A stretch of DNA of 64,000 nucleotides. Source: an uncultured Candidatus Saccharibacteria bacterium. GTDB lineage: Bacteria > Patescibacteriota > Minisyncoccia > Phycocordibacterales > UBA9973. The notes beneath the pieces are model-generated. The model did not search any database. It was not told where the DNA came from and worked only from the letters and a program-made list of their open reading frames with translations. Location of the stretch: assembly GCA_964505155.1 (NCBI GenBank), contig CAZDGL010000001.1:1286-65285 (forward strand), written 5' to 3'. Numbering within the stretch: position 1 is the first letter of the stretch; every line of letters starts with the position of its first letter. This document shows positions 1-64,000 of the stretch, in pieces. The position numbers were made by a program, and so were the translations under genes.

Positions 1-368
1 TTAAATCAAAAATAGGTAGATCAGGTACCTCATTGTTCATTACCTGAATCATATAGGCCATGTCCTGCTCATCGAGCACACCTGCAACAGTTTGCCAAAA
101 TCCAGACATGTGTGGACTATTCAGAGTTGCAAAAGTATCTACACCATAACGTGTGTGCATTCCGTCCTTGAATACACCGAACTTCACTTTCCAAGCTGAT
201 CGATCTTTCCAGATAACCTGATATGCTTTACCCGGAACCATCACTGGAGTACCATCAGAATTTCGCTGATGATTCCAGTATTCGATTTCATAAGATGAGA
301 CCAGATAATACGGAGCATTTTTCTGGTGTTTCTTCAACCACTTATCTGTGAACTCGGCTTCACTCATC
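1..368 (-). CDS. hypothetical protein, partial (runs off window start)
   Basis: ATG at 366..368 (minus) opens a frame that stays open to base 1 (MSEAEFTDKWLKKHQ...); it is absent from the ORF track only because no stop lies inside the window. Confidence 0.4.
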
Positions 369-516
369 AATAATCGTTCCCATTTCGCTTATCCCTCAGC
401 TTTATTATTCGTTCATGTTCTTTCATTCGTTTAACATCCAGATACGCTATCCAACCAGCGAATGTGAAAACTGCAACATAAAGAGGGTAAACAATATACC
501 ATGGTGCTAGCATTTG

Positions 517-906
517 TCAACCCCACATTTGAAACACAGGAGTAATCCATTCTGGTGCTTTGGTTCTAGCAAAAAGAACCACACCCATAATATCCTTGAA
601 TGGAACCTTCTGTTTAACCAAGTGAACCCTAGCTTCTTCCATAGAATATCCGGTAGTCAATACGTCGTCTACCAGCAAGAACTTCTTGCCTGTATAATGC
701 TTATACGGCTTTAGAGTCTCGGCTATTTTAGTTCCACCAGAAGGGACTCCATATACATCATAGAATTCCTCCATATTATTGAGAATCAACATAGCAAAAG
801 TATCGATCTCTTCGTCTGTCAGATTGTCGCATTCGATTTTGAACCCAGAAGGTTCACCTGAATGCATGACAAACTGTTTCCGTTGCAACCAATCACTCAT
901 CGTCAT
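517..906 (-). CDS. phosphoribosyltransferase-domain protein (type I PRTase fold)
   Basis: PRPP-binding-like motif FLLVDDVLTTGYSM in a 129 aa ORF. Confidence 0.55.
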   Translation of the reverse strand: MTMSDWLQRKQFVMHSGEPSGFKIECDNLTDEEIDTFAMLILNNMEEFYDVYGVPSGGTKIAETLKPYKHYTGKKFLLVDDVLTTGYSMEEARVHLVKQKVPFKDIMGVVLFARTKAPEWITPVFQMWG

Positions 907-1087
907 TGACCCACATAGTAAAAATTCTGTCTCTAGGAATGATGCATATAGTCTTCATTCCCGAGGACATCGGTCCCATACTGTTGCGAAAATGAAAACA
1001 CTTCGATGTTTCATTATACCAGTAATCATCACATAGAATCGGTAAGTTACTTTTCCAGTCATCAGCAAGAGTTACGGTAATTCTCAT
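893..1087 (-). CDS. small hypothetical protein
   Basis: 64 aa ORF whose start overlaps the gp43 stop, suggesting translational coupling. Confidence 0.3.
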   Translation of the reverse strand: MRITVTLADDWKSNLPILCDDYWYNETSKCFHFRNSMGPMSSGMKTICIIPRDRIFTMWVNDDE

Positions 1088-3636
1088 TCAAATAGATCCT
1101 CTAATGTATCCACATGTACTGTGTTCCAACCCACTGCGTTAGCAATGATTTGAACAGGTTCTCGATATCCCTTATCGAATTGCGTATGATAATCTATAAG
1201 CTTCTCGATATTCAATTCCTTCGGTAGTTCATCAATAAATCCAATAATATTGGATCGAAGTATATTAGGTTCTTTAAGCCACAGATACTTGATCTTATCG
1301 GATTCCACAATCAATGGGTAGTCTTTGTCAAATCCATTGGACTTGATATAGTTGTTATAGACTATAGCCGCACGAACATGTGCTGGACATCCTGATCTAT
1401 ACAACGTTTTAGAATCCGAATACTTCTCAATATTGTTGCATTGCTTGACGAGTGCTATTTCTTTATAGGAAACATCCTGTTTTGTGATACGAAAGGCTTC
1501 GTCCACACATGCAACAAGCTCTTCCTTCGTACCGGACACCATAATCTCGATAGCCTTCTTCATAGGAGGCTTATAGACTTCTGGTGTAGATCCCTTCTGA
1601 ATCTCCAATCCCATGATTTTCAACTTGGGAGTCTTGTATCGGACACCTTCGTCGTCATATGAATTGATGATGTAGCGCTTCTTCTTCGTCCAGATACCTA
1701 TATCCGCAAGAGATTCTCGCTTCATGTGAAGTGCGCTCTTATAGGAATTCAGATATTCTGCGAGATCGTCGCACGAATCGTCAATGACCTTCTGGAGCTT
1801 TTCCTTACATACCTTATCCATGAAATCGATAATCTTCTGGATATCGGTATCAGGCTTCATCACCTTATCGATCAGAGGCTTCAACGTGATATAGCATGAA
1901 TCGGTGTCTAGGTAAAGAACAAACTTCACGTCCTTCGTTCCGCAGACCTTGTTGAGATATTCGTTGATGACCTTCTCAACCCACAAAATTGAAAGCTTTC
2001 CAGTCACAGTAATTCCTGTTGCCTGTCGGACATCATAGTGACGGAAGTGTTCGTTTCCTGTGGCTCCGTAGGCCGAATTAAGGGATACTTTCAGAGCATT
2101 CTGCAGATTCGAATAGGTGGATGCTTCGTTCTTGAGTTGTTCAATCAACTCAATTGCTGTGGTTTCGTTCAGCTTCTTTTTAGCATCCGACATCATTCCC
2201 TTGAACTTCTTACGGTTTGCATACATTTCTTCCATGATCACCGAAAGAAAGCTCTGCTTGTCACGTCTGAATAAGTGACCGTTAGCTGCTAGAGCCAGAT
2301 TGTACTTTTTGAGAATTGAAGTATCAATCTTTTTGTTGAGAAGATTATCTACAGTGATATCATTGAAAGCCATCCACTCGCGGATCTCTTGTGGATAATC
2401 TGCTGGATCCAGAATGGTATCTGGACCAATATTTGAAAGAATGATTAGGTGTGGATATAGGGAGTCAAAGTCAAAGGACACGATATATTCGTGCTTTCCG
2501 GTAATCGGTTCTTTGACATAGGCACCTTCATACTTTTCCTTCTTCTCTCGGTCCTTCTGAGGTGGAACTACGATGTTGTCGCGCTTCAGACGATTGAAGA
2601 TGATAGCATCCCACATTGTAACCTGCTGGAAAGCGTCCTCGAAATTCACCTTTGCCTGATATGCCAGAGTGAAAACCAGCGACAGCACGTTCAGCTTGGC
2701 ATCCATCCGATCAATCAGACGAACGTCCTGAATGTTGTACTCAATGAATTTCTGGGGATTAGTTAGATGGAGCTTTCGGATACCACCTTCTTCTGTGATT
2801 GGAATCTTTCGTTCGTTTAATTCGATAAAAGCAATCGTGTCCAGCTTGTGATTTGGCTTGGATACTCCACCGGGAACGAACTTCTTATACATATCCAGAT
2901 AGTCGAGAATTGCAATTCCAATTATCTTCTTTGTGTGATAAGATTTGTCAATGGTGATGTGAACTTCTTTTTCGTAAACAATTCCCCATGGTGATAGTGA
3001 GTCAGCTTTCTCCTTACCGAAGAGCTTCTCAATTCTAGCATGTAGGTAGGGAACGTCGAAGCCTGCGATATACCAACCTGTGAGCACATCCGGGTAATCG
3101 GATGTCCATAGATTGAGGAAACGGAGGATTAGATCTGCTTCATCCCGACACTTGTAGTAGATGACATCATCGAACTTGTTTTCGTATTCAACGCACGAGA
3201 ATACATGATATTGTTCGTTCAACTGCAGCGTGATAGCTGTGATTGCTTCACGGGGATTTGCTGCCTTAGGGAATCCATAGACGGATTCTGTTTCAATATC
3301 GATCTTGGCAATCAGGAGCTTCTTGATATCGTACTCGACGTGTTCCTGTGGGAATTGCTCCGATATGAAGGCATATTCGTGCCTCGTATTGCCGAACCAA
3401 TGGAAGTTATCGATCTTCGAATATTCGTCCACGAACTGCTTACAGTCATAGATTGAATCAAAGTGGATTGGTTCGACGGAGCGACCATCAATCGTTTTGA
3501 ATCTAGTTTCTTTATCCGACAAAAGATAAAGGGTAGGAGCGAATCCTACCCTTTCTGAAATCCGTTCTCCATCTTCAATACCTCGATAGAGAATTTTGCC
3601 TTTGTGTAATTGTACGTTGGTGTAAAAATCTGTCAT
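1084..3636 (-). CDS. 43: DNA polymerase, family B (T4 gp43-like)
   Basis: 850 aa; exonuclease motif IAKIDIETE; polymerase motif LYLDTDSCY (YGDTDS-type); collinear with T4 gp43. Confidence 0.95.
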   Translation of the reverse strand: MTDFYTNVQLHKGKILYRGIEDGERISERVGFAPTLYLLSDKETRFKTIDGRSVEPIHFDSIYDCKQFVDEYSKIDNFHWFGNTRHEYAFISEQFPQEHVEYDIKKLLIAKIDIETESVYGFPKAANPREAITAITLQLNEQYHVFSCVEYENKFDDVIYYKCRDEADLILRFLNLWTSDYPDVLTGWYIAGFDVPYLHARIEKLFGKEKADSLSPWGIVYEKEVHITIDKSYHTKKIIGIAILDYLDMYKKFVPGGVSKPNHKLDTIAFIELNERKIPITEEGGIRKLHLTNPQKFIEYNIQDVRLIDRMDAKLNVLSLVFTLAYQAKVNFEDAFQQVTMWDAIIFNRLKRDNIVVPPQKDREKKEKYEGAYVKEPITGKHEYIVSFDFDSLYPHLIILSNIGPDTILDPADYPQEIREWMAFNDITVDNLLNKKIDTSILKKYNLALAANGHLFRRDKQSFLSVIMEEMYANRKKFKGMMSDAKKKLNETTAIELIEQLKNEASTYSNLQNALKVSLNSAYGATGNEHFRHYDVRQATGITVTGKLSILWVEKVINEYLNKVCGTKDVKFVLYLDTDSCYITLKPLIDKVMKPDTDIQKIIDFMDKVCKEKLQKVIDDSCDDLAEYLNSYKSALHMKRESLADIGIWTKKKRYIINSYDDEGVRYKTPKLKIMGLEIQKGSTPEVYKPPMKKAIEIMVSGTKEELVACVDEAFRITKQDVSYKEIALVKQCNNIEKYSDSKTLYRSGCPAHVRAAIVYNNYIKSNGFDKDYPLIVESDKIKYLWLKEPNILRSNIIGFIDELPKELNIEKLIDYHTQFDKGYREPVQIIANAVGWNTVHVDTLEDLFE

Positions 3637-3965
3637 TAGACCCTTAGGTTTACGATTGGTTGGGTAGGCATCAGGATGGAAGAATGCCGCTCCTTGTAGT
3701 TCTTCACCAATTCAGGAGACACTTCTTCGAACTTGAATGCAATAGAGTTGTCACTGATGTCAATGCTGACATTCTTCCCATCCTTAGCATACGGAAGGAA
3801 ATCCAGCAAGACAATTCCGAGCCCAGTCTGAGTTGGTTGAAGGATAATTCGGTCGGGATTTCGAACCGTCACTCGACCATTGTAAAGTACGGTCTTTTCA
3901 TCAACTTCACCGATGATCTCTTCACCTGTGTTCAGCTTGATCATCATAACCTTAGTTTCGCTCAT
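3636..3965 (-). CDS. hypothetical protein
   Basis: 109 aa ORF, start overlapping the upstream gene stop. Confidence 0.4.
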   Translation of the reverse strand: MSETKVMMIKLNTGEEIIGEVDEKTVLYNGRVTVRNPDRIILQPTQTGLGIVLLDFLPYAKDGKNVSIDISDNSIAFKFEEVSPELVKNYKERHSSILMPTQPIVNLRV

Positions 3966-4240
3966 TTGGACTCCTTAATGATTTTTCGTAGATCTGGACG
4001 AGTTTCCGAAACATCAATCACGATCCACCGATATGCTGGTAGCGTGACCTTCTGTTTGGTTTCGTGGTGATTGTAGTAATAGAAATTTTCGGGATCAGGA
4101 AACTTACCGATAAGCTCCCATAGACCATCATATGCTCGCTTTTTGGCAGCGAATTCCAATGCGTCAGAACGCGTCATTATCAATTCCAATGTTATTGAAG
4201 GGAAATGACAGGTGTTTAACGTGCTGATCCTGTCAAGCAT
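3962..4240 (-). CDS. hypothetical protein
   Basis: 92 aa ORF. Confidence 0.35.
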   Translation of the reverse strand: MLDRISTLNTCHFPSITLELIMTRSDALEFAAKKRAYDGLWELIGKFPDPENFYYYNHHETKQKVTLPAYRWIVIDVSETRPDLRKIIKESK

Positions 4241-4271
4241 CGAAATGGTCTGCGTGGGAGGATTTGACTCC

Positions 4272-4772
4272 TCACACTAAAGAGTGGTCTGGACAGCAGG
4301 GATCGAACCTGCGATCTGAAGTTTCCAAAACTCCCGGATTACCCCTTTCCCATGCCCAGATATATTCATCTATAATAGGTTGAATTTCTTGTTTATATCG
4401 ACTGTGAACATATTGATGATGTGTTGGACACAATGGCACTAAGTTTTCTGGTCGATTGTCACTATGGTCTTCGTTAACGTGATGTGCGGCAACGATCTTT
4501 TCTTCACCGCATATCAAACACTTTTTTCCATGATAAAAGAAACATGTTGATTGATAACTATCTTGCTTCCAATTACCATGTTTGTCTCCTGTTCGAAAAT
4601 ATGTATTTGAACAAGAATAACTACAAGTTACTGATTCACTTGTAAATTCTTTTGAACAAACAGGACATTTTTTAATTCCTTGACATGCTAACAAATGTCT
4701 GTTTAAAGAATTATTAGCAACTAATTTTCTACATTTCTGGCATTCTATTTTTGGATATTTTCTTGGTGACAT
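4272..4772 (-). CDS. HNH endonuclease (putative homing endonuclease) with N-terminal Cys-rich region
   Basis: HNH motif CLICGEEKIVAAHHVNEDHSDNRPENLVPLCPTHH; the C-terminal 29 codons read through tRNA-Pro; a CATAAATA motif plus an SD-containing hairpin lie upstream (4775..4798). Confidence 0.7.
   Translation of the reverse strand: MSPRKYPKIECQKCRKLVANNSLNRHLLACQGIKKCPVCSKEFTSESVTCSYSCSNTYFRTGDKHGNWKQDSYQSTCFFYHGKKCLICGEEKIVAAHHVNEDHSDNRPENLVPLCPTHHQYVHSRYKQEIQPIIDEYIWAWERGNPGVLETSDRRFDPCCPDHSLV
4285..4359 (-). tRNA. tRNA-Pro (anticodon UGG)
   Basis: Manual cloverleaf: acceptor CTGGGCA/TGTCCAG (one G.U), anticodon stem GGAGT/ACTTC, loop TTTGGAA, T-arm GCAGG-TTCGATC-CCTGC, CCA encoded. Confidence 0.7.
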
Positions 4773-5140
4773 TTAGATCCTCTTCGGATCTATTTATGTT
4801 ACCAGTTTGAAATATACTCCAAATCAGGTAGGGACGGCCAGACTCCCCTACACACAGTTATTCTAAAAGCAATATGGAGGTTTTTATGATGGGATAACCT
4901 CCAACCCCAATATATCCAATTTTATTCCAATCTAATCAACAAAGCCTCTCAGTCTTAGCTGAGATTGGATAGGCTATTGTAGCCATTTACGCGCTTCGCG
5001 TTGCGATCTACATGATAGTCTCCATATCTTGATCAAAACCCCCATCCTCTAGTCCGCGTGGGGAGTCGCTTTGGATATGATTATATTTAGCTCCCTTTAG
5101 AGGAGAATGCAAGGGATTTTTTCGATCCCTTGCAGATTTT

Positions 5141-5716
5141 TTAGTCGTGCTCGAATTCCTCGACGTTGATACCTTCACGCGTGACATAAACGGCAACGTG
5201 ATTACCGAACATTGCTTGATAGACATCTTCTGGAATATCCTCAAGCGTCTTCACAAATTCCGAGACCAGATCAATCTCGTCCCGAACTTCCTGTGGAAGA
5301 GCTTCGTATAAAGAAACCTGTTCTTCATACCAAATCAGCCTGTCGCGATTTGCAAAAGCATAGTCCGATGGCTTTCGCATATTGTGTTCGATTGCATCGT
5401 CCTCAAAGATATATGGACGAGGATGGTCACCATACTCTTCGTGCTCTTCGGAATTAACATAGGAATCCCGAACCGCATAGATCCCATTGCGACTAAAATA
5501 GCATTCATCACCGTCATTAAAGTATGGAGTATACTGAGTCCATGTCAGCATATGTAGGTGGGGTGCATACTTGAAGATGTTCTGGAACATATCATGAGCA
5601 GACTTCTGGAATTCTTCCATCAAAGCCTTCTGGGCTTCCTTGAATGAATCCACAAGCTTCTTATGCTCGACACTTACCTTATTCACGATATTGCGTACTT
5701 CACTACTATCAGTCAT
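5141..5716 (-). CDS. hypothetical protein
   Basis: 191 aa ORF; a GC-hairpin with a T tract lies downstream (5100..5140). Confidence 0.4.
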   Translation of the reverse strand: MTDSSEVRNIVNKVSVEHKKLVDSFKEAQKALMEEFQKSAHDMFQNIFKYAPHLHMLTWTQYTPYFNDGDECYFSRNGIYAVRDSYVNSEEHEEYGDHPRPYIFEDDAIEHNMRKPSDYAFANRDRLIWYEEQVSLYEALPQEVRDEIDLVSEFVKTLEDIPEDVYQAMFGNHVAVYVTREGINVEEFEHD

Positions 5717-6122
5717 TTAGTTCTCCATTGAATGTCATAACTTGTTTGAGTTTTTGTTCTCGCTTCGCTTCAGAACCAAGCATCCACGGTTCTATCTGCA
5801 TGGTGCGGAACCATTTTTCCATGGAAGGGATCTCTCCCATGTCTTCCATTACGTGCTGTTCACCCACATCACGTACGGAAACCTTCTTCCCATCGGAATT
5901 GGTGATTACCGTACCGAACACTCGTTCGGCAACAAAGATGCCGAATGCCGAATGAAGGATTGCTCGATGTCGAACGTCGGCAATCACCTGTTTGGTAGAA
6001 TCGAAGAAATCATGAATAGGAAGATAATCTTCAGGGATTCCACCAAATCGTTTTGCTGAACTGCGTGCATGAATGTATGGTTTAATTGTCGTATCTCCTA
6101 TATAATAAGAAAGGGAAACCAC
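5709..6122 (-). CDS. hypothetical protein
   Basis: 137 aa ORF. Confidence 0.4.
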   Translation of the reverse strand: MVSLSYYIGDTTIKPYIHARSSAKRFGGIPEDYLPIHDFFDSTKQVIADVRHRAILHSAFGIFVAERVFGTVITNSDGKKVSVRDVGEQHVMEDMGEIPSMEKWFRTMQIEPWMLGSEAKREQKLKQVMTFNGELND

Positions 6123-6703
6123 TAATGTTTTATACAGTATATAAGATCACCAATAGAGTCAATCAAAAAACATACATAGGAATGCACAAAACTAGTATCA
6201 TCAACGATGATTACATGGGTTCTGGTGAACTTATAAAAAACGCTATTAAGAAATATGGTATAGACAATTTTATCAAAGATGTTCTTTTCATTTATGATAA
6301 TAAAGAAGACATGAAAAATAAAGAAATTGAACTGGTAAACGATGAATACTTAAATAGTGGAATGACTTACAACCTATGTTATGGTGGTCATGGTGGTTCT
6401 AGAAGAAAAGGTGTTATTTTAACTGAAGAGTTAAAAACTAAGATTTCAAAATCCGTAAAGATAGCTATGAACAACCCTACATTAAAAGCTCATCTTTCTA
6501 AAAAAAGACTGGGAAAGAAAGCCAGTATGAAAACTCGACAAAAATCATCTAAGAGTCACAAAACTCTTAGATGGATCTCTGATATTGAAAATCAAAAATC
6601 CATCTTTGTTCATTTTCACGAAGCAGAAAAATTAATCTCTACTGGAAAGTGGATTCAAGGAAGAAAATATGGATTTGATCCAAGACATGGAAAGGATTCA
6701 TGA
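6086..6703 (+). CDS. GIY-YIG homing endonuclease (Seg-like) with NUMOD3 repeats
   Basis: N-terminus MFYTVYKITNRVNQKTYIGMHKT...YMGSG (GIY-YIG); C-terminal NUMOD3-like repeats TEELKTKISKSVK / HLSKKRLGKKASMK. Confidence 0.75.
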   Translation: MSYLLYNKKGKPLMFYTVYKITNRVNQKTYIGMHKTSIINDDYMGSGELIKNAIKKYGIDNFIKDVLFIYDNKEDMKNKEIELVNDEYLNSGMTYNLCYGGHGGSRRKGVILTEELKTKISKSVKIAMNNPTLKAHLSKKRLGKKASMKTRQKSSKSHKTLRWISDIENQKSIFVHFHEAEKLISTGKWIQGRKYGFDPRHGKDS

Positions 6704-6717
6704 TCCGTACTTTCCCA

Positions 6718-6951
6718 TCACATAAAAGAAGCCAACGAAGGCAACACAGCAGCAAAAGAATTCATTTCGTTCTCATTATCAAACTGATAGAGGATCTCTC
6801 GTTGAAAGTTCTCAATACCATGTTTAGCAATAGCACGTTGAAGATGTTTTCCTGAACCCAAGTATCCGTCGTCTAGAATTTCAGTCTGGTGCTTTCCTCG
6901 ATAAACTTTCCTATCTATTAAGTTAGTGGTCTGGTATACAATGTAATGCAT
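6718..6951 (-). pseudogene. truncated GIY-YIG endonuclease (catalytic domain only, 77 aa)
   Basis: The first 60 aa match the 211 and 218 aa paralogs almost exactly (MHYIVYQTTNL...YLGSG...ENFQREILYQFDNE) and then diverge and stop; a convergent GIY-YIG gene lies immediately downstream. Confidence 0.6.
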
Positions 6952-6958
6952 TAAAAAG

Positions 6959-7003
6959 AAATCCCTAGAATCCGTTTACTATTATTTAGGATTCTAGGGA
7001 TTT
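6959..7003 (-). promoter_or_regulatory. 15-bp-stem hairpin with conserved loop CTAAATAATAGTAAAC (late-promoter-like) sequestering the SD
   Basis: aaatccctagaatcc / ggattctagggattt stems; the loop is identical to the 40081..40095 loop; the stem sequence covaries with the paralogous hairpins. Confidence 0.6.
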
Positions 7004-7008
7004 CAATG

Positions 7009-7093
7009 CGGAAGGTTAGGGAGTCGAACCCTAGCTACCTTGCGGTAGGCTTCAGCTTTCCAAGCTGGCACATTACCACTCTGTCAACCTTCC
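7009..7093 (-). tRNA. tRNA-Ser (anticodon GGA), type II
   Basis: Acceptor GGAAGGT/ACCTTCC, 3-bp D-stem, anticodon loop TTGGAAA, long variable arm CTACC-GCAA-GGTAG, T-loop TTCGACT; 27:43 C.A mismatch. Confidence 0.6.
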
Positions 7094-7098
7094 AAAAA

Positions 7099-7186
7099 TG
7101 GAGGAGCATTCGGGGATCGAACCCGCGCTACCTTTCGGTAGACCTTCGCTTAGCAAGCGAGTACATTACCACTCTGTCAATACTCC
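7099..7186 (-). tRNA. tRNA-Ser (anticodon GCU), type II
   Basis: Acceptor GGAGTAT/ATGCTCC, anticodon stem CTCGC/GCGAG, loop TTGCTAA, long variable arm, T-arm GCGGG-TTCGATC-CCCGC, CCA encoded. Confidence 0.7.
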
Positions 7187-7197
7187 AGTGAAGATAT

Positions 7198-7599
7198 TTA
7201 TGCTCCTTCAGCAACCAACAGCGAAGTTTCTGGATTCAGAATCATTCGGGAAAGCTGAACCACAGTAGTCTGACTCTCAGTTGCGAATCCATAGAGTGCA
7301 AGAACTTCCATGAGTGCGGTTGCGAAAGCCTCCGTCGTGGCATCAAAGGCATCGGTGACCAGCTTCGAATCCGGATCCGAATTGCGGATTTCGTCACCAT
7401 CGTAATCCAGCGTCGACAGCTTGTTGAAGACGATAGCATTGCGGATCTGAGTATTCAGATCGCTATCTGGATTGATAATATCCAGAAGGAAGTTGGTATA
7501 AATTCGATCCAGTAGGATGTTCGCACCCTTCTTCACAGTTTCGTGCTGCTCAACCGGAAGGTTTTCGGTCAGTGCTGCAATCAAAGTTTCACGGCTCAT
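7198..7599 (-). CDS. hypothetical protein
   Basis: 133 aa ORF. Confidence 0.4.
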   Translation of the reverse strand: MSRETLIAALTENLPVEQHETVKKGANILLDRIYTNFLLDIINPDSDLNTQIRNAIVFNKLSTLDYDGDEIRNSDPDSKLVTDAFDATTEAFATALMEVLALYGFATESQTTVVQLSRMILNPETSLLVAEGA

Positions 7600-7916
7600 A
7601 TAATCTCTCCATAAACGTTGGTTAGGTGTTTCAAGTGGTGTTTCCCCACCGAAACTGATTCGGTAGGACTTAGACGTCCCTGCAGAATAGGAGCGTCATC
7701 CCATTCCCTGTAGTAGTTGGGAGTGAACAATTCATATCCCGATTTCTCGAAGTCTGCAAATGGTTTGATAGCATCCGCAACACGCAAGAATTGCATGTGA
7801 CTTTCACGCAACATACCGACAAGCTCATAGAGGACGACCTTCTTAGTATCGTCCCCTACATCATGAATAATCGATTCCACGAAATCGGCAAACAGAGGGA
7901 GCTTATTCACATTCAT
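7596..7916 (-). CDS. hypothetical protein
   Basis: 106 aa ORF overlapping the previous stop. Confidence 0.4.
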   Translation of the reverse strand: MNVNKLPLFADFVESIIHDVGDDTKKVVLYELVGMLRESHMQFLRVADAIKPFADFEKSGYELFTPNYYREWDDAPILQGRLSPTESVSVGKHHLKHLTNVYGEII

Positions 7917-8058
7917 GCATCGACGTCCTTGATTGAGGGATTAAACGGAACTTCCATAAGCTCGTTTAGAATCTCTCTATCAAGCTTTCTCAATTAATAG
8001 TCGATCTGTCTGCGAAGATCAAGCAGGAAATCAATAAGCTCGGATCTTTCTTTGTCGT

Positions 8059-8457
8059 TCACTCGTCACTCTCCAAAAAGTATATGAAGTTCTTGTCTGC
8101 GGTGAAATTCGTAATGACGATGTTATAATACCCTTCGTCGGGTACGTCAAACGAAATCTCCTGCACACATCCCTTTTCTAAGGCACCTGCAATAGGTTCA
8201 CTCTCGTCTTCCTCGGTGGACGGATCGTCCATAGGAGCAACAAAAATTCCGAAATTTACTTCATCTTTTGCTTCACAATCTGGTGAAACTAGCGTAAGTG
8301 TGCTATGACTGGAAGGATCGAACTTGTTCAGGAATACAAGAGAAGAATTGGCAAACAACTTCCCACTGACGAACATCGGATATCCCTGCGGTGCAGCGAA
8401 TGCACCGACAGTCAACATACCAACGATAGCTGAACTTAGAACCAGATTTTTAAGCAT
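8059..8457 (-). CDS. secreted or periplasmic protein with signal peptide
   Basis: An internal Met gives MLKNLVLSSAIVGMLTVGAFA (signal-peptide-like) then an acidic mature region; the track ORF extends to 8511. Confidence 0.45.
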   Translation of the reverse strand: MLKNLVLSSAIVGMLTVGAFAAPQGYPMFVSGKLFANSSLVFLNKFDPSSHSTLTLVSPDCEAKDEVNFGIFVAPMDDPSTEEDESEPIAGALEKGCVQEISFDVPDEGYYNIVITNFTADKNFIYFLESDE

Positions 8458-8462
8458 TGTAG

Positions 8463-8657
8463 TCACTCCTTTTTGTTGTAGAACAATTCCGCTCCTGCGA
8501 CAAGCATACATCCGCTTGCTGAGCCAACGATAATAACTGCGAGAATGAATTGGAGGATAGTTTCCATATTTTCCATTACTCCTGATGCGAACGAGGCAAG
8601 ACCAAGCGAAGCAGTAGCAAAGATGAAAGCACGCATAACAAAAAACCTCTCGTTCAT
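8463..8657 (-). CDS. small hydrophobic membrane protein
   Basis: 64 aa ORF with two hydrophobic segments. Confidence 0.3.
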   Translation of the reverse strand: MNERFFVMRAFIFATASLGLASFASGVMENMETILQFILAVIIVGSASGCMLVAGAELFYNKKE

Positions 8658-8791
8658 TTCTGAAGAGAGGTTAGCTCATTTCTACAAAAGAGTCAAGTGG
8701 TTTTTAAAAGAAAAGTGGTGCTTCTAGAAGAAATCGAATCTTCGACTATCCCTTACCAAAGGATTATTTTACCATTAGAACTATAGAAGCA

Positions 8792-8867
8792 TGGTGCTTT
8801 CAATCAGGTTCGAACTGATGGCCTTTGCCGTGTCGAGGCAACGCTCTCCCAACTGAGCTATGAAAGC
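8792..8867 (-). tRNA. tRNA-Val (anticodon GAC)
   Basis: Acceptor GCTTTCA/TGAAAGC, D-arm GCTC-AGTTGGGA-GAGC, anticodon stem TTGCC/GGCAA, loop TCGACAC (C33), T-arm ATCAG-TTCGAAC-CTGAT, CCA encoded. Confidence 0.55.
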
Positions 8868-9214
8868 AAATTTAAGTGATCGGTAACCCCAATAAATTCA
8901 TCCCGATAATCTGGACCGATTGCTGCGCAGGTTAGAGTCGGTACACCATCGAATACGGTTCGACCTTCGTCCACAATAATAGCGGTAATCAATCCACGGT
9001 ACTTTGCTACATCAACAACCTGAAGCAACTCTTCCTCAGATTTGACTTCCAACACTACCTTAGTGAAGGAATCATTATAAAGCCACTCTAAAACGCGAGT
9101 ATCATCCATATTTTCGACGGTTGCCTTCAGTGAAGCATGTGCTCCCTGAGAAACCATCTTTCCTGCTCCCATACCAATATCAGTACGCATCAGGATAATC
9201 TGCTTTAGGTCCAT
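8858..9214 (-). CDS. peptidyl-tRNA hydrolase, PTH2 family
   Basis: IILMRTDIGMGAGKMVSQGAHASLKA matches the PTH2 signature (R.DL.MGKGK..AQ..HA); ATG at 9212..9214 with a GGAAGG SD; the track uses an upstream TTG. Confidence 0.75.
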   Translation of the reverse strand: MDLKQIILMRTDIGMGAGKMVSQGAHASLKATVENMDDTRVLEWLYNDSFTKVVLEVKSEEELLQVVDVAKYRGLITAIIVDEGRTVFDGVPTLTCAAIGPDYRDEFIGVTDHLNLLS

Positions 9215-9231
9215 GACCAACCTTCCAAAAA

Positions 9232-9305
9232 TGGTACCCAGTGAGGGAATCGAACCCCCGATGTCGCGGTGTAAACGCGATGCTTTCCCATTTAGCTAAC
9301 CGGGC
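9232..9305 (-). tRNA. tRNA-Val (anticodon UAC)
   Basis: Acceptor GCCCGGT/ACTGGGT (two G.U), anticodon stem TCGCG/CGCGA, loop TTTACAC, T-arm GGGGG-TTCGATT-CCCTC, CCA encoded. Confidence 0.65.
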
Positions 9306-9444
9306 ATAATAAAATCCGCTGCAGTGAAATAAGGCCGGTGCTTATTCCATACTATAACGAGTATGTCTGTTTAGCGACCGTGTCAAGGCATCGTTATATA
9401 CCAAGGATCCAAACGGCACAGAACTACAACTATCTGGTGGAGCT

Positions 9445-10080
9445 TCATCCCTTTCGGAACGAAACCCCTAACTTTCGACCTTTATACCATCCTTCTGGTA
9501 TCTGGTCAAGCTTTTTTATCTTACGATTCTCTGTTCCATTAGTGATCCACATAGATCCGAACTGAGAATTTTTCTCACCTTGTTGGTGAAGGGAATTAGC
9601 TTCACCTATTTTACGCTTATGATCATCTGAAAGATGTGACCCTGTAGAATCATATCCTAAATTTTTTTTAGCCCTATCAGCTAAAGCTTGTCTATGTGCA
9701 GAATTTGATTGTACTTTTAGTTTTGTGGCAATAATACTCTTGGCACGTTCTTCTTCAGTAAATCCAAATCTACGAGGTGTTAAATTATTTTGGTTGATAT
9801 ACCCAAATCCACCTTTACCACCGGGACAAATATTATAAGTGTTTGATAAATTACAAAAATCTTCAGTTACCAATTCAGCTTCCTTAGAGATCATATCGGC
9901 TTCATTATCGAATTGGTAGAGAATCTCTCGCTGGAAGTTCTCAATACCATATTTTTTAATAGCACGTCTGATCTGATTCCCAGACCCTAAGTACCTATCA
10001 TTCAGATCAGAAGTCTGATGCTTACCACGATAGATTTTACCATTAATCAGGTTTGTAGTCTGGTAGACGATATAATGCAT
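9445..10080 (-). CDS. GIY-YIG homing endonuclease (Seg-like), paralog family member
   Basis: MHYIVYQTTNLINGKIYRGKHQT...YLGSG motif; 211 aa; about 70% identical at the N-terminus to 39404..40060 and 6718..6951. Confidence 0.8.
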   Translation of the reverse strand: MHYIVYQTTNLINGKIYRGKHQTSDLNDRYLGSGNQIRRAIKKYGIENFQREILYQFDNEADMISKEAELVTEDFCNLSNTYNICPGGKGGFGYINQNNLTPRRFGFTEEERAKSIIATKLKVQSNSAHRQALADRAKKNLGYDSTGSHLSDDHKRKIGEANSLHQQGEKNSQFGSMWITNGTENRKIKKLDQIPEGWYKGRKLGVSFRKG

Positions 10081-10085
10081 AAAAG

Positions 10086-10132
10086 GGAAACTCCAGAACG
10101 CTTTTGCTATTATTTAGCGTTCTGGAGTTTCC
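10086..10132 (-). promoter_or_regulatory. 16-bp-stem hairpin with CTAAATAATAGCAAAA loop upstream of the GIY-YIG gene
   Basis: ggaaactccagaacgc / gcgttctggagtttcc; loop TTTTGCTATTATTTA; the SD lies in the 3' stem half. Confidence 0.6.
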
Positions 10133-10136
10133 GAAG

Positions 10137-10208
10137 TGGACTGATGGGGGATCGAACCCCAACTACCGCATTGCAAGTGCAGTGTGCTCCCATTATCACT
10201 ATCAGCCC
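10137..10208 (-). tRNA. tRNA-Ala (anticodon UGC)
   Basis: Acceptor GGGCTGA/TCAGTCC (G3.U70), anticodon stem CTGCA/TGCGG, loop CTTGCAA, T-arm TGGGG-TTCGATC-CCCCA; CCA not encoded. Confidence 0.7.
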
Positions 10209-10223
10209 AATAACTAACGAATT

Positions 10224-10297
10224 TGGTACCTGAGCCGCGAATCGAACGCGAGTGGACGGTTCCACAGACCGTCGCTTTACCACTAAGCTACTCAGGC
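10224..10297 (-). tRNA. tRNA-His (anticodon GUG), alphaproteobacterial type (no G-1, G1:U72, A73)
   Basis: Acceptor GCCTGAG/CTCAGGT with G1.U72, discriminator A, position -1 is U; anticodon stem ACGGT/ACCGT, loop CTGTGGA; T-arm TCGCG-TTCGATT-CGCGG; CCA encoded. Confidence 0.7.
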
Positions 10298-10327
10298 ATA
10301 ATCTCTATTACTTATATATGACACTTT

Positions 10328-10582
10328 TCACTCAGTGTCAACGGAAATCTTTTCGAGTGTGGATTTTCTTTTCACTTTGAAGAGTGGGGTAAGTTTGTAG
10401 ACGTAAACCTCATCCTCTTCAAGAAAATCGTCAAGATCGATATTGACGGGATCCTTCACGTCAAAAACGTACATATCCATATTTGATCCATCAGATCCAT
10501 CCAGATCAACCAGAGGATCGATGCCGGTCATTACCACATAGAAATCCTTGATTGAAGGACTTGGTTTCTTCTTAGCTGCCAT
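10328..10582 (-). CDS. hypothetical acidic protein
   Basis: Internal start MAAKKKPSPS with an AAGGA SD; the track's upstream start would lie inside the terminator hairpin. Confidence 0.4.
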   Translation of the reverse strand: MAAKKKPSPSIKDFYVVMTGIDPLVDLDGSDGSNMDMYVFDVKDPVNIDLDDFLEEDEVYVYKLTPLFKVKRKSTLEKISVDTE

Positions 10583-10593
10583 TTCTTTTTCCT

Positions 10594-10625
10594 TTGAAAA
10601 ATGGAGGAGCATTGTCTGCTCCTCC
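10594..10625 (-). terminator. rho-independent terminator (minus strand)
   Basis: GGAGGAGCA-gacaa-TGCTCCTCC followed by ATTTTTC, directly after the SPFH gene stop. Confidence 0.6.
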
Positions 10626-10642
10626 ATGTTTATAGTTTTATC

Positions 10643-11533
10643 TCACTGAGGAGTAGGTGTCAGATTCAGAAATGGTACTGCTGAACCCGGAATCATTTGT
10701 GCAGGAAGCTTTCCGTCCCACCGCTCAGCTTGCGTGAGTCGGATTAGATCCGGACTCTGCTTGAGAGCATCACCCTTGGCACGAATAGCATCAGCGTCTG
10801 CTTCACCTCGGATCCGAACAGCTTCTGCTGAGGCTTTGGCTTCAGCTAGTTGTGAGTCAGCACGTGCGTTTGCTTGCGTCACGGCAATCTCAGCATTGAT
10901 CTTTTCACGTTCGGCATTCTGACGGATCTTCTGAACTTCAACCTCGGCCATCATTCGGGCTTCGATAGACTGCTCATACTCGTCAGAAAAGTCGATATTC
11001 TCAATCTGAACCGAGATAATACTAACTGGACCTTCAACTGCAGCAATGATTGCTTGTTCAATATCAGTATTCAACTTAGCTCGATCCTGAACAATCGTTA
11101 CCGCATTATATCGACCGAACACGTTCTTGGTCTCTTCGTAAACCTTTGGATCAACCAAACGAAGGATCATATTGGATTCAGACCCATACTGTCGATAAAC
11201 CTCGTCTACAAAATCCGGTGCGATAACATAGTTCAATGAAAGTCGGACAGTTGCAGTCTGCTGGTCCTTAGAATATGCTGCAAGTCCACCAGTATACGTT
11301 CCGTCAGAATTCTGTGTTGCGTATGTTCGCACATTATCCCGAACCGAGATATCAACCACGTCATCTAGGAATGGAAGCTTGAATCCCAACCCCGGATTTG
11401 CTACACCCTGAAAAGCACCATTTCGAAGAATAACACCTCGATCACCCTCGTTTACTGTATAGAAACTTCCAAAAAACGTTGAAAGTCCTACGAGAGCAAC
11501 AATAAGAGCTAGTACACCTATTACATATTTCAC
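10643..11533 (-). CDS. SPFH / band-7 (HflK/C, prohibitin-like) membrane protein
   Basis: N-terminal TM then YTVNEGDRGVILRNGAFQGVANPGLGFKLPF...VRDNVRTYATQ (SPFH core) and an Ala/Glu-rich coiled-coil C-terminus; GTG start overlaps the upstream micro-ORF stop. Confidence 0.75.
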   Translation of the reverse strand: MKYVIGVLALIVALVGLSTFFGSFYTVNEGDRGVILRNGAFQGVANPGLGFKLPFLDDVVDISVRDNVRTYATQNSDGTYTGGLAAYSKDQQTATVRLSLNYVIAPDFVDEVYRQYGSESNMILRLVDPKVYEETKNVFGRYNAVTIVQDRAKLNTDIEQAIIAAVEGPVSIISVQIENIDFSDEYEQSIEARMMAEVEVQKIRQNAEREKINAEIAVTQANARADSQLAEAKASAEAVRIRGEADADAIRAKGDALKQSPDLIRLTQAERWDGKLPAQMIPGSAVPFLNLTPTPQ

Positions 11534-11646
11534 TTAGTTTCTCCTTTAGAAGTCTTGAAACGAATATTATCAATACACCACCATATTCCCATCCACAAGA
11601 CGAATGCGATTACGATGATGCCTACTGCTAGAAATAGCTTAGTCAT
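11530..11646 (-). CDS. small membrane protein (38 aa), translationally coupled
   Basis: MTKLFLAVGIIVIAFVLWMGIWWCIDNIRFKTSKGETK; ATGA and GTGA overlaps with the neighbouring genes. Confidence 0.3.
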   Translation of the reverse strand: MTKLFLAVGIIVIAFVLWMGIWWCIDNIRFKTSKGETK

Positions 11647-11725
11647 CTTTTGCGTCCCTTCCACACTGAAGAATAATCCAAATCATTGTTCCAATCAAAG
11701 CCACTGAGGCAAGAAAATAAAGCAT
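11639..11725 (-). CDS. small membrane protein (28 aa), translationally coupled
   Basis: MLYFLASVALIGTMIWIILQCGRDAKDD; its start overlaps the phosphatase stop (TAATG). Confidence 0.3.
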   Translation of the reverse strand: MLYFLASVALIGTMIWIILQCGRDAKDD

Positions 11726-12444
11726 TATGCCATCCACTCCGCATTTGTTTTAAATTTATCCATGAAGTTAAACTTCGAATCAATCTGTACAGTATTGTAC
11801 ATCATCAACTCAAACTCTTCATCTATCACAAGTGCGGACAATAGTCCACCGAAAACGCATGACGTATCGAGATTGATACGATTCTTTCTCCATGTGATAT
11901 CATCCTGTGGAGTATGTCCATGAACAACCTTTTTATCAAATGGATGAGTGTAGTCTAAAAACTTATCGCGGATCCAAAGTGAATCATTCCAGTTCTGGTC
12001 ATTCAGGGAATACGAAGGATTGACTCCAGCATGAACGAAGAAGTGCTTTCTGGTTTCATAATACTGACGAGTATTAGTCAGAAACTTCCAATGTCCTGCA
12101 GGAAGATAATCATACCCTATTGTGGTATAATCAAACCCATAAGACTTGTAGCACTCGGGATAATACTGATAATGACCAATAGATCCTTCGCGCATGGCTT
12201 CCATAAACATATCTTCGTGATTACCACGTAGGAAAACGCATTCTTGACGCATACCATACGCAATAAGTTTATCGATCACTCCCTTGGAATCAGGACCACG
12301 ATCAATGTAATCACCCAAAAAGATGCGGACGTGTTCTGGAAATTGCTTATCCAGAGCATCCAGCATTTCGTTCAGTTCGTTCAGACATCCGTGAATGTCT
12401 CCGATAGCGATATATTTACTCACTAGATTTCTCCGCACATGCAA
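11725..12444 (-). CDS. Ser/Thr protein phosphatase, PPP / metallophosphoesterase family (lambda-PPase-like)
   Basis: GDIHGC, GDYIDRGPDS and GNHE motifs in order. Confidence 0.85.
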   Translation of the reverse strand: MHVRRNLVSKYIAIGDIHGCLNELNEMLDALDKQFPEHVRIFLGDYIDRGPDSKGVIDKLIAYGMRQECVFLRGNHEDMFMEAMREGSIGHYQYYPECYKSYGFDYTTIGYDYLPAGHWKFLTNTRQYYETRKHFFVHAGVNPSYSLNDQNWNDSLWIRDKFLDYTHPFDKKVVHGHTPQDDITWRKNRINLDTSCVFGGLLSALVIDEEFELMMYNTVQIDSKFNFMDKFKTNAEWMA

Positions 12445-12486
12445 AAATATTAAAAAGATAAATAGCTCTATAAGGAGCTATCAAAA

Positions 12487-13131
12487 ATGTACTGTACATA
12501 TCTTACCATTTATTCAGGAAACTTATTGCCACCATTTTATATCGGGTATACTTCTATTTCAAGAATAGAATCTGGGTATAACGGAACAGTAACTTCACAA
12601 CGTTACGGAACAATATGGAAATCAGAACGAAAAGTCAATAAACATCTGTTCAAAACCATCATATTAAAACAATTCCATAACAGAAAAGAAGCATTATTAG
12701 CAGAATGTCAATTACATGAAAAATTAAAAGTTGATAAAAATCCTTTATATATCAACCAATCTTGTCAAAAATCAGACGGATTTACTTGTATAGGACACTC
12801 AAAGGAATCACGTAAAAGAATGTCAGAAACCAGAAAAGGTCGTAAAGGTCCAAATCTCGGTCGAGTATTAACTGAAGAATGGAAAGAAAATATCTCCAAA
12901 GGAAATAAAGGAAAACCAAAATCTGAAACTACAAAGAAAAAAATGTCGGAATCATTTAAAACTAGAAGATGGTGGACTAACGGTATTATTGATAAATTTA
13001 CGTCAGAATACCTCGGTGAAGGATGGAGACGTGGCATGAGAAAAAATCCTAATAGAAAAGGATTTCTTCCCGGTAATCAATATCGATTCAATCCAAAAAA
13101 CCATGATATTCCTGCCAAGCATGATAACTGA
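12487..13131 (+). CDS. GIY-YIG homing endonuclease (Seg-like) with NUMOD3 repeats
   Basis: YCTYLTIYSGNLLPPFYIGYT...; repeats SKESRKRMSETRKGRKG / TEEWKENISKGNKGK; preceded by GATAAATAG plus an SD-containing hairpin. Confidence 0.7.
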   Translation: MYCTYLTIYSGNLLPPFYIGYTSISRIESGYNGTVTSQRYGTIWKSERKVNKHLFKTIILKQFHNRKEALLAECQLHEKLKVDKNPLYINQSCQKSDGFTCIGHSKESRKRMSETRKGRKGPNLGRVLTEEWKENISKGNKGKPKSETTKKKMSESFKTRRWWTNGIIDKFTSEYLGEGWRRGMRKNPNRKGFLPGNQYRFNPKNHDIPAKHDN

Positions 13132-13936
13132 TGTATTCAACAACTCTATGTTTGTCCATTGCGTATAATCCTGCGCAGGCCAGTGAGTTAAGTTCTACGA
13201 TTTTTGGACCGTTCTCCGTCAATGCGACATCGCAGATATAGACAGAATCCGGTTGCCAGATATGGTTAGCCATCTTCCATGCCATATCCATACAGTCCTT
13301 ATCCCAATCATGTCGGATGTCAAGGACATTATCCCATCGGTATTCGGATCCATCGACCACTTCACGATTGACAATCAAAAACCGAAATTCGGCTTTGATG
13401 TTCTTTGCTGAGGAAATCAGGCATAGAGTCTCATCCTGAACACTGGTCAATTGCATGGAGGACGATAGCTCGTCTGCCACATTATCAATAGTGATAACAA
13501 ATCCAGTGAAAGTCTTGAACCCGGATACCGGACGAATGAACACGCAATCTGATTTGAAAATATCAAATACTCGAAGTGGATTATCTCTCACTTCTTTGAA
13601 AGGAAGAATGATGTAGTCCGCATTGAGTAGAGAATTCTTAGGAAGATTTGGGTAATAGAAATTGCAATTCATGTTCTGACCGATGCCGTAGGCACCCGGT
13701 GTGAAACCCATCTTGCATTTGGATACGTATCCATGTGTGCCATAAAGCACAACAATGTCTGCAGAAGTATATGGACCGTAATCCTGAACCTCTGCAAACG
13801 GAATGTATTTAGTTTCATGAAGGGAGCATCCGTGAGCTTTGATAGCTCCTAGAAGATCTCCTACCGTGGATCTAGAATCCAGAATATGAGTGTCAACTGC
13901 CCACGCTACTTGGTTTGGTGTATACCGCATTTTCAT
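13088..13936 (-). CDS. ATP-grasp-fold protein (putative peptide or amine ligase)
   Basis: C-terminal VYICDVALTENGPKIVELNSLACAG resembles the ATP-grasp E.N..PG signature; 282 aa. Confidence 0.45.
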   Translation of the reverse strand: MKMRYTPNQVAWAVDTHILDSRSTVGDLLGAIKAHGCSLHETKYIPFAEVQDYGPYTSADIVVLYGTHGYVSKCKMGFTPGAYGIGQNMNCNFYYPNLPKNSLLNADYIILPFKEVRDNPLRVFDIFKSDCVFIRPVSGFKTFTGFVITIDNVADELSSSMQLTSVQDETLCLISSAKNIKAEFRFLIVNREVVDGSEYRWDNVLDIRHDWDKDCMDMAWKMANHIWQPDSVYICDVALTENGPKIVELNSLACAGLYAMDKHRVVEYISYHAWQEYHGFLD

Positions 13937-14192
13937 ATTCTTCCATAGCTAATCTGGCTTCGTATGCACTAACGTGTACGTCAATTTCCATTTCTAGATC
14001 GAGTCCACATCGGTATCCTGTTTCATAATGGTTCCATACCAACCACGATCCTACGAATTTTCGGACTTGTTCTTTTCTCAAAACAAATCCGAAAATCTTC
14101 CACTCAGGAATCCGAAAGGTGACCAGTTTATCTCGATAAGCTCTGGTTCTATCTGCATCGAGATCTAGATAATGAACATCGATTAGTTCCAT
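13893..14192 (-). CDS. hypothetical protein
   Basis: 99 aa ORF. Confidence 0.35.
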   Translation of the reverse strand: MELIDVHYLDLDADRTRAYRDKLVTFRIPEWKIFGFVLRKEQVRKFVGSWLVWNHYETGYRCGLDLEMEIDVHVSAYEARLAMEEYENAVYTKPSSVGS

Positions 14193-14686
14193 TAGAAATC
14201 ACCATGATAGATGAGAGTATCTACCCGAACCGACTCAAGTGAGTCAAAGTATCCTACCCATGCACCACAGTAGATGGTCTGACCATCGAAATCGAAAGAC
14301 CACTTATCGATGTCCTGCTTCATGGAACGATAGCGAGTCTCGATCTCCGTCTTGAGACGATAGGCATTTTCAAGATTATCAAAGACCATGATAAACTCAG
14401 GGTTCCCGGTAGAATGACCGAAAGAGTCACCCGTCGAATAAGTCAACCACACAAGAATGTATGGCTTCCCAACTTCGAGATCGATATTCTTGTGGGTAGC
14501 TACCAGAGTACCACCTCTTCCAGAAGTGATGTATTCGAGATCCACCGTTCCGTGGTCGGATCTCCATTCACCCCACTCTTCACCAGAGTGCCAATATGAA
14601 CCACCATGAAGGTGATACTTCACATAATAGAGCTTCTCGTCTGGCTTCTGAATCTTCTTCTTGCCCATCAGATTCTCACTTCTCAA
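14192..14686 (-). CDS. hypothetical protein
   Basis: 164 aa ORF. Confidence 0.35.
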   Translation of the reverse strand: MRSENLMGKKKIQKPDEKLYYVKYHLHGGSYWHSGEEWGEWRSDHGTVDLEYITSGRGGTLVATHKNIDLEVGKPYILVWLTYSTGDSFGHSTGNPEFIMVFDNLENAYRLKTEIETRYRSMKQDIDKWSFDFDGQTIYCGAWVGYFDSLESVRVDTLIYHGDF

Positions 14687-15050
14687 ACTTGGATTTCAGC
14701 TTCAGATACGTTGCATACTCTTCCTGCTTCTGTTTGTCAAGACGAGCCTTATCTTCTTTCTTCTTTTGTTTTCGAGCCTCAGCATCCCGGTTCGATTCAA
14801 TAGCTATCCGAAGCTCATACTCATAATCGTTCTCTAAACGATATCCTTCCAGATAGCATTTAAGCTCTGCTGGATCATCATAATATCCAGTTTCAACATC
14901 AGCAGCAAAAATCATATCTTCAGTATGAATGTCCCATTCTGTAGATTTTGATTGAATGAGATCGATTAGCTCGGACGCATTGAGATAGACACATCCTGTC
15001 TTACCAAGGTCGTGCCTAAAATGCTTGTTTTCTCTTTTTTGATTTACCAT
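14676..15050 (-). CDS. hypothetical protein with basic, charged C-terminal tail
   Basis: 124 aa ORF. Confidence 0.35.
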   Translation of the reverse strand: MVNQKRENKHFRHDLGKTGCVYLNASELIDLIQSKSTEWDIHTEDMIFAADVETGYYDDPAELKCYLEGYRLENDYEYELRIAIESNRDAEARKQKKKEDKARLDKQKQEEYATYLKLKSKFEK

Positions 15051-15075
15051 TTGAGATCATCATAAATGAGGAGAA

Positions 15076-15151
15076 TGGTGCCCCTAGCAGGCTTCGAACC
15101 CACGACCTTCTACTTACAAGGTAGCTGCTCTACCAACTGAGCTATAGAGGC
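15076..15151 (-). tRNA. tRNA-Thr (anticodon UGU)
   Basis: Acceptor GCCTCTA/TAGGGGC, D-arm GCTC-AGTTGGTA-GAGC, anticodon loop CTTGTAA (27:43 G.A mismatch), T-loop TTCGAAG, CCA encoded. Confidence 0.7.
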
Positions 15152-15161
15152 ATTATTTGGT

Positions 15162-15425
15162 TTAAACGTATACCGTGATTGTCTTTGAAACAGGAAAGAC
15201 TTCCTTGACTTCAATTTCATCCGGTTCATGTTCGAAAGGTTGTTCGTCTTGATATTCCGTAGCACCCACCGAATAGGTAGTCTTATAGAATTTGCCTTCA
15301 TGTTCGAAAACAACTTCATGCTTGACAGACCACCGATCAGTATCGATAATCTCGTCTGAGATCAACTCAAGATCCACGTCACCCCAACAGACTAATTCCT
15401 GTAGATCATTCTTTTTGAATAACAT
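15162..15425 (-). CDS. hypothetical protein
   Basis: 87 aa ORF. Confidence 0.35.
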   Translation of the reverse strand: MLFKKNDLQELVCWGDVDLELISDEIIDTDRWSVKHEVVFEHEGKFYKTTYSVGATEYQDEQPFEHEPDEIEVKEVFPVSKTITVYV

Positions 15426-15450
15426 TCAATTACCTTTCATAATATGAAAA

Positions 15451-15526
15451 TGGAGGAAGCGGTGGGAATCGAACCCACTTAGCGACTGTTTTGCAGACAG
15501 CGACGTATCCAACCCGTCCCGCAACC
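15451..15526 (-). tRNA. tRNA-Cys (anticodon GCA), acceptor stem with two U.U mismatches
   Basis: Anticodon stem GCTGT/ACAGT, loop CTGCAAA, T-arm GTGGG-TTCGATT-CCCAC, discriminator U plus CCA; acceptor GGTTGCG/CGCTTCC pairs 5 of 7. Confidence 0.55.
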
Positions 15527-15658
15527 TTAAAACTTTATGCAAATGCCGGTGCACATCCTGCTAGGATGAGAAAAGCAATCACGACAGCAAGAACAGCGAT
15601 AATCCGGTCCTTGTTATCGAAGCTAGACCAAGTCGTCTTGGCCCAATTAATTAGTCCA

Positions 15659-15889
15659 TCAAACATCAGAATATCCTTTTTCAAATTCCATTATGTGGTC
15701 TATGATATTTTCATAGGGAGTCTCGGACATCTTGCGAGCAAGTTTAACCAGAGGTTCCCTAGAATGCATTTTCACTCGAATAAAATCTGGTGGTGTATAA
15801 AGGATTTCTCCAGTCTCCAGATATTGAATAACGAGACGCTTATTGTATTTCTTCACAATCGCTGTGACATACAGTCTCGGCCATTCCAT
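15659..15889 (-). CDS. hypothetical protein
   Basis: 76 aa ORF. Confidence 0.35.
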   Translation of the reverse strand: MEWPRLYVTAIVKKYNKRLVIQYLETGEILYTPPDFIRVKMHSREPLVKLARKMSETPYENIIDHIMEFEKGYSDV

Positions 15890-15908
15890 AACAAACGTCC
15901 TTTAAAAA

Positions 15909-15991
15909 TGGAGAGTGCAGAGGGATTCGAACCCACCTTTTCAATTCCGACTACGGATAACTGCTTAGAAGGCAGAACCGATTATGCACCC
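15909..15991 (-). ncRNA. aberrant tRNA-like RNA (canonical acceptor and T-arm plus CCA, non-canonical middle); anticodon-like loop CTTCTAA (UCU)
   Basis: Acceptor GGGTGCA/TGCACTC and T-arm GTGGG-TTCGAAT-CCCTC plus CCA are canonical, but the 46 nt between them cannot form both a D-arm and an anticodon arm of standard size. Confidence 0.4.
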
Positions 15992-16026
15992 ATATGATCT
16001 ATTTATAACCCATTCCATTCCACAAG

Positions 16027-16470
16027 TCAATTATTTTTTTCGGGAACTTCGTATTCAGGAATTTCCAGATCGACCGTAGCGGATTCACCTTCTTGCATTT
16101 GAATCATCAGATCAGGTTCCTGACCTTCGCTTGATTCTTCCAACTGCTTATGTCTGGACAGAATAAGCTTTTCAGCTAGATCGTCCGTATACGGAGTGTG
16201 GCAATAGATTGGCTTTACAGAATTCAACCAAAGATAAATGACTGGTTCATCAAGCTTGAATTCCAAAATCTCACGTCTGATTGATAGATCACATTCCACA
16301 CTCTGACCAGCAGTCATTTTGGACAAATGTAGAATTAATGGTGCTGCGGCAATCATGAAGAACACCGCAAAGACCTTTACCAAGCTTCTGGCATCAGACC
16401 ACAGAATGATGCCAGCAAGCGCGCAGACAACCAGAGTCAGTACAATCCATCCGATATAAAATTCGATCAT
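16027..16470 (-). CDS. membrane protein (2 TM) with acidic C-terminus
   Basis: Hydrophobic segments IGWIVLTLVVCALAGIILW and VFAVFFMIAAAPLILHL. Confidence 0.45.
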   Translation of the reverse strand: MIEFYIGWIVLTLVVCALAGIILWSDARSLVKVFAVFFMIAAAPLILHLSKMTAGQSVECDLSIRREILEFKLDEPVIYLWLNSVKPIYCHTPYTDDLAEKLILSRHKQLEESSEGQEPDLMIQMQEGESATVDLEIPEYEVPEKNN

Positions 16471-16471
16471 T

Positions 16472-17026
16472 TCACTGACCCTTCTTGATTAGAATGTCAA
16501 CCGGAATATCGAGAAACTCACCGAGTTTTCCGTTCTCATCAATACTGAAATTCCACAATGTCACCTGATCCATTGGATTAAGGATGACTTCTTTTTCACC
16601 AACCGATACGACACCACCATTCACCCGCATTTCCAGCTTGGCAGTTACTGGAACCGGATCCAAGCACCTGTAGCAATGCAGATTGATGGCATAATCACCC
16701 TCAGGCTTACCGCGCGAGAATGCATTTTCGTAATTTAAAGGAAGGACATCACCATAGACACCAGTATCGTCTCGGAGCAAATTCCAAACGCTACCAGATT
16801 TTCTGGAAAATCCGATTGCCATATCTCTGGGAGACTTGAGCCACAGATCGACGTCATTGTTTCCTTCTGGCCACATGACAGTAACGATCAAGTCACCGTT
16901 CATGGTATTGCGGTTTTCTTCTGCTATCGGCACAATAGCTGCCACAGCATACATGAAAAACGCAAAAATAACAGCAATTGTACAATATAGAACGTCTCTA
17001 AAAAGAGTCTGTACTGCGTCCTTCAT
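16472..17026 (-). CDS. single-pass membrane protein, possible ExbD/TolR-like partner
   Basis: N-terminal TM (LYCTIAVIFAFFMYAVAAIV) with a preceding Asp, then a soluble domain; adjacent to a MotA/TolQ-like gene. Confidence 0.3.
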   Translation of the reverse strand: MKDAVQTLFRDVLYCTIAVIFAFFMYAVAAIVPIAEENRNTMNGDLIVTVMWPEGNNDVDLWLKSPRDMAIGFSRKSGSVWNLLRDDTGVYGDVLPLNYENAFSRGKPEGDYAINLHCYRCLDPVPVTAKLEMRVNGGVVSVGEKEVILNPMDQVTLWNFSIDENGKLGEFLDIPVDILIKKGQ

Positions 17027-17027
17027 G

Positions 17028-17495
17028 TCATTCTGCCAATTCGATTTGAGTCAATACTATACGATAGTTTACGACGTGCCAAAGCAGGGACGATGCACCC
17101 AGAATTGTACAATAGGAAAGCGTCTTTAGACCACCAGACATTGCTTCACCCATGGCACCCATTTTCTCAGGATCACCGAGTGCCGATAGATCCACACCCT
17201 GAACCATATGCAGGATACCGATGGAGGTACCGATTAGGCCAAGCGTCACCAAATATGAACCGATATCTCCCACATATTGGAACTTAATCTTTATATCGTC
17301 CATTGTAAGATTCCACGCGAAGTAGAAAATGGAAGCCAAACCGAAGAGGAATGTGCTAGCAATGAGATATGATACGTGCGAAGAATCGTCTAGAAATGCA
17401 GGGAGAAGAACCCCAACCTTATAAAGAAAGAATGTGAGACATGCCAAGGCAAAATTCCACACAGTGAGCTTGGCAATCAAAAAATTATGCTGCAT
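17028..17495 (-). CDS. MotA/TolQ/ExbB-family-like 3-TM proton-channel protein
   Basis: TM2 LVTLGLIGTSIGILHMV and TM3 ...ILGASSLLWHVVNYR resemble the conserved G(L/I)xGTxxG and ...YN segments of TolQ/ExbB. Confidence 0.45.
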   Translation of the reverse strand: MQHNFLIAKLTVWNFALACLTFFLYKVGVLLPAFLDDSSHVSYLIASTFLFGLASIFYFAWNLTMDDIKIKFQYVGDIGSYLVTLGLIGTSIGILHMVQGVDLSALGDPEKMGAMGEAMSGGLKTLSYCTILGASSLLWHVVNYRIVLTQIELAE

Positions 17496-17505
17496 AATCT
17501 GTCCT

Positions 17506-17973
17506 TTAAGTTTCGTTGGTCTGATGGTGGGTATACTTGAATGAACGATCCCATTTTGTATATGCTTGGGATAGAATGTAGTTCTCGTCCAGATCGTATT
17601 CGAAATACATCTTGTTGAGAATTCCTAGAACGTCTCCCAACTCAATTTCTAGGAGACGTCGATTTGTGGTCTGTCTTGGATCATCAGGATGATAGGATTC
17701 GTATCCGTGTCGCTTGATCTTCTGAGCAATCATAATTACTTCAGACAATTCTTCCACAAGCATATCGAGCCGCTCTGTTTCAGCAGGAGTCAATCCGTTG
17801 AAGTGGACTTGTGATTCAGCTTCCAAGGCTCGTTCTTTCCAATATTCTGCATCCGTGTTTTCTTTGAACGGATAAAATCTTCCAGCACCATCGGCAATCT
17901 TCACGCTAGCTACTGAAGCCGTGTTCCTAGAAGCCACTTCAGCAGCACCTCTCAATCCAGCATTATCCAACAT
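17506..17973 (-). CDS. MazG-like all-alpha NTP pyrophosphohydrolase (T4 dCTPase gp56-like?)
   Basis: EExxE-type helix LVEELSEVIMIAQKIKRHG and E...LGDVL motifs. Confidence 0.5.
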   Translation of the reverse strand: MLDNAGLRGAAEVASRNTASVASVKIADGAGRFYPFKENTDAEYWKERALEAESQVHFNGLTPAETERLDMLVEELSEVIMIAQKIKRHGYESYHPDDPRQTTNRRLLEIELGDVLGILNKMYFEYDLDENYILSQAYTKWDRSFKYTHHQTNET

Positions 17974-18947
17974 TATAATATTTCCAAACAGTGGTTGATT
18001 GAATCGTTCAAATTATACTTAGGTCTCCATCGCAGGATGGATTCAGCACATCGGGTATCCGGTATTCGAGTCTTCACGTCGTTCGGATATTCCTTGACGG
18101 TTTCAAACTCCAGATCCACACCACGGAAATCAATCAGACCCTTCAGGTATGCCAGATCCGCAATCGTCTGCGCGAGCCTGCGCATGGTGACTGCCTCGGT
18201 GGATCCAAGATTGTAAACCGTGTTGTAGGTCTCCACATCAAACGATAGATTAGCAATCGCTAATGAGGTATCTCGAATATCTGTGAAGCATCTAATCTGG
18301 AACCCATTTCCAATGATAGGAAGCTTCTTGTTCTTCAGGACTACGATCTGGTGGATATAATCAGCAAAGACGTGTGAACTACCGATTTCATACTCGGCAG
18401 TCTCATACGGTGTGATGATATTGAACGGTCTCCAGATTGTATACGGAAGCTGGTATTGCTCCCAGTATGCTTTGGATAGACGTTCACCCACATACTTCGA
18501 AAGACCATAATCCGTCTTGTGGACACGTGAGGTTTCGGTCATCCACTCTTCAGCAGTCTCCAGATTCTCATAGACCATGGAAGAAGAAATGTAAACTACT
18601 CTTTTGACGGTTTCGATGTTATAAGCAGACCGCAGGATGTTGCTGTGCAGCGTGATATCATTTCCGAGAATATCTGCAGGATGAGACGAAAATCCACCGA
18701 CTCCGAAAATCGTGGCAGCACCCTGAATCACATAATCAGGTTGGACTTCACGAAACAAAATGTCTACCACATTCGGATGGATCAAATCCAACTTATGAAA
18801 ATCATACTTGACATTTGCGATATTTCGACGTTGCTTATATCTGGAAAGATTGTCTACACCAACCACATCATGTCCATTGTTTACAAGATGTGGGATAACG
18901 GATTGCATGAGAGATCCTTCGGATCCCGTTACTAAAACTCTGCTCAT
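17973..18947 (-). CDS. NAD-dependent sugar epimerase/dehydratase (extended SDR)
   Basis: N-terminal VLVTGSEGSLM Rossmann motif and catalytic YGLSK (YxxxK). Confidence 0.7.
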   Translation of the reverse strand: MSRVLVTGSEGSLMQSVIPHLVNNGHDVVGVDNLSRYKQRRNIANVKYDFHKLDLIHPNVVDILFREVQPDYVIQGAATIFGVGGFSSHPADILGNDITLHSNILRSAYNIETVKRVVYISSSMVYENLETAEEWMTETSRVHKTDYGLSKYVGERLSKAYWEQYQLPYTIWRPFNIITPYETAEYEIGSSHVFADYIHQIVVLKNKKLPIIGNGFQIRCFTDIRDTSLAIANLSFDVETYNTVYNLGSTEAVTMRRLAQTIADLAYLKGLIDFRGVDLEFETVKEYPNDVKTRIPDTRCAESILRWRPKYNLNDSINHCLEIL

Positions 18948-19100
18948 GTGATTACTTCTTCCGAATAAAAGTGCTAATAATGCCTACTGCTAATATGAAT
19001 AGAAAAATCCAAAGAAATGGAAAGACCAACGGATAATGATGAGCCAACTGTTCACCAAATCTAGCACCCAAACATACTGTTGATAGGTTGCAGGGATCCA

Positions 19101-20492
19101 TCAAAGTATCTCAATTCCATTTAGACTGTTTGGTGTGAATTTTGAAGTGATATCCACTAGGATAACACCCTTCTTGAAGAATCGCTTCCACAACGATTTC
19201 TTATCAGCAAAAACCTTATGTGGAGTCATGACAATAATCATATCGTATTCACCGAAGTTCGGTAGCTTGGAATATTTAGCCACGTAAGGATCGTAGATAT
19301 CGTAGACGATTCCATTGCGCTTCAGAATCTTTGCCATTCTAAATGACAAGGAATTTCGGGTATCATCCGACTCTGGTTTAAATGCGGCACCAAGGATTAG
19401 AACCTTCTGTGGTCGAGGATAAACCTGAAGCTCATTCCACAGATAGTCCACGATGTTTTCATTAATCGTGAAGCTACCACGGATCAGTTCCGAATACGGA
19501 ATCTTACTCAGCAAGAAGTGGCCATCCTTATAGAGGCACGGACCAGCAGCAAATCCCGGCTTATCCATATTCATTCGAGGATAATCGAAATTTGCCAGAT
19601 TGATGATCTTGGTCGCATCGACACCATGCTCGCGACAAATGATATAGAATTCATTCGCAAGTGCGAAGTTCACATACCGATACATGTTGGTGATCAGCTT
19701 CGCTAGTTCGGCTTCTTCCCATGACACGAATCCATAACTGAATTCATCCTGAATAGATTGTTTGGGGAAAAGTCTTTGAACTTTAGCCAAAACATCAGAC
19801 TGGAATTGTCGTGAATAATCGATGGTCATGTCGTATCTCTTATTCGGTGCATCCGAATTCCACTCGTATCCGATGATTTGTGGAAGCTCCTTGAATTCAG
19901 TCAATCCATGTCCCTGTGATACTCGTTCAGGAGCAAAAAACATGAAGTAGTCGATACCATGGACATAACCATAATTAGCTAGCTTCTGGGAAATAGCTCT
20001 GGTGGTACCCGGAATAACCGTAGACCGAAGGACGAAGATGTGTCCCTTGATTTCTCCAATTGAATGGAGATATTCAAAGTAGTTGAAAATATCGTCCACT
20101 GACGGATTGCCGTTCTCATCAATTGGTGTACCGATCATAATGCAGATCATTCTAGCTCTGCGTACGGCTTCTGGATCCGTGGTGAATTCAACCATCCGAT
20201 GATAAAGCTTGGAGCTTAGAAGTGACTCGGCATCGTCCTCTAGATATGGAACGATGCCCATATTGAGCTTATCGACTACTTCCTGATTTTTATCGATGCC
20301 GATTACCTTACGGTAAGACTGAGCAATGGACAAACTGAACGGAAGTCCCACGTGGCCAGCGGCACCAATCACTGCCACGTAATCGTCTCTATCATCTTTT
20401 GTTTGAAGTGATACTCCACCAACATATCGTGAAGAGGTTTGTACTGCCATTTCCATTAATATCTTTCTTCGGTGTTCAGGAAGGTTTCCCAC
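19101..20492 (-). CDS. nucleotide-sugar dehydrogenase (UDP-glucose/GDP-mannose dehydrogenase family)
   Basis: VIGAAGHVGLP (GxGxxG) and catalytic-Cys motif GFAAGPCLYKD; 463 aa. Confidence 0.75.
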   Translation of the reverse strand: MGNLPEHRRKILMEMAVQTSSRYVGGVSLQTKDDRDDYVAVIGAAGHVGLPFSLSIAQSYRKVIGIDKNQEVVDKLNMGIVPYLEDDAESLLSSKLYHRMVEFTTDPEAVRRARMICIMIGTPIDENGNPSVDDIFNYFEYLHSIGEIKGHIFVLRSTVIPGTTRAISQKLANYGYVHGIDYFMFFAPERVSQGHGLTEFKELPQIIGYEWNSDAPNKRYDMTIDYSRQFQSDVLAKVQRLFPKQSIQDEFSYGFVSWEEAELAKLITNMYRYVNFALANEFYIICREHGVDATKIINLANFDYPRMNMDKPGFAAGPCLYKDGHFLLSKIPYSELIRGSFTINENIVDYLWNELQVYPRPQKVLILGAAFKPESDDTRNSLSFRMAKILKRNGIVYDIYDPYVAKYSKLPNFGEYDMIIVMTPHKVFADKKSLWKRFFKKGVILVDITSKFTPNSLNGIEIL

Positions 20493-20683
20493 GTCTGGAT
20501 ATCAGCTATAACATAGGCTTCTGGTGTTTGTTCTGCTTTGTCTTTATAATCTTCCAGATAATCCTGATAGAATTCAGGAGCCATCCCAACAGCATAATCA
20601 CGCTCGTTCTCACCCATGCGATCAGTCATTTCATTAATAAACCGACTTTTGAATTCCATCAGAGTCAACTTTTTGCGTTTCAT
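20456..20683 (-). CDS. hypothetical protein
   Basis: 75 aa ORF. Confidence 0.3.
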   Translation of the reverse strand: MKRKKLTLMEFKSRFINEMTDRMGENERDYAVGMAPEFYQDYLEDYKDKAEQTPEAYVIADIQTWETFLNTEERY

Positions 20684-21217
20684 TTAATTCACAAACTTTC
20701 TAACTTGCCAAGCCCAATCGGTGCAAATACCGTAGCAATCCAATTCTTTGGTTGCGTTGAGGTTGGCTTCCAAACTAATATCTGGATTCCAGTTTTCTGG
20801 AAGCACAGCAATCGAATTCTTATAGACTGGTTGACCGGGATAAGTCCAGATCTTTCCATCGGTCGTCATCACACCAGCGTCCTTATCATGAAAGAACAGA
20901 TATGGAACACATCGAAGATGGAGTAGGTGATTCAGGACCGTGAGATCCTTGCAATGGAAGTAAGTATACGGAGCAATATCGATCACATAGTCAAGAGTTA
21001 CTGGATAATAACATCCACCTTCATGTCCTATAACGAAATCGTGCTTTTCTCCTGCTGCCGAAGATTCAGTATCAATCGTCCATCCAGTAAATGCTAGAGT
21101 GTTGATATCTACCTCAACCATAAATCCAGCATTGATAGCTTGTTCGATAGCTTCCGGTGAGTTTTCGGTTTGGTCGTTTGGACCTTGCATAAGGCCACGG
21201 TGGGCAATGACGATCAT
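20684..21217 (-). CDS. glycerophosphodiester phosphodiesterase (GDPD)-like
   Basis: Internal start MIVIAHRG...ENSPEAIEQAINAGFMVEVDI (HRG...EN...E.D); AGGA SD upstream; the track ORF extends to 21328. Confidence 0.55.
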   Translation of the reverse strand: MIVIAHRGLMQGPNDQTENSPEAIEQAINAGFMVEVDINTLAFTGWTIDTESSAAGEKHDFVIGHEGGCYYPVTLDYVIDIAPYTYFHCKDLTVLNHLLHLRCVPYLFFHDKDAGVMTTDGKIWTYPGQPVYKNSIAVLPENWNPDISLEANLNATKELDCYGICTDWAWQVRKFVN

Positions 21218-21296
21218 TATAGGAGTCCTAGATACATTGATAGAAAGAATACGAACACCAAAAATGCTGAATAGATGGAAATAGCAATAACATACT

Positions 21297-22040
21297 TCAT
21301 TCAGACTTCCAGTCTTTGTACTGCCCATTTGGTGTGTGCTGAAGCTGTTTAGGAATGTTTACTTCCACATGCTCAGACCTAGATTCGATCAAATCCTTCA
21401 CGAAGATGTGAGGACAGAACCTATTATATTTAAGCGTCAATCGTGTCAATTCCTTGATATTAGACATGCTCCACGTCAAATCTTCGATCTTTCTTCGAGT
21501 TGACATGAAAAACATATCCCCGGTTCCCTGACCAGTATGATTGCGGTGAAAGAGAGTATAGAATTTCGTAGGATCCGCGTTTGCAATCACATCAACGATT
21601 TCTGGTCCGACTACCAGATCAGGACGCATTCGGATGACTAGATCATAATCTCGGGATATTCCACCATTTCGGTAAAAGTTGTTCATCCCTTCGTTCATGA
21701 GCCAGAATTGGGATAGTGTATTAACTGGACGGATTTCCTGACAATAAGGCTCGAAGATTTTGGCTTCAGCTATAAAACTCGGTTCATAGAGCTTGAAGCT
21801 CTGAACATCAATATGTTCTGCACCGTAAGTATTTTTAACAGCGTGCCAGTTTATCTTTGGACTTTCTGGATTGATACCCTTCTTTGTAGTATCAGCTTCA
21901 GGAGAAATCCAATATCCCTCATCATCCCATGTAGTTATATAGACCGAAGGTTGAAATGGTTCTAGGATATACTGGTAGGTGTTGATGAAAACCTGTTGCC
22001 AGCACCGCATATGACCAGTCAATACTAGAGCTATTTTCAT
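21297..22040 (-). CDS. putative glycosyltransferase-like protein (paralog of 24767..25492)
   Basis: MKIALVLTGHMR... versus ...KIALCLSGQPR...; family not assigned. Confidence 0.3.
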   Translation of the reverse strand: MKIALVLTGHMRCWQQVFINTYQYILEPFQPSVYITTWDDEGYWISPEADTTKKGINPESPKINWHAVKNTYGAEHIDVQSFKLYEPSFIAEAKIFEPYCQEIRPVNTLSQFWLMNEGMNNFYRNGGISRDYDLVIRMRPDLVVGPEIVDVIANADPTKFYTLFHRNHTGQGTGDMFFMSTRRKIEDLTWSMSNIKELTRLTLKYNRFCPHIFVKDLIESRSEHVEVNIPKQLQHTPNGQYKDWKSE

Positions 22041-22270
22041 TAGATTACTAAGCTCGTTTCACCTTGATGTTTAACCAAGTGCCATGATTTCAAACACTTG
22101 TGACAATACAACGTAGTTCTATAGTAATTCGGATCTTCTATATGATATTCACCTTGCTTATCATAATAATGAAACGAACCCATACACGTACTTGAAGTAC
22201 CTTGATCTTCAATAGTGCAATCATCCCGTTCACACTCAGAAGTTATTTTTATAACATGATGACTTCTCAT
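22040..22270 (-). CDS. Cys-rich small protein
   Basis: 76 aa, multiple CxxC-like spacings. Confidence 0.3.
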   Translation of the reverse strand: MRSHHVIKITSECERDDCTIEDQGTSSTCMGSFHYYDKQGEYHIEDPNYYRTTLYCHKCLKSWHLVKHQGETSLVI

Positions 22271-22442
22271 TCTTCCAAATCCTTCAATCGATATAGTTCT
22301 TCAGCGATTTGATCAGGAATACACGAATATCGGATCCACCGAAGCGGTCCAGTTTCCAGTTTACATTCTGGTCGATCACACATTCCATTGCCAGTCCGCT
22401 TCATGCAAAACTGGTCAAGCCAATCAATCATTTGATCAAAAT

Positions 22443-22883
22443 TTACCACCACCAATGGATCCAGATTTGTTCGTCGTCACCGATACCCTGCTCGCGCAGA
22501 TATTGCACGATAGCATCCACCATCAATGGACCTTCTTCCCACTTATGGGTTTCATCATTCCATCGATCAACTGTGGTACCTTCTTCTACAGTGTCTAGAA
22601 GATTGTTGATTGACGTCTTGAAAATATAGTTGTCGTTTCCAAGCTCACATAATCTCCAAATATCCTGAACTTGAGTTTCTACCTCAACCGGACAATCGGA
22701 CCACTGGGCATCCAGAATATACTGCTTTCGGACAGCTTTGCGATGATTAGGTTCTAGTGGCTTTGACTGCCAATCATCAAACTTGTGATTATATGAGGAT
22801 GTTCTTCCAGACCATTCAACCATTATGATTCTCCAAAAAGTACTTGAGATCTTCTGGGGTTCCAGTTCCCCACATACCCTCAA
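22443..22883 (-). CDS. hypothetical protein
   Basis: 146 aa ORF. Confidence 0.35.
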   Translation of the reverse strand: MRVCGELEPQKISSTFWRIIMVEWSGRTSSYNHKFDDWQSKPLEPNHRKAVRKQYILDAQWSDCPVEVETQVQDIWRLCELGNDNYIFKTSINNLLDTVEEGTTVDRWNDETHKWEEGPLMVDAIVQYLREQGIGDDEQIWIHWWW

Positions 22884-24186
22884 TCTGCTTCACTCTAAAT
22901 TTCTTGCCTTCGGCAATCAGGTAATTGATTGTCGGTGCCACATAGAATTCACCATTGGTGCGATCATCCGCAGTGATCATTTGTTCTACGGAACGACAAT
23001 AATCAGAGCCGCGAGACCAAAAGTAAACACCAACAGTAGCGTTATCAGATATCGGGTTCTTCTCGGCAATGCGCTCCACAAACCCATCGTCTGATAGCTT
23101 TGCAAAGCTCCATTTAGGATGAGTAGATTTGAAGGTGACAATTCCACCGTCGATGCCGTCTGCGGCAAACGCGTACATGACTTCATTTGAATTCCAATCC
23201 AGATACTGATCTGAATTAGCTATCACAAGAGGCTCGTCATTGTCAATGTATTTCCGAGCCAACATTGTGGTACATGCAGCACCTTCGGTTAGACCGTCAA
23301 CCTGAACTACCGTGCATCCCGGTTTGATGAGAGAAAGCATTTGACCGAGATTGTACTTCTCGTAATGCTCCTTCTGGACAATGAAAATATAATTTGCATC
23401 AATATTGAGGTTCTCGACCACCATTTGAATCATAGGCTTTCCCCGAACCTCGATCAGAGGTTTAGGAAAGGTGTAACCTGCAGCAGCAAAGCGCGAACCT
23501 GCACCTGCCATCGGAATGAGTACGTTCATCTTTTTATTAATCCATGGAATCTTAGGAGTGAATTGAGGTAGATCCGAAAAATTCTGTCGGACGAAATCTA
23601 GAGTGAATCCATCCACATTCTCAACCGGAACCAGTCTGGCACCAGAGGCTATTGCACCCTGACGACCGATATGTGAATCTTCTACGATAATGGTAGTCGA
23701 CGGAACCGCGTCCATTGCCATCATACACTGGAAATACATATCCACAGCAGGCTTAGGACGCTTGACATCCTCGTTGGAAATATAGTAATCGATCCACGGC
23801 ATAATTCCCATGAATAGAAGTGCCTGCTTCAACGTCGACCGAACAGAATTCGATGCCACGGCAATATGATAGCCTAACTGCTTAAGCTCCAGAATGATGT
23901 CGATGTTCTTCTGGTTCACATCAATCATGGCATACTCTAGAAGAGTATATTCCTGCTTTGCCTTCCAAATAGCATCATGCAATCCAGCAGGTAATCCCTT
24001 TTTATTAGAAAGCATTTGGAGCTTCTTAGTAGTCGGAAGTCCATCGTAAATAGACAAATGCTCCTCACGAGAAATTACCGCTGATGGGTAATAGTCATGA
24101 AGAGCATTATTGAGAGAATTGTAGTGTATCTCTCTGGAATCTAAAAGAACACCATCGAGATCTAGAATCACTAGTTTATTTGTCAT
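22816..24186 (-). CDS. bifunctional HAD-like hydrolase / sugar-phosphate nucleotidyltransferase
   Basis: N-terminal LVILDLDGVLLDS (HAD motif I) and IVEDSHIGRQGA (motif IV); C-terminal VLIPMAGAGSRF...PKPLIEV nucleotidyltransferase signature. Confidence 0.65.
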   Translation of the reverse strand: MTNKLVILDLDGVLLDSREIHYNSLNNALHDYYPSAVISREEHLSIYDGLPTTKKLQMLSNKKGLPAGLHDAIWKAKQEYTLLEYAMIDVNQKNIDIILELKQLGYHIAVASNSVRSTLKQALLFMGIMPWIDYYISNEDVKRPKPAVDMYFQCMMAMDAVPSTTIIVEDSHIGRQGAIASGARLVPVENVDGFTLDFVRQNFSDLPQFTPKIPWINKKMNVLIPMAGAGSRFAAAGYTFPKPLIEVRGKPMIQMVVENLNIDANYIFIVQKEHYEKYNLGQMLSLIKPGCTVVQVDGLTEGAACTTMLARKYIDNDEPLVIANSDQYLDWNSNEVMYAFAADGIDGGIVTFKSTHPKWSFAKLSDDGFVERIAEKNPISDNATVGVYFWSRGSDYCRSVEQMITADDRTNGEFYVAPTINYLIAEGKKFRVKQIEGMWGTGTPEDLKYFLENHNG

Positions 24187-24371
24187 TTCTTATAGTCTTT
24201 TCTACCCTGTATCTTGTGTGCTTCATCTTTTGTAGGGACTCGATCCCACACGGATCGTTTTAGATACCCTGCTCCATCACACTCGTCACATTCCTTGTCC
24301 CCATAGAAATCCATTCCAAAGGGACCATAGTCTGCAACCTTACCATATCCATCACAATTCGGGCATCTCAT
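24183..24371 (-). CDS. small DnaJ-type zinc-finger protein
   Basis: CPNCDGYGKV and CDECDGAGYL (CxxCxGxG repeats), 62 aa. Confidence 0.4.
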   Translation of the reverse strand: MRCPNCDGYGKVADYGPFGMDFYGDKECDECDGAGYLKRSVWDRVPTKDEAHKIQGRKDYKK

Positions 24372-24498
24372 TTATCATTCCACCACCAATAGGTTTTATA
24401 GATACTCATTATCAACCCAAAGGCAAATAATGCACCGATAGTACCACCTACAATAACACCTAAAAATATTTGAAAATATATGAATATCTCGGCAAGCA

Positions 24499-24801
24499 TT
24501 ATTTGCCGTAATTTCTCACGTATTCCTTGGCTTTCTCCTTGGAAACGTATTCACCATCCCAATCGAGATAGATCGTCACGGCATCGATCACATCAATCAG
24601 TTCACAAATTGCTTCTTTCTGCTCAGGAGTATCATGCTGAGCCATTGCGCTCATTGACACTGGAGCACTAAAATACTTCTCCAGAGCAGCTTTGCTAGCT
24701 TCAGTCGTGATATTCCACGACTTCAGAGTACCCCATTTCAGACCCAGACTTTCAGTTCCCATTTTCTCACCTATAGCTGTTCCATGTTGAAAAATCATCA
24801 C
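24499..24801 (-). CDS. hypothetical protein
   Basis: 100 aa ORF. Confidence 0.3.
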   Translation of the reverse strand: MMIFQHGTAIGEKMGTESLGLKWGTLKSWNITTEASKAALEKYFSAPVSMSAMAQHDTPEQKEAICELIDVIDAVTIYLDWDGEYVSKEKAKEYVRNYGK

Positions 24802-25492
24802 GAAGGATTGCGTGCCAGTTTCCGTTGTACTTACCCGGTGGAAATGGATTGCACATGTCCACGTACACCATATTCACACCTACCAGATTGGACATGTATA
24901 GCTGATTACTCAGCATGTCCTCACCGTTCATTGTCATTCCGAAGGAATAGAAATAGTCGATATTCGTAAACGTATTAGAGTAGCAATCCATGACATTCGG
25001 ACGACCGTACGCGAACATATCCGAACAAAAGTCGTGTGCTGGTGTCATGCGATCCTGAGGCACGTATAGCGTATGGTTCTCTATGGAGTCAAGTTCTAAT
25101 TCTCGATTCAAAGCATAATCAAACCGGGAACGAACGACTACATCATACTCCACACCCTTGCGCAGAGTATGCAGTTTTCGTAGCTGGTTGGCTTCAAATA
25201 CCGAATACCACATGGAATAGGTATTGAATGCCGGGAATTGGGGATTAGCTACCTTGGTATACTTTGAATTGATGTAGGTAGCATTGAGAGACGTATCTAG
25301 TTTAAGACCAGTTGGCTTATATAGAGTCTCAATATCATATAGGAAAGAATCTTTCCAAGTATGAATAAAGACGTCTACGTCATGTTTATCAAGCAAGTTC
25401 TTCTTGTGATATTCATAACCCGCAACATAGCTTCTAGGTTGTCCTGATAGACAGAGAGCTATCTTAAGTTCTTTTTTTGGTGAATCTGTCAA
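24767..25492 (-). CDS. putative glycosyltransferase-like protein (paralog of 21297..22040)
   Basis: Shared N-terminal KIALxLxGxxR block and similar length. Confidence 0.3.
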   Translation of the reverse strand: MTDSPKKELKIALCLSGQPRSYVAGYEYHKKNLLDKHDVDVFIHTWKDSFLYDIETLYKPTGLKLDTSLNATYINSKYTKVANPQFPAFNTYSMWYSVFEANQLRKLHTLRKGVEYDVVVRSRFDYALNRELELDSIENHTLYVPQDRMTPAHDFCSDMFAYGRPNVMDCYSNTFTNIDYFYSFGMTMNGEDMLSNQLYMSNLVGVNMVYVDMCNPFPPGKYNGNWHAILRDDFSTWNSYR

Positions 25493-25688
25493 GGTTTACC
25501 GTCCTATGTGATTTTCGTTCATACACTACTTCATCCTCAAGAATATCTAAATGCTCTTCTAGTATCCGCATCACTTCATCTATAGGATAGACGTCCTGAC
25601 ATCTATTTATAGCGTGTTCCAGAAAGATTAATGCTTGAGTCTGTTCGTAGTATTCTTTGGAATCTCGTTCAATCTGCTTTAGCGACAT
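25464..25688 (-). CDS. hypothetical protein
   Basis: 74 aa ORF. Confidence 0.3.
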   Translation of the reverse strand: MSLKQIERDSKEYYEQTQALIFLEHAINRCQDVYPIDEVMRILEEHLDILEDEVVYERKSHRTVNLDRFTKKRT

Positions 25689-26563
25689 TGTGGAATTACA
25701 CTTCTTTCAAACCAGTTTAGGAATCTCTTTCGAGTCGTCTCCACAATATTCTCATCATCTAGTAGACTTGTACCGCGTATCTTATCGTATAGATCGTCGC
25801 GAGTATCCAGATACTTGATAAATTCTACCACCTCATCGAATGAATCGTAATCATGGCAATTGATGAAGGCATCCGTATTGAAGTCAACCGCAACGGTAGG
25901 GGATCCCCAATAGATAGGTACCGACAATCCGATATAGGCATCCAGAATTTTTTCGGAAACATAACCCGGATAGCTTGAGTTTTCAAAACATATGGTGTAC
26001 TTGTAATTGGATAGGAACCGAATCTTCTGACGGACACCGTCCTCACCGCGAGGGAGAACCCAACCATTCATGTTGTTTAAGTGTGGTCCAGCAGAGTCTA
26101 CCGGACGATACGCGTTCAACTTATGAAAGATCTCGTTGCGTTCTTTGCAGTGTGGATTAGCTACCACGAACGCTGCAAAACGATCATTGTTTCCCCAGAT
26201 ATCTGGCTTACGGTAATCTACGGCATCGTCGTATGAATCGTCTACCAGAATTCCCATCTTATGATAGTGCCATATATTGAGAATATAGAGTGGCAGACGG
26301 AACATGTTCGGATGGATGTTGTGCTCAAACGACAACGCGAAATTACACTTGTAATCCCATGGACGCTGGTTCTCACCTGTATAAAATACCTTCACGCATT
26401 TATCATATTTTGCGTGCTGGTTCTTGTACCCGAAATTGGTATCACCAAAGAACAGGATGTCTGGTTCGATATCATCACGAACGACATCAAAGCGTCCACT
26501 CAACCATTCCATGAAGAATGTGGGAACCGGATCAAAGGTGTCTACGAATCCAATCTTAATCAT
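25679..26563 (-). CDS. GT10-family alpha-1,3-fucosyltransferase-like glycosyltransferase
   Basis: YKYTICFENSSYPGYVSEKILDAY matches the FucT signature (Y/F)x(L/I)xFENSxxxxYxTEK. Confidence 0.75.
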   Translation of the reverse strand: MIKIGFVDTFDPVPTFFMEWLSGRFDVVRDDIEPDILFFGDTNFGYKNQHAKYDKCVKVFYTGENQRPWDYKCNFALSFEHNIHPNMFRLPLYILNIWHYHKMGILVDDSYDDAVDYRKPDIWGNNDRFAAFVVANPHCKERNEIFHKLNAYRPVDSAGPHLNNMNGWVLPRGEDGVRQKIRFLSNYKYTICFENSSYPGYVSEKILDAYIGLSVPIYWGSPTVAVDFNTDAFINCHDYDSFDEVVEFIKYLDTRDDLYDKIRGTSLLDDENIVETTRKRFLNWFERSVIPQCR

Positions 26564-26814
26564 CCGTCAAAATCCATTTCTATCTTCAAACCATCACCAA
26601 TCTTGACAGTTCTTCTGCTCATTCCGACATTCAAAGCTCTAGAGATTTCACGTCCATTGAAACCCATCTCTTCCATAACCTTACGAACGGTTGAAGGACA
26701 AACAGGTTGCTTCATAAAATCTACAAACTGATAGAGTCTAGTGTGAGCTAATTCCTCACGTTCAGATATAGGCACAGATAATATCTCCCGGCACCTGACC
26801 GTCCAAAAACTCAA
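26560..26814 (-). CDS. small HTH DNA-binding protein
   Basis: GFNGREISRALNVGMSRRTV resembles sigma-70 region 4 / LuxR-type HTH. Confidence 0.4.
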   Translation of the reverse strand: MSFWTVRCREILSVPISEREELAHTRLYQFVDFMKQPVCPSTVRKVMEEMGFNGREISRALNVGMSRRTVKIGDGLKIEMDFDG

Positions 26815-27916
26815 ACTTATACTCTGGATTGATTTCGGTCAGAAGGCTCATCGCATCAGAATACTGGACATACGACCATTCAGCAGATCCGAATAGACGC
26901 TTGTCATCAATAATGATGGTATGATCGTTTCGCTTGGAAGCCTTGATTGCTTTCAGTTCGTCAAGCAACGGAGAACCACCGGAACGTCCACCTTTCAGAG
27001 GACCAGACGCATGAGCGTCCAACCAAAAAGTAGCACGGAGATTGTCGTTGTCAAGAGTATCAACGACTTCAGGGAACCAGTCTGCGGAATCGCGTTCTGT
27101 GATGATAATTCGCTTATCGTCTGAAAACTTCTGCTTCGCATTGGTCACCATTCCCTCATTGATATCACAGGACCATATCTCTCGGAACGGAAGTGGCTGC
27201 ATCAATTCAATGGTTTCACCGAGATAGGTTCCGGTCTCCACAAAGACATCATGCAATCCGTACTTTCGTACATCATCAGGATTTAGATGCGATCCATTCT
27301 TCTTAGGCTTCATTATGAAAGGAGTCAACGCTGGACCAGACTTTTCTACCGAATTGCTCTTCTTCCACCAGAATCCACCTGCACCAGTCACCACCATCGG
27401 ATCCGTGAACCGCATCTCACGACGAAACTGCTTTACCTCATCAATCCTACGATGATATGACTGTCCGGCAAAGATGCCTCCCACGCGACAAATCTCGAAG
27501 GCTTCGGAGATTGGTGTGTCCCCAGAAAATATAACAACATCAAATTTAATGTTTCCCAGATTCTCCACAGAATATGGGCAAATCACATGTTCCATGGACT
27601 TGACGTTATTGTGATACTGTGAATACCACTCGGACTTTGGATTATTATAATAGAATGAAACCCTCTCACCCAAGGCATCATGCAGATTTCGGAGCATTTC
27701 ACCCTTGTGATCCTCGATATAGATCGTGAGCTTATCACCCAGACGTCGAATTTCTGGAATCAAATCGACGGTAAGCAGCGTGAGATTGTTGACAAACTTG
27801 CGCTCCTTCAATTCGTCGTAGGATAGATCCATATTCATATAATTGACTGGACCTTCCACTACTGGAATATCCACCACAACTTCTTCCTCGTCATCATTCT
27901 TCAAATCAATGCTCAT
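26762..27916 (-). CDS. putative SAM-dependent methyltransferase (two Rossmann-like halves)
   Basis: VFVETGTYLGETIE...SCDIN (motif I/II-like) and ...FDVVIFSGD...ICRVGGIFAGQ. Confidence 0.4.
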   Translation of the reverse strand: MSIDLKNDDEEEVVVDIPVVEGPVNYMNMDLSYDELKERKFVNNLTLLTVDLIPEIRRLGDKLTIYIEDHKGEMLRNLHDALGERVSFYYNNPKSEWYSQYHNNVKSMEHVICPYSVENLGNIKFDVVIFSGDTPISEAFEICRVGGIFAGQSYHRRIDEVKQFRREMRFTDPMVVTGAGGFWWKKSNSVEKSGPALTPFIMKPKKNGSHLNPDDVRKYGLHDVFVETGTYLGETIELMQPLPFREIWSCDINEGMVTNAKQKFSDDKRIIITERDSADWFPEVVDTLDNDNLRATFWLDAHASGPLKGGRSGGSPLLDELKAIKASKRNDHTIIIDDKRLFGSAEWSYVQYSDAMSLLTEINPEYKFEFLDGQVPGDIICAYI

Positions 27917-28782
27917 CCGATTGCGTACCTTTCGTCAACTAATGCTTTCAATTCTGGATTTCTATCATACTGGTGGACAATATAGAATGGCTCACCGTAG
28001 ACGTTTCTAATTGTTCCATCGGAATCCATCTCAATTCCGTTATCGGTTCGAACCTTGGAGAAATCCTTGGACGGATCCATCATGGTTCCAATCTGTGCTG
28101 CCCACGAATGATCATGGTCAAATATCATGGCATTATGTGGATTCAGGGTACGAACCAGCACATTCAAAGCAGACTGATCCGGACCACCTCCACCGGGAAC
28201 AAACGCTGGACGACCCACGCACATTTGGTAGATCGCTAGACTCAAAGCCTTTATGCTCTTATGTGTTCCAGCTAGAACACCAGCATTGAGGATAGGATGA
28301 TCTAGCATATAATGCAATGTGTCATTTCCGAACGACAGCTTCATGTTATTATAAGACCACGGCTCATCCTTATAGGCTATTCCTTCTGAAGAAAAGATTA
28401 GGATATTTGATCCGTTATCATAAAAATGATCCAGATCAATTTCATTGATGAAAAAATCAGACGGATTTCTCTGAAAAATCACATCCCGAACATCGGTTGT
28501 GATAACGTAACGATATTCCAATTCATCGGAAGCTTTAAGAATTAGATGAAGATCTCTGAATCGATCGACGCAGATATTTTGGGAAGGAGAAAATGGAGCA
28601 GGATTTGGATAGTAGTATCGATCACCATTCTGAGTGCAGAAGTTCCACATCTCATCGGATGGTGTATAATCAAACAGTACGATAGAACCCTTATATCCAG
28701 TTGATTTTAGAGAGAACACCCAATTGTGAACGTGGTGTGGTTGATAGTTTTTGATAAACCCAATTACGAGGTCTTCTTCCAT
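27913..28782 (-). CDS. hypothetical protein (island member)
   Basis: 289 aa ORF, start overlapping the upstream stop. Confidence 0.3.
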   Translation of the reverse strand: MEEDLVIGFIKNYQPHHVHNWVFSLKSTGYKGSIVLFDYTPSDEMWNFCTQNGDRYYYPNPAPFSPSQNICVDRFRDLHLILKASDELEYRYVITTDVRDVIFQRNPSDFFINEIDLDHFYDNGSNILIFSSEGIAYKDEPWSYNNMKLSFGNDTLHYMLDHPILNAGVLAGTHKSIKALSLAIYQMCVGRPAFVPGGGGPDQSALNVLVRTLNPHNAMIFDHDHSWAAQIGTMMDPSKDFSKVRTDNGIEMDSDGTIRNVYGEPFYIVHQYDRNPELKALVDERYAIG

Positions 28783-29513
28783 GGCAATTCTCCATTATAA
28801 AAGTCAAGAGTTTTTTGATTGCCGTCCTCAAAAAACTTCTGGTTAACCGAACCCGGATTTCCGTCCAGACGATACCGAACAGTATACCCACACATAGTTA
28901 TCGGACTTAGTCCAGACCATTTTTGAACTAGCTGAAGAAATCTTCGATCTCCACCCCATCCTGAATTCCATAGATGTCCATATCGTTTAAGGAATTCATT
29001 CTTGAAAATAAAGCATGAGGTATCGACTAGATATCCGTTAAGCTCATTGAACATAATAGGCCAATTGCCTAGAGACTCGCAATCGTCGTCCAGAAGGTAT
29101 TCGTTTTTGGGAGATACGATTTTACGGAAAGAATGACCGAAATGGTCGTCTTGTTCTGTGATAGCTTCGACCATTGACCGAACATGATCTGGTTCGTAGA
29201 GATTGTCCTCATCCAGAAATAGAATGTAATCTTCTGGGACAATCTGGGACATTGCGGCATAGATCCGATGTCCATAATAACCGTTGGCACCTGTATTGAA
29301 TGGTAATTCAATAATGCTTACGTTGCGATAATCCGAACAGGTATCCCGAACGTTGACGTCTCGCTGGATACCATCAATCACCACATAATGAGTTAGCTTC
29401 CCCTTGTAATCCTGATTGAATACAGATTCAACAGCATCACAAAGTTTATCGGTGCCGATTGTAGGAGTGACGACACCGACTGTAGGAGGTTCTTTAACTA
29501 TAGAGTATTTCAT
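28764..29513 (-). CDS. GT2-family glycosyltransferase
   Basis: VVTPTIGTDKLCDAVESVFNQDY...YVVIDG and DxD-like ILFLDEDN. Confidence 0.7.
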   Translation of the reverse strand: MKYSIVKEPPTVGVVTPTIGTDKLCDAVESVFNQDYKGKLTHYVVIDGIQRDVNVRDTCSDYRNVSIIELPFNTGANGYYGHRIYAAMSQIVPEDYILFLDEDNLYEPDHVRSMVEAITEQDDHFGHSFRKIVSPKNEYLLDDDCESLGNWPIMFNELNGYLVDTSCFIFKNEFLKRYGHLWNSGWGGDRRFLQLVQKWSGLSPITMCGYTVRYRLDGNPGSVNQKFFEDGNQKTLDFYNGELPWKKTS

Positions 29514-29644
29514 ACACTCTCGCGCGCAACTCTATAGATATCACATCGGGTAATTCCGATGTCAGCTAATTCTCTATCGTTCAAGCTATGAAGCTCTCGG
29601 ATAGTCTGCTTGATCTTACGTCTCTTTTCTAGGTACTTGAACAT
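29510..29644 (-). CDS. DUF1127-family small protein (44 aa)
   Basis: MFKYLEKRRKIKQTIRELHSLNDRELADIGITRCDIYRVARESV carries the L..LSDRELADIG..R.DI core; AAAGAGGA SD; its stop overlaps the GT2 start (ATGA). Confidence 0.6.
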   Translation of the reverse strand: MFKYLEKRRKIKQTIRELHSLNDRELADIGITRCDIYRVARESV

Positions 29645-29654
29645 TTATTCCTCT

Positions 29655-30035
29655 TTAATCTGGATCTCCATACGACAACGGAATGTGATCTTTTTCTGTG
29701 ATGTAAGCTTCCTGAACACCCTTGGACATTAGATGTCGAGCGAAGCTCTGAAGTGTGAGTGCTTTCTTTTTCAGATCGCTATACTTATAACCCGGATTCC
29801 AATAATCAAAAAAGTCATAGCCTGAAAAACTTCCACCATTTGCACGGATCCAACTTTCAGCTTCTTCTCTGGTTTTGATTTCTGGCTTATAAGTGAAAAT
29901 CCACCAAAACGTGGTACGTGGACCAATCAAACTATCAAGAACAGCGATACGCTTTTTTTCTGCCTGATCATCGAACCATTCAATTGCTTTGGTGGCACGA
30001 TTCAGAATGTCTCTGGTTTTTTGCAGTCCCTTCAT
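29655..30035 (-). CDS. hypothetical protein
   Basis: 126 aa ORF. Confidence 0.35.
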   Translation of the reverse strand: MKGLQKTRDILNRATKAIEWFDDQAEKKRIAVLDSLIGPRTTFWWIFTYKPEIKTREEAESWIRANGGSFSGYDFFDYWNPGYKYSDLKKKALTLQSFARHLMSKGVQEAYITEKDHIPLSYGDPD

Positions 30036-30478
30036 TCACACTCCCATATTGCACTGCACAATAGTATTTAGCACATCGTGCAGTCAAAAAGGTATGCTAA
30101 ATCAGCATACCACCTATTAGTTAAAACCAGTTATTGTTGAGGATGGTGACAGCGAGCTTCTCGATACCGGAAGCAATGAGAACCGCAGAGACAAAAAGTA
30201 CGGTTAGTGTAGCAGGTAAGAATGCATACCAGTTTCCATTAAACTGAGTCTTATTCGGCATCCACAGGTTCCTTCTTGTTGTTCTTCAGACGACGCTGAA
30301 TTTCATACTCAGCTGCAGCAGAAGAAAGGGATCCGGACTTGGAAATTTCCACCAACTCGTCGGTGGACTTGGACTTCATAGATTCAGTACGCTTTTTATT
30401 GATAGCCAATTCACTTCTCCATATTGAAAGGTAAACCGTAGGATTAGCCTACGTGGTTTCTGGTGTCAAGCTCTTTTT

Positions 30479-30745
30479 TCAGTTGATTTTTCCAAACAGA
30501 TCGTCACGATCAATGATAACAAAATGCTCGTCTCCGATAGACATCGGGATTTCTTTCTGAGCATTATAAAACACCAGATCTCCTTCATCAAATCCGGCTT
30601 CCTTCACATTCTGTCCGGATGAATAAATCACTCCACGACCTACATGTTGAGGCTTGTCCTGATTGATACGAAGAATACCGTTCTTAACGTAGGTATCCTC
30701 CACCTTCTCCTTGGCAATTACCAAATAATTATCATTCATCTTCAT
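30479..30745 (-). CDS. GroES-like co-chaperonin (T4 gp31-like?)
   Basis: 88 aa from an internal ATG that overlaps the dUTPase stop (ATGA); GroES-like layout ...VKNGILRIN...GVIYSSGQNV...GDLVFY. Confidence 0.4.
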   Translation of the reverse strand: MKMNDNYLVIAKEKVEDTYVKNGILRINQDKPQHVGRGVIYSSGQNVKEAGFDEGDLVFYNAQKEIPMSIGDEHFVIIDRDDLFGKIN

Positions 30746-31263
30746 TTGCCTGTACTCCCTAGACCACCAGTACGATTTCCCTTTTTGGACATTGGCTTCT
30801 TCAGTGGATTCCATTGAATTTCGTCGTTCTTGACGATTTCAATCTGACCGATGCGTTCACCCAACTCGATCTTCTGAGTCAACCCTGTGGCATTATAGAG
30901 GAGCATGTATAGCTCGTCCACATAATCCGAGTCAATGATACCAACCGAATTCGCTACGAGGAATCCACGCTTGAATGCCATGGACGATCTGCTATAAGCA
31001 CGGATGGAATATCCAAACGGAATATCAAAGAACAATCCAGTAGGCACAAGAATTCTGTCGTATGCCGAGAAGATGACGGAGCCATCTTTACCCGGAGCAC
31101 GTTCAAACTTTGAATTCTTATCGGAGTATCCGGTTACTGGTTTGTAACCCTCTAGAGAATTATCCTTCTCAGGAGTATAATATACGTCATAGCAAGCAGA
31201 TCCATCGGTTGCCTGATTCGGAAAAATTCCGAGTCTACTGTAAATTCCCACTTGTTCCGTCAT
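30742..31263 (-). CDS. dUTPase (trimeric dUTP pyrophosphatase)
   Basis: AYSRSS (motif 2), GIIDSDYVDE (motif 3), NRTGGLGSTGK (motif 5). Confidence 0.8.
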   Translation of the reverse strand: MTEQVGIYSRLGIFPNQATDGSACYDVYYTPEKDNSLEGYKPVTGYSDKNSKFERAPGKDGSVIFSAYDRILVPTGLFFDIPFGYSIRAYSRSSMAFKRGFLVANSVGIIDSDYVDELYMLLYNATGLTQKIELGERIGQIEIVKNDEIQWNPLKKPMSKKGNRTGGLGSTGK

Positions 31264-31342
31264 TTTGTGATTTCTTTCCCACTGTGTACTTGCTGATTAA
31301 AATCTGCATTCTTATAAATAAAAAAGAAAGGGATATAAGGAT

Positions 31343-32074
31343 ATGCAGCAATATACACCATACACTTATTTATTAGGATGGTCAACTCCTAAAATATATT
31401 ATTATGGTGTTCGATACTCAAAAAAGAGTAAATGTTTATATTTATCAGGATGTCATCCTGATGATTTATGGAATACTTATTTTACTTCTTCTGAATATGT
31501 AAAAAATACGTATTTATTATACGGAAATCCTGATATAATTCAGATTAGAAAAACTTTCAATACTGCAAAAGAAGCTTTAAATTGGGAAAAGAAAGTTTTA
31601 ACTAGAATGAAATTACATCAGCGACCCGATTTTTTGAATAAATGTGCTGGTGGTAGTATTTTTAATGATGAAGATGTTAGAAGAAAAGTGTCGTTAGCTC
31701 TTAAAGGAAAACCATTTTCTCAAGAACATAAAGATAACATTCGAAAATCAAAACAAAACATTTCTCCTGAAATTCGTGCTAATATGAGCCGAGGACAAAG
31801 ATCCAAATCACCTCCAACAATAGAAACAAGAATAAAAAGATCTAAAAGTATGAAAAAACTTCATTGGTATAATAATGGCAATGAAAGTAAGAGATTACTC
31901 GTATGTCCTGAAGGATGGACCCAAGGTCGACTTACTTTCACTAAAACCACTACTTATATCAAATGTTCAAACTGTGAAAGAAATATATCTAAGTCAAATT
32001 TTCGGAAACATTCGACTTTTTGCCTACGGTATACTTTGACACCAGAAGATAGTCCTTCTTCTCGGAAGCCTTGA
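31343..32074 (+). CDS. GIY-YIG homing endonuclease (Seg-like) with NUMOD3 repeats
   Basis: ...KIYYYGVRYSKKS...; repeats SQEHKDNIRKSKQ / SPEIRANMSRGQRSKS; an exact TATAAATA lies 23 nt upstream (31313..31320). Confidence 0.65.
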   Translation: MQQYTPYTYLLGWSTPKIYYYGVRYSKKSKCLYLSGCHPDDLWNTYFTSSEYVKNTYLLYGNPDIIQIRKTFNTAKEALNWEKKVLTRMKLHQRPDFLNKCAGGSIFNDEDVRRKVSLALKGKPFSQEHKDNIRKSKQNISPEIRANMSRGQRSKSPPTIETRIKRSKSMKKLHWYNNGNESKRLLVCPEGWTQGRLTFTKTTTYIKCSNCERNISKSNFRKHSTFCLRYTLTPEDSPSSRKP

Positions 32075-32402
32075 TTACGGCCAACCCTGAAGCTGGTAGC
32101 TTATCTGCAATCTTCTTCTGATCAATCACCTGTAGCAATCCATAATTTTGGAGATTGTAGGCAATAGTATTTCTGCGCTTACGGTCTTCGTCCGTGAAAT
32201 CCGCGTTCTTTCCATCAAGAAGGAATAGCTCCTTGAAATGAACAATCGCATACTTTCCGCGCTTGTGTAGAATATGACAGGACTGATAAAGCGTCTTCTC
32301 CTTGGTCGACGCGATTCCCATTCTGGTCAATGTCTCTCGTATAATATGGAAGTTTTCTGGCTTATCTAATTCAACCCAAACCAAAGACTCTAAATCAATC
32401 AT
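31989..32402 (-). CDS. regA: translational repressor RegA
   Basis: ETLTRMGIA...LYQSCHIL...IVHFKE collinear with T4 RegA; the ATG overlaps the gp62 stop (TGATG). Confidence 0.85.
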   Translation of the reverse strand: MIDLESLVWVELDKPENFHIIRETLTRMGIASTKEKTLYQSCHILHKRGKYAIVHFKELFLLDGKNADFTDEDRKRRNTIAYNLQNYGLLQVIDQKKIADKLPASGLAVIKASEKKDYLLVSKYTVGKKSNVSENLT

Positions 32403-32806
32403 CACTTACCCTTTTTCTTTTTCTTATCTAATCCACCTGTATCCAATCCCTTTTTCAACTCATCGATCTGATCTTTGGTAAGTATCGTTTGATAATACTT
32501 GGCTTCCGATGCACTGCAATTATAGGCTTTAGAAATGACCGCTAGATCATCATCTTTTTCCTTTTTCATCCACGGTACAAATGGTCGCTTGTACCTTCGA
32601 AGAGAATTATAGAGAAAGTCATAATGAGATTTCTTAGTCACGTTTGGCAATCTATTCATTTCGTTTGCATAGAGAATGCAATCCATATGAAAGGATAATG
32701 CCTTATTGACTACGTACGGAACGTATTCTTTTACGTCCTGTTCGTTATTTAGAATATACTCCTTCTTTACCGTGAGTGACGGTATTACTTCTTTGAATAG
32801 ATCCAT
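32402..32806 (-). CDS. 62: clamp-loader small subunit gp62
   Basis: MDLFKEV..., VNKALSFHMDCILYANEMN and YYQTILTKDQIDELKKGL align with T4 gp62 blocks; located immediately upstream of regA as in T4. Confidence 0.65.
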   Translation of the reverse strand: MDLFKEVIPSLTVKKEYILNNEQDVKEYVPYVVNKALSFHMDCILYANEMNRLPNVTKKSHYDFLYNSLRRYKRPFVPWMKKEKDDDLAVISKAYNCSASEAKYYQTILTKDQIDELKKGLDTGGLDKKKKKGK

Positions 32807-33081
32807 TCATCATCTCTTTAAAAAACCATAGTTTATTAGTTAATCTCTGCTCTGGAGGAATATCCTCCAACTTGATTTTACTAAAGTCTACTCCAGCAAA
32901 GCAATCATCACACATTAGTAATCTGAGCTTTCTACCCACCAATCATGACCACATTGACACTTGTAGTGATAATCTTCGTAGGCTCCATCAGAACTTTCAT
33001 CCAGATAGTATAATATCTCATTCGAGCCACATTTGCGACACTTGAAATTAGGGTTCTCGTCCTTCGTTGACTTCCACGTTA

Positions 33082-33564
33082 TCATACCATACTCCACTCT
33101 GAAGGAGAATGCTCCTTCATCACCATAGCTGCTTCTTTAGGGATATTGCAGAGAAATTTCATGTTTGGTTGGAAGATCGGTACGAGATACATGATCCGAC
33201 CGTCCAACGTTCGCTTCTTCCGGTAGTCCAGAAGAAGCTGTTTCCCTTCAATGATGTAGATCTTATTTTCGGATTTATGTGGCTTCATCCCATTTGGGAT
33301 CGAACAAAACACTACAAGGTCTGCAGCGATGCATTTCGGCCAGTCATTGGACATTCTACCCATTTTGTCGGAATGACGCAAGGTAAAAGCATCCTCAGTC
33401 ACCCATGGTGTCTGGGACTTGACTTCGACGTTTTTGCCACCGATAGTCAAGTCTTTTTCCATATCGAACCAGTCATGAGTAATAACTTTTCTGTCTAGAG
33501 TCTTGAAATACTCAGCTACGAGCTTCTCACCCTCTAGACCTACGACACCACGATCTACGCTCAT
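33082..33564 (-). CDS. hypothetical protein
   Basis: 160 aa ORF between gp44 and gp62. Confidence 0.4.
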   Translation of the reverse strand: MSVDRGVVGLEGEKLVAEYFKTLDRKVITHDWFDMEKDLTIGGKNVEVKSQTPWVTEDAFTLRHSDKMGRMSNDWPKCIAADLVVFCSIPNGMKPHKSENKIYIIEGKQLLLDYRKKRTLDGRIMYLVPIFQPNMKFLCNIPKEAAMVMKEHSPSEWSMV

Positions 33565-33567
33565 TAC

Positions 33568-33780
33568 TCAATCAACAATTTCCCAATCGTCTGAAAGTAT
33601 ATCAGCTTGATTAGCTAACCAACCCGGTTGATATTTACCTTGAGCAGTAAACATTACTATATAAGGTTCGTACTTTTCGTACTCAGTTTCTAAATATAGA
33701 TACATGTTTTTGCCGTTCCATCCAGAACGTCTAACAAAATTTCCATTTTTTAGTTCTTCAATTGCTTGTCCAAAATTCAT
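33568..33780 (-). CDS. hypothetical protein
   Basis: 70 aa; its ATG overlaps the HNH stop (ATGA). Confidence 0.35.
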   Translation of the reverse strand: MNFGQAIEELKNGNFVRRSGWNGKNMYLYLETEYEKYEPYIVMFTAQGKYQPGWLANQADILSDDWEIVD

Positions 33781-34349
33781 TTAAACTCCAACTCTGCCAT
33801 CAATTCGGTTAGACATGCAGCATCAACATGTCCATATTTAATTCTGTTTTCTTTCCACTCTAACATTTGTAAATTATCCTTACTAGCAAGTATTTCAGGT
33901 TGAATAGAATTATTCCATCCATATATAATAGAGATTTTATGATCTAATTGATATCCACCTTCTACACCAGATAATGTTCTAGGATAATTATTAGGATTAA
34001 TTTCATTCATATGTTTAATATATGTTCGTTCTGTCAACACTCTTACTTTTGATAGATAGCTTTTAAATTTACGATTTCTTCTATCTGGATTATAAGATGG
34101 ATGGTTTGAGCCACTTCTATTTTTACCATACCAAGGATTATTTTCACCTTTCCATCTATCTGAAGATATATAATTACCTTGTCGTTTTTGTCCAGTTTGA
34201 GATTTCTGGTATTTTGCTATACTATCATGAGAATCTGCAGTTAATCCTTTATTCCAAGGAGATTTTCCAGTATTATCTGGAAGTATACCTCTAGCAACTC
34301 TTTTTTTAGCAGATTCCGACATTTTGCGTCGGGTTTCGTCTGAAATCAT
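33777..34349 (-). CDS. HNH-family homing endonuclease with N-terminal NUMOD3 repeat; the last 14 codons duplicate the gp44 C-terminus
   Basis: SDETRRKMSESAKKR (NUMOD3); C-terminal LDHKISIIYGWNN...NLQML (HNH-like); ends ...AACLTELMAELEFK, as does gp44. Confidence 0.7.
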   Translation of the reverse strand: MISDETRRKMSESAKKRVARGILPDNTGKSPWNKGLTADSHDSIAKYQKSQTGQKRQGNYISSDRWKGENNPWYGKNRSGSNHPSYNPDRRNRKFKSYLSKVRVLTERTYIKHMNEINPNNYPRTLSGVEGGYQLDHKISIIYGWNNSIQPEILASKDNLQMLEWKENRIKYGHVDAACLTELMAELEFK

Positions 34350-34356
34350 TTAATTT

Positions 34357-34409
34357 CCCTATTCGTCGCAGATTATTGCAGTTATTTATGTTATCTGCGA
34401 CGAATAGGG
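34357..34409 (-). promoter_or_regulatory. 17-bp perfect hairpin with a CATAAATAA-containing loop, sequestering the HNH gene SD
   Basis: ccctattcgtcgcagat / atctgcgacgaataggg; the loop contains (minus strand) CATAAATAACTG; the 3' stem ends in AGGGA 7 nt before the ATG. Confidence 0.6.
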
Positions 34410-34416
34410 AAATATT

Positions 34417-35352
34417 TTATTTAAATTCTAACTCTGCCATTAATTCCGTGAGGCAAGCTGCTAGGCAAAGTTCTTGATCAGCTACAAAAGCTGCCTTATA
34501 CTGATATTCGTTCAGGGTTATGATTGCCTGTGGTTGTGATTCAGGAACAACAAAATCACCAAGTGCATCAGTCAATCCACGGATGATATGAACTGAATCC
34601 CCATCAGAATTATCAGTCACCCACTTACGCATCACCTTGAAATCCTTGGCCTTCAAAGCAGCTAGAAGTTCAGGAAACTGTCGGATGTTCGGAATTGCCG
34701 CAATAGCGCGAGCATCAATAGGTCCAAACTTGGAGATCTTTTCAAGTTCACCAAGGATCCGTCGATAGTCCGGAAAGAACTTCATGATGAACTGGACGAC
34801 GGCTTTTTGTTCGTACTGAACGTCATTGTCCTCAAGAATGACTTTGATGCGTTCCATGAACGCTGCTGCCATAGCAGGCTTTTCCTCCTTGCGCAGATTG
34901 AAATCCACGTTCGGACATCTGGAATGGATAGCCTCAATCAACTTGGCTTTGTAGTTGCAAGTCAGAATGAAGGATACGTTCGATGAAAATTCTTCAATCG
35001 AACCACGAAGTGCTCCTTGAGCATCCGCTGTCAGACCATCAGCTTCATCGATTATCAGAACCTTCTTGCCACCGTCAAGAGAAATCGTGGAGGCATAGTT
35101 TCGCATCTTGGTTCGGATCGTATCAATGCCTCTTTCTTCTGAAGAATTGATCTTCATATAGGAAGCACCAATTTCCTTACATAGAGCCTCAGCTACGGTT
35201 GTCTTTCCAATGCCCGGTCCACCGAAGAATAGCAGATTAGGAAGGTTGCCTTCTTTGACGTAACCCTCGAATACTTTCTTGAGTCTATCAGGAATGATGC
35301 AATCATTGATAGTTTGAGGTCTGTATGCCTCTACCCATAAATTTTCTGCCAT
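34417..35352 (-). CDS. 44: clamp-loader large subunit gp44 (AAA+ ATPase)
   Basis: Walker A GGPGIGKTT, Walker B LIIDEAD, RFC-like layout, 311 aa. Confidence 0.9.
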   Translation of the reverse strand: MAENLWVEAYRPQTINDCIIPDRLKKVFEGYVKEGNLPNLLFFGGPGIGKTTVAEALCKEIGASYMKINSSEERGIDTIRTKMRNYASTISLDGGKKVLIIDEADGLTADAQGALRGSIEEFSSNVSFILTCNYKAKLIEAIHSRCPNVDFNLRKEEKPAMAAAFMERIKVILEDNDVQYEQKAVVQFIMKFFPDYRRILGELEKISKFGPIDARAIAAIPNIRQFPELLAALKAKDFKVMRKWVTDNSDGDSVHIIRGLTDALGDFVVPESQPQAIITLNEYQYKAAFVADQELCLAACLTELMAELEFK

Positions 35353-35639
35353 TAAGAAACCCTATTTGCGAACAACTCGGAGAATACAAACTCGACGTAT
35401 TCTTCCTCTTCTTTCACTTCTGCAAAATTGTCCTTGTGATAGGTACGAGCTAACTTGCGAGCTACCTTTTTCTTGATACCAATCTCATCCTCAATCCGCT
35501 GAAGAATGGACTTGATTAGATCTCGCTCACCACCAATGCGAACTAGAGAATTATCGATCTCTATAATCGCATCGTGGAGCTTCTTCTTGTCTTCGGGATT
35601 TAGGTGAGAAGGTTGCACATCATCATTTTCAATAGTCAT
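35352..35639 (-). CDS. hypothetical protein between gene 45 and gene 44
   Basis: 95 aa ORF with overlapping start and stop. Confidence 0.4.
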   Translation of the reverse strand: MTIENDDVQPSHLNPEDKKKLHDAIIEIDNSLVRIGGERDLIKSILQRIEDEIGIKKKVARKLARTYHKDNFAEVKEEEEYVEFVFSELFANRVS

Positions 35640-35644
35640 AACAA

Positions 35645-36307
35645 TTAATCCTTAGCTTTGGACCGAGCAATAACATAGGAGAGACGTCCATCGGACGATA
35701 CGAACTTTCCGGTTCTCTCATGGATTGACACCGTATAGGCATCTGGGATAAAGCGCATCAGATCGAGCTTGAACGATGCATTGAAATCCTCACCCTCGAA
35801 CTTCTCAGGGAGCGTGAATTCCATTTGATTGGAAGTCTCGTCCTTCGGATCTACACCACGAATGGAGAGTACTTCATCAGATCCTGATATTACCACATCC
35901 TTGAGATTAGTCAAAGCGCAAAGTGATAGGATCTTATTGAAATCGTCCTTCTTTAGAACAAATTCCGTGATGGGTTCAGTGATCTTGATATTCTTATCCT
36001 TAGGAATAGATACCACCAGATCCGGTGCCGCAGCACGATAGACCACCTTGAAGCCACCAGAAGAAATGGTAGCAGCATCCTCATCAAATTCCACATTCAC
36101 GTCCTTGAATTCGGATACGCAACTCAAGAATGTTCCCAGATCATAGATAGCAAAATCTAGAGGGAAATCTTCGTCTAGTTCAACCATGGCAAACGATGAC
36201 TTTTGCTCATCACAGGTTCGCTGGTTCTTTCCCGGTTGAAGCACGATACCCGGATTCAACTGAGTAAAGTTCTTCAGAATTTTAATAGTACGTTCAGATA
36301 GCTTCAT
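35645..36307 (-). CDS. 45: sliding clamp gp45
   Basis: MKLSERTIKILKNF...FAIYDLGTFL collinear with T4 gp45 (MKLSKDTTALLKNF...AIYDLNGFL). Confidence 0.9.
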   Translation of the reverse strand: MKLSERTIKILKNFTQLNPGIVLQPGKNQRTCDEQKSSFAMVELDEDFPLDFAIYDLGTFLSCVSEFKDVNVEFDEDAATISSGGFKVVYRAAAPDLVVSIPKDKNIKITEPITEFVLKKDDFNKILSLCALTNLKDVVISGSDEVLSIRGVDPKDETSNQMEFTLPEKFEGEDFNASFKLDLMRFIPDAYTVSIHERTGKFVSSDGRLSYVIARSKAKD

Positions 36308-36492
36308 TCAAAAATTTTCCTGTTCATTAATAATAAGTTGTCTACCAGTCCAAACATACGTCACAAATGTAGTATCTTTTGGAATTACATTGATTTCTTT
36401 TGTTTGGAATTCATCAAGTTCATCATTATAATCTTGGTGAAGAATAGTGGCAACATGATTTGGTGTAGTTTGTATTGTCACTGTAGTTGTCA

Positions 36493-36747
36493 TCACGCAA
36501 TTTCCTGAATAATGAAACGAGTGTTCTTGTTAGCCACACCACTCCAATCATATTCCGATGGTAGATCACTCACTGCTACATCAAACCATGTATCAATCTT
36601 TGGATCACGTCTCTGTTCAATCAATCTTGCTCTGGTACCCGATGGGACATAAGCATTAATAGTCACTGGCATTGTCTTACCCTTTCTTGTTAATAAATGC
36701 TGGAACAGGGTTAGGATACTTTTCAATAATTTCCTTAGCCTTGGCAT
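36493..36747 (-). CDS. hypothetical protein
   Basis: 84 aa ORF. Confidence 0.3.
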   Translation of the reverse strand: MPRLRKLLKSILTLFQHLLTRKGKTMPVTINAYVPSGTRARLIEQRRDPKIDTWFDVAVSDLPSEYDWSGVANKNTRFIIQEIA

Positions 36748-37507
36748 TCAATTCTTCCATCCATCCATCCCGAACTGCTGGTGGTCTGTCGTCTACCCAA
36801 TTTTCACGAATCATGGAATCCCTAAGCACCGTCAGGGACGCAATAGCTTTTGTGATATGGGAAAGTCCTGAAGCAGGATCGATATCCTGTCCTTCATACC
36901 AATCAGTCAAATGACGCAAGGTTGCATCGTAGTAAACGGAGCCGAGGACACCTACTTCACGGTAATTGTGCCGACCGTACTTGCGAGCACCTTCCATCAT
37001 AGCTAGGCCAACCTCGGCCCACACTACCGCTGACACGGTCGAGAACGGAACCTTGGCAATACCTACCGAATCTTTTGGATTAGACGGTTTGGTATTATGC
37101 GTGATTACCACATCGTTTGGAAAGGTGTCAAGGATAAAATCCTCATCACGTGGCATAATTACGTCACCAGATTTTACCCACGGAGACGGACCACATAACT
37201 GAGCAGAATCAACCGATGCCCATGGTGAACGTAGTAGAGAAGAATCTACTGATGGATAGAAATACTCTTGAGAAGGTAATGGACCAACTGCATCAACAAT
37301 AGGTTCTATATACTTAAGATCACCTTCCCAGATCACTGGTTTATCTGGATCCCACGCATCAATAAATTCATCAACGTCAGTCTTGTCTTCCCATCCGAAC
37401 TTGGATCCCACTTGAGTTTTTGGAATCTGGGTAGTCGGATGAATTTCAGGAAGTACTAATTCACTATGCTTTGTAGTCCAAGGATCATAAGCTTCATCAT
37501 TTCTCAT
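36677..37507 (-). CDS. hypothetical protein
   Basis: 276 aa ORF. Confidence 0.4.
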   Translation of the reverse strand: MRNDEAYDPWTTKHSELVLPEIHPTTQIPKTQVGSKFGWEDKTDVDEFIDAWDPDKPVIWEGDLKYIEPIVDAVGPLPSQEYFYPSVDSSLLRSPWASVDSAQLCGPSPWVKSGDVIMPRDEDFILDTFPNDVVITHNTKPSNPKDSVGIAKVPFSTVSAVVWAEVGLAMMEGARKYGRHNYREVGVLGSVYYDATLRHLTDWYEGQDIDPASGLSHITKAIASLTVLRDSMIRENWVDDRPPAVRDGWMEELNAKAKEIIEKYPNPVPAFINKKG

Positions 37508-37511
37508 TCAA

Positions 37512-38324
37512 TTACAATTCTCCAGTAAGTTGTGCTATCTTAGGTAGGTCACCATTGAATTCATAGGTTCCAATATGTCCTGTACGCATCCACGGACAGA
37601 GCCAAACCTGACCACCTATATTTCTCCAATATTGACAGAACATATAATCTTCCGATAGATACCGATGAGTATCTGGATCGATCACCGTGTCAAAAAAGGC
37701 ATGGATATATCGAGATCCATCAAAATGCGTCTGGCCGACATGGTCTGGCTTATAACGAAGGTGTGGATACTCTTCACGGAACTTATCAAAAACTTCGCGC
37801 TTGATCAACATAAATCCGGTGCCGATCTCAAGAACTTCTAGAGGCTCAAGAATTGAGAAATTAGAAGTACCCGGAACCGGATTGAATACATACTCACCAA
37901 TCATCTTCGATAGTTCACCAGCATCGACTTCTGGATTCTTGGTGATTGCTCGCTTGATGTTATTCCAGTTGATGGACTTCTTTGGATACGGACCACCAAT
38001 GATATCCTTATCCAAAGCAATCAATGCAATCACGTCCATTGGATCAAATCGGATATCCGAGTCGATGAACATTAGATGGGTGCATTCCGAACGTAGGAAT
38101 TCATCCGTCAGGTAATTTCGAGCACGCGTGATTAGGGATTCGTTGAATAGGAAGGAATATCTCACCTCGATTCCATATTGAATGCATAATGCCTGTAGAT
38201 CCAAACATGATTTCAGGAAGAGTCCGTGGTTCATGCCACCATACATCGGTGTGCCGATGAAAAGCTTTTTCTTGCGAAGTTCGTCTAGGTTGATTTGAAG
38301 TTCCATTAAAGGATGCGTCTCCAT
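37512..38324 (-). CDS. putative GT-A-fold glycosyltransferase
   Basis: ...HLMFIDSDIRFDP (DxD-type motif) in a 270 aa ORF. Confidence 0.4.
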   Translation of the reverse strand: METHPLMELQINLDELRKKKLFIGTPMYGGMNHGLFLKSCLDLQALCIQYGIEVRYSFLFNESLITRARNYLTDEFLRSECTHLMFIDSDIRFDPMDVIALIALDKDIIGGPYPKKSINWNNIKRAITKNPEVDAGELSKMIGEYVFNPVPGTSNFSILEPLEVLEIGTGFMLIKREVFDKFREEYPHLRYKPDHVGQTHFDGSRYIHAFFDTVIDPDTHRYLSEDYMFCQYWRNIGGQVWLCPWMRTGHIGTYEFNGDLPKIAQLTGEL

Positions 38325-38395
38325 GCAATAAAGGGAAGGAACATTGATTACCCTTTATTTATCACACCTTTTGGGACTTTTCGAAATTTTCTCCG

Positions 38396-38424
38396 TTGAC
38401 AATTTTTCAAAACTAAGGTAGATT
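38396..38424 (+). promoter_or_regulatory. sigma70-type early promoter TTGACA-N17-TAGATT
   Basis: -35 at 38396..38401, -10 at 38419..38424; the ATG lies 25 nt downstream with a GGAG SD. Confidence 0.65.
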
Positions 38425-38448
38425 GGTTTCAACAAATGGAGAACGAAT

Positions 38449-38652
38449 ATGAACACCTACCGGATTGTGAAGCGAGCCTTCAGCGAATACACCGAGATCG
38501 AAACGGTCGAAGGTTGGGTAAACGCAATGGAGCGTGCCAGCATTCTTGAATTCACTCACAACGACGGTGAATATTTGGTTCTCTCGATGGATGAGCCGAA
38601 TAAGACTGAATCTACGGATCCCTATTTCCAGAGTGGTCTGGATTACCTTTAA
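38449..38652 (+). CDS. small GC-rich early protein (MN... family leader)
   Basis: 67 aa; leader and first codons (caaatggagaacgaatATGAACACC) are paralogous to the 62674 gene leader; GC3 far above the genome background. Confidence 0.5.
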   Translation: MNTYRIVKRAFSEYTEIETVEGWVNAMERASILEFTHNDGEYLVLSMDEPNKTESTDPYFQSGLDYL

Positions 38653-38664
38653 GGAGACCCTTCA

Positions 38665-38871
38665 ATGAACATCCGCTATTGGTTCGAAACCCTCAACGAC
38701 GCTCTGGAGTCTGAAGGACTGGTCGAATACTGGCCACTCGGTCTCAACATCGAATACGACCGAACCGTAGCCTTCGCTGCTAATGGAAAGTGGATCTCGG
38801 TCTATCGCGACAGCAATGGACGCTACGAACGTCCGATCCATTATTCGACAAAAATGCAAAACACCTATTGA
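38665..38871 (+). CDS. small GC-rich protein
   Basis: 68 aa, AAGGAG SD, starts MN. Confidence 0.5.
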   Translation: MNIRYWFETLNDALESEGLVEYWPLGLNIEYDRTVAFAANGKWISVYRDSNGRYERPIHYSTKMQNTY

Positions 38872-38896
38872 CACTTTTCAAAAGTTGAGATAGATT
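38868..38896 (+). promoter_or_regulatory. sigma70-type early promoter TTGACA-N17-TAGATT
   Basis: -35 at 38868..38873, -10 at 38891..38896. Confidence 0.65.
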
Positions 38897-38932
38897 GTTT
38901 TCATCAAATCGAAACCGGGAAAGGACATCCCC

Positions 38933-39127
38933 ATGAACGATTTTTCGAAGAAGACCCTGAAGACCCTCGCGAAGCGCGGGATCACCATCTACGGGATCAC
39001 CTTGATCCCTGACTTCAGCAATCCGATGCCTTTCGCGAATGGGACTCGCGGGTACAAGATCAACGACAACGACTGCGGTCGGATCTGGACCTTTCAGGAA
39101 GTCCTCAACGCAGCGAAGGGAGCCTAA
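38933..39127 (+). CDS. small GC-rich protein
   Basis: 64 aa, starts MN. Confidence 0.5.
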   Translation: MNDFSKKTLKTLAKRGITIYGITLIPDFSNPMPFANGTRGYKINDNDCGRIWTFQEVLNAAKGA

Positions 39128-39128
39128 A

Positions 39129-39326
39129 ATGACCGAAATGGCAACCGCACGGTTTATGCGACACTACCTCGAAATCGGTGATAAACTGAAGAGGATTCAG
39201 GAATTCCATGACAATCACTTCGAGGTGGATCCTGATAATATCAACTGGGGAGATTGTGGTTCGGTAGCTCATATCAATATGATGCTGAGTGAGGTTCTCG
39301 ACTTTATCGAACCTGAGCAGAGATAA
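39129..39326 (+). CDS. small GC-rich protein
   Basis: ATG at 39129 with a GGAG SD; 65 aa; the track's longer 39039 start overlaps the previous gene. Confidence 0.45.
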   Translation: MTEMATARFMRHYLEIGDKLKRIQEFHDNHFEVDPDNINWGDCGSVAHINMMLSEVLDFIEPEQR

Positions 39327-39330
39327 GAAA

Positions 39331-39356
39331 AGGAGCCGAAAGGCTCCTTAATTCTT
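39331..39356 (+). terminator. rho-independent terminator (GNRA tetraloop hairpin)
   Basis: AGGAGCC-GAAA-GGCTCCT then TAATTCTT; near-identical to the hairpin at 40726. Confidence 0.6.
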
Positions 39357-39403
39357 GGTGCGGACTAGCGGTAACGATCCGCTTTCTACTCGTTGGCAAC
39401 GAG

Positions 39404-40060
39404 TCATAATTCCTTTATACGAAGCCCGCTAAATTTTCGACCTTTATACCAACCTTCTGGTATCTGGTCAAGTTTATTTATCTTTCGGTTCCTAGTTCCA
39501 TCAGTTATCCACATAGTTCCGAAAGCAGGATTTTTCTGACCGTTTCTATCAACTTTTTGTTGAGCCTCAGATATTTTTCGTTTAATCTCGTCAGATTGAG
39601 TTTTACCTAGTTGAGAATAAACAAAATTTGATGACGGTATATGTTTGATACCTTTTTCTTTTTTTGCTAAGGCACCTTTAATTCCAAGTTCTCTTAGTTT
39701 TTCTTTTGAAAATTTACCTATAGAACTGTCATATCCTTTACGAACATATTCGTTTTTCAAATTTGACGAATTGATGTATTTAAACCCTCCACCGAACCCA
39801 CCTACACAAATATTGTAGGTGTTTGATAGTCCACACCAATCTTCATCTACTAATTCAGCTTCTTTGAGAAGCATATCTTGTTCGGTATCAAAACGATATA
39901 AGATCTCTTTATTAAAATTTTCACGTCCGTATTTCTTTACGGCATGCTTCAAATGAGTACCAGATCCAAGATATCCATCGTCTAAATTCTTAGTTTGATG
40001 GATGCCTCGATATACTTTATCGTTTAAGAGATTGGTAGTTTGGTAGACGATGTAGTGCAT
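39404..40060 (-). CDS. GIY-YIG homing endonuclease (Seg-like), paralog family member
   Basis: MHYIVYQTTNLLNDKVYRGIHQT...YLGSG; 218 aa. Confidence 0.8.
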   Translation of the reverse strand: MHYIVYQTTNLLNDKVYRGIHQTKNLDDGYLGSGTHLKHAVKKYGRENFNKEILYRFDTEQDMLLKEAELVDEDWCGLSNTYNICVGGFGGGFKYINSSNLKNEYVRKGYDSSIGKFSKEKLRELGIKGALAKKEKGIKHIPSSNFVYSQLGKTQSDEIKRKISEAQQKVDRNGQKNPAFGTMWITDGTRNRKINKLDQIPEGWYKGRKFSGLRIKEL

Positions 40061-40065
40061 TTAAG

Positions 40066-40110
40066 GGAGTCCTGATTACCGTTTACTATTATTTAGGTAA
40101 TCAGGACTCC
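40066..40110 (-). promoter_or_regulatory. 15-bp-stem hairpin with conserved CTAAATAATAGTAAAC loop upstream of the GIY-YIG gene
   Basis: ggagtcctgattacc / ggtaatcaggactcc; the SD AGGA lies in the 3' stem 10 nt from the ATG. Confidence 0.6.
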
Positions 40111-40115
40111 AAGGG

Positions 40116-40190
40116 AGCGTCCAGTCGGATTCGAACCGACACTTACTGGTTGGAAGCCAGTCGTGCTTAGCCGTTAAACACTATAGAAGC
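40116..40190 (-). tRNA. tRNA-Gly (anticodon UCC)
   Basis: Anticodon stem ACTGG/CCAGT, loop CTTCCAA, T-arm GTCGG-TTCGAAT-CCGAC, discriminator U; acceptor with one U.C mismatch; CCA not encoded. Confidence 0.65.
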
Positions 40191-40277
40191 ATATGGCCGC
40201 TGTGCTGCATTACACCATAGGGCATCAGGAAAATTGGCTGCCCCACCCAGAATTGAACTAGATCCTGCGACAAGGAT

Positions 40278-40307
40278 ATTTATATGCATTTTATCACGTG
40301 GTGTCAA
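40278..40307 (-). promoter_or_regulatory. sigma70-type promoter TTGACA-N17-TATAAAT (minus strand) upstream of tRNA-Gly
   Basis: Minus-strand TTGACAccacgtgataaaatgcaTATAAAT; transcription would run through a roughly 90 nt structured leader into tRNA-Gly. Confidence 0.55.
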
Positions 40308-40353
40308 CAAAAAAGAATCTTTCAAAGATTTTTCTTTAAGCCGAAGAATCCCG

Positions 40354-40382
40354 TTGACAAATTCAGAGAAATACGCGATATT
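40354..40382 (+). promoter_or_regulatory. sigma70-type promoter TTGACA-N17-GATATT
   Basis: -35 at 40354..40359; weaker -10. Confidence 0.45.
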
Positions 40383-40428
40383 CAGATTATAGAAATTGAG
40401 CCGAAACAAACAACCGAAGGAGACTAAC

Positions 40429-40716
40429 ATGACTGCTACCGCTACGAAGCTTGGTCGCAAGGACGCTCTCACCAGCAAGGTGAAGGCCCACTACCTCACC
40501 AACCTCGACACCCTGACCAACCGCTACTACGCTGGTCGCTTGATGGACGAGGGTTTCATTTCGCAGGAGAATGTCCCTACCGGAAAGCAGGGACGTCCCC
40601 CGGTTCGCTACATCCTGACGGGTAAGGGTAAGGGTTTCCTGAGCCTTGCCTCGAAGTGGAACAAGCAGAAGGACGAGACGGTCATCGAGATTAACCCTTT
40701 CGAGATCAAGCTCTAG
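40429..40716 (+). CDS. GC-rich small basic protein with a GKQGRPP AT-hook-like motif
   Basis: ATG at 40429 with an AAGGAG SD; 95 aa; GC about 57% versus a genome around 40%; TGKQGRPPVRYILTGKGKG resembles the H-NS/Lsr2-type Q/RGR DNA-binding loop. Confidence 0.5.
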   Translation: MTATATKLGRKDALTSKVKAHYLTNLDTLTNRYYAGRLMDEGFISQENVPTGKQGRPPVRYILTGKGKGFLSLASKWNKQKDETVIEINPFEIKL

Positions 40717-40725
40717 AACGGAAGA

Positions 40726-40750
40726 GGGAGCCGAAAGGCTCCCTTTTTAC
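40726..40750 (+). terminator. rho-independent terminator
   Basis: GGGAGCC-GAAA-GGCTCCC followed by TTTTTAC. Confidence 0.7.
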
Positions 40751-40935
40751 TTTGCATACTCAATCAAGAACTGAGTAGGATTGAGTCCTGCATTTCTGAG
40801 ATAGGATTCCGCATCCTGAGGGTTTCGGAATTCCAGAAGCTTGGTTGCTCCAGACTCAGTATACTCCGACATGCTCTGGAGATATTGTCTTCCTTCAATA
40901 CTGAAAATTACGTACATTAGCGTTTCCTTATTCAA
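40747..40935 (-). CDS. hypothetical protein
   Basis: 62 aa ORF. Confidence 0.3.
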   Translation of the reverse strand: MNKETLMYVIFSIEGRQYLQSMSEYTESGATKLLEFRNPQDAESYLRNAGLNPTQFLIEYAK

Positions 40936-41701
40936 AGTCTAGCTGCTCAACGAGTCGCTCGTTAGCCTTGGTGAAGTATTCAGGATCTGCCTCGATACAA
41001 ACCCATTTGCGGTTCGTCTGTCGGGCAGCTACTGCCGTTGTTCCGGCTCCTGCAGTATTATCTAGGATAACTTCACCTTCGTTGCTGTAGGTTCGAATGA
41101 GATACGCGAACAAATCTACTGGCTTCTGAGTAGGATGAAACCCACTCGAATTAGAATCGAAGCGCAGGATTGAATCGGGATAGCCTTCGTATTCTGGTGT
41201 ATAATCCCTATGCGATGGTCTGGTGCCGATATGGCCACCATACTTGCGGGTTCCGTCCTGAACCTTAGGTCGCAATATTTTCTTCAACCCTTGAGGATTA
41301 TATGTCATTCTGGACGATGTCAAGTGCTCATGATTGGTCGTTGCCTTGGAAAATATGAGCACATTCTCATGTTTCTTCAGAGGCTTATTCTTTGCATGAA
41401 CAAATCCTGTGGGCTTGGTCTTCTCCCAGATCAATTCGTATTTGAAGTATTCAATCTGGGAAACGATGCACGCTGTGGTGAATGGTTGAGACGCAGTCAT
41501 AACCACCGTTCCCGTAGGCTTCAGGAGCCTCCAGTATTCATCCCATAGCTGATTAAATGGAAGAACCGAATCCCATCCACATTCCGTGGTTCCGTATGGC
41601 AAATCGACCAGCACCATATCAATCGAACCGGATGCTAGCTGTGGCATCACGTCGAAGCAATCACCCTGATAGAAAGTGCCATCGGGATATTCCTGTTTCA
41701 T
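40928..41701 (-). CDS. DNA methyltransferase, beta-class amino-MTase (CcrM/HinfI-like N6-adenine type)
   Basis: Motif IV VDLPYGTT precedes motif I DNTAGAGTTAVAA; paralog of 43946..44692; ATGA overlap with the gene 46 stop. Confidence 0.75.
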   Translation of the reverse strand: MKQEYPDGTFYQGDCFDVMPQLASGSIDMVLVDLPYGTTECGWDSVLPFNQLWDEYWRLLKPTGTVVMTASQPFTTACIVSQIEYFKYELIWEKTKPTGFVHAKNKPLKKHENVLIFSKATTNHEHLTSSRMTYNPQGLKKILRPKVQDGTRKYGGHIGTRPSHRDYTPEYEGYPDSILRFDSNSSGFHPTQKPVDLFAYLIRTYSNEGEVILDNTAGAGTTAVAARQTNRKWVCIEADPEYFTKANERLVEQLDFE

Positions 41702-43410
41702 TCGGATCCTTTGATAAACGAATAGTTCTTCTCTTTGATAAATTCAATCACTCTATCAAACTTGGACTGAAGCTGTGGTTTGTGGGAAATAATGATCGTG
41801 TTGGTCTCAGGCAGAAGTTTCTGGATTTGTTCAAACTCGTCCATTCCTTCCTCGTCCATGGAGGAATCCATAACCTCGTCCAAGATCAGGAGATTGGTAT
41901 TGATCGAATTCTTCTGCTTGGCAATATCCCTGAAAGCCCACAGAATGGCAAAATCAATTCGCATGGTCTCACCTGCGGACAGGGAGCCATAGCTGATTTC
42001 ATTGTATCCGAACTTGATGGATTCCTTGAAGGTCTCGTCCAGTTTGAATTCGATATCCATTCCCATTTGAGTGATGTATTTGTTGATTTTTTTGTTCAGG
42101 ATTGGAATGTACTTCTTGATGATTTTGGCCTTGATCCCGGTATCCTTGAGAAGCTCAATTGAGGTCTCTAGATCTTCCTTAGTAATAGAAAGAAGATTCT
42201 TTTTCTGCTTGACAAGAACCAGAGCATCCTTAGAATCTTGGAGACGCTCCTCAGTATCACGCTGTAGATCATCAGTTTTAGAAAGCTTGAGAATGTCATT
42301 GGATAGACGCTTTCGTTCGGACTTCTTTGAATCAATGGTGATCTTCAGCTTGGATATCTCGGCATTATAGCGTGCGACATCCTTCGTTAGTCTTTCAAGC
42401 TCCTCGATATCCTGATCGAGCTTCTTTAGCTCTTGCTCCACTTTGGTGATATTGTCAATCTGATTTTCAATAATTCCATCCAGATTGGATATGATGCTCT
42501 GAGAATGGTCGTGCGATATTCCCTGCAGACACGTTGGACACTTGACATTTTCCGTAAAGAAGCTTCTATCTTCTTTGTTTGTGGTAAGCTTCGTATTCAG
42601 CTTAACTCGAACGTCTTTCAATGCTGACCGTCTGGATGGTGCCTTCGTGTATTTCTCAATTTCCTCGGATAGAACCTCAACAAATCCCTTCAGTTCGATT
42701 TCTCGATCCACGGACGCGATGATAGTCGTATCGATTACCTCGATCTGCTTCTTCAGATCCTCGATCTTATCCTCGTTGTTGGATTGAATAGAGTCAATAG
42801 TCTTTTCCAGATACGAAATACGTTCTACCAGATTATCGTATTCATTGGAATTCTTGACAATATCTTCCTTCAGATCCACAAGTCTCTTCTTAGCAATCAC
42901 ATTCATGATTGAAAAGATACGGATATCCAGCAGATCTTCTACTACAATACGACGTTCTGCTGGTGTTAATTCTAGTAGAGGCTTATGAAGTTTGGCAGAT
43001 ACAATATTGATCTGCTTGAATCCCTTATACGAAGACTTCAGAATCGTCTTTTCTAGAATCTCCTGATAGTCTAGAGTAGAAGCTTCCTTGTTTAAAATCT
43101 CTCCATCGCATATGATATCAAATACTGCAGGCTTAAGTCCGCGTCTAATCATGTAGGACTTGCCTAGAGTATCAAATTCTACTTCAACTAGACAATCCTT
43201 CTTGTTGGTCCAGCTAACCAAATCCGGTTTGTTGATATTTCTATACGGCTTTCCATACAACGCAAAAGTCACGGCATCCATCACTGTGGATTTGCCGTGA
43301 CCGTTTTTACCAATGAACAAAGTATTCCGGTGAGAATCGAGTCTCACTTCGGTCATGACGTTGCCAGTACTTAAAAAGTTCTTCCAGCGAATTACTTTAA
43401 TCTTCAGCAT
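41698..43410 (-). CDS. 46: recombination endonuclease subunit gp46 (Rad50/SbcC-like ATPase)
   Basis: Walker A GKNGHGKST, coiled-coil middle, CPTC zinc hook, C-terminal LILDEVMDS (Walker B); 570 aa. Confidence 0.85.
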   Translation of the reverse strand: MLKIKVIRWKNFLSTGNVMTEVRLDSHRNTLFIGKNGHGKSTVMDAVTFALYGKPYRNINKPDLVSWTNKKDCLVEVEFDTLGKSYMIRRGLKPAVFDIICDGEILNKEASTLDYQEILEKTILKSSYKGFKQINIVSAKLHKPLLELTPAERRIVVEDLLDIRIFSIMNVIAKKRLVDLKEDIVKNSNEYDNLVERISYLEKTIDSIQSNNEDKIEDLKKQIEVIDTTIIASVDREIELKGFVEVLSEEIEKYTKAPSRRSALKDVRVKLNTKLTTNKEDRSFFTENVKCPTCLQGISHDHSQSIISNLDGIIENQIDNITKVEQELKKLDQDIEELERLTKDVARYNAEISKLKITIDSKKSERKRLSNDILKLSKTDDLQRDTEERLQDSKDALVLVKQKKNLLSITKEDLETSIELLKDTGIKAKIIKKYIPILNKKINKYITQMGMDIEFKLDETFKESIKFGYNEISYGSLSAGETMRIDFAILWAFRDIAKQKNSINTNLLILDEVMDSSMDEEGMDEFEQIQKLLPETNTIIISHKPQLQSKFDRVIEFIKEKNYSFIKGSE

Positions 43411-43867
43411 GTGATTTTATATACTCTATAGTTCTTTCCAATATTGTCACATCCTCTTTAGAATGTCCAATCATTGTATTGCAATTCACACACAATAATT
43501 TTCTAATTTTTCCAGTATTGTGATTATGATCTACACCTAATGATAATCCATTTTGCGGTGGATTAGAACAAATGAAGCACAAATTGTTTTGCTTTTCTAC
43601 CATTTCTTCGTATTCATCTATTGAAATACCAAATAAATGACGAAGTTTATAGTTCTTTCTTCCTCGAAAACCAAGTTTATCATGTCTTACTTTTCGAGTA
43701 TTCTGTCTTTCTTCTATGGAAAGAGAATGATATTCATTTTTACTCTTTTGAATTTCACACGCTTTACATTTAGGCTTATAAATGAATTCTACCTTTTTAC
43801 CTTTTCGCTGAACATAAAACTCCGAAACTGGTTTAGTAAGCTTACATTTAGTACAGGTTTTTTCCAT
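43397..43867 (-). CDS. HNH endonuclease
   Basis: VDHNHNTGKIRKLLCVNCNTMIGH; CTAAATA plus a hairpin upstream. Confidence 0.75.
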   Translation of the reverse strand: MEKTCTKCKLTKPVSEFYVQRKGKKVEFIYKPKCKACEIQKSKNEYHSLSIEERQNTRKVRHDKLGFRGRKNYKLRHLFGISIDEYEEMVEKQNNLCFICSNPPQNGLSLGVDHNHNTGKIRKLLCVNCNTMIGHSKEDVTILERTIEYIKSHAED

Positions 43868-43945
43868 TCAATACTCCTAGTGGAAATGTTTCTAAGAGTA
43901 TTTAGTTTTTCCATTCTTCCAGCGTACAGTCTTTATTTTCAACAA

Positions 43946-44692
43946 TTAATCAAATTCCAGATAGAGATCAAGCTTGTCGACTGCCTGATTATAATACTTC
44001 GGATCCATTTCCATACAGATCCACTTCCGATTTGTCTGCCGAGCAGCAAATGCCGTTGTACCAGATCCTGCGGTATTGTCCAGCACCAATTCACCCTCAT
44101 TCGTGTAGGTTCGAATGAGATATGCAAACAAATCGATAGGCTTCTGGGTAGGATGCTCCGTATCCGTCACTGATGTAAATTCCAGAACCGAATGCGGATA
44201 GTTGGTGTATTCCTGAATGAATTCTTCACCCGGTTTGATACCCATCTTTCCGTAGTTTGGAGTCTGGTTCTTTCCACCAATGCAGACCTTATTGATCTTC
44301 TTCACACCCTGAGGATTGTAAGTGGGCAGATTTTTGTAGAAAATCAGGACGTTTTCGTGTGATTTCATCGGCATCTTCTTAGCATTCAAGAAGCCGGTCT
44401 TTCGGGATTTGTACCAGATCCATTCATACTTCAGATATTGGATCTGGGACATACCGAGAGTCTTGTCAAATGGTGTCTGTGCGGTAAGCACAATCACACC
44501 ATTTGGCTTCAGGACTCTCCAATACGCTGGCCACAATTCCTCGTATGGAATGATGTTATCCCATGGGTTCTCGGTCGTGCCGTATGGAAGATCCGCTAGA
44601 ATCATATCCACCGATCCCTCAGGAAGCAGTGGGAATACTTTCAAGCAATCATCATTATAGAATGTGCCGTCAGGGAATTCCTTCTTAATCAT
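43946..44692 (-). CDS. DNA methyltransferase, beta-class (CcrM-like), paralog of 40928..41701
   Basis: ADLPYGTT ... DNTAGSGTTAFAA; about 55-60% identical to the other copy over conserved blocks. Confidence 0.75.
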   Translation of the reverse strand: MIKKEFPDGTFYNDDCLKVFPLLPEGSVDMILADLPYGTTENPWDNIIPYEELWPAYWRVLKPNGVIVLTAQTPFDKTLGMSQIQYLKYEWIWYKSRKTGFLNAKKMPMKSHENVLIFYKNLPTYNPQGVKKINKVCIGGKNQTPNYGKMGIKPGEEFIQEYTNYPHSVLEFTSVTDTEHPTQKPIDLFAYLIRTYTNEGELVLDNTAGSGTTAFAARQTNRKWICMEMDPKYYNQAVDKLDLYLEFD

Positions 44693-45047
44693 TATGTTGT
44701 GGAACTTCTCTATATACAGTCACAGGAATTTCATTGAAAGTGACCACAGGTTCCAATATGTAAGGAACACCATTCTTGAACCTATATCCCCAAATTTCTC
44801 CTCTATTATCACCTTCTGCAGACATGAATACGACATCACCATTGACGGAAGGATCATTCAAGGCATCAAGTGCCCAATCTTCCCACAAAAAGTCCTTATG
44901 CTCCATAGCATCGTAGTCGAATTCAAGTCCATACGTTTCGGAATAGCTGATGCTCTGATAGTTTTCTTGAGCAGCTTCAACAAGCTTATCAGCTACGTCC
45001 ATGGACATCTTAAGTGTATTTGTTTTAATTCCAATATTCCAACCCAT
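44685..45047 (-). CDS. hypothetical protein
   Basis: 120 aa ORF. Confidence 0.35.
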   Translation of the reverse strand: MGWNIGIKTNTLKMSMDVADKLVEAAQENYQSISYSETYGLEFDYDAMEHKDFLWEDWALDALNDPSVNGDVVFMSAEGDNRGEIWGYRFKNGVPYILEPVVTFNEIPVTVYREVPQHND

Positions 45048-46140
45048 TCACTCTCCTATTTTTTCAAGTTCTAATGCTTCTCTGTAAATAGAATCCATGA
45101 CACGAATTACCGCGTCCGATCTATTTCCTAAATTCATTCCTTTGATATGTGTAGTTATGTGCTTCGAAGTAGTATCGTTTTCAACAGCTACTACCTCTTC
45201 ATCACCTTCTACTACCACATCTTCCGTCAAATCATCGAATGTCAGCTTCAGAGGCTTAGATGCTTTGATTGCGTCTACCAATGAATTGTAGAGATACGGA
45301 TTTTGCTTGTTCTTTATTATCAATTGGACATAGACATCATTGTAGGATATCCGTCCATCCCGAATTCCCTTGACATCATCGAAGATCCGTTCTTCGGACT
45401 CCTGATTCAAATCATCGTAGACGTATCTACGGAAAACATTAAACGGATTTTCAACAAATTGTAGATCACTAGGATAATCCGTGTCCATGATATGAAAACC
45501 GCGTGGAGTGCCAAAATCTGCCCACGTATAGGCTCCTGTGGCTCCCAGATAGGTTATCGAACCGGACGACGATGGTGTGTGAAAATGGCCAGAAAGCGTC
45601 AAATCAAACTTCTTGAATTTCGCTGGATCCAGACCGTGCTCACACGACAATCCTGAATCCATTTTGAATCCATTGATTTCAAGATGGCCGAAACACATAG
45701 TAGAATGAGTCTCGGCCATCTTCTGCATGGACGCATGATAATTCTCTTCGTTAATCCAAGGCAACAAGAAAGTCTGTATACCACCGACCAAAATATCCTG
45801 TGCTTCGGTGTATATCTTTGCTTCCTTGTGCAGGAGTAACTCTAGAGCATTTAGAGCATTCGTATCCTTGTAGTATACGTCGTGATTCCCGGTTATGATT
45901 GAAAAATCAAATTCCTCAATCGGCTCCAGAAAGTGTGAGTATAGCACCTGCAAAGTCCGAAAGTCAATGTATTTTCGTGAGTCGACCAGATCACCCAAAT
46001 GCCAAACAGAAGAGATACCTTCTTCCTTTAGCTTTGGGAAGAAGGTTCTTCTGAAGAATTTTTCGGATGCTAGGTGAAAAGCTGTGTTATCGTTTCGGAT
46101 CCCAAAAGTGAGTGTCAGTTAGAATAGCAATTTTAGCCAT
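45048..46140 (-). CDS. 47: recombination nuclease subunit gp47 (Mre11/SbcD-like), interrupted by a +1 frameshift at the T4 run 46104..46107
   Basis: Main frame carries motifs II-V (WHLGDLVD, GNHD, GHLE, GHFH). A 17-codon frame from an ATG at 46138 with an AAGGAG SD encodes motif I (LTDTHF) in the +1 frame. Confidence 0.7.
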
Positions 46141-46333
46141 TTACCGACTCTCCTTTCATATTTTGTGTTGATTTATACAAAAGTGTATGTCCCTTGTGTT
46201 GTTTGTTTTTTCCTCTAGAAACTTGAATCACGTTCTAGTATATGCAGTTCTTTCATTCACTGATTCCTTCTTAGGTAGTGCTCTATCAATATAGTCTCTA
46301 ACATCCCGCAATCGCTTTACTAGGACTCCGTAC

Positions 46334-46969
46334 TCATTCGAATTCTTGCTCAAAGAATTCAGCTTCGTTACCAAATCCTGAATCATCACTGGGATCAACA
46401 TCTCTTGGTTCTTCATTACTTACTCCAACTTCTTCCATCTTCAGTTTTTTCTTGGCCTTACGCTCAGTGCGTCTACGCTCCATTTTCTTCTCAAACTTGT
46501 GGATGAATTCATTCAGGTTATCATAAGTCCCATCTTGATTCAAGGAAATGTTTTCCTCTTTTAGATGTTCTTCCAGATCCCAATTATCCACCACGTGATT
46601 GTGATAAGATTTGTACTTGATATAGGAAGTCTTTTCCTCCTCTTCAATTCTTCTCAGGAATGCGTACCACGAAATCGTGGTGAAGTATGCATGAGGGTTC
46701 TTATACTTTTCGATATCGAAATTATCGAAGTAGAGAATGCAGTTCTCGACCGCATCCGACTCCATTTCTTCCTTGAAAGAATAACCTATAAACTTACGAT
46801 TGTAGGTTAGACCCTTGGCAATCTTCAGGATGCATAGGCCACAGAAATCCGGTATTCGTGGTTTAGGATCGTCCTGATCCTCGGCTTCCCGAACCTTGGC
46901 CTTGTATTTCTTGATACTCTCTAGGAACTTTTCGTTATCAACGTAGTAGTTCTTTGGCAATTTTGACAT
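46334..46969 (-). CDS. 55: late-transcription sigma factor gp55
   Basis: KYKNPHAYFTTISWYAF collinear with T4 gp55 KYKNPHAYITQACFNAF. Confidence 0.8.
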   Translation of the reverse strand: MSKLPKNYYVDNEKFLESIKKYKAKVREAEDQDDPKPRIPDFCGLCILKIAKGLTYNRKFIGYSFKEEMESDAVENCILYFDNFDIEKYKNPHAYFTTISWYAFLRRIEEEEKTSYIKYKSYHNHVVDNWDLEEHLKEENISLNQDGTYDNLNEFIHKFEKKMERRRTERKAKKKLKMEEVGVSNEEPRDVDPSDDSGFGNEAEFFEQEFE

Positions 46970-47415
46970 TAATGAAGGTGTTTCTGTTTCGATGCTTCTA
47001 TCTGTGCTTCTTCACGTTCTTCATTTTCAATCATTCCACTGACATACGTCAAATAGGTATACTTCATATGGTCAGGTATAGTTGCATGGGTTAAAATTTT
47101 GTCATCCTTGATAGGGATAATCTGGGTTCCTAGAATATCCGCAGCAATCCATGGTTCAAATATCAAAGCATTCTCACCGTCTACTACAAGATGACCAAGC
47201 TTTAGTGGAAACTGAACCATATAGGTAGCATGAGGATTAGCAATGTCCTTGTTGACAATCGAGGATATTACCATTCCGAAGATCTCGTCTCCGGTTACTA
47301 GCTTCATGTACCGAGCAGTTCCCTTGATGGTTTTTGTATTCTTGACGTCCTTCTGGATTTGCTGCTCTTCTACGGATTCTTCTTCAGGTTCAGGTTTTGC
47401 TTTTCGTGGCATCAT
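46969..47415 (-). CDS. hypothetical protein
   Basis: 148 aa ORF. Confidence 0.4.
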   Translation of the reverse strand: MMPRKAKPEPEEESVEEQQIQKDVKNTKTIKGTARYMKLVTGDEIFGMVISSIVNKDIANPHATYMVQFPLKLGHLVVDGENALIFEPWIAADILGTQIIPIKDDKILTHATIPDHMKYTYLTYVSGMIENEEREEAQIEASKQKHLH

Positions 47416-48952
47416 TTGGTCCTTTTAATTGAATGCTATATGTGCGGACCTTAAATTTCTCCTCTGCATAGATTTCCCGTCGAGCCTCATAATGCTTGAC
47501 CGAATAATTAGGATCCGAACCTAGTTGTAGATCATCGGCAATATCGAACAAAGTTGCCTTGTCCTTAGATTTATGTGGTCTAAGGACTCGACCGATAGAC
47601 TGGAGATTTCTTATACGCTTTTTAGAAAATGAAGCGAAGATAGCATTGTGAAGATTGCGAATGTTTGTACCCATTCGGAGTACACCAAAAGAAGCGATAA
47701 CGATTGAGTTGTCTTCCATCTCAAGTCGTTTTCGAACATACTCACGGTATTCTGTAGATGCGTTGCCGTCGATGTAGTATACATTTCTTCCCTCTGGAGC
47801 ATTGGATTTGATGAGATCAAATAATCCCTTTCCATGTTTCTCAACTAGATGGAATAATATAAGGGTATTACCTTCTAGAGACAAGGCCAAGTTCTTAATG
47901 AAATTATTCCTATTCTGGTTCCCTACTAGAAAGTCTACTTCATCATTATAGTTGAAGGTCTTCTCATTTTTCTTTTTACCATCGTTTCGAAGCTTACGAA
48001 GCCTCTTGCAGGTTTCGGCATCATACTTCAGGATTAGAAACTTGATTTCCAGATCCGCTAGAACACCTCTTTCCATCAATTCGTGAGTCCGAACCAGTTG
48101 TGAGACCGGACCAAATAATCCCACAATCGTGCTGGTAGATGAATCCAGACCATCGAGCGTACCCGTGGCAGATATACGGACGCGAGCATTCACCAGATTT
48201 GACATGATACCGATGAGTGACTTTGCTTGGAATGTGTGAGCCTCGTCACCGATCACGAAATCGAATTGCTTCAGGAATTCCTCGTCCATGTTCTGTAGGG
48301 TTTGCCACGTCGTGATCATCAACTTCTTAGGTGATCGCTTCTCTTTTCCAGAATAAACCTTGTAGCAATAGTCCTCGGAATTCCATGAATCCTCTACGGC
48401 ATAATCATCGAAATCTCCAAACATCTGCTCGACCAGTGCCGTGGTTGGCACGATGAGGACTCCCTTCTTGTATCCATTTGCAAGAAGCCATCGGATAATG
48501 AGATAAATGATAAACGATTTGCCGGATCCAGTGGGAGACAGGAAAGTAAGCCGGTGTTTCCGAATTGCCTTGGTGAAATACTTAATCTGGTAATCTCTTG
48601 CATCAGGACCAAAATCCCACATATGTTGAGGAATATTCAGAGACTTGACAAATTCGAAAGCCTCTTTATAAGAGAATTCGGTGTCGGCATCTCCAGTGAG
48701 ATCCTCGACCGAATATGCGTTATTGCGAGCGAATGCAAGGACTTCGTCCTTCAGACCTCGATAGATCTCACCGTTATATGCCTTGAAATTTCGGATCTTA
48801 CCGTCCCACACTCGTTGCTTGAAAAGCGGAGCAAACTGATAGTTGGGAGCGAAGAAGGTGAAATGCTCACTTAGTTCATTTGATACTGATGGTGATGCGA
48901 TGAGCCGTAGATACGATTCATTGATAGGAAGAATTACGATGTCTGCAGTCAT
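47390..48952 (-). CDS. uvsW: UvsW-like SF2 DNA helicase
   Basis: Motif I SPTGSGKSF and motif II VIGDEAHTF with the helicase C-terminal block. Confidence 0.8.
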   Translation of the reverse strand: MTADIVILPINESYLRLIASPSVSNELSEHFTFFAPNYQFAPLFKQRVWDGKIRNFKAYNGEIYRGLKDEVLAFARNNAYSVEDLTGDADTEFSYKEAFEFVKSLNIPQHMWDFGPDARDYQIKYFTKAIRKHRLTFLSPTGSGKSFIIYLIIRWLLANGYKKGVLIVPTTALVEQMFGDFDDYAVEDSWNSEDYCYKVYSGKEKRSPKKLMITTWQTLQNMDEEFLKQFDFVIGDEAHTFQAKSLIGIMSNLVNARVRISATGTLDGLDSSTSTIVGLFGPVSQLVRTHELMERGVLADLEIKFLILKYDAETCKRLRKLRNDGKKKNEKTFNYNDEVDFLVGNQNRNNFIKNLALSLEGNTLILFHLVEKHGKGLFDLIKSNAPEGRNVYYIDGNASTEYREYVRKRLEMEDNSIVIASFGVLRMGTNIRNLHNAIFASFSKKRIRNLQSIGRVLRPHKSKDKATLFDIADDLQLGSDPNYSVKHYEARREIYAEEKFKVRTYSIQLKGPNDATKSKT

Positions 48953-49398
48953 TAACCTCCGCTTTGGAATTTATTCCAGTCGATCATGGACTTGATTTGC
49001 CACGTTCGATTATTCAATTCCTTAAGCACGAATTTACAAAATTCAACGATCTCATCATGAAAAACCTTCTTCAGTAGGATCTTGATCAAATCCTCATCCG
49101 TCTCCAGATACAAGGCAATATCGGTTTTTAGAATCTTCTTGCGCAGTGGTGGTAGGCCATGTTTTTCCAATTCATCACGGCTCACGATATCCCCACAATA
49201 GTATTCATATTTGACGCGCTTCTTGCGCTTCCATTCTGCTTCGATTGCCTTGGCAATTTTTGAATGGTTGGTCAGAATGCCAGTATATTTGGAATGTAGT
49301 TTCCCGGTCTTGGCATTCGAGGAATTCAGATCAAATTGATCAATTTCCGAATCCTCAGTCCACATACGGACAAGCTCGTCCGAATCCTTTATAATCAT
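48952..49398 (-). CDS. uvsY: UvsY-like recombination mediator
   Basis: LHSKYTGILTNHSKIAKAIEAEWKRKKRVKYEYYCG parallels T4 UvsY LYSKWLNKHSSIKKEMLRIEAQKKVALKARLDYYSG. Confidence 0.55.
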   Translation of the reverse strand: MIIKDSDELVRMWTEDSEIDQFDLNSSNAKTGKLHSKYTGILTNHSKIAKAIEAEWKRKKRVKYEYYCGDIVSRDELEKHGLPPLRKKILKTDIALYLETDEDLIKILLKKVFHDEIVEFCKFVLKELNNRTWQIKSMIDWNKFQSGG

Positions 49399-49447
49399 TA
49401 GCTACTCCACGACGAGTTATCATTATAGCAAGCTAGATATATGCGAG

Positions 49448-49957
49448 TCAAGCACCATTTTCAATAATTTCAAAATAATCATACTGTAGAGTGAGACTGG
49501 ATTTCAGAATTGTATTATCGGGAGTTGACGTATCCATTTCAATCCGGGATAGAGCTATCGGATGACAATTGATGAATTTGATTGCCAGAGAGTCGGTCCA
49601 CGAATTGCTGTAAAGATTCATGAACCCTTCGAAGTACTTACCCTTGGCAGCTTGACGAGCATAATCGGCACGCGTCTTCGCTGGTGCCAGACCGTTCATC
49701 CACTTGAAGGTCTTTAGCCAAACTTTCAATTCTTTGTCCACCGTGAAGGTGATATTCAATTGCTCGAATTCCAACTTGTCACCATGAAAATATATGGTAG
49801 ACAACGGTGATTCTCTCTGTGCTGGTGGTAAACTTACACCGGGAATTGGAATGCCTGTTCCAAAATACTTCAGTTCTGGAATTCCTACAATACCGAACTC
49901 CCACTTGTTCCCTTGTAGCGGATTCATGTTGATATTAGAACTCAATTCTTTGTTCAT
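49448..49957 (-). CDS. hypothetical (possibly structural) protein
   Basis: 169 aa ORF adjacent to the structural region. Confidence 0.3.
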   Translation of the reverse strand: MNKELSSNINMNPLQGNKWEFGIVGIPELKYFGTGIPIPGVSLPPAQRESPLSTIYFHGDKLEFEQLNITFTVDKELKVWLKTFKWMNGLAPAKTRADYARQAAKGKYFEGFMNLYSNSWTDSLAIKFINCHPIALSRIEMDTSTPDNTILKSSLTLQYDYFEIIENGA

Positions 49958-50179
49958 TAAGATCCTTGGATTCGTGTTGCTTTCTTACATGGATCATGCA
50001 GATTTCTCTTGACATGGCCATTTTATGCTGGTAGCGCTACGCGCGTGCGCTGTAATAACTGTTTACTCTTGTTAAGAACAAGATGATTTCTAGTTATTTA
50101 TCTTGTCAACAACAGTTCCTATGCCTTCAGGCATTCGCGTCGATAGACGCGATTATAGAGTACTGTAAGGATTTTTCTA

Positions 50180-50203
50180 CGAAAAATGGCTCCTAGCGGA
50201 GCC
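50180..50203 (-). terminator. rho-independent terminator (minus strand)
   Basis: GGCTCC-gcta-GGAGCC followed by ATTTTTC, downstream of the HNH gene stop. Confidence 0.6.
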
Positions 50204-50232
50204 ACCATCTTGATAGGATTTTGTTGAGAGGT

Positions 50233-50784
50233 TTATTTACAAAGATAAGATATTGCTCTCTTCAAGTATTCTACATTATCTTTAAAATGTCCTAATCCAT
50301 GATTACAATTCTGACATAATAATCCACGAAATCTACCCGTTTCATGACAATGATCAATTGATAATTCTTGTGATGATGGTGAATTACAATCACAAATCGA
50401 ACAAGTTTGTTGAACTTCTAATAAATGAAGAATATATTCTTCATTTTCAACTAATCCTAAAGATCTAATTTTTCGTTTTCTTAAAATAATTTTCTGTTTC
50501 TCTGGGTTATCTTGTTCCCATTTTCTTCTATGATATTCACGACGTTGTTTTTGTTCTTCAGTGGCATTAGCATTACGATATCGTTGGTTTGCAGCTTCAC
50601 ATTCACGACACGTGGATCTTGGTCGTGGAATTTTTCTAGTTCTAATTCTAAAATCATCAACAGGTTTTTTTGTCAAACATTTGACGCAAGTTTTTGTAGT
50701 TTCATTGTATCCGTAGTTACATGAACGACATTTTAGGGAGCGGGAATCTTTTAGGTTCCCACACCCACACAAATCTTTTGGCAT
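50233..50784 (-). CDS. HNH endonuclease
   Basis: IDHCHETGRFRGLLCQNCNHGLGH; CTAAATA at 50816..50822 plus a hairpin upstream. Confidence 0.75.
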   Translation of the reverse strand: MPKDLCGCGNLKDSRSLKCRSCNYGYNETTKTCVKCLTKKPVDDFRIRTRKIPRPRSTCRECEAANQRYRNANATEEQKQRREYHRRKWEQDNPEKQKIILRKRKIRSLGLVENEEYILHLLEVQQTCSICDCNSPSSQELSIDHCHETGRFRGLLCQNCNHGLGHFKDNVEYLKRAISYLCK

Positions 50785-50834
50785 TAATCCTCATAAGAGT
50801 GGGTTTCTTCACTCTTATTTAGTACATTGAGGAT

Positions 50835-51257
50835 CTATACCTTTTTAGCACACTCTGGTCCAATACCACTTGCGAGAGAGGTCGGTGTGGTAAGAAGTCT
50901 GTTGCACCGACCGCATTTACCGCTGTGGGAAATGTTGAGGTTCTCGCGAATCTTACCTTCCTTCAACCCATCCATCATGTAGTTGAAAGCGCGAACCGGG
51001 ATCGACTCCGCAGTCATTTTCGACTTCTTCGTCAGGACCAGAGTCTCGTTGGCACCCATGATCCCGATGTAGGTGTAGTCCGTCTCATTCGAGGGACCAG
51101 TCAGGACCGAGACGAAGGCAATATCCTTGTCCTTCGGACGCTTCACCCGGAAGGTGAAGTGCTTGGCAGTCTTGGTCGACTCCAGCGTGATCGTGGAATT
51201 CCCTGCGAGGAGGAAGGTCTTGGCATCAATCGCGTTGTCAAACATGGGTAGCTCCAT
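50835..51257 (-). CDS. hypothetical protein with C-terminal Zn-ribbon-like CxxC...CxxC
   Basis: 140 aa ORF. Confidence 0.35.
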   Translation of the reverse strand: MELPMFDNAIDAKTFLLAGNSTITLESTKTAKHFTFRVKRPKDKDIAFVSVLTGPSNETDYTYIGIMGANETLVLTKKSKMTAESIPVRAFNYMMDGLKEGKIRENLNISHSGKCGRCNRLLTTPTSLASGIGPECAKKV

Positions 51258-51293
51258 TTGATGAACCTACCATACTTCATTTCTGAAAACTTG

Positions 51294-51959
51294 TCAATAG
51301 AGAATTTGAAAATAACCCGAAGCGAGCCAATTATCGTTCCCAGAATCGGACATGGAAACTGAATAGTTTAACGGTGGGAAAGTGCTAAAGCACCGATATT
51401 TTGCATATAGCTTGGTGTTTACAGATACCACTTCACCATCTTCCGTAATAGACATGGATCTCCCTGATACCGCATTATCAGCACCAAAGATGCCGAATGC
51501 GACAAGAGCAGTTCTGAGTGTCGATATCGATACGTTCTGAGTGGTAGGAGTAGCATTCGTTCCTTGGGACTGAAACGATTGGTTGATGCCAAGAATCTTG
51601 AAGTTTGGTCGAAAGACCATCATGAATTTGTCGTCTTCAAGTCCTGAGATATTATGAAGACCAGTGAAGGTTTGACCAGCTTCGGTTCCGGTTGCCAATA
51701 GATAAGAAAGTTTGGCACGGTGTGAATCACCACCTGTTTCATTGATGATGTTGGTGAATTCTGGAATAGCAGTATCATTGACATCAAAAACCGAACCGTT
51801 TGATTGCTCGATGAGTACCACAAGATCATTATATCGAAGATCTGTTGGTGCCGTGATTTGTTCGGCATTAACGATTGTGCTGGTCACGTACCGCATTTTG
51901 AATACAGAATCAGGATTCGCTTGCGATAAAATTCCTAGATTTTGACCGACTACTGGCAT
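51294..51959 (-). CDS. hypothetical (possibly structural) protein
   Basis: 221 aa ORF. Confidence 0.35.
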   Translation of the reverse strand: MPVVGQNLGILSQANPDSVFKMRYVTSTIVNAEQITAPTDLRYNDLVVLIEQSNGSVFDVNDTAIPEFTNIINETGGDSHRAKLSYLLATGTEAGQTFTGLHNISGLEDDKFMMVFRPNFKILGINQSFQSQGTNATPTTQNVSISTLRTALVAFGIFGADNAVSGRSMSITEDGEVVSVNTKLYAKYRCFSTFPPLNYSVSMSDSGNDNWLASGYFQILY

Positions 51960-53398
51960 ATGATCGATCCAGAAAACAGGAAGTTACCGTTGCCTTCGTC
52001 GTCCATATCAATGGAAGCGTTCGCGGTTGCGGTGTTTGCTGTATGCCATACAACGTATTCGGACGTAGATGCTCGGTGTTCACCATTTGATGTCAAATTG
52101 AATGTTCTAGGAGATACTGCACCAGAAGAACGATATGCGGCAAAAATGATACCCGGAGGAACGACGTTCGCTAGCTGGACACCCTGATCCGCATCGGTTG
52201 CAGCAACGTTATTCAGAGCACCGATATAGACGTTAGAGAACGGTACATTTCCTCGAAAAATGACAATGATGTGTCGATTAGTCGTATCGGCATCAAATCC
52301 GTTCAGGATTGTACCACCTTCGTTTCCTTCAGCAATTTTCATTGACAGTGAAAGTCTGGATGTGGTAGAGTAAGCTCTCGATACAATCGGAATGAAATTG
52401 GTCTGAGCAGCATTGTTTGGAATAGATGCTGCGTTTGCACCGAAGTCATAGAATAAGATCAGATCACCAAACTGAACGTTGGTTGGAACACCTACGGTTC
52501 CGGTTTGGGAGTTTGAAGCATTTACCTGACGGATATCAGACACAGCAACGCGGTTTGTAGGCCCATACGCGTGCCACACGTTCGCTTTCTGCATATGTAG
52601 GCCAGAAGCTACGTATTGTCCAGAAAATTCTAGAGTTGCGTGATAATTTCCGTTTAATAGAACACCATTTGCTGTCGTAATTCTGGTATTGACATTTCCC
52701 CACTTGGCCACATCGATTCGGGTTCCGTTATTGAAAGCAACCTGACCGAAGTTTGGAATCTGGACGTTCGCATTCGCACCTGATACGATGACGTTAGAAG
52801 CTACGAGCTTACCTTTGTCGGTAAGAACTAGTGTATAGTTATTGACGGTTTGTTCATTGATGGTCTGGATCGTGTTATCGATACCGGATACCGAAGCATT
52901 CGTCCAACCATTCGCTGCTGCACCGATAGATACAGCAACGGAATTAGCGATGTTTGCTGCGGAGTTTGCATATCCAAGAGCAAACGAAATCGTAGCATAT
53001 GGACCTAGAGCCGTGGTTAATTCGGAAGAAGTGATGTAGTCATCCAGATCAGTCGTCGTCACATAGTCTGCTAGTTCTGCGGATAGTTCGGCATCTGTGA
53101 CGTAGTCAGCTAGATCCGCAGTGAGGACCAGATCATTGTAGTCGATTCCGGTGGATTTGATTTTGGTGCCATCGGTGGATGCATAAACGGTAAGAACGTT
53201 TACGGTCGTGCCACCATGCGAAGTGACATTACCGGAAGCATTTCCAGAAGGTCCATTGGAAGACGCAGCAACGACGCTCAAATTTATGTATCGGTCACGG
53301 GAACCCTCAGGTTCGTCCATGAGCAACACGTAAATTCGAGCGTTATCTGCGATATCAGATAGTTCGGGGATCGTAGGATCCGAAAGCTTTTTTGACAT
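51950..53398 (-). CDS. fibrous protein with tandem ~13-aa repeats (fibritin/whisker or decoration-like)
   Basis: Repeats TADLADYVTDAEL / SAELADYVTTTDL / DDYITSSEL followed by a Gly/Asn/Thr-rich beta-rich region; 482 aa. Confidence 0.4.
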   Translation of the reverse strand: MSKKLSDPTIPELSDIADNARIYVLLMDEPEGSRDRYINLSVVAASSNGPSGNASGNVTSHGGTTVNVLTVYASTDGTKIKSTGIDYNDLVLTADLADYVTDAELSAELADYVTTTDLDDYITSSELTTALGPYATISFALGYANSAANIANSVAVSIGAAANGWTNASVSGIDNTIQTINEQTVNNYTLVLTDKGKLVASNVIVSGANANVQIPNFGQVAFNNGTRIDVAKWGNVNTRITTANGVLLNGNYHATLEFSGQYVASGLHMQKANVWHAYGPTNRVAVSDIRQVNASNSQTGTVGVPTNVQFGDLILFYDFGANAASIPNNAAQTNFIPIVSRAYSTTSRLSLSMKIAEGNEGGTILNGFDADTTNRHIIVIFRGNVPFSNVYIGALNNVAATDADQGVQLANVVPPGIIFAAYRSSGAVSPRTFNLTSNGEHRASTSEYVVWHTANTATANASIDMDDEGNGNFLFSGSIICQ

Positions 53399-53418
53399 TT
53401 AATCCCTGTGTTCAGGGA

Positions 53419-53895
53419 TTATTTATTCTTTCTGGACAGCTTTTTGTGAAAACGATCCGTGTAAGACATGTCTCCATTGTTGGAATAAGTCTTTCGAATA
53501 TCCTTGATAACGTATGATGGAATCCGAAACCACTTCAGGGTTCGGTACATCCAGTATGGAATATTCCCTCGTTCGTTATTGCATTGCGAACACATCATCA
53601 CGCAATTCTTGAGACCATTCGCTCGCGTCTGAGACGCTGGAATGACATGGTCGAATGTAGCGCGATTGTGTGCTCGCGCATCGTTCTTGAGCTTGCTGTT
53701 GTGCTCTGGGATAAAGCAGAATTTCTTGCAAACAATACAAAATCCCTTCTGTTCGGCATATCGAACCAAAAGGGATCTCGCTCGTTGTCGTCCAAACCTG
53801 CTCTTGCTTTGGTTAAAGGTACCAGCAGAATTGTTGAGCGATTGGATATAGATCTGGACTTCTGACAGTCCAGACCAGTTTGGCTTTTTAAACAT
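53419..53895 (-). CDS. HNH endonuclease
   Basis: FDHVIPASQTRANGLKNCVMMCSQCNNERGN. Confidence 0.7.
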   Translation of the reverse strand: MFKKPNWSGLSEVQIYIQSLNNSAGTFNQSKSRFGRQRARSLLVRYAEQKGFCIVCKKFCFIPEHNSKLKNDARAHNRATFDHVIPASQTRANGLKNCVMMCSQCNNERGNIPYWMYRTLKWFRIPSYVIKDIRKTYSNNGDMSYTDRFHKKLSRKNK

Positions 53896-54677
53896 CGCTT
53901 ACCACGACCCTGTCGTTTACGAAATCATAATGAGTCTTAGCTTGGTTCGCGAAAGACGTGATGTCGAAGACTATCTCATTGGGGTTCAGTTCGACCACTC
54001 GAAAAGCGAAAGAATGCTCGTCATCGAACCCTTCGTCCTGCAGACGATGGACGAAATCCTGAACATCCTGCTCCGTCTCAAACAGAGCCAGATTTTCCGT
54101 ATGACGCTTCTTCATGTGAACCACGAACATGTTTAGATTTCCTTCTCTACCGGAGTCAGGGAGACTCGCTCACCAGTCATGTCTTCCATCATTTCGATGA
54201 TGTGGGTGCAGGAATTGAATTCACCCTGACCCTCACCATAAGGATAGTTCCAAATCCATTTCCCGGTCATTTCGCAGTAGTAGAAAGAACCCCGGTCGAA
54301 TTTGGTGGAGGTTGTCTGGGCTTTGAAGATTTTCATGTCCAACTCCAATTTTCTAAAACCAATCTATCATAGAGATTCTGACAAGTCAACGGTTGACTTC
54401 TGAATTTCGGTACGATATGGTGGTCGAAATCAATGGAGATTGTTATGATCCGGTTGAACAAAGAAGAGCTTGCCACCATCAAAAAGTATGGTGAGAAAGA
54501 AGCTCGTAGGTGGGTTTCCGCTAAGAGCTACATCTTCAAGATCGGTGAACGATATAATATCGATAATGGTCTCGAAAAAACCTCGATCAATAATGTAGAC
54601 AAAAAAAATGGGGATCCGAAGACCCCCATTAGTTGACTTGGTTGGTTCCAAGTTCTTTTTTGCTTAGGTAAGATTTC

Positions 54678-55298
54678 TTAAACTTGATTTAAGATGTAAC
54701 CTTTATGATGTTTGATTCTCTTTTTTGTTAATTCACAAGTATTGTAAAGGTTTTTTCTAGTAACACCTAATTGACGACAGGTTTCGGGAAGATTTGAAGT
54801 GAAAATAACTTCATTCGTATGAATATTCGTTATCTTCCAATTTTTACGATTAGCTTTAGCTGCTTGTTCTTTTTGATAATCAGTTTGTTTTCTACCAAGA
54901 TTTGATTGACGCATACGTTCAATATGTTCATTTATATGAGATTGTTTTTCTTCTTCAGTCTTTTTATTCCATTGAAGTTTCTTAGTTTGACTTATCTTTT
55001 CTTTGATTTCATCTGTCATAGCATTATGAAAAGCTAATTGATTATATCCATTAGGCCAAACACTGTTGTATTGTTCGATATAGAATGATTCTCTATTGGA
55101 TAGGTCATTAGTTTCTTCTAAAACCTCATAATCGAACGCGTCCCAACCATGTTTTCGAATTGAACGATGAAAATAATAGTCTGAATTTCGCACTTCTGCT
55201 TCATGTTTGTGATTACGTTTACGTTGTTCAGGATGAATTGTTTGTCCGATATAGTGTTTACCAGTATTTCGATTAGTGTATTTGTAAATAATACCCAT
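54678..55298 (-). CDS. GIY-YIG homing endonuclease
   Basis: MGIIYKYTNRNTGKHYIGQT...R..HK canonical GIY-YIG; inserted directly downstream of gene 23. Confidence 0.8.
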   Translation of the reverse strand: MGIIYKYTNRNTGKHYIGQTIHPEQRKRNHKHEAEVRNSDYYFHRSIRKHGWDAFDYEVLEETNDLSNRESFYIEQYNSVWPNGYNQLAFHNAMTDEIKEKISQTKKLQWNKKTEEEKQSHINEHIERMRQSNLGRKQTDYQKEQAAKANRKNWKITNIHTNEVIFTSNLPETCRQLGVTRKNLYNTCELTKKRIKHHKGYILNQV

Positions 55299-55404
55299 TA
55301 TTAAGGATCCTTGTTAGTAATTATACCTGATATATAGGTAAAAGAAAGGGGAACCTTTCGATCCCCCTTTAAATTGCTTAGGTATACCTAAGTCATTGTT
55401 TTTA

Positions 55405-56724
55405 CTATGTTAAGTTGCGAACTCTGAAGATACGGTAGTAGATGTTTGCTTGGTTTGCCGTATTACGGTCACCAACAACACCGTCACCTGCTGCGGTTGC
55501 GAATGGGTTAGCGACCATACCGTATCTGGTCATAAACCCGATACGTGGCTGGAAGCTATCTTCTGCAATCGCACGAACCATCTGGAGAGGTACGTATGGG
55601 CAGTAGAATAGTCCTGCGTCATAAGGAGATGAACCCTTATAACCGACAGTTGCTAGTTCGTCACCGTTAGAGGTACCACCGAAGTATGGATCGATGTAAA
55701 CCTTGACAAGTCCACCGTGCATGGTACCAGCAAAGGTATTGCCAGTGTCGTCAACGGTTAGGTCGACCTTCAGCGCAGGAGTGTAGTCAAGGACGGATGC
55801 CATTGAAAGTGCAGAAGCAATGTCTGCAGAAACAATGATGATATTACCCTTACCACGTCTGGTTGACTTCGCAATCTGGTTAGCTTCACGTTCGATCTGG
55901 AAGATTAGACCCTTGAACTTTTCAACTGACCAACGACCACCGGAGTCGGTGTCAAGGTCGTAGGTACCAGCGGTTGTTACACCATTCTGTGCACCAATAG
56001 TTGCAGTCTTATAGATCGTACGAACTGCTTCACGATTGATTTCTGCCAGAATTTCGGTAGAAAGAATGTTAGCTAGTTCGGTTTCCGCGTCGAGATTGTG
56101 GATAGCCTTCAGATCCTGCGCAATTTCCATTGAGTAGGATGCCTTCAACTTACGGCTTCGTGCAGTGACGGTAACCTTATCGATGCTGAATGCCATTTCC
56201 GCAAATGCGTTGTTACCCGCATCACCAAGTGCTTCACCGGATGCAGTTGACATACCATTTGCGGTAGTATATGCACCAGAGTTTAGAAGGTTAGCGACTG
56301 GGTTCGTACCTACGTGCGTGCCGACACCAGCGGTGTTCTGACCAGCGTTAGTAGATGAGAACAAAGTGTCTGCTTCGTTGAAGAGTGCTTCGGTACCAGA
56401 CATGTTCACATAGCGAGACTTCATTGCGAAAATGAGTCCTGCTGGTCCGGTCATTGGCTGAACACCCATGATATCGAAGGACATCAGGTTTGGAACTGCA
56501 CGACGGAGCAAGGAGATCATAATCGGATCGTAGTTCTGAACACCACCAGCAGATACCGAGTTGGTAGGTGCCGCTTCGTTCAACTGACGATTCTGTTCAC
56601 GCTGGTCTCTTTCCTGATTTTCAAGAAGAGCAGCAGTGACTGCCTTACGATATGGATCGCGAATCTTTGGGAGGTCTGGATGATCGAGAACCGGAGCCCA
56701 CTTTTCTAGTAGATTATAAGACAT
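55405..56724 (-). CDS. 23: major capsid protein gp23
   Basis: LLRRAVPNLMSFDIMGVQPMTGPAGLIFAM, KASYSMEIAQDLKAIHNLDAE and GFMTRYGMVANPF collinear with T4 gp23. Confidence 0.92.
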   Translation of the reverse strand: MSYNLLEKWAPVLDHPDLPKIRDPYRKAVTAALLENQERDQREQNRQLNEAAPTNSVSAGGVQNYDPIMISLLRRAVPNLMSFDIMGVQPMTGPAGLIFAMKSRYVNMSGTEALFNEADTLFSSTNAGQNTAGVGTHVGTNPVANLLNSGAYTTANGMSTASGEALGDAGNNAFAEMAFSIDKVTVTARSRKLKASYSMEIAQDLKAIHNLDAETELANILSTEILAEINREAVRTIYKTATIGAQNGVTTAGTYDLDTDSGGRWSVEKFKGLIFQIEREANQIAKSTRRGKGNIIIVSADIASALSMASVLDYTPALKVDLTVDDTGNTFAGTMHGGLVKVYIDPYFGGTSNGDELATVGYKGSSPYDAGLFYCPYVPLQMVRAIAEDSFQPRIGFMTRYGMVANPFATAAGDGVVGDRNTANQANIYYRIFRVRNLT

Positions 56725-56753
56725 TATTGTTTTCCCTTATTTTGTCTTTTTGT

Positions 56754-58037
56754 TTACTTACGAATGCCGCGCGAAATAGCGCTAACATAGTTATTCATTG
56801 GTCCGGTAGTCTCTACAACTCCGCTTTGCTCATTATCTGAAAGTGAATCTTCATTCAAATTGGTAGTCTTTACTGGTGTCTTCTTGAAATAGGTTTCGAA
56901 GACTGTCTCTAGCTTAGCATCGAAATCGTCGTCGTTCTTGTATTCAAGTTCTTCCACCAGCTTGATATATTCTGAAGCCGCTACATCAGTCATTCTAGAT
57001 TCAAGAATCTTGGAAGTGACTAGGGACTTCTTTCGCTCTTCCTTGAGAGCGTTAGTAAGCTGAATATTGGTGTCAGCAACTGCGTTGTACTGATCAACAA
57101 CTTCTTCATACTTACTATATAGATCTTCGTAGATTTCTAGACGCTCTTCTGGAACTTCGATATAGTGCTCGATGAAGAGATTACGTAGACCGACAATAAA
57201 GTCCTCGGTCAATTCGTTACGGATAGAACGTTCCACAACTTCTACATTCTCAGAGAGCCATTCCTCAGCAACGTGGTTCATGTAGGACTCAACCTGTTCG
57301 TTTAGGTTGGTCTGCATTTCTTCCACTGCTTCGTTAAATGCCTTATCGAATGCTTCGGTTAGGGTTTCCGCAAGTGTATTATACTTCGCTTCAACTGCTG
57401 CTTCGAAGATTGTTGCTACGTTGGTCTTGAACTCTTCGGATAGATCCGTGCCTTCAAATAGATTGCCAAGTTCAACTGAGAAATCGACTAGATCTTCGTT
57501 AGTAACTTCGGTCTCTACTTCTTCCTTAGCTAGCTTGTCTGATGCCTTAGAAATTCCCTTGACTCTCTTATCGTCTCTTTTCTTCAATGAAGAAGGTAGA
57601 TCATTTCTATCTGTTATACTAGAAGATGCCTTCTTTACATATGAAGAAAGAGTCTTCTTTGACAATTCCTCAAGGTTCTCTTCCTTGACGTCGACTTCGT
57701 CCTTATCCTTGGACGGCTTCTTCTTGTCACCATCGTCATCACCACCAGAAGAATCGTCGTCATCGTCCTTCTTGTCGTCTTCTTCCTCGGCTTCGGAAAC
57801 TGACTTTAGACCCTTACGTGGATCCTGTGGAGAATCCTTGTCTGCAGGACGCTTGGCAATCTTTGAAATCTTCTTAGCAGGATCGAGATCAGGATACTGA
57901 TTAGCCTTAGATCCGTCCTCACCACCAAGATCGTCAAAAGACGCTCCATCTAGCTTCTGCATTGGATCAGCGTGAGCATTTGCCTTAGACTTGTTAAGGA
58001 TATCTGCTGCTGACTCTTGTAATGACTTGATACCCAT
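56754..58037 (-). CDS. 22: prohead scaffold protein gp22-like (acidic)
   Basis: ATG at 58035..58037 with a GGAG SD; CTAAATAA sits 30 nt upstream; highly acidic coiled-coil; contains LEELSKKTLSSYVKKAS module. Confidence 0.6.
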   Translation of the reverse strand: MGIKSLQESAADILNKSKANAHADPMQKLDGASFDDLGGEDGSKANQYPDLDPAKKISKIAKRPADKDSPQDPRKGLKSVSEAEEEDDKKDDDDDSSGGDDDGDKKKPSKDKDEVDVKEENLEELSKKTLSSYVKKASSSITDRNDLPSSLKKRDDKRVKGISKASDKLAKEEVETEVTNEDLVDFSVELGNLFEGTDLSEEFKTNVATIFEAAVEAKYNTLAETLTEAFDKAFNEAVEEMQTNLNEQVESYMNHVAEEWLSENVEVVERSIRNELTEDFIVGLRNLFIEHYIEVPEERLEIYEDLYSKYEEVVDQYNAVADTNIQLTNALKEERKKSLVTSKILESRMTDVAASEYIKLVEELEYKNDDDFDAKLETVFETYFKKTPVKTTNLNEDSLSDNEQSGVVETTGPMNNYVSAISRGIRK

Positions 58038-58088
58038 TATAGGTTTCTCCAATTTTTTAATTTCGTAGTTATTTAGTAATTTGTAGTT

Positions 58089-58745
58089 TTAGACTAGTTT
58101 AGAAAGATATCGCTTGAACAATGCGATGCCATGAGATTCGATTTCTGTTCTTCGAGCCTCGGTTAGTATCTTCTTTGCTCTATCGTATTCACCCTCGGTC
58201 CACATACCATCAGAAAATACCCATTCCTTGCCTTCCATGATACCCTGAACAAAAGCATCAGGAGCAGACGGATCCGCTACGATATCAATCGTCTTCAGAC
58301 TGAAATCATTGTTGACAAAATCTTCGTTGTTCTGCTTCCGTACGGTTCCTACACCACGCGTCGAGACACCTAACTGAGCACCACCATCCATCAGGTTCTT
58401 TGCAATCTTACCAAATGGAGTATCGAGAATTTCTGCCCGACCAATGAAATCGTTATTGGCCTGAGTCATTTCTCGAATGATGTGGGATACGCGATCCAGA
58501 TTGATTGCTGGACCAGCAGGATGTCCTAGCTCACCTAGAGCACGGTTTGGCTTGATATAGTTTTCATTAAAGCTGTTAGCTTCACGTTCCAGAAGTGAAC
58601 GAGGATAGACGCGTCCGTTGCGGTTCTTCACCTCGGACTGCATAAATTTCCCTTGAATGAAGTATCTCTTTGGTTTAGAATTTGATGCTTCTACGATGAG
58701 GTTTTCGACGTCGTGTACTTCGTCTTCTACGATAAGGATACCCAT
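58089..58745 (-). CDS. 21: prohead protease gp21
   Basis: YFIQGKFMQSEVKNRNGRVYPRSLLE...LGELGHPAG collinear with T4 gp21. Confidence 0.85.
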   Translation of the reverse strand: MGILIVEDEVHDVENLIVEASNSKPKRYFIQGKFMQSEVKNRNGRVYPRSLLEREANSFNENYIKPNRALGELGHPAGPAINLDRVSHIIREMTQANNDFIGRAEILDTPFGKIAKNLMDGGAQLGVSTRGVGTVRKQNNEDFVNNDFSLKTIDIVADPSAPDAFVQGIMEGKEWVFSDGMWTEGEYDRAKKILTEARRTEIESHGIALFKRYLSKLV

Positions 58746-59398
58746 TATAGTCCTATTGCTTTTCTCTTGCGATCAGATCGCTTACGCTTCAGACGTGCTG
58801 AAGTCATTTTTGCCTTGCGCTTGATTTTTCCGAGCTTCTGACCACGCTTACGGTTTCGACGCTCAGTTGGAGACATCCGAACCAATTCGTGGTTCTTGAG
58901 TGAATTTCTGAAAGTATATCCAGCGGTATTAGTCACTCTACGATTACGCTGGACGTTTCCTTTACGGACGCGTGCTCGCACAATCTTCCATCGCTTACCA
59001 GACTTTGATAGCTTGGTTCCGGTTACTCTAGCTTCGTCTAGATCTTCATCTTCCTTAGCAAGTCTTTTTGCTGCTAAGGATATGCCTTGACCACGATTGC
59101 TCAACTTTTTAAACGCTTTGGATTTATCACTTGAATTTCTTGCTACTCTACCTTTAAAAAGCAAATCTGTAGTATCTCCAGAAGCTTTATTTACATATCT
59201 ACCGAGAGTATCTTTAGAAAGTTCGTTGACGTCTTCGTCTTCTTCTACAAGCTCGTATTCCTCGTCCAATCCATATAGATTGAATGCTACCTGTTGCTTG
59301 ATTTCCACTAGCTTTCGTGCTAGAAGTTCTTGAATTCTAGTATTAGCTTCTTCATTGAAGCCTAGAACATCGTTGTTCAAAATCTTACTGACTAGCAT
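58745..59398 (-). CDS. prohead core protein (gp67/68/IP-like), basic C-terminus
   Basis: Contains VNELSKDTLGRYVNKASGD module shared with gp22 and 59603..60265. Confidence 0.45.
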   Translation of the reverse strand: MLVSKILNNDVLGFNEEANTRIQELLARKLVEIKQQVAFNLYGLDEEYELVEEDEDVNELSKDTLGRYVNKASGDTTDLLFKGRVARNSSDKSKAFKKLSNRGQGISLAAKRLAKEDEDLDEARVTGTKLSKSGKRWKIVRARVRKGNVQRNRRVTNTAGYTFRNSLKNHELVRMSPTERRNRKRGQKLGKIKRKAKMTSARLKRKRSDRKRKAIGL

Positions 59399-59606
59399 TC
59401 TCTGCCGAACCTGTCTCTGTTATAGTAACCGTGAAATACTTCTTTAGTGAATCTGAATAGTAGAGTCCCACCGTGATGTTATCCGGGTATTGACGCACCG
59501 ATTTACGCTTTAAAGCTAGTAAAGCAGGTAGTCCGTTTACCGTATCGTTGGTCTTAGTAGAGGTAGCTTCCTTAAGCTCTTCTACTTTTTGTAGGAAACG
59601 ACTCAT
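59385..59606 (-). CDS. small prohead core protein (gp67-like?)
   Basis: 73 aa, position between portal and protease. Confidence 0.35.
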   Translation of the reverse strand: MSRFLQKVEELKEATSTKTNDTVNGLPALLALKRKSVRQYPDNITVGLYYSDSLKKYFTVTITETGSAENASQ

Positions 59607-60265
59607 TTAGTCAGCTTATCGGTTGCCTTGGAAATACCCTTAACTCTCGAACGAGCCTTGCCTGCAGCTTTCACAGACATTTCTACACCCTTTAGTGGTT
59701 CACCACGGGACAATCTAGCTGAATTGCCACCATCTATTCTTCCAGCTTTATAGTCATGCTCCTTTGCATCAGCAGAAGCTTTCTTAATGTAGGAGCCGAG
59801 TGTTTTCTTAGAAAGCTCGTTGACTTCTAAATCTTCTTCCTCGTTAGTTTCATTTCCGTGACGATCTAGATCACTTCTCTTCTTACCATCACGCTTTTCT
59901 AGTTCAGAACCAGCTTTGGTAATTCCAACAAGTCTATTCTTTACTTTCCGCTCACCAGAAGCAGTAGCTACATCCTTGCTTGCCTTACCCAAATAAGAAG
60001 TCAATTTTTTATCAGAAAGCTCGTTGACGTCTTCTTCGTCCACGGTCTCTTCCTTCTTGATCTTCTGTGTTTTTAATTCTTTAGCAACACGAAAAGGTCC
60101 AGTTTGATGCCACTTTCTTTCGTTAACTACTTCTTCCGAGAAAAGCTTTGATCCGATAAGCTTACGCATCTCTCCGACAATGCCGTCGATACGAGCCGTG
60201 ATTATCTTGTTAGATTCTTCAGTGAATGCCTTGACGTCTCTTCTGACAGCGCTATCGACGAACAT
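59603..60265 (-). CDS. prohead core protein with two copies of the NELS(K/D)K(K/T)L.SY..KAS module
   Basis: VNELSDKKLTSYLGKASKD and VNELSKKTLGSYIKKASAD. Confidence 0.45.
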   Translation of the reverse strand: MFVDSAVRRDVKAFTEESNKIITARIDGIVGEMRKLIGSKLFSEEVVNERKWHQTGPFRVAKELKTQKIKKEETVDEEDVNELSDKKLTSYLGKASKDVATASGERKVKNRLVGITKAGSELEKRDGKKRSDLDRHGNETNEEEDLEVNELSKKTLGSYIKKASADAKEHDYKAGRIDGGNSARLSRGEPLKGVEMSVKAAGKARSRVKGISKATDKLTK

Positions 60266-60297
60266 TATTGTTTCCCTTTTTAGATCTTTGGTATTAT

Positions 60298-61953
60298 TTA
60301 TTTTTTTGAAGATTTCTTGTCTTTAGCTGCTGGTGCTGCAGGAGGTTCTGGTGGAGCCGCAGCTACCTGAGCCGATGCCGTTCCATATGCTAGCTTGGAC
60401 TGTTGGTCGATTGAACTATCAGTTGGAACCGCACCCATAATCTTCATATTGGTATCGATATCGTCGTCCATTTCACCTGACGTCTTTTCCTTATCAATCT
60501 GCTTGTCCATTTCCTCGATCTCCTCATCGGTGAATCGTAGGATCTTCTTTCGAATCCATTCCTTCGGTACAAGCTGACCACGAAACTGCATGAATGCACC
60601 CGCTAGAGTCACTCGTTCGTTCCACATTTCCATTTCTTTCAATTCGTCGTAGTAGTTGTCGACGCGGAATTCGTAGGCCACGTCGTGACGCATTTCTTCC
60701 CAGTCTTCTTCGGAACAAACACCCTTGAGGACTAGTTGGATTTTTAGAGCAGCATCAAAGATATCCGAGAATCTCTTCTGGAGACGCTTAATCATCTTTG
60801 AGAACTTGATTTCGTCGCGGTTGATTTCATTGGCACGACCCAGTGAAAATCCCTGCGAAGCTTCCAAACGAGTTAGAGGTACACCAAGAGATTTGAATAG
60901 TTTGCGCTCGAAATAGATGACGTCTTCGATATTACCTAGATTTTCTGCACCCGGTAGAGTATCGATTTCTGTGGAATTACTACCTTCACGACGTGGCAAC
61001 CAGAAATCTTCCGTCATTGCCATAAATTTACGGTCGTTTCGGATTTCACCTGTTTCGGCATCTAAGACAATCTTATCCCGATACATATCCTTGACTGCCT
61101 GAAGATGCTTCATCGCGGTCTTGGTAGGAAGATTTCCTACGTCGATATAGAAGGCACGACGTTCTGGTGCTCTGGCCAAACGATAGATGACCAGAGAATC
61201 TTCTACCATTCGTAGAGAATTTAGAGGCTTGATTGATCTATGGAGATTTGATAGAAGGACTCTTCGGTCTACGTCCATCAAACCAGAAGTTGAACTAATA
61301 ATGGAATCGACTGAGATACGGACACCCAGATTGGAGTATGCCGCACCAATCATTCCCATTTCGTTGTAGAGATAGTACTCGTTGATCTTCTTGATGATAT
61401 CGATACCGGAAATTCTATCCTTCTCGCGGATGATTTCACGGATCTTGCGAAGCTTGCGTGGATCGATGTATCGAAGCTCCTTTATACCATCCTTAGGCTT
61501 TTCCTTATCAATGACAGCATGGAAGAAAATTCGACCATCCACATACCAGCGCTTGAACAACTCGTATCCCTGATTAGAGAAGTTGAGCATTCTGAGGATG
61601 TACTTGAATTCTTCATCAATCTTCTTCTTGACTGAATCTGCCCACTCAAGATTGTCTAGATTAACGGAAACGCAGAGACCAGTTTCGTCTGGAACCACGG
61701 CATCATTGATGATTTCATCAATTGCCGTTTCCATTTCTGGTTGGATTGACATCTTACGATATTTGTTGATAAGATCAATTTCATTCTTGTATGTCGCTTC
61801 CATATTCAAGTGAGTGCCATAGTAGGCACCACGCTGAATTACTAGCGCACCATCATCATTATCTGGTGGGGTAAATGTTTTTTGACGTTCTTGCTCTGCG
61901 TCTTCGGATTTGCGTTTGATTTCAAATCCGAAGAGGTTCCAACCTTCAGCCAT
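60298..61953 (-). CDS. 20: portal vertex protein gp20
   Basis: 551 aa; position between gp19 and the core/protease genes; Ala/Pro-rich basic tail. Confidence 0.8.
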   Translation of the reverse strand: MAEGWNLFGFEIKRKSEDAEQERQKTFTPPDNDDGALVIQRGAYYGTHLNMEATYKNEIDLINKYRKMSIQPEMETAIDEIINDAVVPDETGLCVSVNLDNLEWADSVKKKIDEEFKYILRMLNFSNQGYELFKRWYVDGRIFFHAVIDKEKPKDGIKELRYIDPRKLRKIREIIREKDRISGIDIIKKINEYYLYNEMGMIGAAYSNLGVRISVDSIISSTSGLMDVDRRVLLSNLHRSIKPLNSLRMVEDSLVIYRLARAPERRAFYIDVGNLPTKTAMKHLQAVKDMYRDKIVLDAETGEIRNDRKFMAMTEDFWLPRREGSNSTEIDTLPGAENLGNIEDVIYFERKLFKSLGVPLTRLEASQGFSLGRANEINRDEIKFSKMIKRLQKRFSDIFDAALKIQLVLKGVCSEEDWEEMRHDVAYEFRVDNYYDELKEMEMWNERVTLAGAFMQFRGQLVPKEWIRKKILRFTDEEIEEMDKQIDKEKTSGEMDDDIDTNMKIMGAVPTDSSIDQQSKLAYGTASAQVAAAPPEPPAAPAAKDKKSSKK

Positions 61954-61975
61954 AATTAGTGTCCTTTATGGATTC

Positions 61976-62542
61976 TTAGGATACGAGATCTGCAGTTTCC
62001 CAGAGGTCCATTTCAAAGGTAACAGTAAAGTCCATGACTCTATCGTTATCACCCCAATCGAGAGGAATCTGTTCAACTAGTGCTGGCCATGCAGCTAACA
62101 TACGGTAGGATCTATTAGGTGAACCATCAAACTTTGAAAGCTGATGGACTATTGCGTCTGAAGTATAGTCATATGATGGTGAACCACCTGAGCCACCAAT
62201 ACCCTGAAGTCTAAGATTAGATCGGTGGGTATTAATGGAATTATTCCATGCTTCAAAAGCCTTACGCATTGAGAAGTCTTCGTCGTTGTAAACCGTGACG
62301 GTCCATGTTTCGAAGGTTCTGTTTCCTGCTAGCTTGACGTCTCGACCCTGATATGCTACAGGAGTCGTTCCTAGAGCCTGACCGGGAATCGCTGCTGCAC
62401 GACACATGGTAATGAATTTACGGTTGAAGCCCGGTGACAAATTCTGGACGGAAGTAGGGATATTCAATTCCACTTCGAACAGGTTTGGTCTTGCACCGTC
62501 TTGTGCCATCATGGAACGAAAGTCTGTGATATCTAGTGGCAT
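61976..62542 (-). CDS. 19: tail tube protein gp19
   Basis: ARPNLFEVELN...GNRTFETWTVTVYNDE collinear with T4 gp19; CATAAATAA at 62591..62599 lies about 50 nt upstream. Confidence 0.85.
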   Translation of the reverse strand: MPLDITDFRSMMAQDGARPNLFEVELNIPTSVQNLSPGFNRKFITMCRAAAIPGQALGTTPVAYQGRDVKLAGNRTFETWTVTVYNDEDFSMRKAFEAWNNSINTHRSNLRLQGIGGSGGSPSYDYTSDAIVHQLSKFDGSPNRSYRMLAAWPALVEQIPLDWGDNDRVMDFTVTFEMDLWETADLVS

Positions 62543-62617
62543 ATTGGATCTCCCTACGGATTCTTTCTTGTTGTTTTTAAGGAATTCGGTTTATTTATGT
62601 TTCTGTGAAAAATCCCA

Positions 62618-62646
62618 TTGACAAAATTTGAAAAATGAAGTAGATT
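62618..62646 (+). promoter_or_regulatory. sigma70-type early promoter TTGACA-N17-TAGATT
   Basis: -35 at 62618..62623, -10 at 62641..62646; divergent from the gp19 late motif. Confidence 0.65.
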
Positions 62647-62673
62647 GTGAAAATCAAATCAATGGAGACGGAC

Positions 62674-62910
62674 ATGAACACCGAGACCCTTCATCAGCCT
62701 TCTACCTTCTTCTCGATTGACACTTGCCGCAGCTATTCGACCGAAGCGAACTTGATCAAGGGACTGAACAAGCTTTTCAACAAGGAAGAGATTTATCGCG
62801 CAATGGTGGTCAAGAACCGCGAAGGTCGCTTCACCGCAATCTTCCCAGTGAGTGCCGCTGACGGATACCTTGGTCGCTTCGCTCAGCATGGTTTCATGAC
62901 GATAGGTTGA
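62674..62910 (+). CDS. small GC-rich early protein (MN... family leader)
   Basis: ATG at 62674 (caatggagacggacATGAACACC) paralogous to the 38449 leader; the track starts at a GTG at 62647. Confidence 0.5.
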   Translation: MNTETLHQPSTFFSIDTCRSYSTEANLIKGLNKLFNKEEIYRAMVVKNREGRFTAIFPVSAADGYLGRFAQHGFMTIG

Positions 62911-62922
62911 AGGAGAAAGAAA

Positions 62923-63135
62923 ATGAATCATGACGATTTCTTCAAGCAAGCGGATAACGAAATGAAGTGGTTTGGACGAATCTTCTGGTTCGTGTTCGCT
63001 GTCGCTGCTATAATAATTGTGGGGACTTGGTCCTTCTATGGATTTGTAGCATACAAGGTGATTAGTGATCCTGCGGTAATTGGTCGGACTGCTGGTCAGA
63101 TTATGCAGGGTTTCATAGACGAAACGGAGAAGTGA
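62923..63135 (+). CDS. small membrane protein
   Basis: 70 aa with one long hydrophobic segment FGRIFWFVFAVAAIIIVGTWSFYGFVAY. Confidence 0.45.
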   Translation: MNHDDFFKQADNEMKWFGRIFWFVFAVAAIIIVGTWSFYGFVAYKVISDPAVIGRTAGQIMQGFIDETEK

Positions 63136-63136
63136 A

Positions 63137-63328
63137 ATGTACTTATTGTTTGCTGGATATTCTTACTATCCGAGAGGTGGTATGCATGATATGGTAGGTA
63201 AGTACCCCTCATTAGAGGAAGCAGTTAAAGCATGGGAAGATGATACTGATAGATATGAGAGGTGGGATTGGGGACATGTTTATTGCATAGAAAGTGATTG
63301 CACTATTCGTATGGAAAAGTCTAAGTGA
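63137..63328 (+). CDS. small hypothetical protein
   Basis: 63 aa ORF. Confidence 0.35.
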   Translation: MYLLFAGYSYYPRGGMHDMVGKYPSLEEAVKAWEDDTDRYERWDWGHVYCIESDCTIRMEKSK

Positions 63329-63519
63329 CTTGGTTCGATCTCTGCATACCCTGTAAGATAGGGACTGTGCCTGCATTGGTTAGAGTTGACAAACGTCAAC
63401 CAATCAAGATGTGAAGATTCCTTCGAATTCAGGAGCAGGAGAACGGAAAGTGGGAAAACGTTCTTGTCACTTATGTGGATGACTCTGGATACTTCAGAGC
63501 CGATAGAATGTAATAAAAA

Positions 63520-63537
63520 GGGAGGCATTTGCCTCCC
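63520..63537. terminator. bidirectional hairpin terminator
   Basis: GGGAGGC-attt-GCCTCCC flanked by AATAAAAA upstream and TTTATTGG downstream; serves gp18 (minus) and the cassette (plus). Confidence 0.6.
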
Positions 63538-63552
63538 TTTATTGGTTGTTGA

Positions 63553-64000
63553 TTAGAAGTTGTTTCGAGATCCCACCGCTTCATCGAAGGTGACACCGAG
63601 GTTCACCGCAATGAAGTTCAACTTGATATAGTTGATTGAGTATGCAGGCTTAATGTAAATATCTGCCACAAACTCGTTACGCTGGATGACTGCAGGAGTA
63701 TTGTTGCTTTCATCGCAGACGATTCGGTAGTCGGTTAGACCGCGACGACCCTTGACATCTCTCAAGAATGGTTCTACCAATGCCACGAACTGGCTTCTGG
63801 TGAATCTATCGTTGATCTCGAATAGAGAGTAACGTGCTGCCTTGGAGATAGACTTTCTGAGAACAATGAACAGTCTTCGAACATTGATTCTGTCGAAAGC
63901 AGAAGGCTTAACCAACATGGTCTTGTCACCATATAGGACCGTGCCTTCACCCGGAAATGTTACTACCGGATTGACACCCTTCTTATAAAGCTCGTCACGT
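63553..64000 (-). CDS. 18: tail sheath protein gp18, C-terminal part (continues beyond window end)
   Basis: TRSQFVALVEPFLRDVKGRRGLTDYRIVCDESNNTP collinear with T4 gp18 TRSQFVRLVNPVLEDIRRRRGLYDFRVVCDTSNNTP. Confidence 0.8.
   Translation of the reverse strand, partial: RDELYKKGVNPVVTFPGEGTVLYGDKTMLVKPSAFDRINVRRLFIVLRKSISKAARYSLFEINDRFTRSQFVALVEPFLRDVKGRRGLTDYRIVCDESNNTPAVIQRNEFVADIYIKPAYSINYIKLNFIAVNLGVTFDEAVGSRNNF

Follow-up and report, generated by a model that had tools for sequence, protein, structure and literature searches.

The 21 head-to-tail minus-strand ORFs found between positions 17973 and 29644 of the window, the 64-kb stretch analysed here out of a genome of about 151 kb, are tentatively read as a modular glycan-biosynthesis operon of aquatic T4-like phages, located just downstream of regA, whose product would remodel the host envelope; we give this reading a probability of roughly 0.4. 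The cluster is one version of a widespread, conserved module, the core of which, a HAD-nucleotidyltransferase fusion (HAD-NT), a DUF7796 protein and a trimmed glycerophosphodiester-phosphodiesterase-like enzyme (mini-GDPD), is common to bacterial polysaccharide loci. Marine T4-like phages had previously been found to carry such sugar clusters, with putative targets.

Organization and setting of the gene cluster

The preliminary description of this DNA had claimed more than 20 contiguous and often overlapping minus-strand genes inside a T4-like phage, and both points held. Nearly all junctions among the 21 ORFs overlap or abut, with gaps of -68 to +4 nt when the longest-ORF starts are used, some of the overlaps being inflated by over-long start calls, and the window carries T4-like genes for the DNA polymerase gp43, the clamp loader gp44, gp46/47, a helicase, the major capsid protein, the scaffold and the portal. 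The cluster is positioned between regA and gp43; the latter shares no more than 42% identity with the polymerases of cyanophages, and the best matches of the major capsid protein are those of Methylophilales and Pelagibacter phages. The term "island" is appropriate for the cluster as a functional unit but not compositionally, as its GC content of 0.41 to 0.45 is the same as that of the flanks. Because of this equal GC content, and because a relative with 75-90% identity and phages with 40-60% identity show the same gene order, the cluster is not regarded as a recent insertion. No transmembrane segment was found in any of the cluster enzymes, and no initiating transferase, flippase, polymerase or ligase is encoded in the cluster.

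The head of the transcription unit (30058..30111, minus strand) consists of a terminator-like hairpin at 30111-30091, followed by a T-run, and a T4-late-promoter-like CTAAATA at 30071-30065, which is 36 nt ahead of the first ORF. This element, GCTAAATACTATTGTGCAGTGCAA, is identical in the relative L243, and the CTAAATA motif also stands ahead of the first island gene of L066, of the gene for the scaffold and of a gene for a fibre-like protein of 482 aa. Across the window, 12 of the 26 copies of [AC]TAAATA are placed 20-60 nt before the start of an ORF (P 1e-9). In S-CAM9 the same motif also precedes the gene for transaldolase, a non-structural auxiliary gene, and late-type promoters are therefore not specific to virion genes. 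The 126-aa ORF located between the promoter and the DUF1127 gene (29655..30035, minus strand) has no Pfam hit and is a lineage-specific insertion; it is absent from L243, in which the DUF1127 gene comes straight after the promoter. The DUF1127 (YjiS-like) gene itself (29510..29644, minus strand; 44 aa), named as such earlier and matched by PF06568 (E 6e-12), opens the conserved part of the unit, with 95% identity in L243.

Enzymes for nucleotide-sugar synthesis

The anchor gene of the conserved module is HAD-NT (22816..24186, minus strand; 456 aa), in which a HAD-IA domain (HAD_2, E 2.5e-23), whose nearest solved relatives are beta-phosphoglucomutase and sugar-phosphate phosphatases, is fused to a sugar-1-phosphate nucleotidyltransferase domain (rmlA_long, E 1e-18; PDB 4evw, E 6e-18); its catalytic motifs are invariant, and the bifunctional phosphatase/nucleotidyltransferase described previously was thus borne out. 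The proposed UDP-sugar dehydrogenase (19101..20492, minus strand) was likewise recovered by TIGR03026 and Pfam as an NDP-sugar 6-dehydrogenase of the UDP-glucose/GDP-mannose dehydrogenase family, with a TIGR03026 score of 243 bits against a cutoff of 190 and all three UDPG_MGDP_dh domains present. The dehydrogenase of the close relative is 439 aa long and its alignment begins at residue 32; the true start probably lies about 25-30 codons inside the longest ORF. The cluster's last conserved gene (17973..18947, minus strand), 85% identical in L245, had been called an epimerase or dehydratase and is an extended SDR of the epimerase type (PF01370 Epimerase, E 2e-38), in which the motifs SSSMVY...YGLSK were read and the TDE dehydratase motif is absent. 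L066 and L001, which share almost the whole island, carry the dehydrogenase-SDR pair as well. None of the equivalog models reached its cutoff, for the SDR included; the enzymes are placed in families, and the sugars are putative.

Glycosyltransferases and tailoring enzymes

At least three credible glycosyltransferases are encoded in the cluster. The profile searches put forward as a check of the original transferase calls confirmed GT2, GT10 and the HAD/nucleotidyltransferase. The GT2 enzyme (28764..29513, minus strand; 249 aa; PF00535, E 3e-10) is soluble, with no transmembrane segment, and 25 of the first 80 viral loci have a homologue on the upstream side of HAD-NT. The 294-aa member of the GT10 alpha-1,3/4-fucosyltransferase family (25679..26563, minus strand) exceeds the gathering score for both FucT_N (E 3e-15) and Glyco_transf_10 (E 9e-18), contains the FucT motif CFENSSYPGYVSEK, and has a homologue in S-SKS1. 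The third is X289 (27913..28782, minus strand; 289 aa), for which the predicted fold (pLDDT 85.7) and an invariant TTDVxDVxFQ (DxD) motif in alignments A1 and A3 support a GT-A glycosyltransferase of an unnamed family closest to GT6/GT8. Its top Foldseek matches, at E 1e-9, are GT6 alpha-1,3-GalT and ABO transferases, GT8 glycogenin and the GT domain of LH3, and giant-virus glycosyltransferases are among its structural neighbours. The mean column identity of X289 is 68% (alignment A3). Its 1358 homologues, every one annotated as hypothetical, occur only on metagenomic, phage-sized contigs of up to about 152 kb; it is present in 45 of 80 viral loci and none of 80 bacterial loci, and a single distant match, at 23% identity, was obtained among deposited phage records.

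The GDPD-like phosphodiesterase named earlier (mini-GDPD; 20684..21217, minus strand; 177 aa, about 150 aa in most relatives) has no match in Pfam and is supported by motif and predicted fold: the motif HR..EN..ExD..HD is invariant across the family, the family profile finds GDPDs in PDB at E 1e-3, and GDPDs make up the top 22 Foldseek matches of the predicted structure (pLDDT 87.2). The family is large, with 2229 cluster representatives at E<=1e-10. Directly upstream of its gene is D77a (21297..22040, minus strand; 247 aa), a DUF7796-like protein; 41 of 80 viral loci have a homologue of it placed between HAD-NT and mini-GDPD, and five inspected proteins are fusions of a DUF7796-like domain with mini-GDPD. 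The other DUF7796 protein, D77b (24767..25492, minus strand; 241 aa; PF25072, E 4e-5), is 90% identical in L243. Of the claim of two paralogous glycosyltransferase-like proteins, the paralogy of D77a and D77b stood (24% identity, E 9e-6), while the family is DUF7796, which 17 of their 33 relatives matched, and the glycosyltransferase role is putative. The 384-aa protein (26762..27916, minus strand) is a probable SAM-dependent O-methyltransferase. The two-domain methyltransferase call has no direct Pfam match behind it (Methyltransf_12, E 0.14) and finds its support through the homologue P0135, named O-methyltransferase YrrM, which is 42% identical over residues 125-383 and matches Methyltransf_24 at E 7e-14; the C-terminal domain contains VETGTYLGET, and the N-terminal domain is possibly a degenerate Methyltransf_24.

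The small ORFs of the cluster, including the "HTH" protein, are lineage-specific filler. The latter (26560..26814, minus strand; 84 aa) gave an Xre-like-HTH match at only E 0.11 and has no homologue in the close relative L243, and the HTH assignment is not supported. The 62-aa protein with two CxxCxGxG repeats (24183..24371, minus strand), 70% identical over the motif region in L243, can be called a DnaJ-type zinc finger at motif level only, since its PF00684 match (E 2e-4) is below the gathering score. No Pfam hit was found for the 74-aa (25464..25688, minus strand) and 100-aa (24499..24801, minus strand) ORFs, which are 85% and 84% identical in L243, respectively, and no family hit for the three ORFs of 146, 62 and 76 aa (22040..22883, minus strand), two of which are weakly conserved there (38-48% identity).

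Distribution in phages and bacteria

Over 500 contigs of viral origin carry the core cassette of HAD-NT, DUF7796 and mini-GDPD, as do Synechococcus myoviruses in culture and the chromosomes of bacteria; SAR11, SAR86 and OM43 bacteria share this three-enzyme core. HAD-NT has 522 viral relatives at 60-65% identity, in comparison to 56-60% in cultured Synechococcus phages and 43-57% in bacterial chromosomes. Of 80 viral loci, 66 have the HAD-NT and mini-GDPD genes side by side, and so do 62 of 80 bacterial loci, the latter including complete Pelagibacter and Methylophilaceae chromosomes. The order GT2 - X289 - HAD-NT - DUF7796 - mini-GDPD recurs in dozens of 80 IMG/VR loci, often beside gp44, gp62 and regA, and sugar clusters surround the same HAD-NT gene in S-CAM9 and B23. 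Many phage loci hold HAD-NT and mini-GDPD alone, with no glycosyltransferase nearby. No HAD-NT homologue was found in HTVC008M, Mosig or Melnitz. In one OM43 genome the cassette belongs to a Wzx-type polysaccharide cluster, in which it is flanked on one side by rmlBDAC/GT2 and on the other by genes for an SDR, a flippase of Wzx type, a GT2 enzyme and two membrane proteins that are polytopic; in SAR11 the cassette adjoins a 704-aa GT4/GT1 protein.

Proposed pathway and alternative targets

From the enzyme families, the synteny and the phage and bacterial distribution, we infer an order of reactions, a set of sugars and an acceptor as follows. HAD-NT would convert a phosphorylated sugar to an NDP-sugar, its HAD domain acting as a mutase or a sugar-bisphosphate phosphatase; the dehydrogenase would oxidise the NDP-sugar to an NDP-uronic acid, which the SDR would epimerise; GT2, the GT6/8-like X289, GT10, which would draw on host GDP-fucose, and probably the two DUF7796 proteins would build an oligosaccharide; and the methyltransferase and mini-GDPD would tailor it. 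The earlier claim that the cluster can make an activated sugar and transfer it is supported, HAD-NT, the dehydrogenase and the SDR being accompanied by glycosyltransferases and a probable O-methyltransferase. The enzymes are all soluble and cytoplasmic. Lipid-linked envelope-glycan intermediates of the host would be the base on which the product is assembled, and the host's own machinery would export it, so that infected cells would have an altered surface (LPS O-chain or capsule type). A host-envelope product is suggested because the cluster lacks an initiating transferase, flippase, polymerase and ligase and the cellular homologues of its core lie in surface-polysaccharide loci; LPS/cell-wall gene clusters occur in cyano- and pelagimyophages, where host-surface modification has been proposed (PMC7029224; PMC12801897). 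Against a host-envelope product, the cluster encodes no membrane component, and its head is late-promoter-like, of a kind that precedes structural genes, a timing unexpected for superinfection exclusion. Nor did any equivalog model reach a cutoff that would name the sugars. Moreover, the conservation of X289, its restriction to metagenomic contigs and its absence from the bacterial loci point to an acceptor that is itself conserved, and perhaps made by the phage, more readily than to host glycans, which are hypervariable.

Such an acceptor could be a capsid decoration, tail-fibre or other virion protein glycosylated by the same enzymes in the cytoplasm late in infection, which we consider possible but doubtful. 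Virion glycosylation has precedents in mycobacteriophages and, with virus-encoded nucleotide-sugar pathways and methyltransferases, in chloroviruses and mimiviruses, and the gene set here is self-contained and wholly soluble. The nearest folds of X289 include protein-modifying GT-A enzymes (glycogenin, LH3 collagen glucosyltransferase) as well as the giant-virus enzymes, its one deposited-phage match being distant; the late-type motif is kept in L243, present in L066 and shared with the scaffold and fibre-like genes; and between phages neither the clamp loader (<=55%) nor gp43 (42%) is as well conserved as HAD-NT (60-65%). The cluster, however, sits in the replication/hyperplastic region and not with structural genes, the S-CAM9 transaldolase gene has the same motif, the cellular context of the core cassette is exported polysaccharide, and we know of no T4-like virion that is glycosylated. 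An improbable alternative is that HAD-NT, DUF7796 and mini-GDPD make or recycle a small phosphodiester metabolite or a nucleotide-sugar pool, with no polymer and with the variable glycosyltransferases as accessories. The phage loci without a nearby glycosyltransferase, the HAD domain's nearest relatives, and fusions of mini-GDPD to domains whose two HxT/S motifs recall 2H cyclic phosphodiesterases agree with it, but in the window at least three glycosyltransferases surround the pair, its bacterial setting is a cluster containing glycosyltransferases or Wzx, and mini-GDPD is also fused to methyltransferase-like and (by eye only) glycosyltransferase-like domains typical of glycan tailoring.

Among the three targets named in the preliminary description, the virion and the host glycan are kept and DNA is ranked last, it being very unlikely that the transferases decorate a hydroxylated base (5hmC, 5hoC or 5hmU) as in T-even, RB69 and DLP3 phages. 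In favour of DNA, the T4 DNA glucosyltransferase genes share the replication-gene neighbourhood, and the window covers only 64 kb of the roughly 151-kb genome. DNA-arabosylation clusters likewise pair a HAD phosphatase with a nucleotidyltransferase (PMC13326640). The search for a hydroxymethylase, suggested earlier for dCMP, gave no ThyA/ThyX active-site motif in the six-frame translation of the 64-kb window, and only two P-loops, those of gp44 and gp46, were found there; therefore no dNMP kinase is apparent in the window. The MazG-like dCTPase claimed at 17506 was not upheld, with no Pfam/NCBIfam match, a PDB E of 0.42, and the closest relative lacking the gene at this place. The known DNA glycosyltransferases of such phages are of the GT-B type (PMC13326640), whereas the transferases assigned here are GT-A fold, GT2 and GT10. 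No known DNA adduct requires as much as is present here, with five or more transferase-like genes, a methyltransferase, a phosphodiesterase and a branch to uronic acid; the phage has two N6/N4 DNA methyltransferases, and the core cassette is found in bacterial polysaccharide loci.

Comparison with known systems

The Gtr (GtrA/GtrB/GtrC) and Oac systems are also phage genes altering the host O-antigen, but they belong to temperate phages, in comparison to a lytic T4-like phage here, and the window cluster has no GtrA-like flippase or GT-C membrane transferase, nor does its GT2 end in TM helices as GtrB does. With chlorovirus PBCV-1, mimivirus and mycobacteriophages, whose virions are glycosylated, the window phage shares soluble glycosyltransferases, a methyltransferase and a nucleotide-sugar pathway encoded by the virus itself, and glycosylation of its own virion is hypothetical; the mycobacteriophage glycosylation genes adjoin structural genes, unlike this cluster. 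The T-even/RB69/DLP3 systems (PMC13326640) resemble it in the T4-like genome, the phage's own NDP-sugar supply by phosphatase and nucleotidyltransferase, and the glycosyltransferases. They differ in transferase fold, in the ThyA-family base hydroxylase, dCTPase and dNMP kinase not seen in the window, and in their HAD enzyme, which is GmhB-like and stand-alone with an NT-kinase partner, in comparison to the IA-type, beta-PGM-like N-terminal fusion here. Bacterial Wzx/Wzy O-antigen/capsule clusters (Methylophilaceae LSUCC0401, locus L166) share HAD-NT with mini-GDPD, the SDR epimerase and GT2, whereas membrane proteins, Wzx, Wzy-like and initiating-transferase ones among them, are absent from the phage cluster.

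The glycosyltransferase-rich hypervariable regions of pelagimyophages, for which host-surface modification was proposed (PMC7029224), are similarly found in aquatic T4-like phages and carry O-chain-type genes, UDP-glucose dehydrogenase and glycosyltransferases, but mostly in the tail-fibre "host recognition cluster" and not between regA and gp43, and HTVC008M, Mosig and Melnitz differ from the window phage with respect to HAD-NT. The "LPS / cell-wall synthesis and modification" clusters of cyanomyoviruses (S-CAM9, B3/B23, S-SCSM2R, P-SSM2, S-SM2), with putative functions, likewise lie in a plastic region of a T4-like genome and contain co-directional genes for nucleotide-sugar epimerases, a nucleotidyltransferase and several glycosyltransferases (GT2, GT10, GT11). 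The HAD-NT of S-CAM9, B23 and other cultured Synechococcus myoviruses is 56-60% identical to that of the window, and in S-CAM9 and B23 it has mini-GDPD and DUF7796-like neighbours. Judging from gp43 and the major capsid protein, the host lineage of the window phage may differ, and to the cyanomyovirus gene set its cluster adds the dehydrogenase-SDR pair, the methyltransferase and X289.

Gene content of the cluster

The preliminary description had reported more than 20 contiguous minus-strand genes with overlapping starts and stops, and 21 ORFs were found in 17973-29644, the junctions between them overlapping or abutting. The cluster is real and its genes had been annotated mostly correctly. 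The SDR was recovered as an extended SDR (E 2e-38), the proposed UDP-sugar dehydrogenase as an NDP-sugar dehydrogenase scoring above the TIGR03026 cutoff, and the bifunctional HAD-phosphatase/nucleotidyltransferase as a fusion of HAD_2 with a sugar-1-phosphate nucleotidyltransferase by profile search (HAD-NT, 22816-24186). The GT10 enzyme matched both FucT_N and Glyco_transf_10 above gathering score and carries the FENS...Y.[TS]EK motif as CFENSSYPGYVSEK, and the GT2 and DUF1127 assignments were confirmed by profile search as well.

Other assignments stood in part. The GDPD-like phosphodiesterase (mini-GDPD, 20684-21217) shows the catalytic motif and a fold match, but no Pfam match. The two proteins described as unassigned and glycosyltransferase-like are real paralogues belonging to DUF7796 (21297-22040 and 24767-25492), a family without mention in the searchable literature. 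The supposed two-domain methyltransferase, of 384 aa, is probably an O-methyltransferase as judged from its homologues, and the DnaJ-type zinc-finger mini-protein is backed at the motif level. The HTH protein (26560-26814) was not supported, nor was the MazG-like dCTPase proposed at 17506-17973, which had no Pfam or NCBIfam match and a PDB match at E 0.42 only; since both ORFs are missing from the closest relative, they were dropped as parts of the system.

Nucleotide-sugar chemistry

The nucleotidyltransferase half of HAD-NT has the canonical GxGxR...PK signature, and is most similar to sugar-1-phosphate enzymes (RmlA-long, archaeal GlmU and PDB 4evw), leaving CDP-glycerol or phosphocholine routes unsupported. 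In the HAD half, the catalytic residues of beta-phosphoglucomutase (HAD-IA) are all kept, with D9, D11, S17, H21, S112, K145, E169 and D170 invariant and the hinge Ser and His of that enzyme retained, and the HAD profile matched the beta-phosphoglucomutase of L. lactis at E 3e-17. The distal phosphate site of beta-phosphoglucomutase (R49, K117 and N118) differs, its equivalents being T52, I/V115 and R116 in an alignment by eye to the L. lactis sequence. TIGR01990 scored 48 bits on this half against a cutoff of 189, and no equivalog cutoff was reached. The HAD half could act as a mutase that supplies the transferase, as a phosphatase of sugar bisphosphates, or as a pyrophosphatase that drives the reaction forward.

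Read by eye, the SDR has the motifs SSSMVY and YGLSK but lacks the TDE motif of dehydratases. Downstream of HAD-NT in the pathway, the dehydrogenase and this epimerase-type SDR would together yield an NDP-uronic acid and its epimer. A heptose pathway was unsupported, as no SIS, kinase or GmhB gene was found in the island. No paper on the HAD-NT cassette was found in a literature search.

Phage background and genomic position

PHROG profiles identified a T4-like core in the window, comprising gp43 (DNA polymerase, 1084-3636), gp44 (clamp loader, 34417-35352), gp46/gp47, a helicase, the major capsid protein gp23, the scaffold gp22 and the portal gp20. The phage lineage is poorly sampled: gp43 shares only about 42% identity with its closest matches in the databases (cyanomyoviruses), the major capsid protein about 63% with its counterparts in Methylophilales phage Melnitz, Pelagibacter phages and S-SKS1, and the clamp loader no more than 55% with anything in IMG/VR. 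Pfam labels on a close relative of 75-90% identity placed gp62 at 32402-32806 and RegA at 31989-32405, and the cluster therefore lies inside a plastic region of about 28 kb between regA and gp43, two genes that are adjacent in T4.

This region also carries a dUTPase/Dcd-like gene, several homing-endonuclease-like genes and ten tRNA genes (4285-15526), which with two more at 39356-40190 make up a set of twelve (Pro, Ser x2, Thr x2, Val x2, Ala, His, Cys, Gly x2). Accessory genes on its minus strand encode an R2K-clade ATP-grasp protein (13088-13936), a calcineurin-like phosphoesterase (11725-12444) and a PHROG-200 "lipoprotein" (10643-11533), and just beyond gp43 a minus-strand ORF at 517-906 has, by eye, the phosphoribosyltransferase-type motif LLVDDVLTTGYS. 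Homing-endonuclease-like genes are numerous and of NUMOD3, SegE-type GIY-YIG and, by motif, HNH-like kinds (31343-32074 and 12487-13131 on the plus strand; 33777-34349, 9445-10080, 39404-40060, 43397-43867, 50233-50784 and 54678-55298); one plus-strand ORF of this kind, in a low-GC patch (GC 0.33), separates the dUTPase gene from regA.

Directly after the SDR gene, 16472-17495 on the minus strand encodes a MotA/TolQ/ExbB-like protein with three TM segments (E 2.5e-4, below gathering score) and a single-TM protein of 184 aa. Both occupy the same position in the close relative at 81-83% identity and are a possible Tol/Exb-like membrane pair associated with the cluster. Another GT-A-like gene (37512-38324, minus strand) stands alone beside the putative sliding-clamp gene region and has a DxD motif in MFIDSDIRF and a weak Anp1/GT62 match (E 1e-5). 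The minus-strand ORF at 36677-37507 contains dGTP_diPhyd_N (E 9e-22), the N-terminal domain of dATP/dGTP diphosphohydrolases; a sequence-only PDB search gave it no solved relative, and a part in editing the nucleotide pool or in modifying purines is conceivable.

Conservation of the cluster among phages

The cluster is ancestral, modular and widespread. Its GC content and skew are those of its flanks and its gene order is kept in relatives of only 30-60% identity, and a recent horizontal insertion was rejected on these grounds. In the close relative, found in the Logan assemblies of runs SRR22000166, SRR22000222 and SRR22000240, the gene order is the same at 64-90% identity, and seven small ORFs are lacking; what is conserved is the enzyme genes, the small ORFs being turnover filler. 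In L066, a viral locus on a contig of 169 kb, and in another, L001, nearly the whole island is shared at 30-65% protein identity, including GT10 and the dehydrogenase-SDR pair, with other genes of glycosyltransferase size interspersed and, in L066, a homologue of the methyltransferase.

HAD-NT has 522 relatives at 60-65% identity in IMG/VR and is 56-60% identical in B3/B23, S-CAM9, S-8S55, S-PRM1 and DSL-LC03; in cultured Synechococcus myoviruses it sits in annotated sugar clusters, and in B23 and S-CAM9 the mini-GDPD and DUF7796-like neighbours are present. When all island proteins were mapped onto 80 viral loci, the recurrent order was GT2 - X289 - ... - HAD-NT - DUF7796 - mini-GDPD, where X289 is a 289-aa predicted glycosyltransferase (27913-28782). 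The module, whose minimal form is HAD-NT with mini-GDPD, often adjoins gp44, gp62 and regA in these loci. Megablast of the island against INPHARED phages gave no match, and a pattern search of IMG/VR gave no close relatives of GT10.

The X289 and mini-GDPD families

Sequence searches linked X289 to no family or structure, and sequence-only PDB searches were likewise negative for DUF7796 and the methyltransferase. The X289 model (pLDDT 86) shows a GT-A fold, its nearest neighbours (E 1e-9) being enzymes of GT6 and GT8 and the glucosyltransferase domain of LH3; the DxD motif of X289 is invariant. The family has about 1350 proteins, deposited phage records gave one distant match only (23% identity), and X289 was absent from all bacterial HAD-NT loci examined (n=80).

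The mini-GDPD carries the catalytic signature HR(X)nEN(X)nEXD(X)nHD: H7 R8, E19 N20, E36 D38 and H66 are the same in all 27 aligned sequences, and D67 in at least 90% of them. Its profile matched solved GDPDs at E 1e-3, and the 22 best Foldseek matches of its model (pLDDT 87) were all GDPDs. Against the GDPD family PF03009 it gave no Pfam match up to E 10, and one of the 27 relatives matched, at E 0.1; moreover, it has about 150 aa versus about 230-250 aa for a full (beta/alpha)8 barrel, with TM scores of 0.58 (query-normalised) and 0.40 (target-normalised). Because of the missing family-profile match and the partial barrel, we call it GDPD-like only.

An exhaustive profile search gave 2229 cluster representatives (E <= 1e-10), most of which stand alone and are about 150 aa long. 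Among 15 longer proteins inspected, a DUF7796-like domain was fused to the mini-GDPD in five, with either of the two domains first (profile E 1e-28 to 2.5e-14), and a domain with two HxT/S motifs recalling 2H phosphoesterases (at the motif level only) in three; others had Methyltransf_24-like domains, and the remaining ones GDSL-like or other glycosyltransferase-like domains assigned by eye. The fusions and the fixed adjacency of DUF7796 and the downstream mini-GDPD place both families in one glycan-tailoring pathway involving a phosphodiester, and the range of fusion partners hints that they have an uncharacterised phosphodiester chemistry of glycan tailoring in common. In S-CAM9 (NC_031922.1), a mini-GDPD homologue found by tblastn at 14658-15113 overlaps the annotated gp065 and gp064 and has no annotation of its own; the deposited annotation may have missed this gene.

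Bacterial polysaccharide loci

A scan of one genome per prokaryotic species recovered the HAD-NT fusion at 43-57% identity. Its carriers include Pelagibacter and Methylophilaceae (OM43), both with complete chromosomes, as well as SAR86 assemblies and a Legionella draft genome, and the mini-GDPD gene adjoins HAD-NT in 62 of 80 bacterial loci. OM43 LSUCC0401 has the order SIS - rmlB - rmlD - rmlA - rmlC - GT2 - HAD-NT - mini-GDPD - SDR - Wzx-like - GT2, followed by two polytopic membrane proteins, which is a classical exported-polysaccharide locus. The HAD-NT/mini-GDPD pair also lies in several SAR11 genomes (e.g. L198 and L217, Pelagibacter), after a 704-aa GT4/GT1 protein and between recJ and an integrase gene, and in SAR86 loci L185-L189. 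Among the complete chromosomes recovered, OM43 is the closest to the window's cassette (55-56%), a likeness in sequence that may hint at host range.

Transcription of the cluster

The relaxed T4-late-promoter motif [AC]TAAATA is likely the late promoter of this phage, judged from its placement: 12 of its 26 minus-strand copies fall 20-60 nt upstream of ORF starts, positions that cover 5% of the sequence (binomial P 1e-9). Permuted heptamers of the same composition fall at these positions in 10.6% of cases. These 12 copies (minus strand, at 62598, 60301, 58076, 53426, 50822, 43905, 40096, 38362, 34389, 30071, 10117 and 4797) lie 24-56 nt before the ORF starts. In the structural region the motif stands before the scaffold gene, a fibre-like gene of 482 aa and two further genes; elsewhere it precedes four homing-endonuclease-like genes and both glycosyltransferase-containing units, namely the second glycosyltransferase-like gene at 38324 and the head of the cluster, and none of the window's replication genes has the motif in position.

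The cluster-head copy (30071-30065) comes directly after a terminator-like hairpin, and a 24-nt element around it is identical in the close relative, where it stands directly before the DUF1127 gene. In L066 the motif lies 62 nt before the first island gene. In S-CAM9 it also stands before the transaldolase gene, and thus it indicates late-type transcription, not virion function. The exact TATAAATA was not enriched in the window (4 copies versus 2.8 expected), sigma-70-type promoters occurred there at chance level (57 versus 53 expected), and a candidate early promoter at the island head (TTGACT-N18-TATTGT) was rejected because its spacing is not kept in the relative.

Possible targets of glycosylation

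Phage DNA, a virion protein and host surface polysaccharide had been named as candidate targets in the preliminary description. We rank remodelling of the host envelope first, with a probability of about 0.4, because the cellular context of the core cassette, the sole direct functional link, points to exported surface polysaccharide; host-surface modification has already been proposed for cyano- and pelagimyophages (PMC7029224; PMC12801897). The same context counts against glycosylation of the virion, which we rank second and regard as doubtful. Four features nevertheless suit a conserved, possibly phage-encoded acceptor and speak against the host envelope: no membrane component is encoded in the cluster, X289 is conserved and confined to phages, the conservation of HAD-NT is unusually high, and the cluster has a promoter of late type. 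A more specific proposal, put forward tentatively as it is rather unlikely, is that the core (HAD-NT, DUF7796 and mini-GDPD, together with X289 in phages) constitutes an undescribed pathway which would install a sugar or phosphodiester-linked substituent outside known O-antigen chemistry, acting late on a phage-made acceptor. If true, it would be the first virion-glycosylation system of T4-like phages, widespread in aquatic viromes, with a donor-synthesis cassette common to SAR11, SAR86 and OM43.

A soluble product appears improbable and is ranked third, and glycosylation of DNA comes last as very improbable. No ThyA/ThyX active-site motif occurs in any frame of the window, 64 kb of a genome of roughly 151 kb, and no ThyA/ThyX family match among its ORFs scanned against Pfam, and the window has neither a dNMP-kinase-like P-loop nor a credible dCTPase (gp56 or MazG-type). 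The DNA glycosyltransferases of T-even, RB69 and DLP3 phages are GT-B enzymes (PMC13326640), and no GT-B fold was found among the assigned transferases, X289 having a GT-A fold and the others being GT2 and GT10 by Pfam. The enzyme set is also far larger than any DNA adduct needs, and two N6/N4 DNA methyltransferase genes are present, flanking gp46 on the minus strand (40928-41701 and 43946-44692). In T4, a DNA glucosyltransferase gene lies in roughly the gp46 neighbourhood.

Remodelling of the host envelope, if it is the function, would matter for the masking of receptors and for competition among phages in the ocean, while a virion target would extend phage virion glycosylation beyond actinobacteriophages. 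Either target would give functional context to two unnamed enzyme families, mini-GDPD (about 2200 sequence clusters) and X289.

Comparison with known systems

A Wzx/Wzy-dependent O-antigen or capsule locus has a flippase, a polymerase or ligase, and a polytopic initiating phosphoglycosyltransferase, whereas the phage island enzymes have no TM-like segment, the only hydrophobic island products being two non-conserved mini-ORFs of 43 and 50 aa; the OM43 locus has three polytopic proteins. Gtr-type seroconversion depends on the flippase GtrA, the membrane-anchored GtrB and the GT-C enzyme GtrC, whereas the island has no TM proteins of that kind, its GT2 being a protein of 249 aa with no TM segment.

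The cluster belongs instead to an already known kind, the glycan ("LPS-type") auxiliary cluster of aquatic T4-like phages, as it combines a T4-like core, co-directional sugar enzymes and glycosyltransferases in a plastic region, and homologues in described phages. Few auxiliary gene sets are commoner than such clusters in the T4-like phages of sea and fresh water. The window provides a well-delimited example, and because cultured phages of Synechococcus and the genomes of the most abundant planktonic bacteria also carry the minimal core, it can be tested biochemically. What the comparison adds to this known kind is a conserved core of HAD-NT, DUF7796 and mini-GDPD, plus X289 in phages, a conserved genomic position downstream of regA, a promoter that is probably late, and a direct link to the polysaccharide loci of SAR11, SAR86 and OM43.

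Follow-up and report, generated by a model that had tools for sequence, protein, structure and literature searches.

Homing endonuclease genes (HEGs) are usually said to enter coding sequence only within introns or inteins, or by splitting a gene. In fungal mitochondria, mORFs with a foreign C-terminus are found in atp6 of Allomyces macrogynus and in atp6, atp9, cox2 and nad3 of Glomus, where the native piece is nearer to relatives than the inserted piece (PMC3630166). In T4-like phages, free-standing HNH-type HEGs invade conserved replication and nucleotide-metabolism genes without an intron or intein, as seen for MobA and the topoisomerase gene (gene 60) and for MobE in nrdA of Aeh1 (10.1101/2022.08.31.505936; PMC2988022), and leave the host gene divided between two polypeptides that have gained C- and N-terminal extensions, to which gene 60 adds a bypass. 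During intronless homing in T4 (SegB, SegE, SegF, SegG, MobE), the HEG adjoins its presumed target gene and flanking markers are co-converted (PMC2988022, PMC2330249, PMC2790892), and seg and mob HEGs are located at boundaries of genetic exchange (PMC10448857). Translational control by a hairpin and a late promoter has been documented for I-TevI, I-TevII, I-TevIII, segB and Aeh1 mobE (PMC2988022).

Here we analyzed the 3′ end of gene 44 in a stretch of 64,000 nucleotides of DNA (hereafter the window) and its homologous loci in environmental phages. The order of elements in the window (gp44 body, inserted C-terminus, endonuclease ORF and displaced C-terminus; Table 1) is that of the mORFs, whose endonuclease is also in phase with the host piece in some cases and whose copy differences are also largely synonymous (PMC3630166). 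Unlike the mORFs, the locus lies in a phage genome, its enzyme carries NUMOD3 and an HNH motif instead of LAGLIDADG or GIY-YIG, the replacement end is closed by a stop of its own, a spacer with a hairpin and a late-promoter-like motif precedes the endonuclease ORF, and the duplicated piece is very short, at 12–17 codons. With the MobA and MobE systems it shares additional coding sequence by which the host gene remains functional, repeated independent insertions at the same site and progressive decay of the endonuclease; in contrast to them, gene 44 is not split but receives a complete replacement C-terminus, and what is left over is a short, non-essential remnant. Most gp44-linked members of the family are plainly placed after the gp44 stop, like the seg and mob genes beside their targets, whereas the window copy and those of at least four other lineages are inserted within the coding sequence, whose end they duplicate.

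Table 1. Positions of the features discussed at the gene 44 locus, numbered within the window.
Feature	Position	Strand	Description
ORF160	33082..33564	minus	Natively follows gp44 in the clade of this phage
Tad2-like (Thoeris anti-defence 2) ORF, 70 aa	33568..33780	minus	Pfam PF11195, E = 3e-26
Downstream tail copy	33777..33821	minus	gp44 last 14 codons + TGA; displaced, probably original; in-frame C-terminus of the endonuclease ORF
Endonuclease ORF proper, 176 codons, without own stop	33822..34349	minus	N-terminal NUMOD3 repeats and C-terminal HNH-type motif
Perfect 21-bp hairpin	34353..34413	minus	5′ arm 34393-34413, loop 34374-34392, 3′ arm 34353-34373
Late-promoter-like CATAAATA	34383..34390	minus	In hairpin loop; 7/8 match to T4 late promoter TATAAATA
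Upstream tail copy	34417..34461	minus	gp44 last 14 codons + TAA; functional, probably imported
Gene 44, clamp-loader large subunit, 311 aa	34417..35352	minus	Pfam AAA, DNA_pol3_delta2, Gp44_lid; now ends in upstream tail + TAA

The gp44 encoded in the window matches the T4 gp44 structures 3U5Z and 8UNF from end to end (E = 1e-44). Its last 14 codons and stop recur at the end of a 190-aa ORF (33777-34349), as can be read directly from the ORF listing, in which gp44 terminates in ...LAACLTELMAELEFK and the ORF in ...HVDAACLTELMAELEFK. A repeat search recovers the two copies as a direct repeat (33776-33821 and 34416-34461) of 46 nt with 80% identity and 640 nt from start to start, in agreement with an earlier note on this DNA, which had described the gp44 3′ end as repeated at about 80% identity with stops at 34417 and 33777. 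Both tail peptides are identical at 14/14 residues, every one of the 8/42 base differences between them is synonymous, and local alignment of the gp44 tail to the region around the ORF end gives z = 12.1 against shuffles. A shared terminator was considered as the source of the similarity and rejected, as the repeat consists of coding sequence, the hairpin lies outside it and no T run follows the hairpin on the coding (minus) strand.

Relatives were sought by a near-DNA search of the 3.8-kb region in INPHARED, by tblastn of gp44 in phage records and by a gp44 scan of IMG/VR. The sole INPHARED match was a 58-nt segment of regA, and the phage therefore has no close cultured relative there; gp44 matches reached at most 50% identity in the phage records and at most 55% in the IMG/VR scan, neither of which yielded an empty site, and exact-protein look-ups of the endonuclease and gp44 matched no record. 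The nearest relative is a set of metagenomic contigs (L081-L083) whose gp44 is 74% identical in amino acids to that of the window. Both the endonuclease and the second tail are missing at its gp44 locus; a single tail copy ends in ...AACLTELMAELEFK, and AAATGA leads straight into a homologue of ORF160, so that the duplication does not extend to this HEG-less relative. In the window, this AAATGA junction is retained by the downstream tail copy only, which differs from the relative at 8/42 bases as compared to 12/42 for the upstream copy. These 42 bases and the junction suggest that the downstream copy is native and the upstream copy foreign, although the duplication may have been present already in the donor, in which case the downstream tail need not be the window lineage's own.

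Comparison with the same relative indicates a different history for gp44 as a whole. Nucleotide identity is 71% across gp44 vs. 82–86% in the flanks, with the drop starting at the gp44 start (~35400-35350); synonymous-codon identity is 0.49 vs. 0.60–0.65, and amino acid identity is 74% for gp44 vs. 90–93% for its neighbours. We also sought a co-conversion tract within the 3′ end of the window gp44, but the pair is too divergent for one to be mapped and the whole gene forms the divergent tract. It thus appears that the entire gp44 was replaced along with the cassette in the window lineage, an exchange that could equally have taken place in the relative.

Evidence of mobility comes from two other loci, L085 and L170, which are ~99% identical over L085 2654-3249 and 55–70% identical outside. 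This tract spans the gp44 3′ end, its stop, the spacer and the endonuclease gene, with a left boundary that is graded from ~2569, within the last ~30 gp44 codons, and a sharp right boundary at L085 3250, within the displaced tail. At the level of sequence, the comparison shows that a homologous cassette was transferred horizontally between L085 and L170 with the gp44 3′ end included, and since the upstream copy is inside the transferred tract while the tract ends in the downstream copy, the foreign and native polarity of the two copies reads clearly in this pair. The searches recovered nothing near-identical to the cassette of the window itself, and the transfer evidence is that of a homologue with ~60% amino acid identity; a blastn search among the fetched loci recovered no HEG-less empty site close to L085, L170, L100, L109 or L177. 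Together, the single-tail relative, its AAATGA junction, the smaller distance of the downstream copy from it and the L085/L170 tract support the proposal of the earlier note: the cassette entered gene 44 within its 3′ end and provided a new end, and the previous one became an in-frame extension of the endonuclease.

Among 36 distinct full-length homologues whose upstream sequence is long enough to be evaluated, all from environmental T4-like lineages, 29 are encoded directly after gp44 (30 with L176 included), as opposed to 0/35 homologues that share the HNH domain alone. The family, listed by PHROGs as phrog_5104 with the annotation "unknown function", might be read not as selfish but as a conserved nuclease with an accessory role beside the clamp loader, the duplication being an incidental rearrangement; this would explain the fixed position in 30/36 lineages. 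We regard it as very unlikely, because the ORF is missing in the nearest relative and, except for loci retrieved via the endonuclease itself, from the 80 best IMG/VR gp44 loci, and because a 99%-identical copy occurs in genomes with 55–70% identical flanks. The same site is also occupied by unrelated endonuclease genes, namely an HNH_3 ORF in L109 and PHM1_141 of P-HM1, an annotated HNH gene adjoining gp44 that we had tried as a homologue and rejected (BLASTP E = 2.3). Signs of a selfish element are further seen in the low GC content of the endonuclease ORF (0.31 vs. 0.44 in gp44) and in the L091 copy, a pseudogene with an internal stop, and the predicted late promoter of its own and the hairpin resemble those of known HEGs. 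The family appears instead to act as a free-standing HEG, being sporadic at a fixed site and represented by a near-identical element in the divergent genomes of L085 and L170.

The description of the ORF in the earlier note as HNH/NUMOD was confirmed by Pfam for NUMOD3 (PF07460; 22.8 bits against a cut-off of 20.4, E = 9e-5, residues 63-79), which was matched in 14/15 family members with a best E of 2e-16. NUMOD3 is all that Pfam detects, and the HNH assignment, below Pfam thresholds, is based on a D136-H137...N159...N168 motif that is invariant in the family alignment of 15 homologues and on a predicted beta-beta-alpha unit around it (strand 133-137, strand 160-164, helix 165-173). The AlphaFold model has a pLDDT of 88–97 over residues 91-170 and of ~50 over the displaced tail segment, and a Foldseek comparison with it returned solved HNH domains only at non-significant scores.

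Between gp44 and the endonuclease ORF, the hairpin, whose stem had been put at 17 bp, was confirmed and measures 21 bp: its arms are 100% complementary around a 19-nt loop, and the RNA folds at -33.5 kcal/mol (z = -8.4). The 3′ arm covers a likely Shine-Dalgarno sequence, AGGGAA (34355-34360), 5 nt upstream of the ATG. The CATAAATA motif in the loop is not enriched by count in its own right; in at least 12 other lineages, a perfect TATAAATA occurs at this place in the spacer that separates gp44 from the homologous endonuclease gene. Hairpins were significant in 5/8 of the family spacers folded. A scan of IMG/VR for the window's hairpin arms (TCGTCGCAG...CTGCGACGA) gave 26 unrelated palindromes and none adjoining gp44. 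In the I-Tev, segB and mobE systems, a late promoter is placed so that late transcripts start without the 5′ arm (PMC2988022), and the loop motif of the window would place a late promoter likewise; unlike in those systems, this promoter is a predicted one with a 7/8 match, and in some relatives (L086) the hairpin leaves the ribosome-binding site uncovered.

Displaced gp44 tails of 12–17 codons occur in five lineages (the window, L085/L170, L177, L100-L104 and L109), and the element order of the window is repeated in L085, L170, L177, L100 and L109. Each tail corresponds to the resident gp44 of its own lineage, and the insertion junctions fall at codons -12 to -17, inside a conserved ...NL.ACLTE.M... 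block. Shorter remnants of 4–7 codons may be kept in the L139/L145 clade. Most gp44-adjacent members (~23/30) show no duplication, which is therefore not required for residence after gp44.

An in-frame tail could be a functional module of the nuclease that docks on the clamp-loader collar or on gp62, or that is selected for translational coupling. Its original frame is read by a long ORF in 4/5 independent lineages (the window, L085/L170, L177 and L100), its peptide in the window is perfectly conserved despite 19% base divergence, and its final codons carry GGAG and an AAATGA stop/start overlap with the next gene; given these last signals, the coupling part of the proposal is compatible with insertion of a cassette. 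As a whole, however, we consider a functional module very unlikely: the fusion partner varies by lineage, being the endonuclease in some, a C2H2 mini-ORF of 60 aa in L100 and next to nothing in L109, the tail measures anywhere between 12 and 17 codons, most members of the family lack it and terminate in ...KSNK, the tail is modeled with a pLDDT of only ~50, and that of L085 has diverged from its resident gp44 tail. A tandem duplication of the gp44 end in situ, by slippage or illegitimate recombination on arrival of an intergenic endonuclease gene and followed by drift without any imported end, would account for identical peptides and for direct repeats around an insert, as target duplication can yield, but is highly improbable, as the differences are all synonymous (8 in the window, 11/51 in L109 and 6/39 in L100) whereas a redundant copy under drift would be expected to gain mainly non-synonymous changes, the L085/L170 tract carries the gp44 3′ end along with the cassette, and gp44 in its full length, upstream of the cassette, differs in history from its flanks.

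Downstream of the displaced tail, the start ATG of the Tad2-like ORF (GC 0.33) overlaps the stop of the fused ORF. This gene is not present in the HEG-less relative, and it is a neighbour and not a part of the cassette, since it lies outside the duplication. The following ORF160 shares 93% amino acid and 86% nucleotide identity with the ORF directly after gp44 in L081-L083. The insertion had also been held responsible for the separation of gene 44 from 62/regA by ~1.6 kb, which does not hold: the cassette accounts for only 640 bp and ORF160 is native to this position, and several ORFs lie between genes 44 and 62 in other marine T4-like phages too.

We therefore favour, as very probable, the insertion into gene 44 of a mobile cassette of 640 bp that brought a replacement end and displaced the original one. 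The cassette runs from 34461 down to 33822 on the minus strand, placed 14 codons upstream of the original gene 44 stop, and comprises the replacement codons with their TAA, a 67-nt hairpin spacer and the NUMOD3 and HNH-motif ORF without a stop; the original 14 codons, now displaced, terminate this ORF and preserve the stop/start overlap with the next gene. Judging from the junction positions, the enzyme would cut HEG-less gp44 alleles in or near the ...NL.ACLTE.M... block, and repair would copy the cassette from a HEG-carrying co-infecting genome, with the gp44 body as left and the displaced tail as right homology. Invasion would thereby not hinge on the hypervariable sequence that follows gp44. 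The carried tail, owing to its synonymous changes, and the old tail, owing to the loss of its left half, are expected to be cut-resistant, and recombination that would delete the cassette would be reduced. Expression would be limited to late infection, as for I-TevI, with the ribosome-binding site hidden by the hairpin in read-through transcripts and free in transcripts that start in the loop.

More tentatively, and with somewhat more doubt than confidence, phrog_5104 may represent a widespread, unannotated, gp44-specific HEG family that invades a core gene by means of a portable gene end, whatever lies downstream. Its members would carry a recoded, cut-resistant C-terminus and use the displaced tail as both right homology arm and coupling signal for the next gene, and whole clamp-loader genes, possibly with Tad2-like cargo, would be dragged between distant phages. 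The locus illustrates how a HEG can border a core gene that appears to have been replaced, with an anti-defence gene on its other side. It also accounts for short in-frame "gp44-like" C-termini on unrelated ORFs, which is of use for annotation, and provides a nuclease that is a candidate for site-specific cutting of a conserved stretch of the clamp-loader gene. Together with its relatives it forms a naturally occurring set of sites, some filled, some empty and some in decay, in which the life cycle of HEGs can be followed in T4-like phages of marine and fresh waters that have not been cultured. Invasion with a replacement end has so far been described mainly in fungal mitochondria, and what is new here is the phage variant, in which a HEG family avoids intron, intein and gene splitting by carrying a replacement gene end. 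If the portable-end reading is true, this would be a fourth route of phage HEGs into coding sequence, besides introns, inteins and gene splitting.

Over its full length, the 311-aa gp44 matches T4 gp44 structures, and the peptide repeated downstream is therefore the true C-terminal end of this clamp-loader subunit. The window's gp44 ends in ...LAACLTELMAELEFK followed by TAA, and the 190-aa endonuclease ORF ends in ...KYGHVD-AACLTELMAELEFK followed by TGA. A repeat search returned the two copies as a direct repeat of 46 nt (80% identity, spacing 640), and their alignment scores 12 standard deviations over shuffles, which bears out the earlier note's claim that the gp44 tail recurs at the end of the endonuclease ORF. 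Between the copies, 8 of 42 coding bases differ, all 8 synonymously.

Features of the gp44 locus in the window
Feature	Position	Strand
gp45	35645-36307	-
DsbA-like ORF	35352-35639	-
gp44, 311 aa	34417-35352	-
Spacer, 67 nt	34350-34416	-
Endonuclease ORF, 190 aa	33777-34349	-
Tad2-like ORF, 70 aa	33568-33780	-
ORF160	33082-33564	-
ORF60	32915-33097	-
gp62	32402-32806	-
regA	31989-32405	-
Direct repeat	33776-33821 / 34416-34461	
Inverted repeat in spacer	34353-34373 / 34393-34413	
CATAAATA in hairpin loop	34383-34390	
Second endonuclease-like ORF, 243 aa	31343-32074	+
Late promoter TATAAATA	31313-31320	

Searches for an uninterrupted site found no close cultured phage (gp44 identity at most 50%) and no close IMG/VR contig (at most 55%). 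One relative was recovered from a large protein collection, with a gp44 (P0002) 74% identical in amino acids, on three short metagenomic contigs (L081-L083). Its gp44 has the same last 14 residues as the window's, the gp44 stop and the following start codon overlap in AAATGA, and the gene that begins there is a homologue of ORF160; as it follows gp44 directly, the relative has neither an endonuclease nor a second tail nor a Tad2-like ORF at this site. In the window, only the downstream tail copy keeps the AAATGA overlap, now with the Tad2-like ORF, while the upstream copy ends in TAA and is followed by the hairpin. Base differences from the relative (8/42 for the downstream copy, 12/42 for the upstream copy), a weak indication on their own, agree with this junction in placing the downstream copy nearer to the relative.

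The window protein and 14 of 15 homologues carry the NUMOD3 domain (Pfam). Curated HNH profiles and structure searches gave no significant match, and the PHROGs entry for the family lists unknown function; the putative HNH assignment rests on a motif invariant in the family alignment (D136-H137...N159...N168) and on a confidently modelled strand-strand-helix unit around it. GC content is 0.31 in the endonuclease ORF and 0.33 in the spacer, against 0.44 in gp44 and 0.45 in ORF160. Homologues from protein searches, IMG/VR and metagenomes were each placed in their own contig. Among distinct full-length (NUMOD3 plus HNH) homologues with enough upstream sequence, 30/36 lie directly behind gp44, compared with 0/35 homologues sharing the HNH domain alone, and the host phages differ widely from one another (gp44 identity to that of the window, 27-61%). 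Genomic position thus goes with the DNA-binding half of the protein, as site-specific homing predicts. At another phage locus, L091 (2495-3034), the homologous gene abuts the gp44 stop with its start codon, has a TAA within its reading frame and is apparently decaying.

The same site is also held by unrelated endonuclease genes, PHM1_141 of P-HM1 and an HNH_3 ORF in the phage locus L109, and the 3′ end of gp44 looks like a hot spot for mobile nuclease genes of different kinds. In Prochlorococcus phage P-HM1 (NC_015280), an annotated 'HNH endonuclease' (3939-4583) lies directly behind gp44 with overlapping stop and start; it has no Pfam match and was rejected as a member of the window's family (BLASTP E = 2.3).

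A search for second gp44-like tails among the compared loci recovered displaced copies in several lineages, and the L139/L145 clade carries probable remnants of 4-7 codons past the endonuclease stop.

Displaced gp44 tails in other phage loci (hyphen, junction)
Locus	Displaced tail	Resident gp44 tail	Comparison
L085	endonuclease ...KSNKLVD-CLTEIIVDCEIK	VAMLTELMVDVEFK	several amino-acid differences
L170	endonuclease ...KSNKLVD-CLTELMVDTEFQ	VACLTELMVDVEFK	10/12 aa identical
L177	endonuclease ...SKNI-SACMTELMSSVEWNK	VACMTELMSSVEWTKQ	mostly synonymous, 1 non-synonymous within ACMTELMSSVEWxK
L100-L104	60-aa C2H2 mini-ORF behind endonuclease gene, ...NEID-ACLTEIMTDCEFK	...ACLTEIMTDCEFK	13/13 aa identical; 6/39 bases differ, all synonymous
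L109	two tandem endonuclease genes, then INLLAALTEIMCECEFK abutting gp62	identical	17/17 aa identical; 11/51 bases differ, all synonymous

In each lineage the displaced tail matches that lineage's gp44, so the duplications are independent events or, at the least, involved independent right-hand crossovers; their junctions fall at codons -12 to -17, within the conserved ...NL.ACLTE.M... block. Purely synonymous divergence implies that, while the two copies were diverging, each was in use as a gp44 end in a separate genome; duplication in situ followed by drift would not produce it. In L100, the zinc-finger-like mini-ORF (2958-3140) overlaps the endonuclease stop (ATGA), and the displaced tail continues the reading frame of this mini-ORF, not that of the endonuclease. 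In L109, positions 1064-2470 hold a NUMOD3/HNH-family gene and then the 227-aa HNH_3 ORF, between the functional gp44 end and a 17-codon displaced tail.

Transfer of a gene end with the endonuclease gene, as the earlier note had proposed, is recorded in L085 and L170. These loci are 55-70% identical across gp44 and downstream, but ~99% identical over L085 2654-3249 (5 mismatches in ~596 nt). The left boundary is graded from ~2569, in the last ~30 gp44 codons, and the right one is abrupt, at 3250, just past tgc-cta-ac in the displaced tail; beyond it, each locus retains its own tail and downstream gene. The transferred unit therefore comprised the gp44 3′ end, stop, spacer, endonuclease gene and first displaced-tail codons.

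Compared with the relative, the window's gp44 is itself a divergent tract (70.9% nucleotide, 74% amino-acid identity), set between the C-terminal part of gp45 (85.5%, 90%) and the DsbA-like ORF (81.6%, 91%) on one side and ORF160 (85.9%, 93%) on the other. Identity with L081 drops from ~35400-35350, at the gp44 start, through the gp44 end, and among codons for the same amino acid, 49% are identical in gp44 versus 60-65% in the flanks. A core replication gene that has diverged much further than the accessory genes beside it points to a separate history, and these comparisons indicate that the clamp-loader gene was replaced in one of the two lineages compared, either of which may be the converted one. 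At its right edge the tract meets the endonuclease cassette, which co-conversion of markers flanking a homing endonuclease gene would predict; nucleases at boundaries of exchange have been described (PMC10448857).

The hairpin noted earlier between gp44 and the endonuclease ORF is present, although its perfect stem measures 21 bp (19-nt loop) in the repeat search rather than 17 bp (fold -33.5 kcal/mol, z = -8.4). Its 3′ arm spans AGGGAA, 5 nt ahead of the ATG, and its loop carries CATAAATA, which alone is not significant. Across the family, a perfect T4 late promoter, TATAAATA, occurs in this spacer in at least 12 lineages, and 5 of 8 other spacers folded form significant hairpins. In L100 the loop holds TATAAATA and the 3′ arm AAGGAGG, in L089 both the start codon and the ribosome-binding site are paired, and the L086 hairpin sits immediately 5′ of the ribosome-binding site. 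These features match the documented control of I-TevI/II/III, segB and Aeh1 mobE (PMC2988022), and the window endonuclease may be controlled likewise.

The earlier note's attribution of the separation of genes 44 and 62 to the insertion is not supported: the cassette is 640 bp long, ORF160 is native, and 44 and 62 lie apart in other marine T4-like phages. Neither ORF160 nor ORF60 (32915-33564, minus strand, between the Tad2-like ORF and gp62) has a Pfam or PHROG match, and weaker ORF160 homologues (36%) follow gp44 in the loci L001, L002 and L004. The Tad2-like (Thoeris anti-defence 2) ORF (PF11195, E = 3e-26, GC 0.33) lies outside the duplication, and its start overlaps the stop of the endonuclease-tail ORF (ATGA); it may be either an independent insertion or hitchhiking cargo. 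Amplification of anti-defence loci has been linked to SegB (PMC13096335, 2026). The window holds a second homing-endonuclease-like ORF, unrelated to the first (GIY-YIG-like N-terminus, GC 0.31; phrog_314 'homing endonuclease', E = 1e-12); it lies 23 nt behind a perfect T4 late promoter and is convergent with regA, their 3′ ends overlapping by 86 nt.

Free-standing endonuclease genes inside T4-like genes are known to split them and create new terminal extensions (e.g., MobA/gene 60, MobE/nrdA), and others enter by intron and intein carriage. No report of a phage homing endonuclease that duplicates a C-terminus came up in the literature searched, an absence of evidence in that literature only. 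The locus has the same architecture as the mobile ORFs of fungal mitochondria that bear a foreign C-terminus (Allomyces atp6; Glomus atp6/atp9/cox2/nad3; PMC3630166).

Our results demonstrate this architecture, the empty site, the family's site fidelity, the recurring duplication and the transfer of a homologous cassette with its gene end. Mechanistically, the enzyme would cut an endonuclease-free gp44 near the conserved C-terminal coding block, with the gp44 body at left and the displaced tail at right providing homology for repair. A carried tail recoded at synonymous sites and an old tail cut short could protect the carrier from cutting and also lower deletion by repeat recombination, and the old tail, by staying in frame, would maintain the downstream gene's native stop/start coupling. 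Behind gp44, different phages carry ORF160, gp62, DUF4419 or other genes; by using the displaced tail as its right homology, the element would be freed from this hypervariable DNA.

What the first reader, a model, noticed from the sequence alone, without database searches (positions are those of the whole stretch)
38396..39356. GC-rich promoter-ORF-terminator cassettes with consensus sigma70 promoters and paralogous leaders (PeSL-like mobile early modules)
Three plus-strand islands (38396..39356, 40354..40750, 62618..63340) interrupt an otherwise minus-strand genome. Each starts with a near-perfect TTGACA-N17-TAGATT promoter and a short leader. The ORFs all begin Met-Asn. The leaders at 38419..38451 and 62641..62676 are near-identical (caa(a)tggaga.cg.a..ATGAACACC). 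The small ORFs have 55-60% GC with very high GC3, against a genome around 40% GC. The first two cassettes end with near-identical GAAA-tetraloop terminators. The layout matches the promoter-early-stem-loop shuffling modules described in T4-type phages. The composition suggests recent capture from a high-GC host. Their products, 63-95 aa, are candidates for host-takeover or anti-defence factors.
Basis: seen in the sequence. Interest (0 to 1): 0.65.

Follow-up and report, generated by a model that had tools for sequence, protein, structure and literature searches.

The report
Early-promoter gene cassettes in T4-like phage
A T4-like phage carries at least seven copies of one strong host-type promoter-plus-leader module, each driving one to three small accessory genes; the layout is a known style of phage early-gene organisation, but the genes nearest each promoter use unusually G/C-ending codons, and that bias looks maintained rather than freshly imported.

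Summary
Three exact TTGACA-N17-TAGATT promoters (38396, 38868, 62618) share spacer, start-site and GGAG leader sequence. Islands A and B end in hairpins with an identical 16-nt core. Cassette ORFs are 39-56% GC, not 55-60%. GC3 is 0.57-0.80 only in the ORF next to each promoter (backbone 0.43) and falls to background within about 450 nt.

The PeSL reading is half right. Close relatives swap ORFs exactly at the leader and start-codon boundaries, and the GT-gp46 gap is hyperplastic. However, no stem-loop precedes any promoter, which is a defining PeSL part.

"Recent capture from a high-GC host" is not supported:
- No bacterial relatives of A3 or B1 were found.
- Database homologues of A3, A4, C1 and D1 lie only in phages of Alphaproteobacteria.
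- High GC3 persists in diverged relatives.
- The cassettes share the genome's total lack of GGCG/CGCC (0 observed, 11 expected).

Most likely these are immediate-early sigma70 units whose promoter-proximal genes are kept in host-preferred codons. This is a variant of a known kind, of moderate interest.

The parts
38396..38448 (+). P1: TTGACA-N17-TAGATT promoter plus about 20-nt leader (TTCAACAAATGGAG Shine-Dalgarno), divergent from the GT gene
   Evidence: conserved in relatives L199, L200 and L201
38449..38652 (+). A1, 67 aa, GC3 0.57. No family match. The allele in L199 is only 62% identical, although the flanking GT protein is 98% identical
38665..38871 (+). A2, 68 aa, GC3 0.59. Its TGA stop lies inside the -35 hexamer of P2
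38868..38932 (+). P2: TTGACA-N17-TAGATT plus leader. Present in L199, absent in L201
38933..39127 (+). A3, 64 aa, GC3 0.80, phrog_27490. Homologues in Rhizobium and Sinorhizobium phages
39129..39326 (+). A4, 65 aa, GC3 0.52, phrog_14596. Homologues in Roseobacter and Ruegeria phages
39330..39349 (.). T1: hairpin AAGGAGCCGAAAGGCTCCTT at the convergent junction with tRNA-Gly(gcc); weak T-tract on the + strand
   Evidence: -18.2 kcal/mol, z -4.0
40354..40428 (+). P4: TTGACA-N17-GATATT plus a longer leader with AAGGAG; a weak family member
   Evidence: conserved in L194-L196
40429..40716 (+). B1, 95 aa, GC 55.9%, GC3 0.77. Predicted PadR/MarR-like winged helix. Near-ORFan
40721..40748 (.). T2: hairpin with the same 16-nt core as T1, followed by T5; convergent with the 40747-40917(-) ORF
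   Evidence: -21.3 kcal/mol, z -5.3
51246..51297 (-). P5: TTGACA-N17-TATGGT plus leader TCATCAAATGGAG. The -35 hexamer contains the TGA stop of the upstream 221-aa gene
   Evidence: homologous promoter in L197
50835..51245 (-). D1, 136 aa, DUF6011, GC3 0.70 (first 40 codons 0.80). Nearly all named homologues are in phages of Alphaproteobacteria
54337..54389 (-). P6: TTGACT-N17-TAGATT plus leader GAAAATTGGAG
53419..54336 (-). E1 (54133-54336, GC3 0.62), E2 (53888-54130, 0.58), E3 (53419-53895, HNH endonuclease, 0.51)
54393..54636 (+). P7 (TTGACT-N17-TATGGT, leader AATCAATGGAG), back-to-back with P6, and F1 (54445-54636, 63 aa, GC3 0.50)
62618..62673 (+). P3: TTGACA-N17-TAGATT plus leader, divergent from the tail tube gene
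62674..63328 (+). C1 (62674-62910, GC3 0.63, homologues in Rhizobium/Agrobacterium T4-like phages), C2 (62923-63135, DUF7248, 0.49), C3 (63137-63328, phrog_1411, 0.33)
63518..63539 (.). T3: bidirectional hairpin AGGGAGGCAtttGCCTCCCT between island C and the tail sheath gene
   Evidence: (-19.2 kcal/mol, z -4.5)

Best explanation
The window is part of a T4-like myovirus (about 151 kb, 42% GC) that most likely infects an alphaproteobacterium.

Anatomy. Scattered through the minus-strand backbone are at least seven copies of one regulatory module. Each module has a near-consensus host sigma70 promoter (TTGACA/T-N17-TAGATT or a close variant), a conserved start-site region and a roughly 20-nt leader ending in a GGAG Shine-Dalgarno sequence and ATG. 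Each copy drives 1-3 small accessory ORFs. Where a unit runs head-on into backbone transcription it ends in a strong hairpin (T1, T2, T3).

Timing (inferred). Unmodified host RNA polymerase fires these promoters immediately after infection, so the ORFs are immediate-early accessory genes. One of them, B1, is probably a small winged-helix DNA-binding regulator.

Shown by comparison with relatives. The promoter-leader is the stable part and the ORFs behind it are exchangeable, with breakpoints at the leader/SD and at the next start codon. This is functionally the same modular shuffling described for PeSLs, but without the PeSL stem-loop.

The G/C-ending codon bias. It is confined to roughly the first 350-450 nt behind each promoter. 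It is kept in diverged relatives. It coexists with the genome's own purging of GGCG/CGCC. It is therefore maintained, not a relic of recent import.

Most likely cause (inferred). The first-translated genes are selected for codons read well by the host's own tRNA pool, before the phage's many tRNA genes are expressed. The backbone uses A/T-ending codons instead.
For: PHAGE IDENTITY
- The major capsid protein is 61-63% identical to those of T4-like phages.
- The window also encodes a gp55 late sigma factor, tail tube and tail sheath, and 12 tRNAs.

MODULE FAMILY
- Supported (8 composite sites against 0.2 expected).

TERMINATORS
-.

EXCHANGEABILITY
- L199/L200 (GT protein 98% identical) carry a 62%-identical A1 allele. 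Nucleotide identity drops from 90% to 73% exactly at the leader.
- L201 (GT 85%) has P1-X-A3'-A4', with an unrelated 54-aa ORF X and no P2.
- L202 and about 160 more distant relatives have no such island.

GENE POOL
- Database homologues of A3, A4, C1 and D1 are in Rhizobium, Sinorhizobium, Agrobacterium, Caulobacter, Brevundimonas, Roseobacter and Sphingomonas phages of several morphotypes, apart from a few unassigned or metagenomic records and one Microbacterium phage record.
- No close relative of A3 or B1 was found in bacterial genomes.

CODON BIAS
- First ORFs have GC3 0.57-0.80 against a core of 0.433 +/- 0.048.
- A-ending four-fold codons are 9% against 29% in the core. NNC/(NNC+NNT) is 0.74 against 0.43. 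CTA, TCA, TTA and CAA are absent.
- Pooled GC3 by distance from the -35 hexamer is 0.72, 0.63, 0.65, 0.54, 0.45, 0.44 and 0.50 for successive bins.
- There is a step from 0.42 in the 40 codons upstream of P5 to 0.80 in the 40 codons downstream.

MAINTENANCE
- D1' in L197 is 63% identical at protein level while the backbone is 82-88% identical. It keeps GC3 0.65 among neighbours at 0.30-0.48 and sits behind a homologous promoter.
- A3 directly behind P2 has GC3 0.81. Its 86%-identical orthologue in second position in L201 has 0.55. Synonymous differences are biased 16:4.
- Cassette ORFs contain 0 GGCG/CGCC against 11.1 +/- 2.2 (minimum 4 of 500) in synonymous shuffles. Homologue-bearing phages contain many.

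PRECEDENT
- Early versus late codon-usage differences in phages are documented (PMC5683454).
Against: - There are no expression data, so 'early' rests on promoter type and analogy with T4-like phages.
- The host is unknown, so 'host-preferred codons' could not be scored.
- GGC, normally the leading Gly codon in high-GC Alphaproteobacteria (from memory, not checked here), is used 0 of 39 times in the first ORFs, against GGT at 64%. GGCG avoidance explains this only partly.
- The phage tRNA set includes GNN as well as UNN anticodons, so the early/late tRNA partition is not clean.
- The within-gene GC3 decline seen in D1 is not seen in D1' of L197.
- A1 to A2 shows no decline.
- The positional-recoding argument rests on one orthologue pair (A3).
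- Codons are not independent, so the distance correlation (p = 4e-9) is overstated.
- P4, P6 and P7 resemble the family only moderately.
Confidence: 0.6

Rival explanations
1. Age gradient, as in an integron. New ORFs from GC-richer phages of the same alphaproteobacterial hosts are inserted by recombination at the promoter-leader. The newest, least ameliorated gene therefore always sits next to the promoter and older ones lie downstream.
For: - Replacement events map to the leader/start-codon boundary.
- Homologues live in phages with GC3 about 0.55-0.65 or higher.
- Codon usage (RSCU) of the first ORFs correlates better with a Rhizobium T4-like phage (r = 0.50) than with the window core (r = 0.21).
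- D1 and A1 are much more diverged between relatives than their flanks, as expected for allele replacement.
Against: - The cassette ORFs are fully purged of GGCG/CGCC and CCWGG, whereas the homologue-bearing phages contain many. Purging takes time, and amelioration should have proceeded over the same period.
- No donor closer than 43-67% amino-acid identity was found.
- A3 and A3' are orthologues of equal age yet differ directionally in GC3 according to their position.
- GGC is absent, unlike in the candidate donor pool, where it is 26% of Gly codons.
Confidence: 0.2
2. One reading: true PeSL elements (composite terminator-promoter) flanking ORFs recently captured from a high-GC host chromosome.
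For: - Near-consensus sigma70 promoters are repeated in a hyperplastic region.
- Two near-identical terminators are present.
- GC3 is elevated.
Against: - No stem-loop lies upstream of any promoter. Stop codons are embedded in the -35 hexamer at P2 and P5.
- The terminators are not paired with promoters.
- A3 and B1 have no bacterial relatives, and named database homologues of A3, A4, C1 and D1 are all in phages.
- GC3 elevation and site purging are shared with diverged relatives.
- GC is 39-56%, not 55-60%.
Confidence: 0.07
3. Recombination-driven GC-biased gene conversion. The promoter-leader repeats are recombination hotspots, and biased repair enriches G/C at silent sites in the adjacent DNA.
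For: GC3 decays with distance from the modules, and the modules are sites of exchange between relatives.
Against: - The effect is strictly one-sided: 0.42 upstream against 0.80 downstream of P5, and 0.53 upstream against 0.87 downstream of P2.
- The modules themselves are AT-rich, at 32-39% GC.
- The bias is codon-specific (GGT, not GGC; A-ending codons avoided more than T-ending) rather than a general shift from A/T to G/C.
Confidence: 0.06
4. Chance or artefact: the promoters are fortuitous consensus matches, and the small ORFs are not genes.
For: Simple sigma70 scans give many hits in AT-rich DNA: 67 against 48 expected.
Against: - Exact and composite motif counts far exceed shuffles.
- Similarity extends beyond the hexamers.
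- The ORFs are conserved in relatives with mainly synonymous change.
- Several ORFs match PHROG or Pfam families.
Confidence: 0.02

Closest known systems
PeSL elements (promoter-early stem-loops) of T4-like phages RB49/phi1, T4/PST and KVP40/nt-1 (PMC2839356, PMC4122927)
   Same: - A conserved sigma70-like promoter with N17 spacing, then a Shine-Dalgarno sequence and ATG.
- Repeated many times, concentrated in hyperplastic regions, in front of small ORFans.
- ORF insertions and replacements between close relatives have borders at the element.
   Different: - No stem-loop/terminator upstream of the promoter at any of the six copies tested. At two copies the -35 hexamer overlaps the upstream stop codon.
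- Hairpins occur only at the 3' ends of units, at convergent junctions.
- Four of the seven units run against the backbone.
- Exact identity between copies looks short, about 9 nt by eye from the alignments.
- Mini-circle formation was not testable.
T4 immediate-early transcription units (host sigma70 promoters with extended conserved sequence, small host-takeover ORFs)
   Same: Strong host-type promoters conserved beyond the hexamers, short leaders with GGAG, small accessory proteins, and a phage that also encodes a gp55-type late sigma factor.
   Different: Timing is not measured here. The units are interspersed within replication and structural modules, for example between tail tube and tail sheath. 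No MotA/AsiA-type middle mode was examined.
Morons of lambdoid phages (promoter-ORF-terminator units inserted between genes of another operon)
   Same: B1 is a textbook promoter-one ORF-terminator unit with composition unlike its neighbours, lying between backbone genes.
   Different: This is a virulent T4-like phage, not a prophage. The promoter is a repeated native module rather than imported with the gene. The composition difference appears maintained, not transient.
Early versus late codon-usage partition in phages, and phage tRNAs compensating for codons rare in the host (PMC5683454)
   Same: Temporal gene classes use different synonymous codons, and the phage carries many tRNAs.
   Different: Here the bias is graded with distance from each promoter and limited to a few hundred nucleotides. 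It is not a property of the whole early class: replication genes have backbone GC3.

Membership tests
PeSL (promoter-early stem-loop) | Near-consensus sigma70-like -35 and -10 hexamers with about 17-nt spacing | tested here: met
   TTGACA-N17-TAGATT occurs three times against 0.11 expected. Variants at 40354, 51297(-), 54389(-) and 54393(+).
PeSL (promoter-early stem-loop) | [quoted passage not shown] 3 legend) | tested here: not met
   The 70 nt upstream of P1-P6 fold with z -0.87 to +0.18 against shuffles. At P2 and P5 the -35 hexamer contains the upstream ORF's TGA stop.
PeSL (promoter-early stem-loop) | Shine-Dalgarno sequence and start codon of the downstream gene at the 3' end of the element | tested here: met
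   A GGAG or AGGA lies 5-8 nt before the ATG in all seven copies.
PeSL (promoter-early stem-loop) | Many sequence-conserved copies per genome, preferentially in hyperplastic regions next to ORFans | tested here: met
   Seven copies in 64 kb. Four share 21-30 of 41 non-hexamer positions. The GT-gp46 gap ranges from 0.65 to 6.4 kb in relatives. A1, A2, B1, E1 and E2 have no family match.
PeSL (promoter-early stem-loop) | Insertions, deletions or replacements between closely related genomes have their borders in the elements | tested here: met
   Window versus L201: homology ends at 38436 (P1 leader) and resumes at 38928 (5 nt before the A3 ATG). Window versus L200: identity falls from 90% to 73% at 38436. 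Only short metagenomic contigs were available, so few events could be seen.
PeSL (promoter-early stem-loop) | Recombination between tandem elements yields excised mini-circles | not testable with these tools
   This needs PCR or sequencing of infected cells or virions.
Moron (promoter-ORF-terminator insert) | An autonomous promoter and terminator flank one ORF placed between genes of another transcription unit | tested here: met
   B1: P4 at 40354, ORF 40429-40716, T2 at 40721-40748 with T5. Other units hold 2-3 ORFs.
Host-derived (recently captured) gene | Close homologues in bacterial chromosomes and donor-like oligonucleotide content | tested here: not met
   A3 and B1 gave no confirmed relative in 185,579 species genomes. 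There are 0 GGCG/CGCC in cassette ORFs against 11.1 expected.
T4-like myovirus | T4-type major capsid, tail tube and sheath, sliding clamp, gp46-like protein and gp55 late sigma factor | tested here: met
PadR-like winged-helix regulator (B1) | A Pfam PadR match above threshold and a winged-helix fold | tested here: inconclusive
   B1 itself has no Pfam hit. Five of 41 distant relatives hit PadR (best 1.2e-6). The family profile hits PDB 5h20 at E = 1.2e-4. The model has pLDDT 85.6. Foldseek finds PadR/MarR chains at probability 0.96-0.99 but E >= 0.013 and TM 0.4-0.5.
DUF6011 (D1) | Pfam PF19474 match above its gathering score | tested here: met
   47.4 bits against a cutoff of 26.6.

The most novel reading that the evidence does not exclude
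Synonymous codon choice in this phage is set by distance from an immediate-early promoter. Whatever ORF sits within about 350 nt of the module is recoded toward G/C-ending, host-type codons, and it relaxes when it moves to a downstream position, as with A3 at GC3 0.81 behind P2 against 0.55 as second cistron in L201. The backbone relies on A/T-ending codons and phage tRNAs. This would be a fine-scale, position-dependent partition of host and phage translation resources within single operons, operating on exchangeable cassettes.
Probability: 0.3. Interest if true: 0.6.

Novelty: new variant of a known kind. Interest (0 to 1): 0.42.

Why it matters
Repeated early promoter cassettes are the accepted route by which T4-like phages acquire and swap host-adaptation genes. 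This case shows the same shuffling in a distant, probably alphaproteobacterial, T4-like lineage that lacks the stem-loop half of the published element.

The useful new point is the composition. A compositional island that would normally be read as recent horizontal transfer here looks maintained, because it is position-dependent, shared by diverged relatives and purged of the genome's forbidden sites.

If the codon bias is selected, it gives a simple sequence signature for picking out immediate-early genes, which are candidate takeover and anti-defence factors, in uncultured tRNA-rich phages. It also cautions against inferring recent capture from GC3 alone.

Tried and rejected
- Nucleotide searches of the region against 50,697 phage records (near and distant modes) found nothing.
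- About 160 backbone relatives from IMG/VR and JGI metagenomes (GT protein 64-75% identical) contain none of the cassette ORFs and no TTGACA-N17-TAGATT. They could not serve as close pairs.
- B1 has no relative in IMG/VR, phage GenBank or bacterial genomes. Only HMMER against 1.8 billion representatives found distant relatives.
- The B1 family alignment was too diverse for a genome scan.
- The tail tube protein found no close relatives in IMG/VR.
- The cassette proteins are not paralogues of one another: all BLASTP E-values exceed 0.2.
- An exact-pattern scan for the promoter-leader in IMG/VR returned a different, marine T4-like group. It uses a similar module several times per contig but shows no GC3 elevation. 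I treat that similarity as partly forced by the pattern I searched with.
- The late-promoter motif TATAAATA is not enriched, 4 against 2.8 expected, so promoter classes could not be contrasted that way.
- Rfam finds only tRNAs, so no known RNA element lies in the leaders.
- The rhizobial sigma70 consensus CTTGAC-N17-CTATAT (PMC2873474) is compatible with the promoters, but so is the E. coli consensus, so it does not discriminate.
- Exact look-up of the source record gave only its length, 151,180 bp in NCBI, with no name or host.
Full report
CONTEXT

The 64-kb window (41.9% GC) is part of a T4-like myovirus.
- Its major capsid protein (55405-56724, minus strand) is 61-63% identical to those of Methylophilales, Pelagibacter, Synechococcus and Stenotrophomonas T4-like phages.
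- It also encodes a sliding clamp, a gp46-like protein, a gp55-type late sigma factor, tail tube and tail sheath, and 12 tRNAs.
- It carries many low-GC3 homing-endonuclease genes.
- Nearly all genes are on the minus strand.
- There is no nucleotide match in 50,697 phage records.
- An identical protein is on record from a 151,180-bp NCBI contig, but no name is available.

CHECK OF THE OBSERVATION

Promoters. The exact pattern TTGACA-N17-TAGATT occurs three times, all on the plus strand, at 38396 (P1), 38868 (P2) and 62618 (P3). Shuffles give 0.11. The promoter at 40354 (P4) is TTGACA-N17-GATATT, so the statement that each island starts with TAGATT is not correct for island B.

Family similarity. 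Alignment and a position matrix show that P1, P2, P3 and a minus-strand copy at 51297 (P5, TTGACA-N17-TATGGT) share 21-30 of 41 positions outside the hexamers. The shared positions include an A/T-rich spacer, TAGATTG, and the leader TCAWCAAATGGAG.

Further members.
- P6 lies at 54389 on the minus strand (TTGACT-N17-TAGATT, leader GAAAATTGGAG).
- P7 lies back-to-back with it at 54393 on the plus strand (TTGACT-N17-TATGGT, leader AATCAATGGAG).
- The two -35 hexamers form a 7-bp palindrome.
- A composite pattern of -35, -10, SD and ATG gives 8 sites against 0.2 in shuffles. The eighth site is an unrelated consensus promoter at 49451(-).

Leaders and terminators. The A1 and C1 leaders and first three codons are indeed near-identical. 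Islands A and B end in hairpins with an identical 16-nt core, GGAGCCGAAAGGCTCC. These fold at -18.2 and -21.3 kcal/mol, z -4.0 and -5.3. Island C ends at a different strong hairpin at 63518-63539. All three hairpins sit where plus-strand units meet minus-strand genes.

ORFs.
- Island A holds four ORFs (A1-A4, 64-68 aa) under two promoters.
- The 95-aa reading at 39039 is an overlap artefact. A4 starts at 39129, as in the relative L201 and in the PHROG alignment.
- Five of the eight ORFs in the three reported islands begin Met-Asn, against 3 of 85 backbone ORFs. This is an enrichment, not a rule.

Composition. GC is 39-56%. GC3 values against a backbone core of 0.433 +/- 0.048 (maximum 0.54) are as follows:
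- Unit P1: A1 0.57, A2 0.59.
- Unit P2: A3 0.80, A4 0.52.
- Unit P4: B1 0.77.
- Unit P3: C1 0.63, C2 0.49, C3 0.33.
- Unit P5: D1 0.70.
- Unit P6: E1 0.62, E2 0.58, E3 0.51.

Every genuine high-GC3 ORF in the window lies behind one of these promoters; the only other ORF above 0.55 (7006-7191, +) is antisense to two tRNA genes.

WHAT THE ORFS ARE

- They are real genes. They are conserved in relatives with mostly synonymous change, and several match families: A3 phrog_27490, A4 phrog_14596, C3 phrog_1411, C2 DUF7248, D1 DUF6011/phrog_20259.
- They are not paralogues of one another.
- tblastn against phage genomes places their homologues, with few exceptions, in phages of Alphaproteobacteria of several morphotypes:
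  - D1: 37 of 42 records are Caulobacter, Rhizobium, Sinorhizobium, Brevundimonas or Agrobacterium phages. The other five are four unassigned or metagenomic records and one Microbacterium phage.
  - A4 in Roseobacter and Ruegeria phages.
  - A3 in Sinorhizobium and Rhizobium phages.
  - C1 in Rhizobium and Agrobacterium T4-likes and Sphingomonas phages.
- B1 is nearly an ORFan. Forty distant relatives found by HMMER give a profile that weakly matches PadR. The AlphaFold model (pLDDT 85.6) resembles PadR/MarR winged helices.
- Neither A3 nor B1 has a confirmed relative in 185,579 bacterial and archaeal species genomes.

RELATIVES AND PLASTICITY

Distant relatives. About 160 backbone relatives (GT protein 64-75% identical) were retrieved from IMG/VR and JGI metagenome collections. 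They have no cassette ORF and no TTGACA-N17-TAGATT. In the 44 IMG/VR relatives where the GT-gp46 interval could be measured, it is filled with 0.65-6.4 kb of almost entirely co-oriented genes. The interval is therefore hyperplastic.

Close relatives in Logan assemblies.
- L199/L200 (GT 98% identical) carry P1, an A1 allele that is only 62% identical and has a different N-terminus, then A2 (92%), P2 and A3. Nucleotide identity drops from 90% to 73% exactly at the P1 leader.
- L201 (GT 85%) carries P1, an unrelated 54-aa ORF X, then A3' and A4' with no P2. Homology to the window stops at 38436 in the leader and resumes at 38928, 5 nt before the A3 start.
- L202 (GT 80%) has a co-oriented AAA_5 gene instead of an island.
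- L197 (backbone proteins 82-88% identical) keeps a P5-like promoter and a 63%-identical D1 at the same site, but lacks the HNH gene downstream.
- L194 (94-97% nucleotide identity) keeps A4-T1-tRNA-tRNA-P4-B1-T2. It lacks the GIY-YIG gene between the two tRNA-Gly genes and has a different methyltransferase beyond 40919.

The promoter-leader is therefore the conserved arm and the ORFs behind it are the exchangeable part.

COMPARISON WITH PeSLs

The published element (PMC4122927) has an AT-rich region, a stem-loop just upstream of a sigma70-like promoter, and then SD and ATG. It is concentrated in hyperplastic regions and sits at the borders of indels between close relatives.
- Met here: promoter, SD/ATG, copy number, location and border criteria.
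- Not met: the stem-loop criterion. The 70 nt upstream of P1-P6 fold no better than shuffles. At P2 and P5 the -35 hexamer contains the TGA stop of the upstream ORF, and L197 shows what appears to be the same layout.

The window therefore works like a PeSL system but is not a member in the strict sense.

THE COMPOSITION

Codon tables.
- The promoter-proximal ORFs avoid A-ending codons: 9% of four-fold sites against 29% in the core. CTA, TCA, TTA and CAA are never used.
- They prefer NNC over NNT, 0.74 against 0.43.
- They favour CGC, TCG, CCG, CTC/CTG, GTC and ACC.
- This pattern correlates better with a Rhizobium T4-like phage (r = 0.50) than with the window's own core (r = 0.21).
- GGC is used 0 of 39 times, against GGT at 64%.

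Position dependence.
- Pooled over seven units, GC3 by distance from the -35 hexamer is:
  - 50-150 nt: 0.72.
  - 150-250 nt: 0.63.
  - 250-350 nt: 0.65.
  - 350-450 nt: 0.54.
  - 450-600 nt: 0.45.
  - 600-800 nt: 0.44.
  - 800-1000 nt: 0.50.
- The change is one-sided: 0.42 in the last 40 codons before P5 against 0.80 in the first 40 codons of D1.
- The modules themselves are 32-39% GC.

Three observations argue that the bias is maintained rather than a residue of recent import.
1. D1' in L197 has diverged to 63% identity but keeps GC3 0.65 among neighbours at 0.30-0.48. A1', A2' and X are also at 0.63-0.67.
2. A3 directly behind P2 has GC3 0.81. Its 86%-identical orthologue in second position in L201 has 0.55. 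Synonymous differences at conserved residues are 16 (window G/C, relative A/T) against 4 in the reverse direction. Pairs in equivalent positions (A1, A2, B1, D1) are roughly symmetric.
3. The whole window contains no GGCG/CGCC, against 248 expected from base composition or about 102 per motif from a Markov model, and no CCWGG, against 71 expected in total from base composition or about 92 per motif from a Markov model.
   - The nine GC-rich cassette ORFs share this: 0 GGCG/CGCC against 11.1 +/- 2.2 in synonymous-codon shuffles, with a minimum of 4 in 500 shuffles.
   - The phages that carry homologues contain these motifs freely.
   - Freshly imported high-GC DNA would be full of them.

MECHANISM

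Shown.
- The repeated promoter-leader family.
- The operon structure and the terminators.
- The exchange of ORFs at module borders.
- The phage-pool origin of the ORFs.
- The positional, persistent codon bias.

Inferred.
- The promoters are immediate-early promoters read by host sigma70 polymerase. This rests on analogy with T4-like phages and on the presence of a gp55 late sigma factor.
- The codon bias reflects selection for codons served by the tRNAs of a probably high-GC alphaproteobacterial host, before phage tRNAs accumulate. Early/late codon differences are a known kind of effect in phages (PMC5683454).

Weak points.
- There are no expression data and the host is unknown.
- The absence of GGC is unexplained.
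- The phage tRNA set is mixed.
- The within-gene decline of D1 is not conserved in L197.
- Only one orthologue pair supports positional recoding.

Rivals.
- An integron-like age gradient of imports from GC-richer phages.
- One-sided GC-biased gene conversion.
- Chance.

VERDICT

- The PeSL analogy holds functionally but fails one defining structural test.
- Host capture is not supported.
- This is a new variant of a known kind of phage early-gene cassette.
- Two aspects are of real, moderate interest: a promoter-distance-dependent codon bias that looks maintained, and, seen in passing, complete avoidance of GGCG/CGCC, CCWGG and several 6-bp palindromes.

Noticed in passing
window 1-64000: GGCG/CGCC is completely absent (0 observed; 248 expected from base composition, about 102 per motif from a Markov model). 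CCWGG is also completely absent (0 observed; 71 expected in total from base composition, about 92 per motif from a Markov model). ACCGGT, CTCGAG, CCCGGG and GAGCTC are at zero as well, and CGATCG, CAGCTG, GGCTG/CAGCC and GCCCT/AGGGC are strongly depleted. Close relatives (L084, L194-L196, L199-L201) share the zeros. L197 shares them partly (5 GGCG, 0 CCWGG). About 160 more distant backbone relatives show no avoidance. This looks like extensive restriction-site avoidance, including an unusual non-palindromic 4-mer.
   Followed up: partly
window 39356-40190; also 6718-7093 and 9445-10208: A GIY-YIG homing-endonuclease gene (39404-40060, GC3 0.26) sits between tRNA-Gly(gcc) and tRNA-Gly(tcc). It is missing from the 94-97%-identical contig L194, where window 39423-40113 is replaced by about 20 nt. 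Two paralogous GIY-YIG genes, one truncated, also abut tRNA genes and share an 88-nt upstream repeat (D1, D3 and D5).
   Followed up: partly
window 50233-50784: An endonuclease VII/HNH-like gene (GC3 0.15) lies directly after D1. It is absent from the syntenic relative L197, which has a 300-bp spacer with a hairpin instead. Other low-GC3 endonuclease-like ORFs are at 4272-4772, 6125-6703(+), 31343-32074(+), 33777-34349, 43397-43867 and 54678-55298. Cassettes and homing endonucleases tend to be neighbours.
   Followed up: partly
window 40928-41701 and 43946-44692; L194 1226-1492: Two paralogous DNA methyltransferase genes flank gp46, with 71% nucleotide identity over their first 210 nt. In the close relative L194 the gene at the first position is a different methyltransferase, only about 37% identical, and homology breaks at 40919.
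   Followed up: partly
window 62543-63552: Island C (P3, C1-C3, T3) is inserted on the opposite strand between the tail tube and tail sheath genes. In the distant T4-like contig L101 these two genes are only about 50 bp apart.
   Followed up: partly
window 38868-38873 and 51292-51297: The TGA stop codon of the upstream ORF (A2, and the 221-aa gene 51294-51959) lies inside the TTGACA -35 hexamer (TAT TGA CA in both). L197 appears to have the same layout.
   Followed up: yes
window 54376-54400: Divergent promoters P6 and P7 are back-to-back. Their -35 hexamers form the palindrome AGTCAAC-c-GTTGACT.
   Followed up: partly
L085-L111 (IMG/VR), e.g. L094 116, 5789, 6247: A marine T4-like group carries a very well conserved promoter-leader, TTGACATT...AGAATCAG.TAGATTGTATATATCAAATGAAAAGGA, in front of different small ORFs. 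There are up to three copies in 11 kb and the same module on contigs of 182-201 kb. The downstream ORFs show no GC3 elevation.
   Followed up: partly
L192 2020-2100 and 2890-2990; L193 2240-2310 (Rhizobium phage RHph_N34): This Rhizobium T4-like phage has its own repeated promoter-leader module (TTGTTTAC...N...aatcataaacaa..acGGAG-N7-ATG) in front of small ORFs, including the C1 homologue.
   Followed up: no
window 63400-63500: A coding-looking stretch (...QEQENGKWENVLVTYVDDSGYFRADRM*) with no usable start codon lies between C3 and T3. It may be a decayed cassette ORF.
   Followed up: no
window 39356-39429: tRNA-Gly(gcc) is called by ARAGORN but not by Rfam at its gathering score. Its 5' end overlaps the 3' end of the GIY-YIG ORF and the insertion breakpoint seen against L194. 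tRNA-Val(gac) at 8792 and tRNA-Cys at 15451 are also ARAGORN-only calls.
   Followed up: no
window 40277-40284 (-): One of only four TATAAATA (T4 late-promoter-like) motifs in the window lies just upstream of tRNA-Gly(tcc) on the minus strand, between that tRNA and P4.
   Followed up: no
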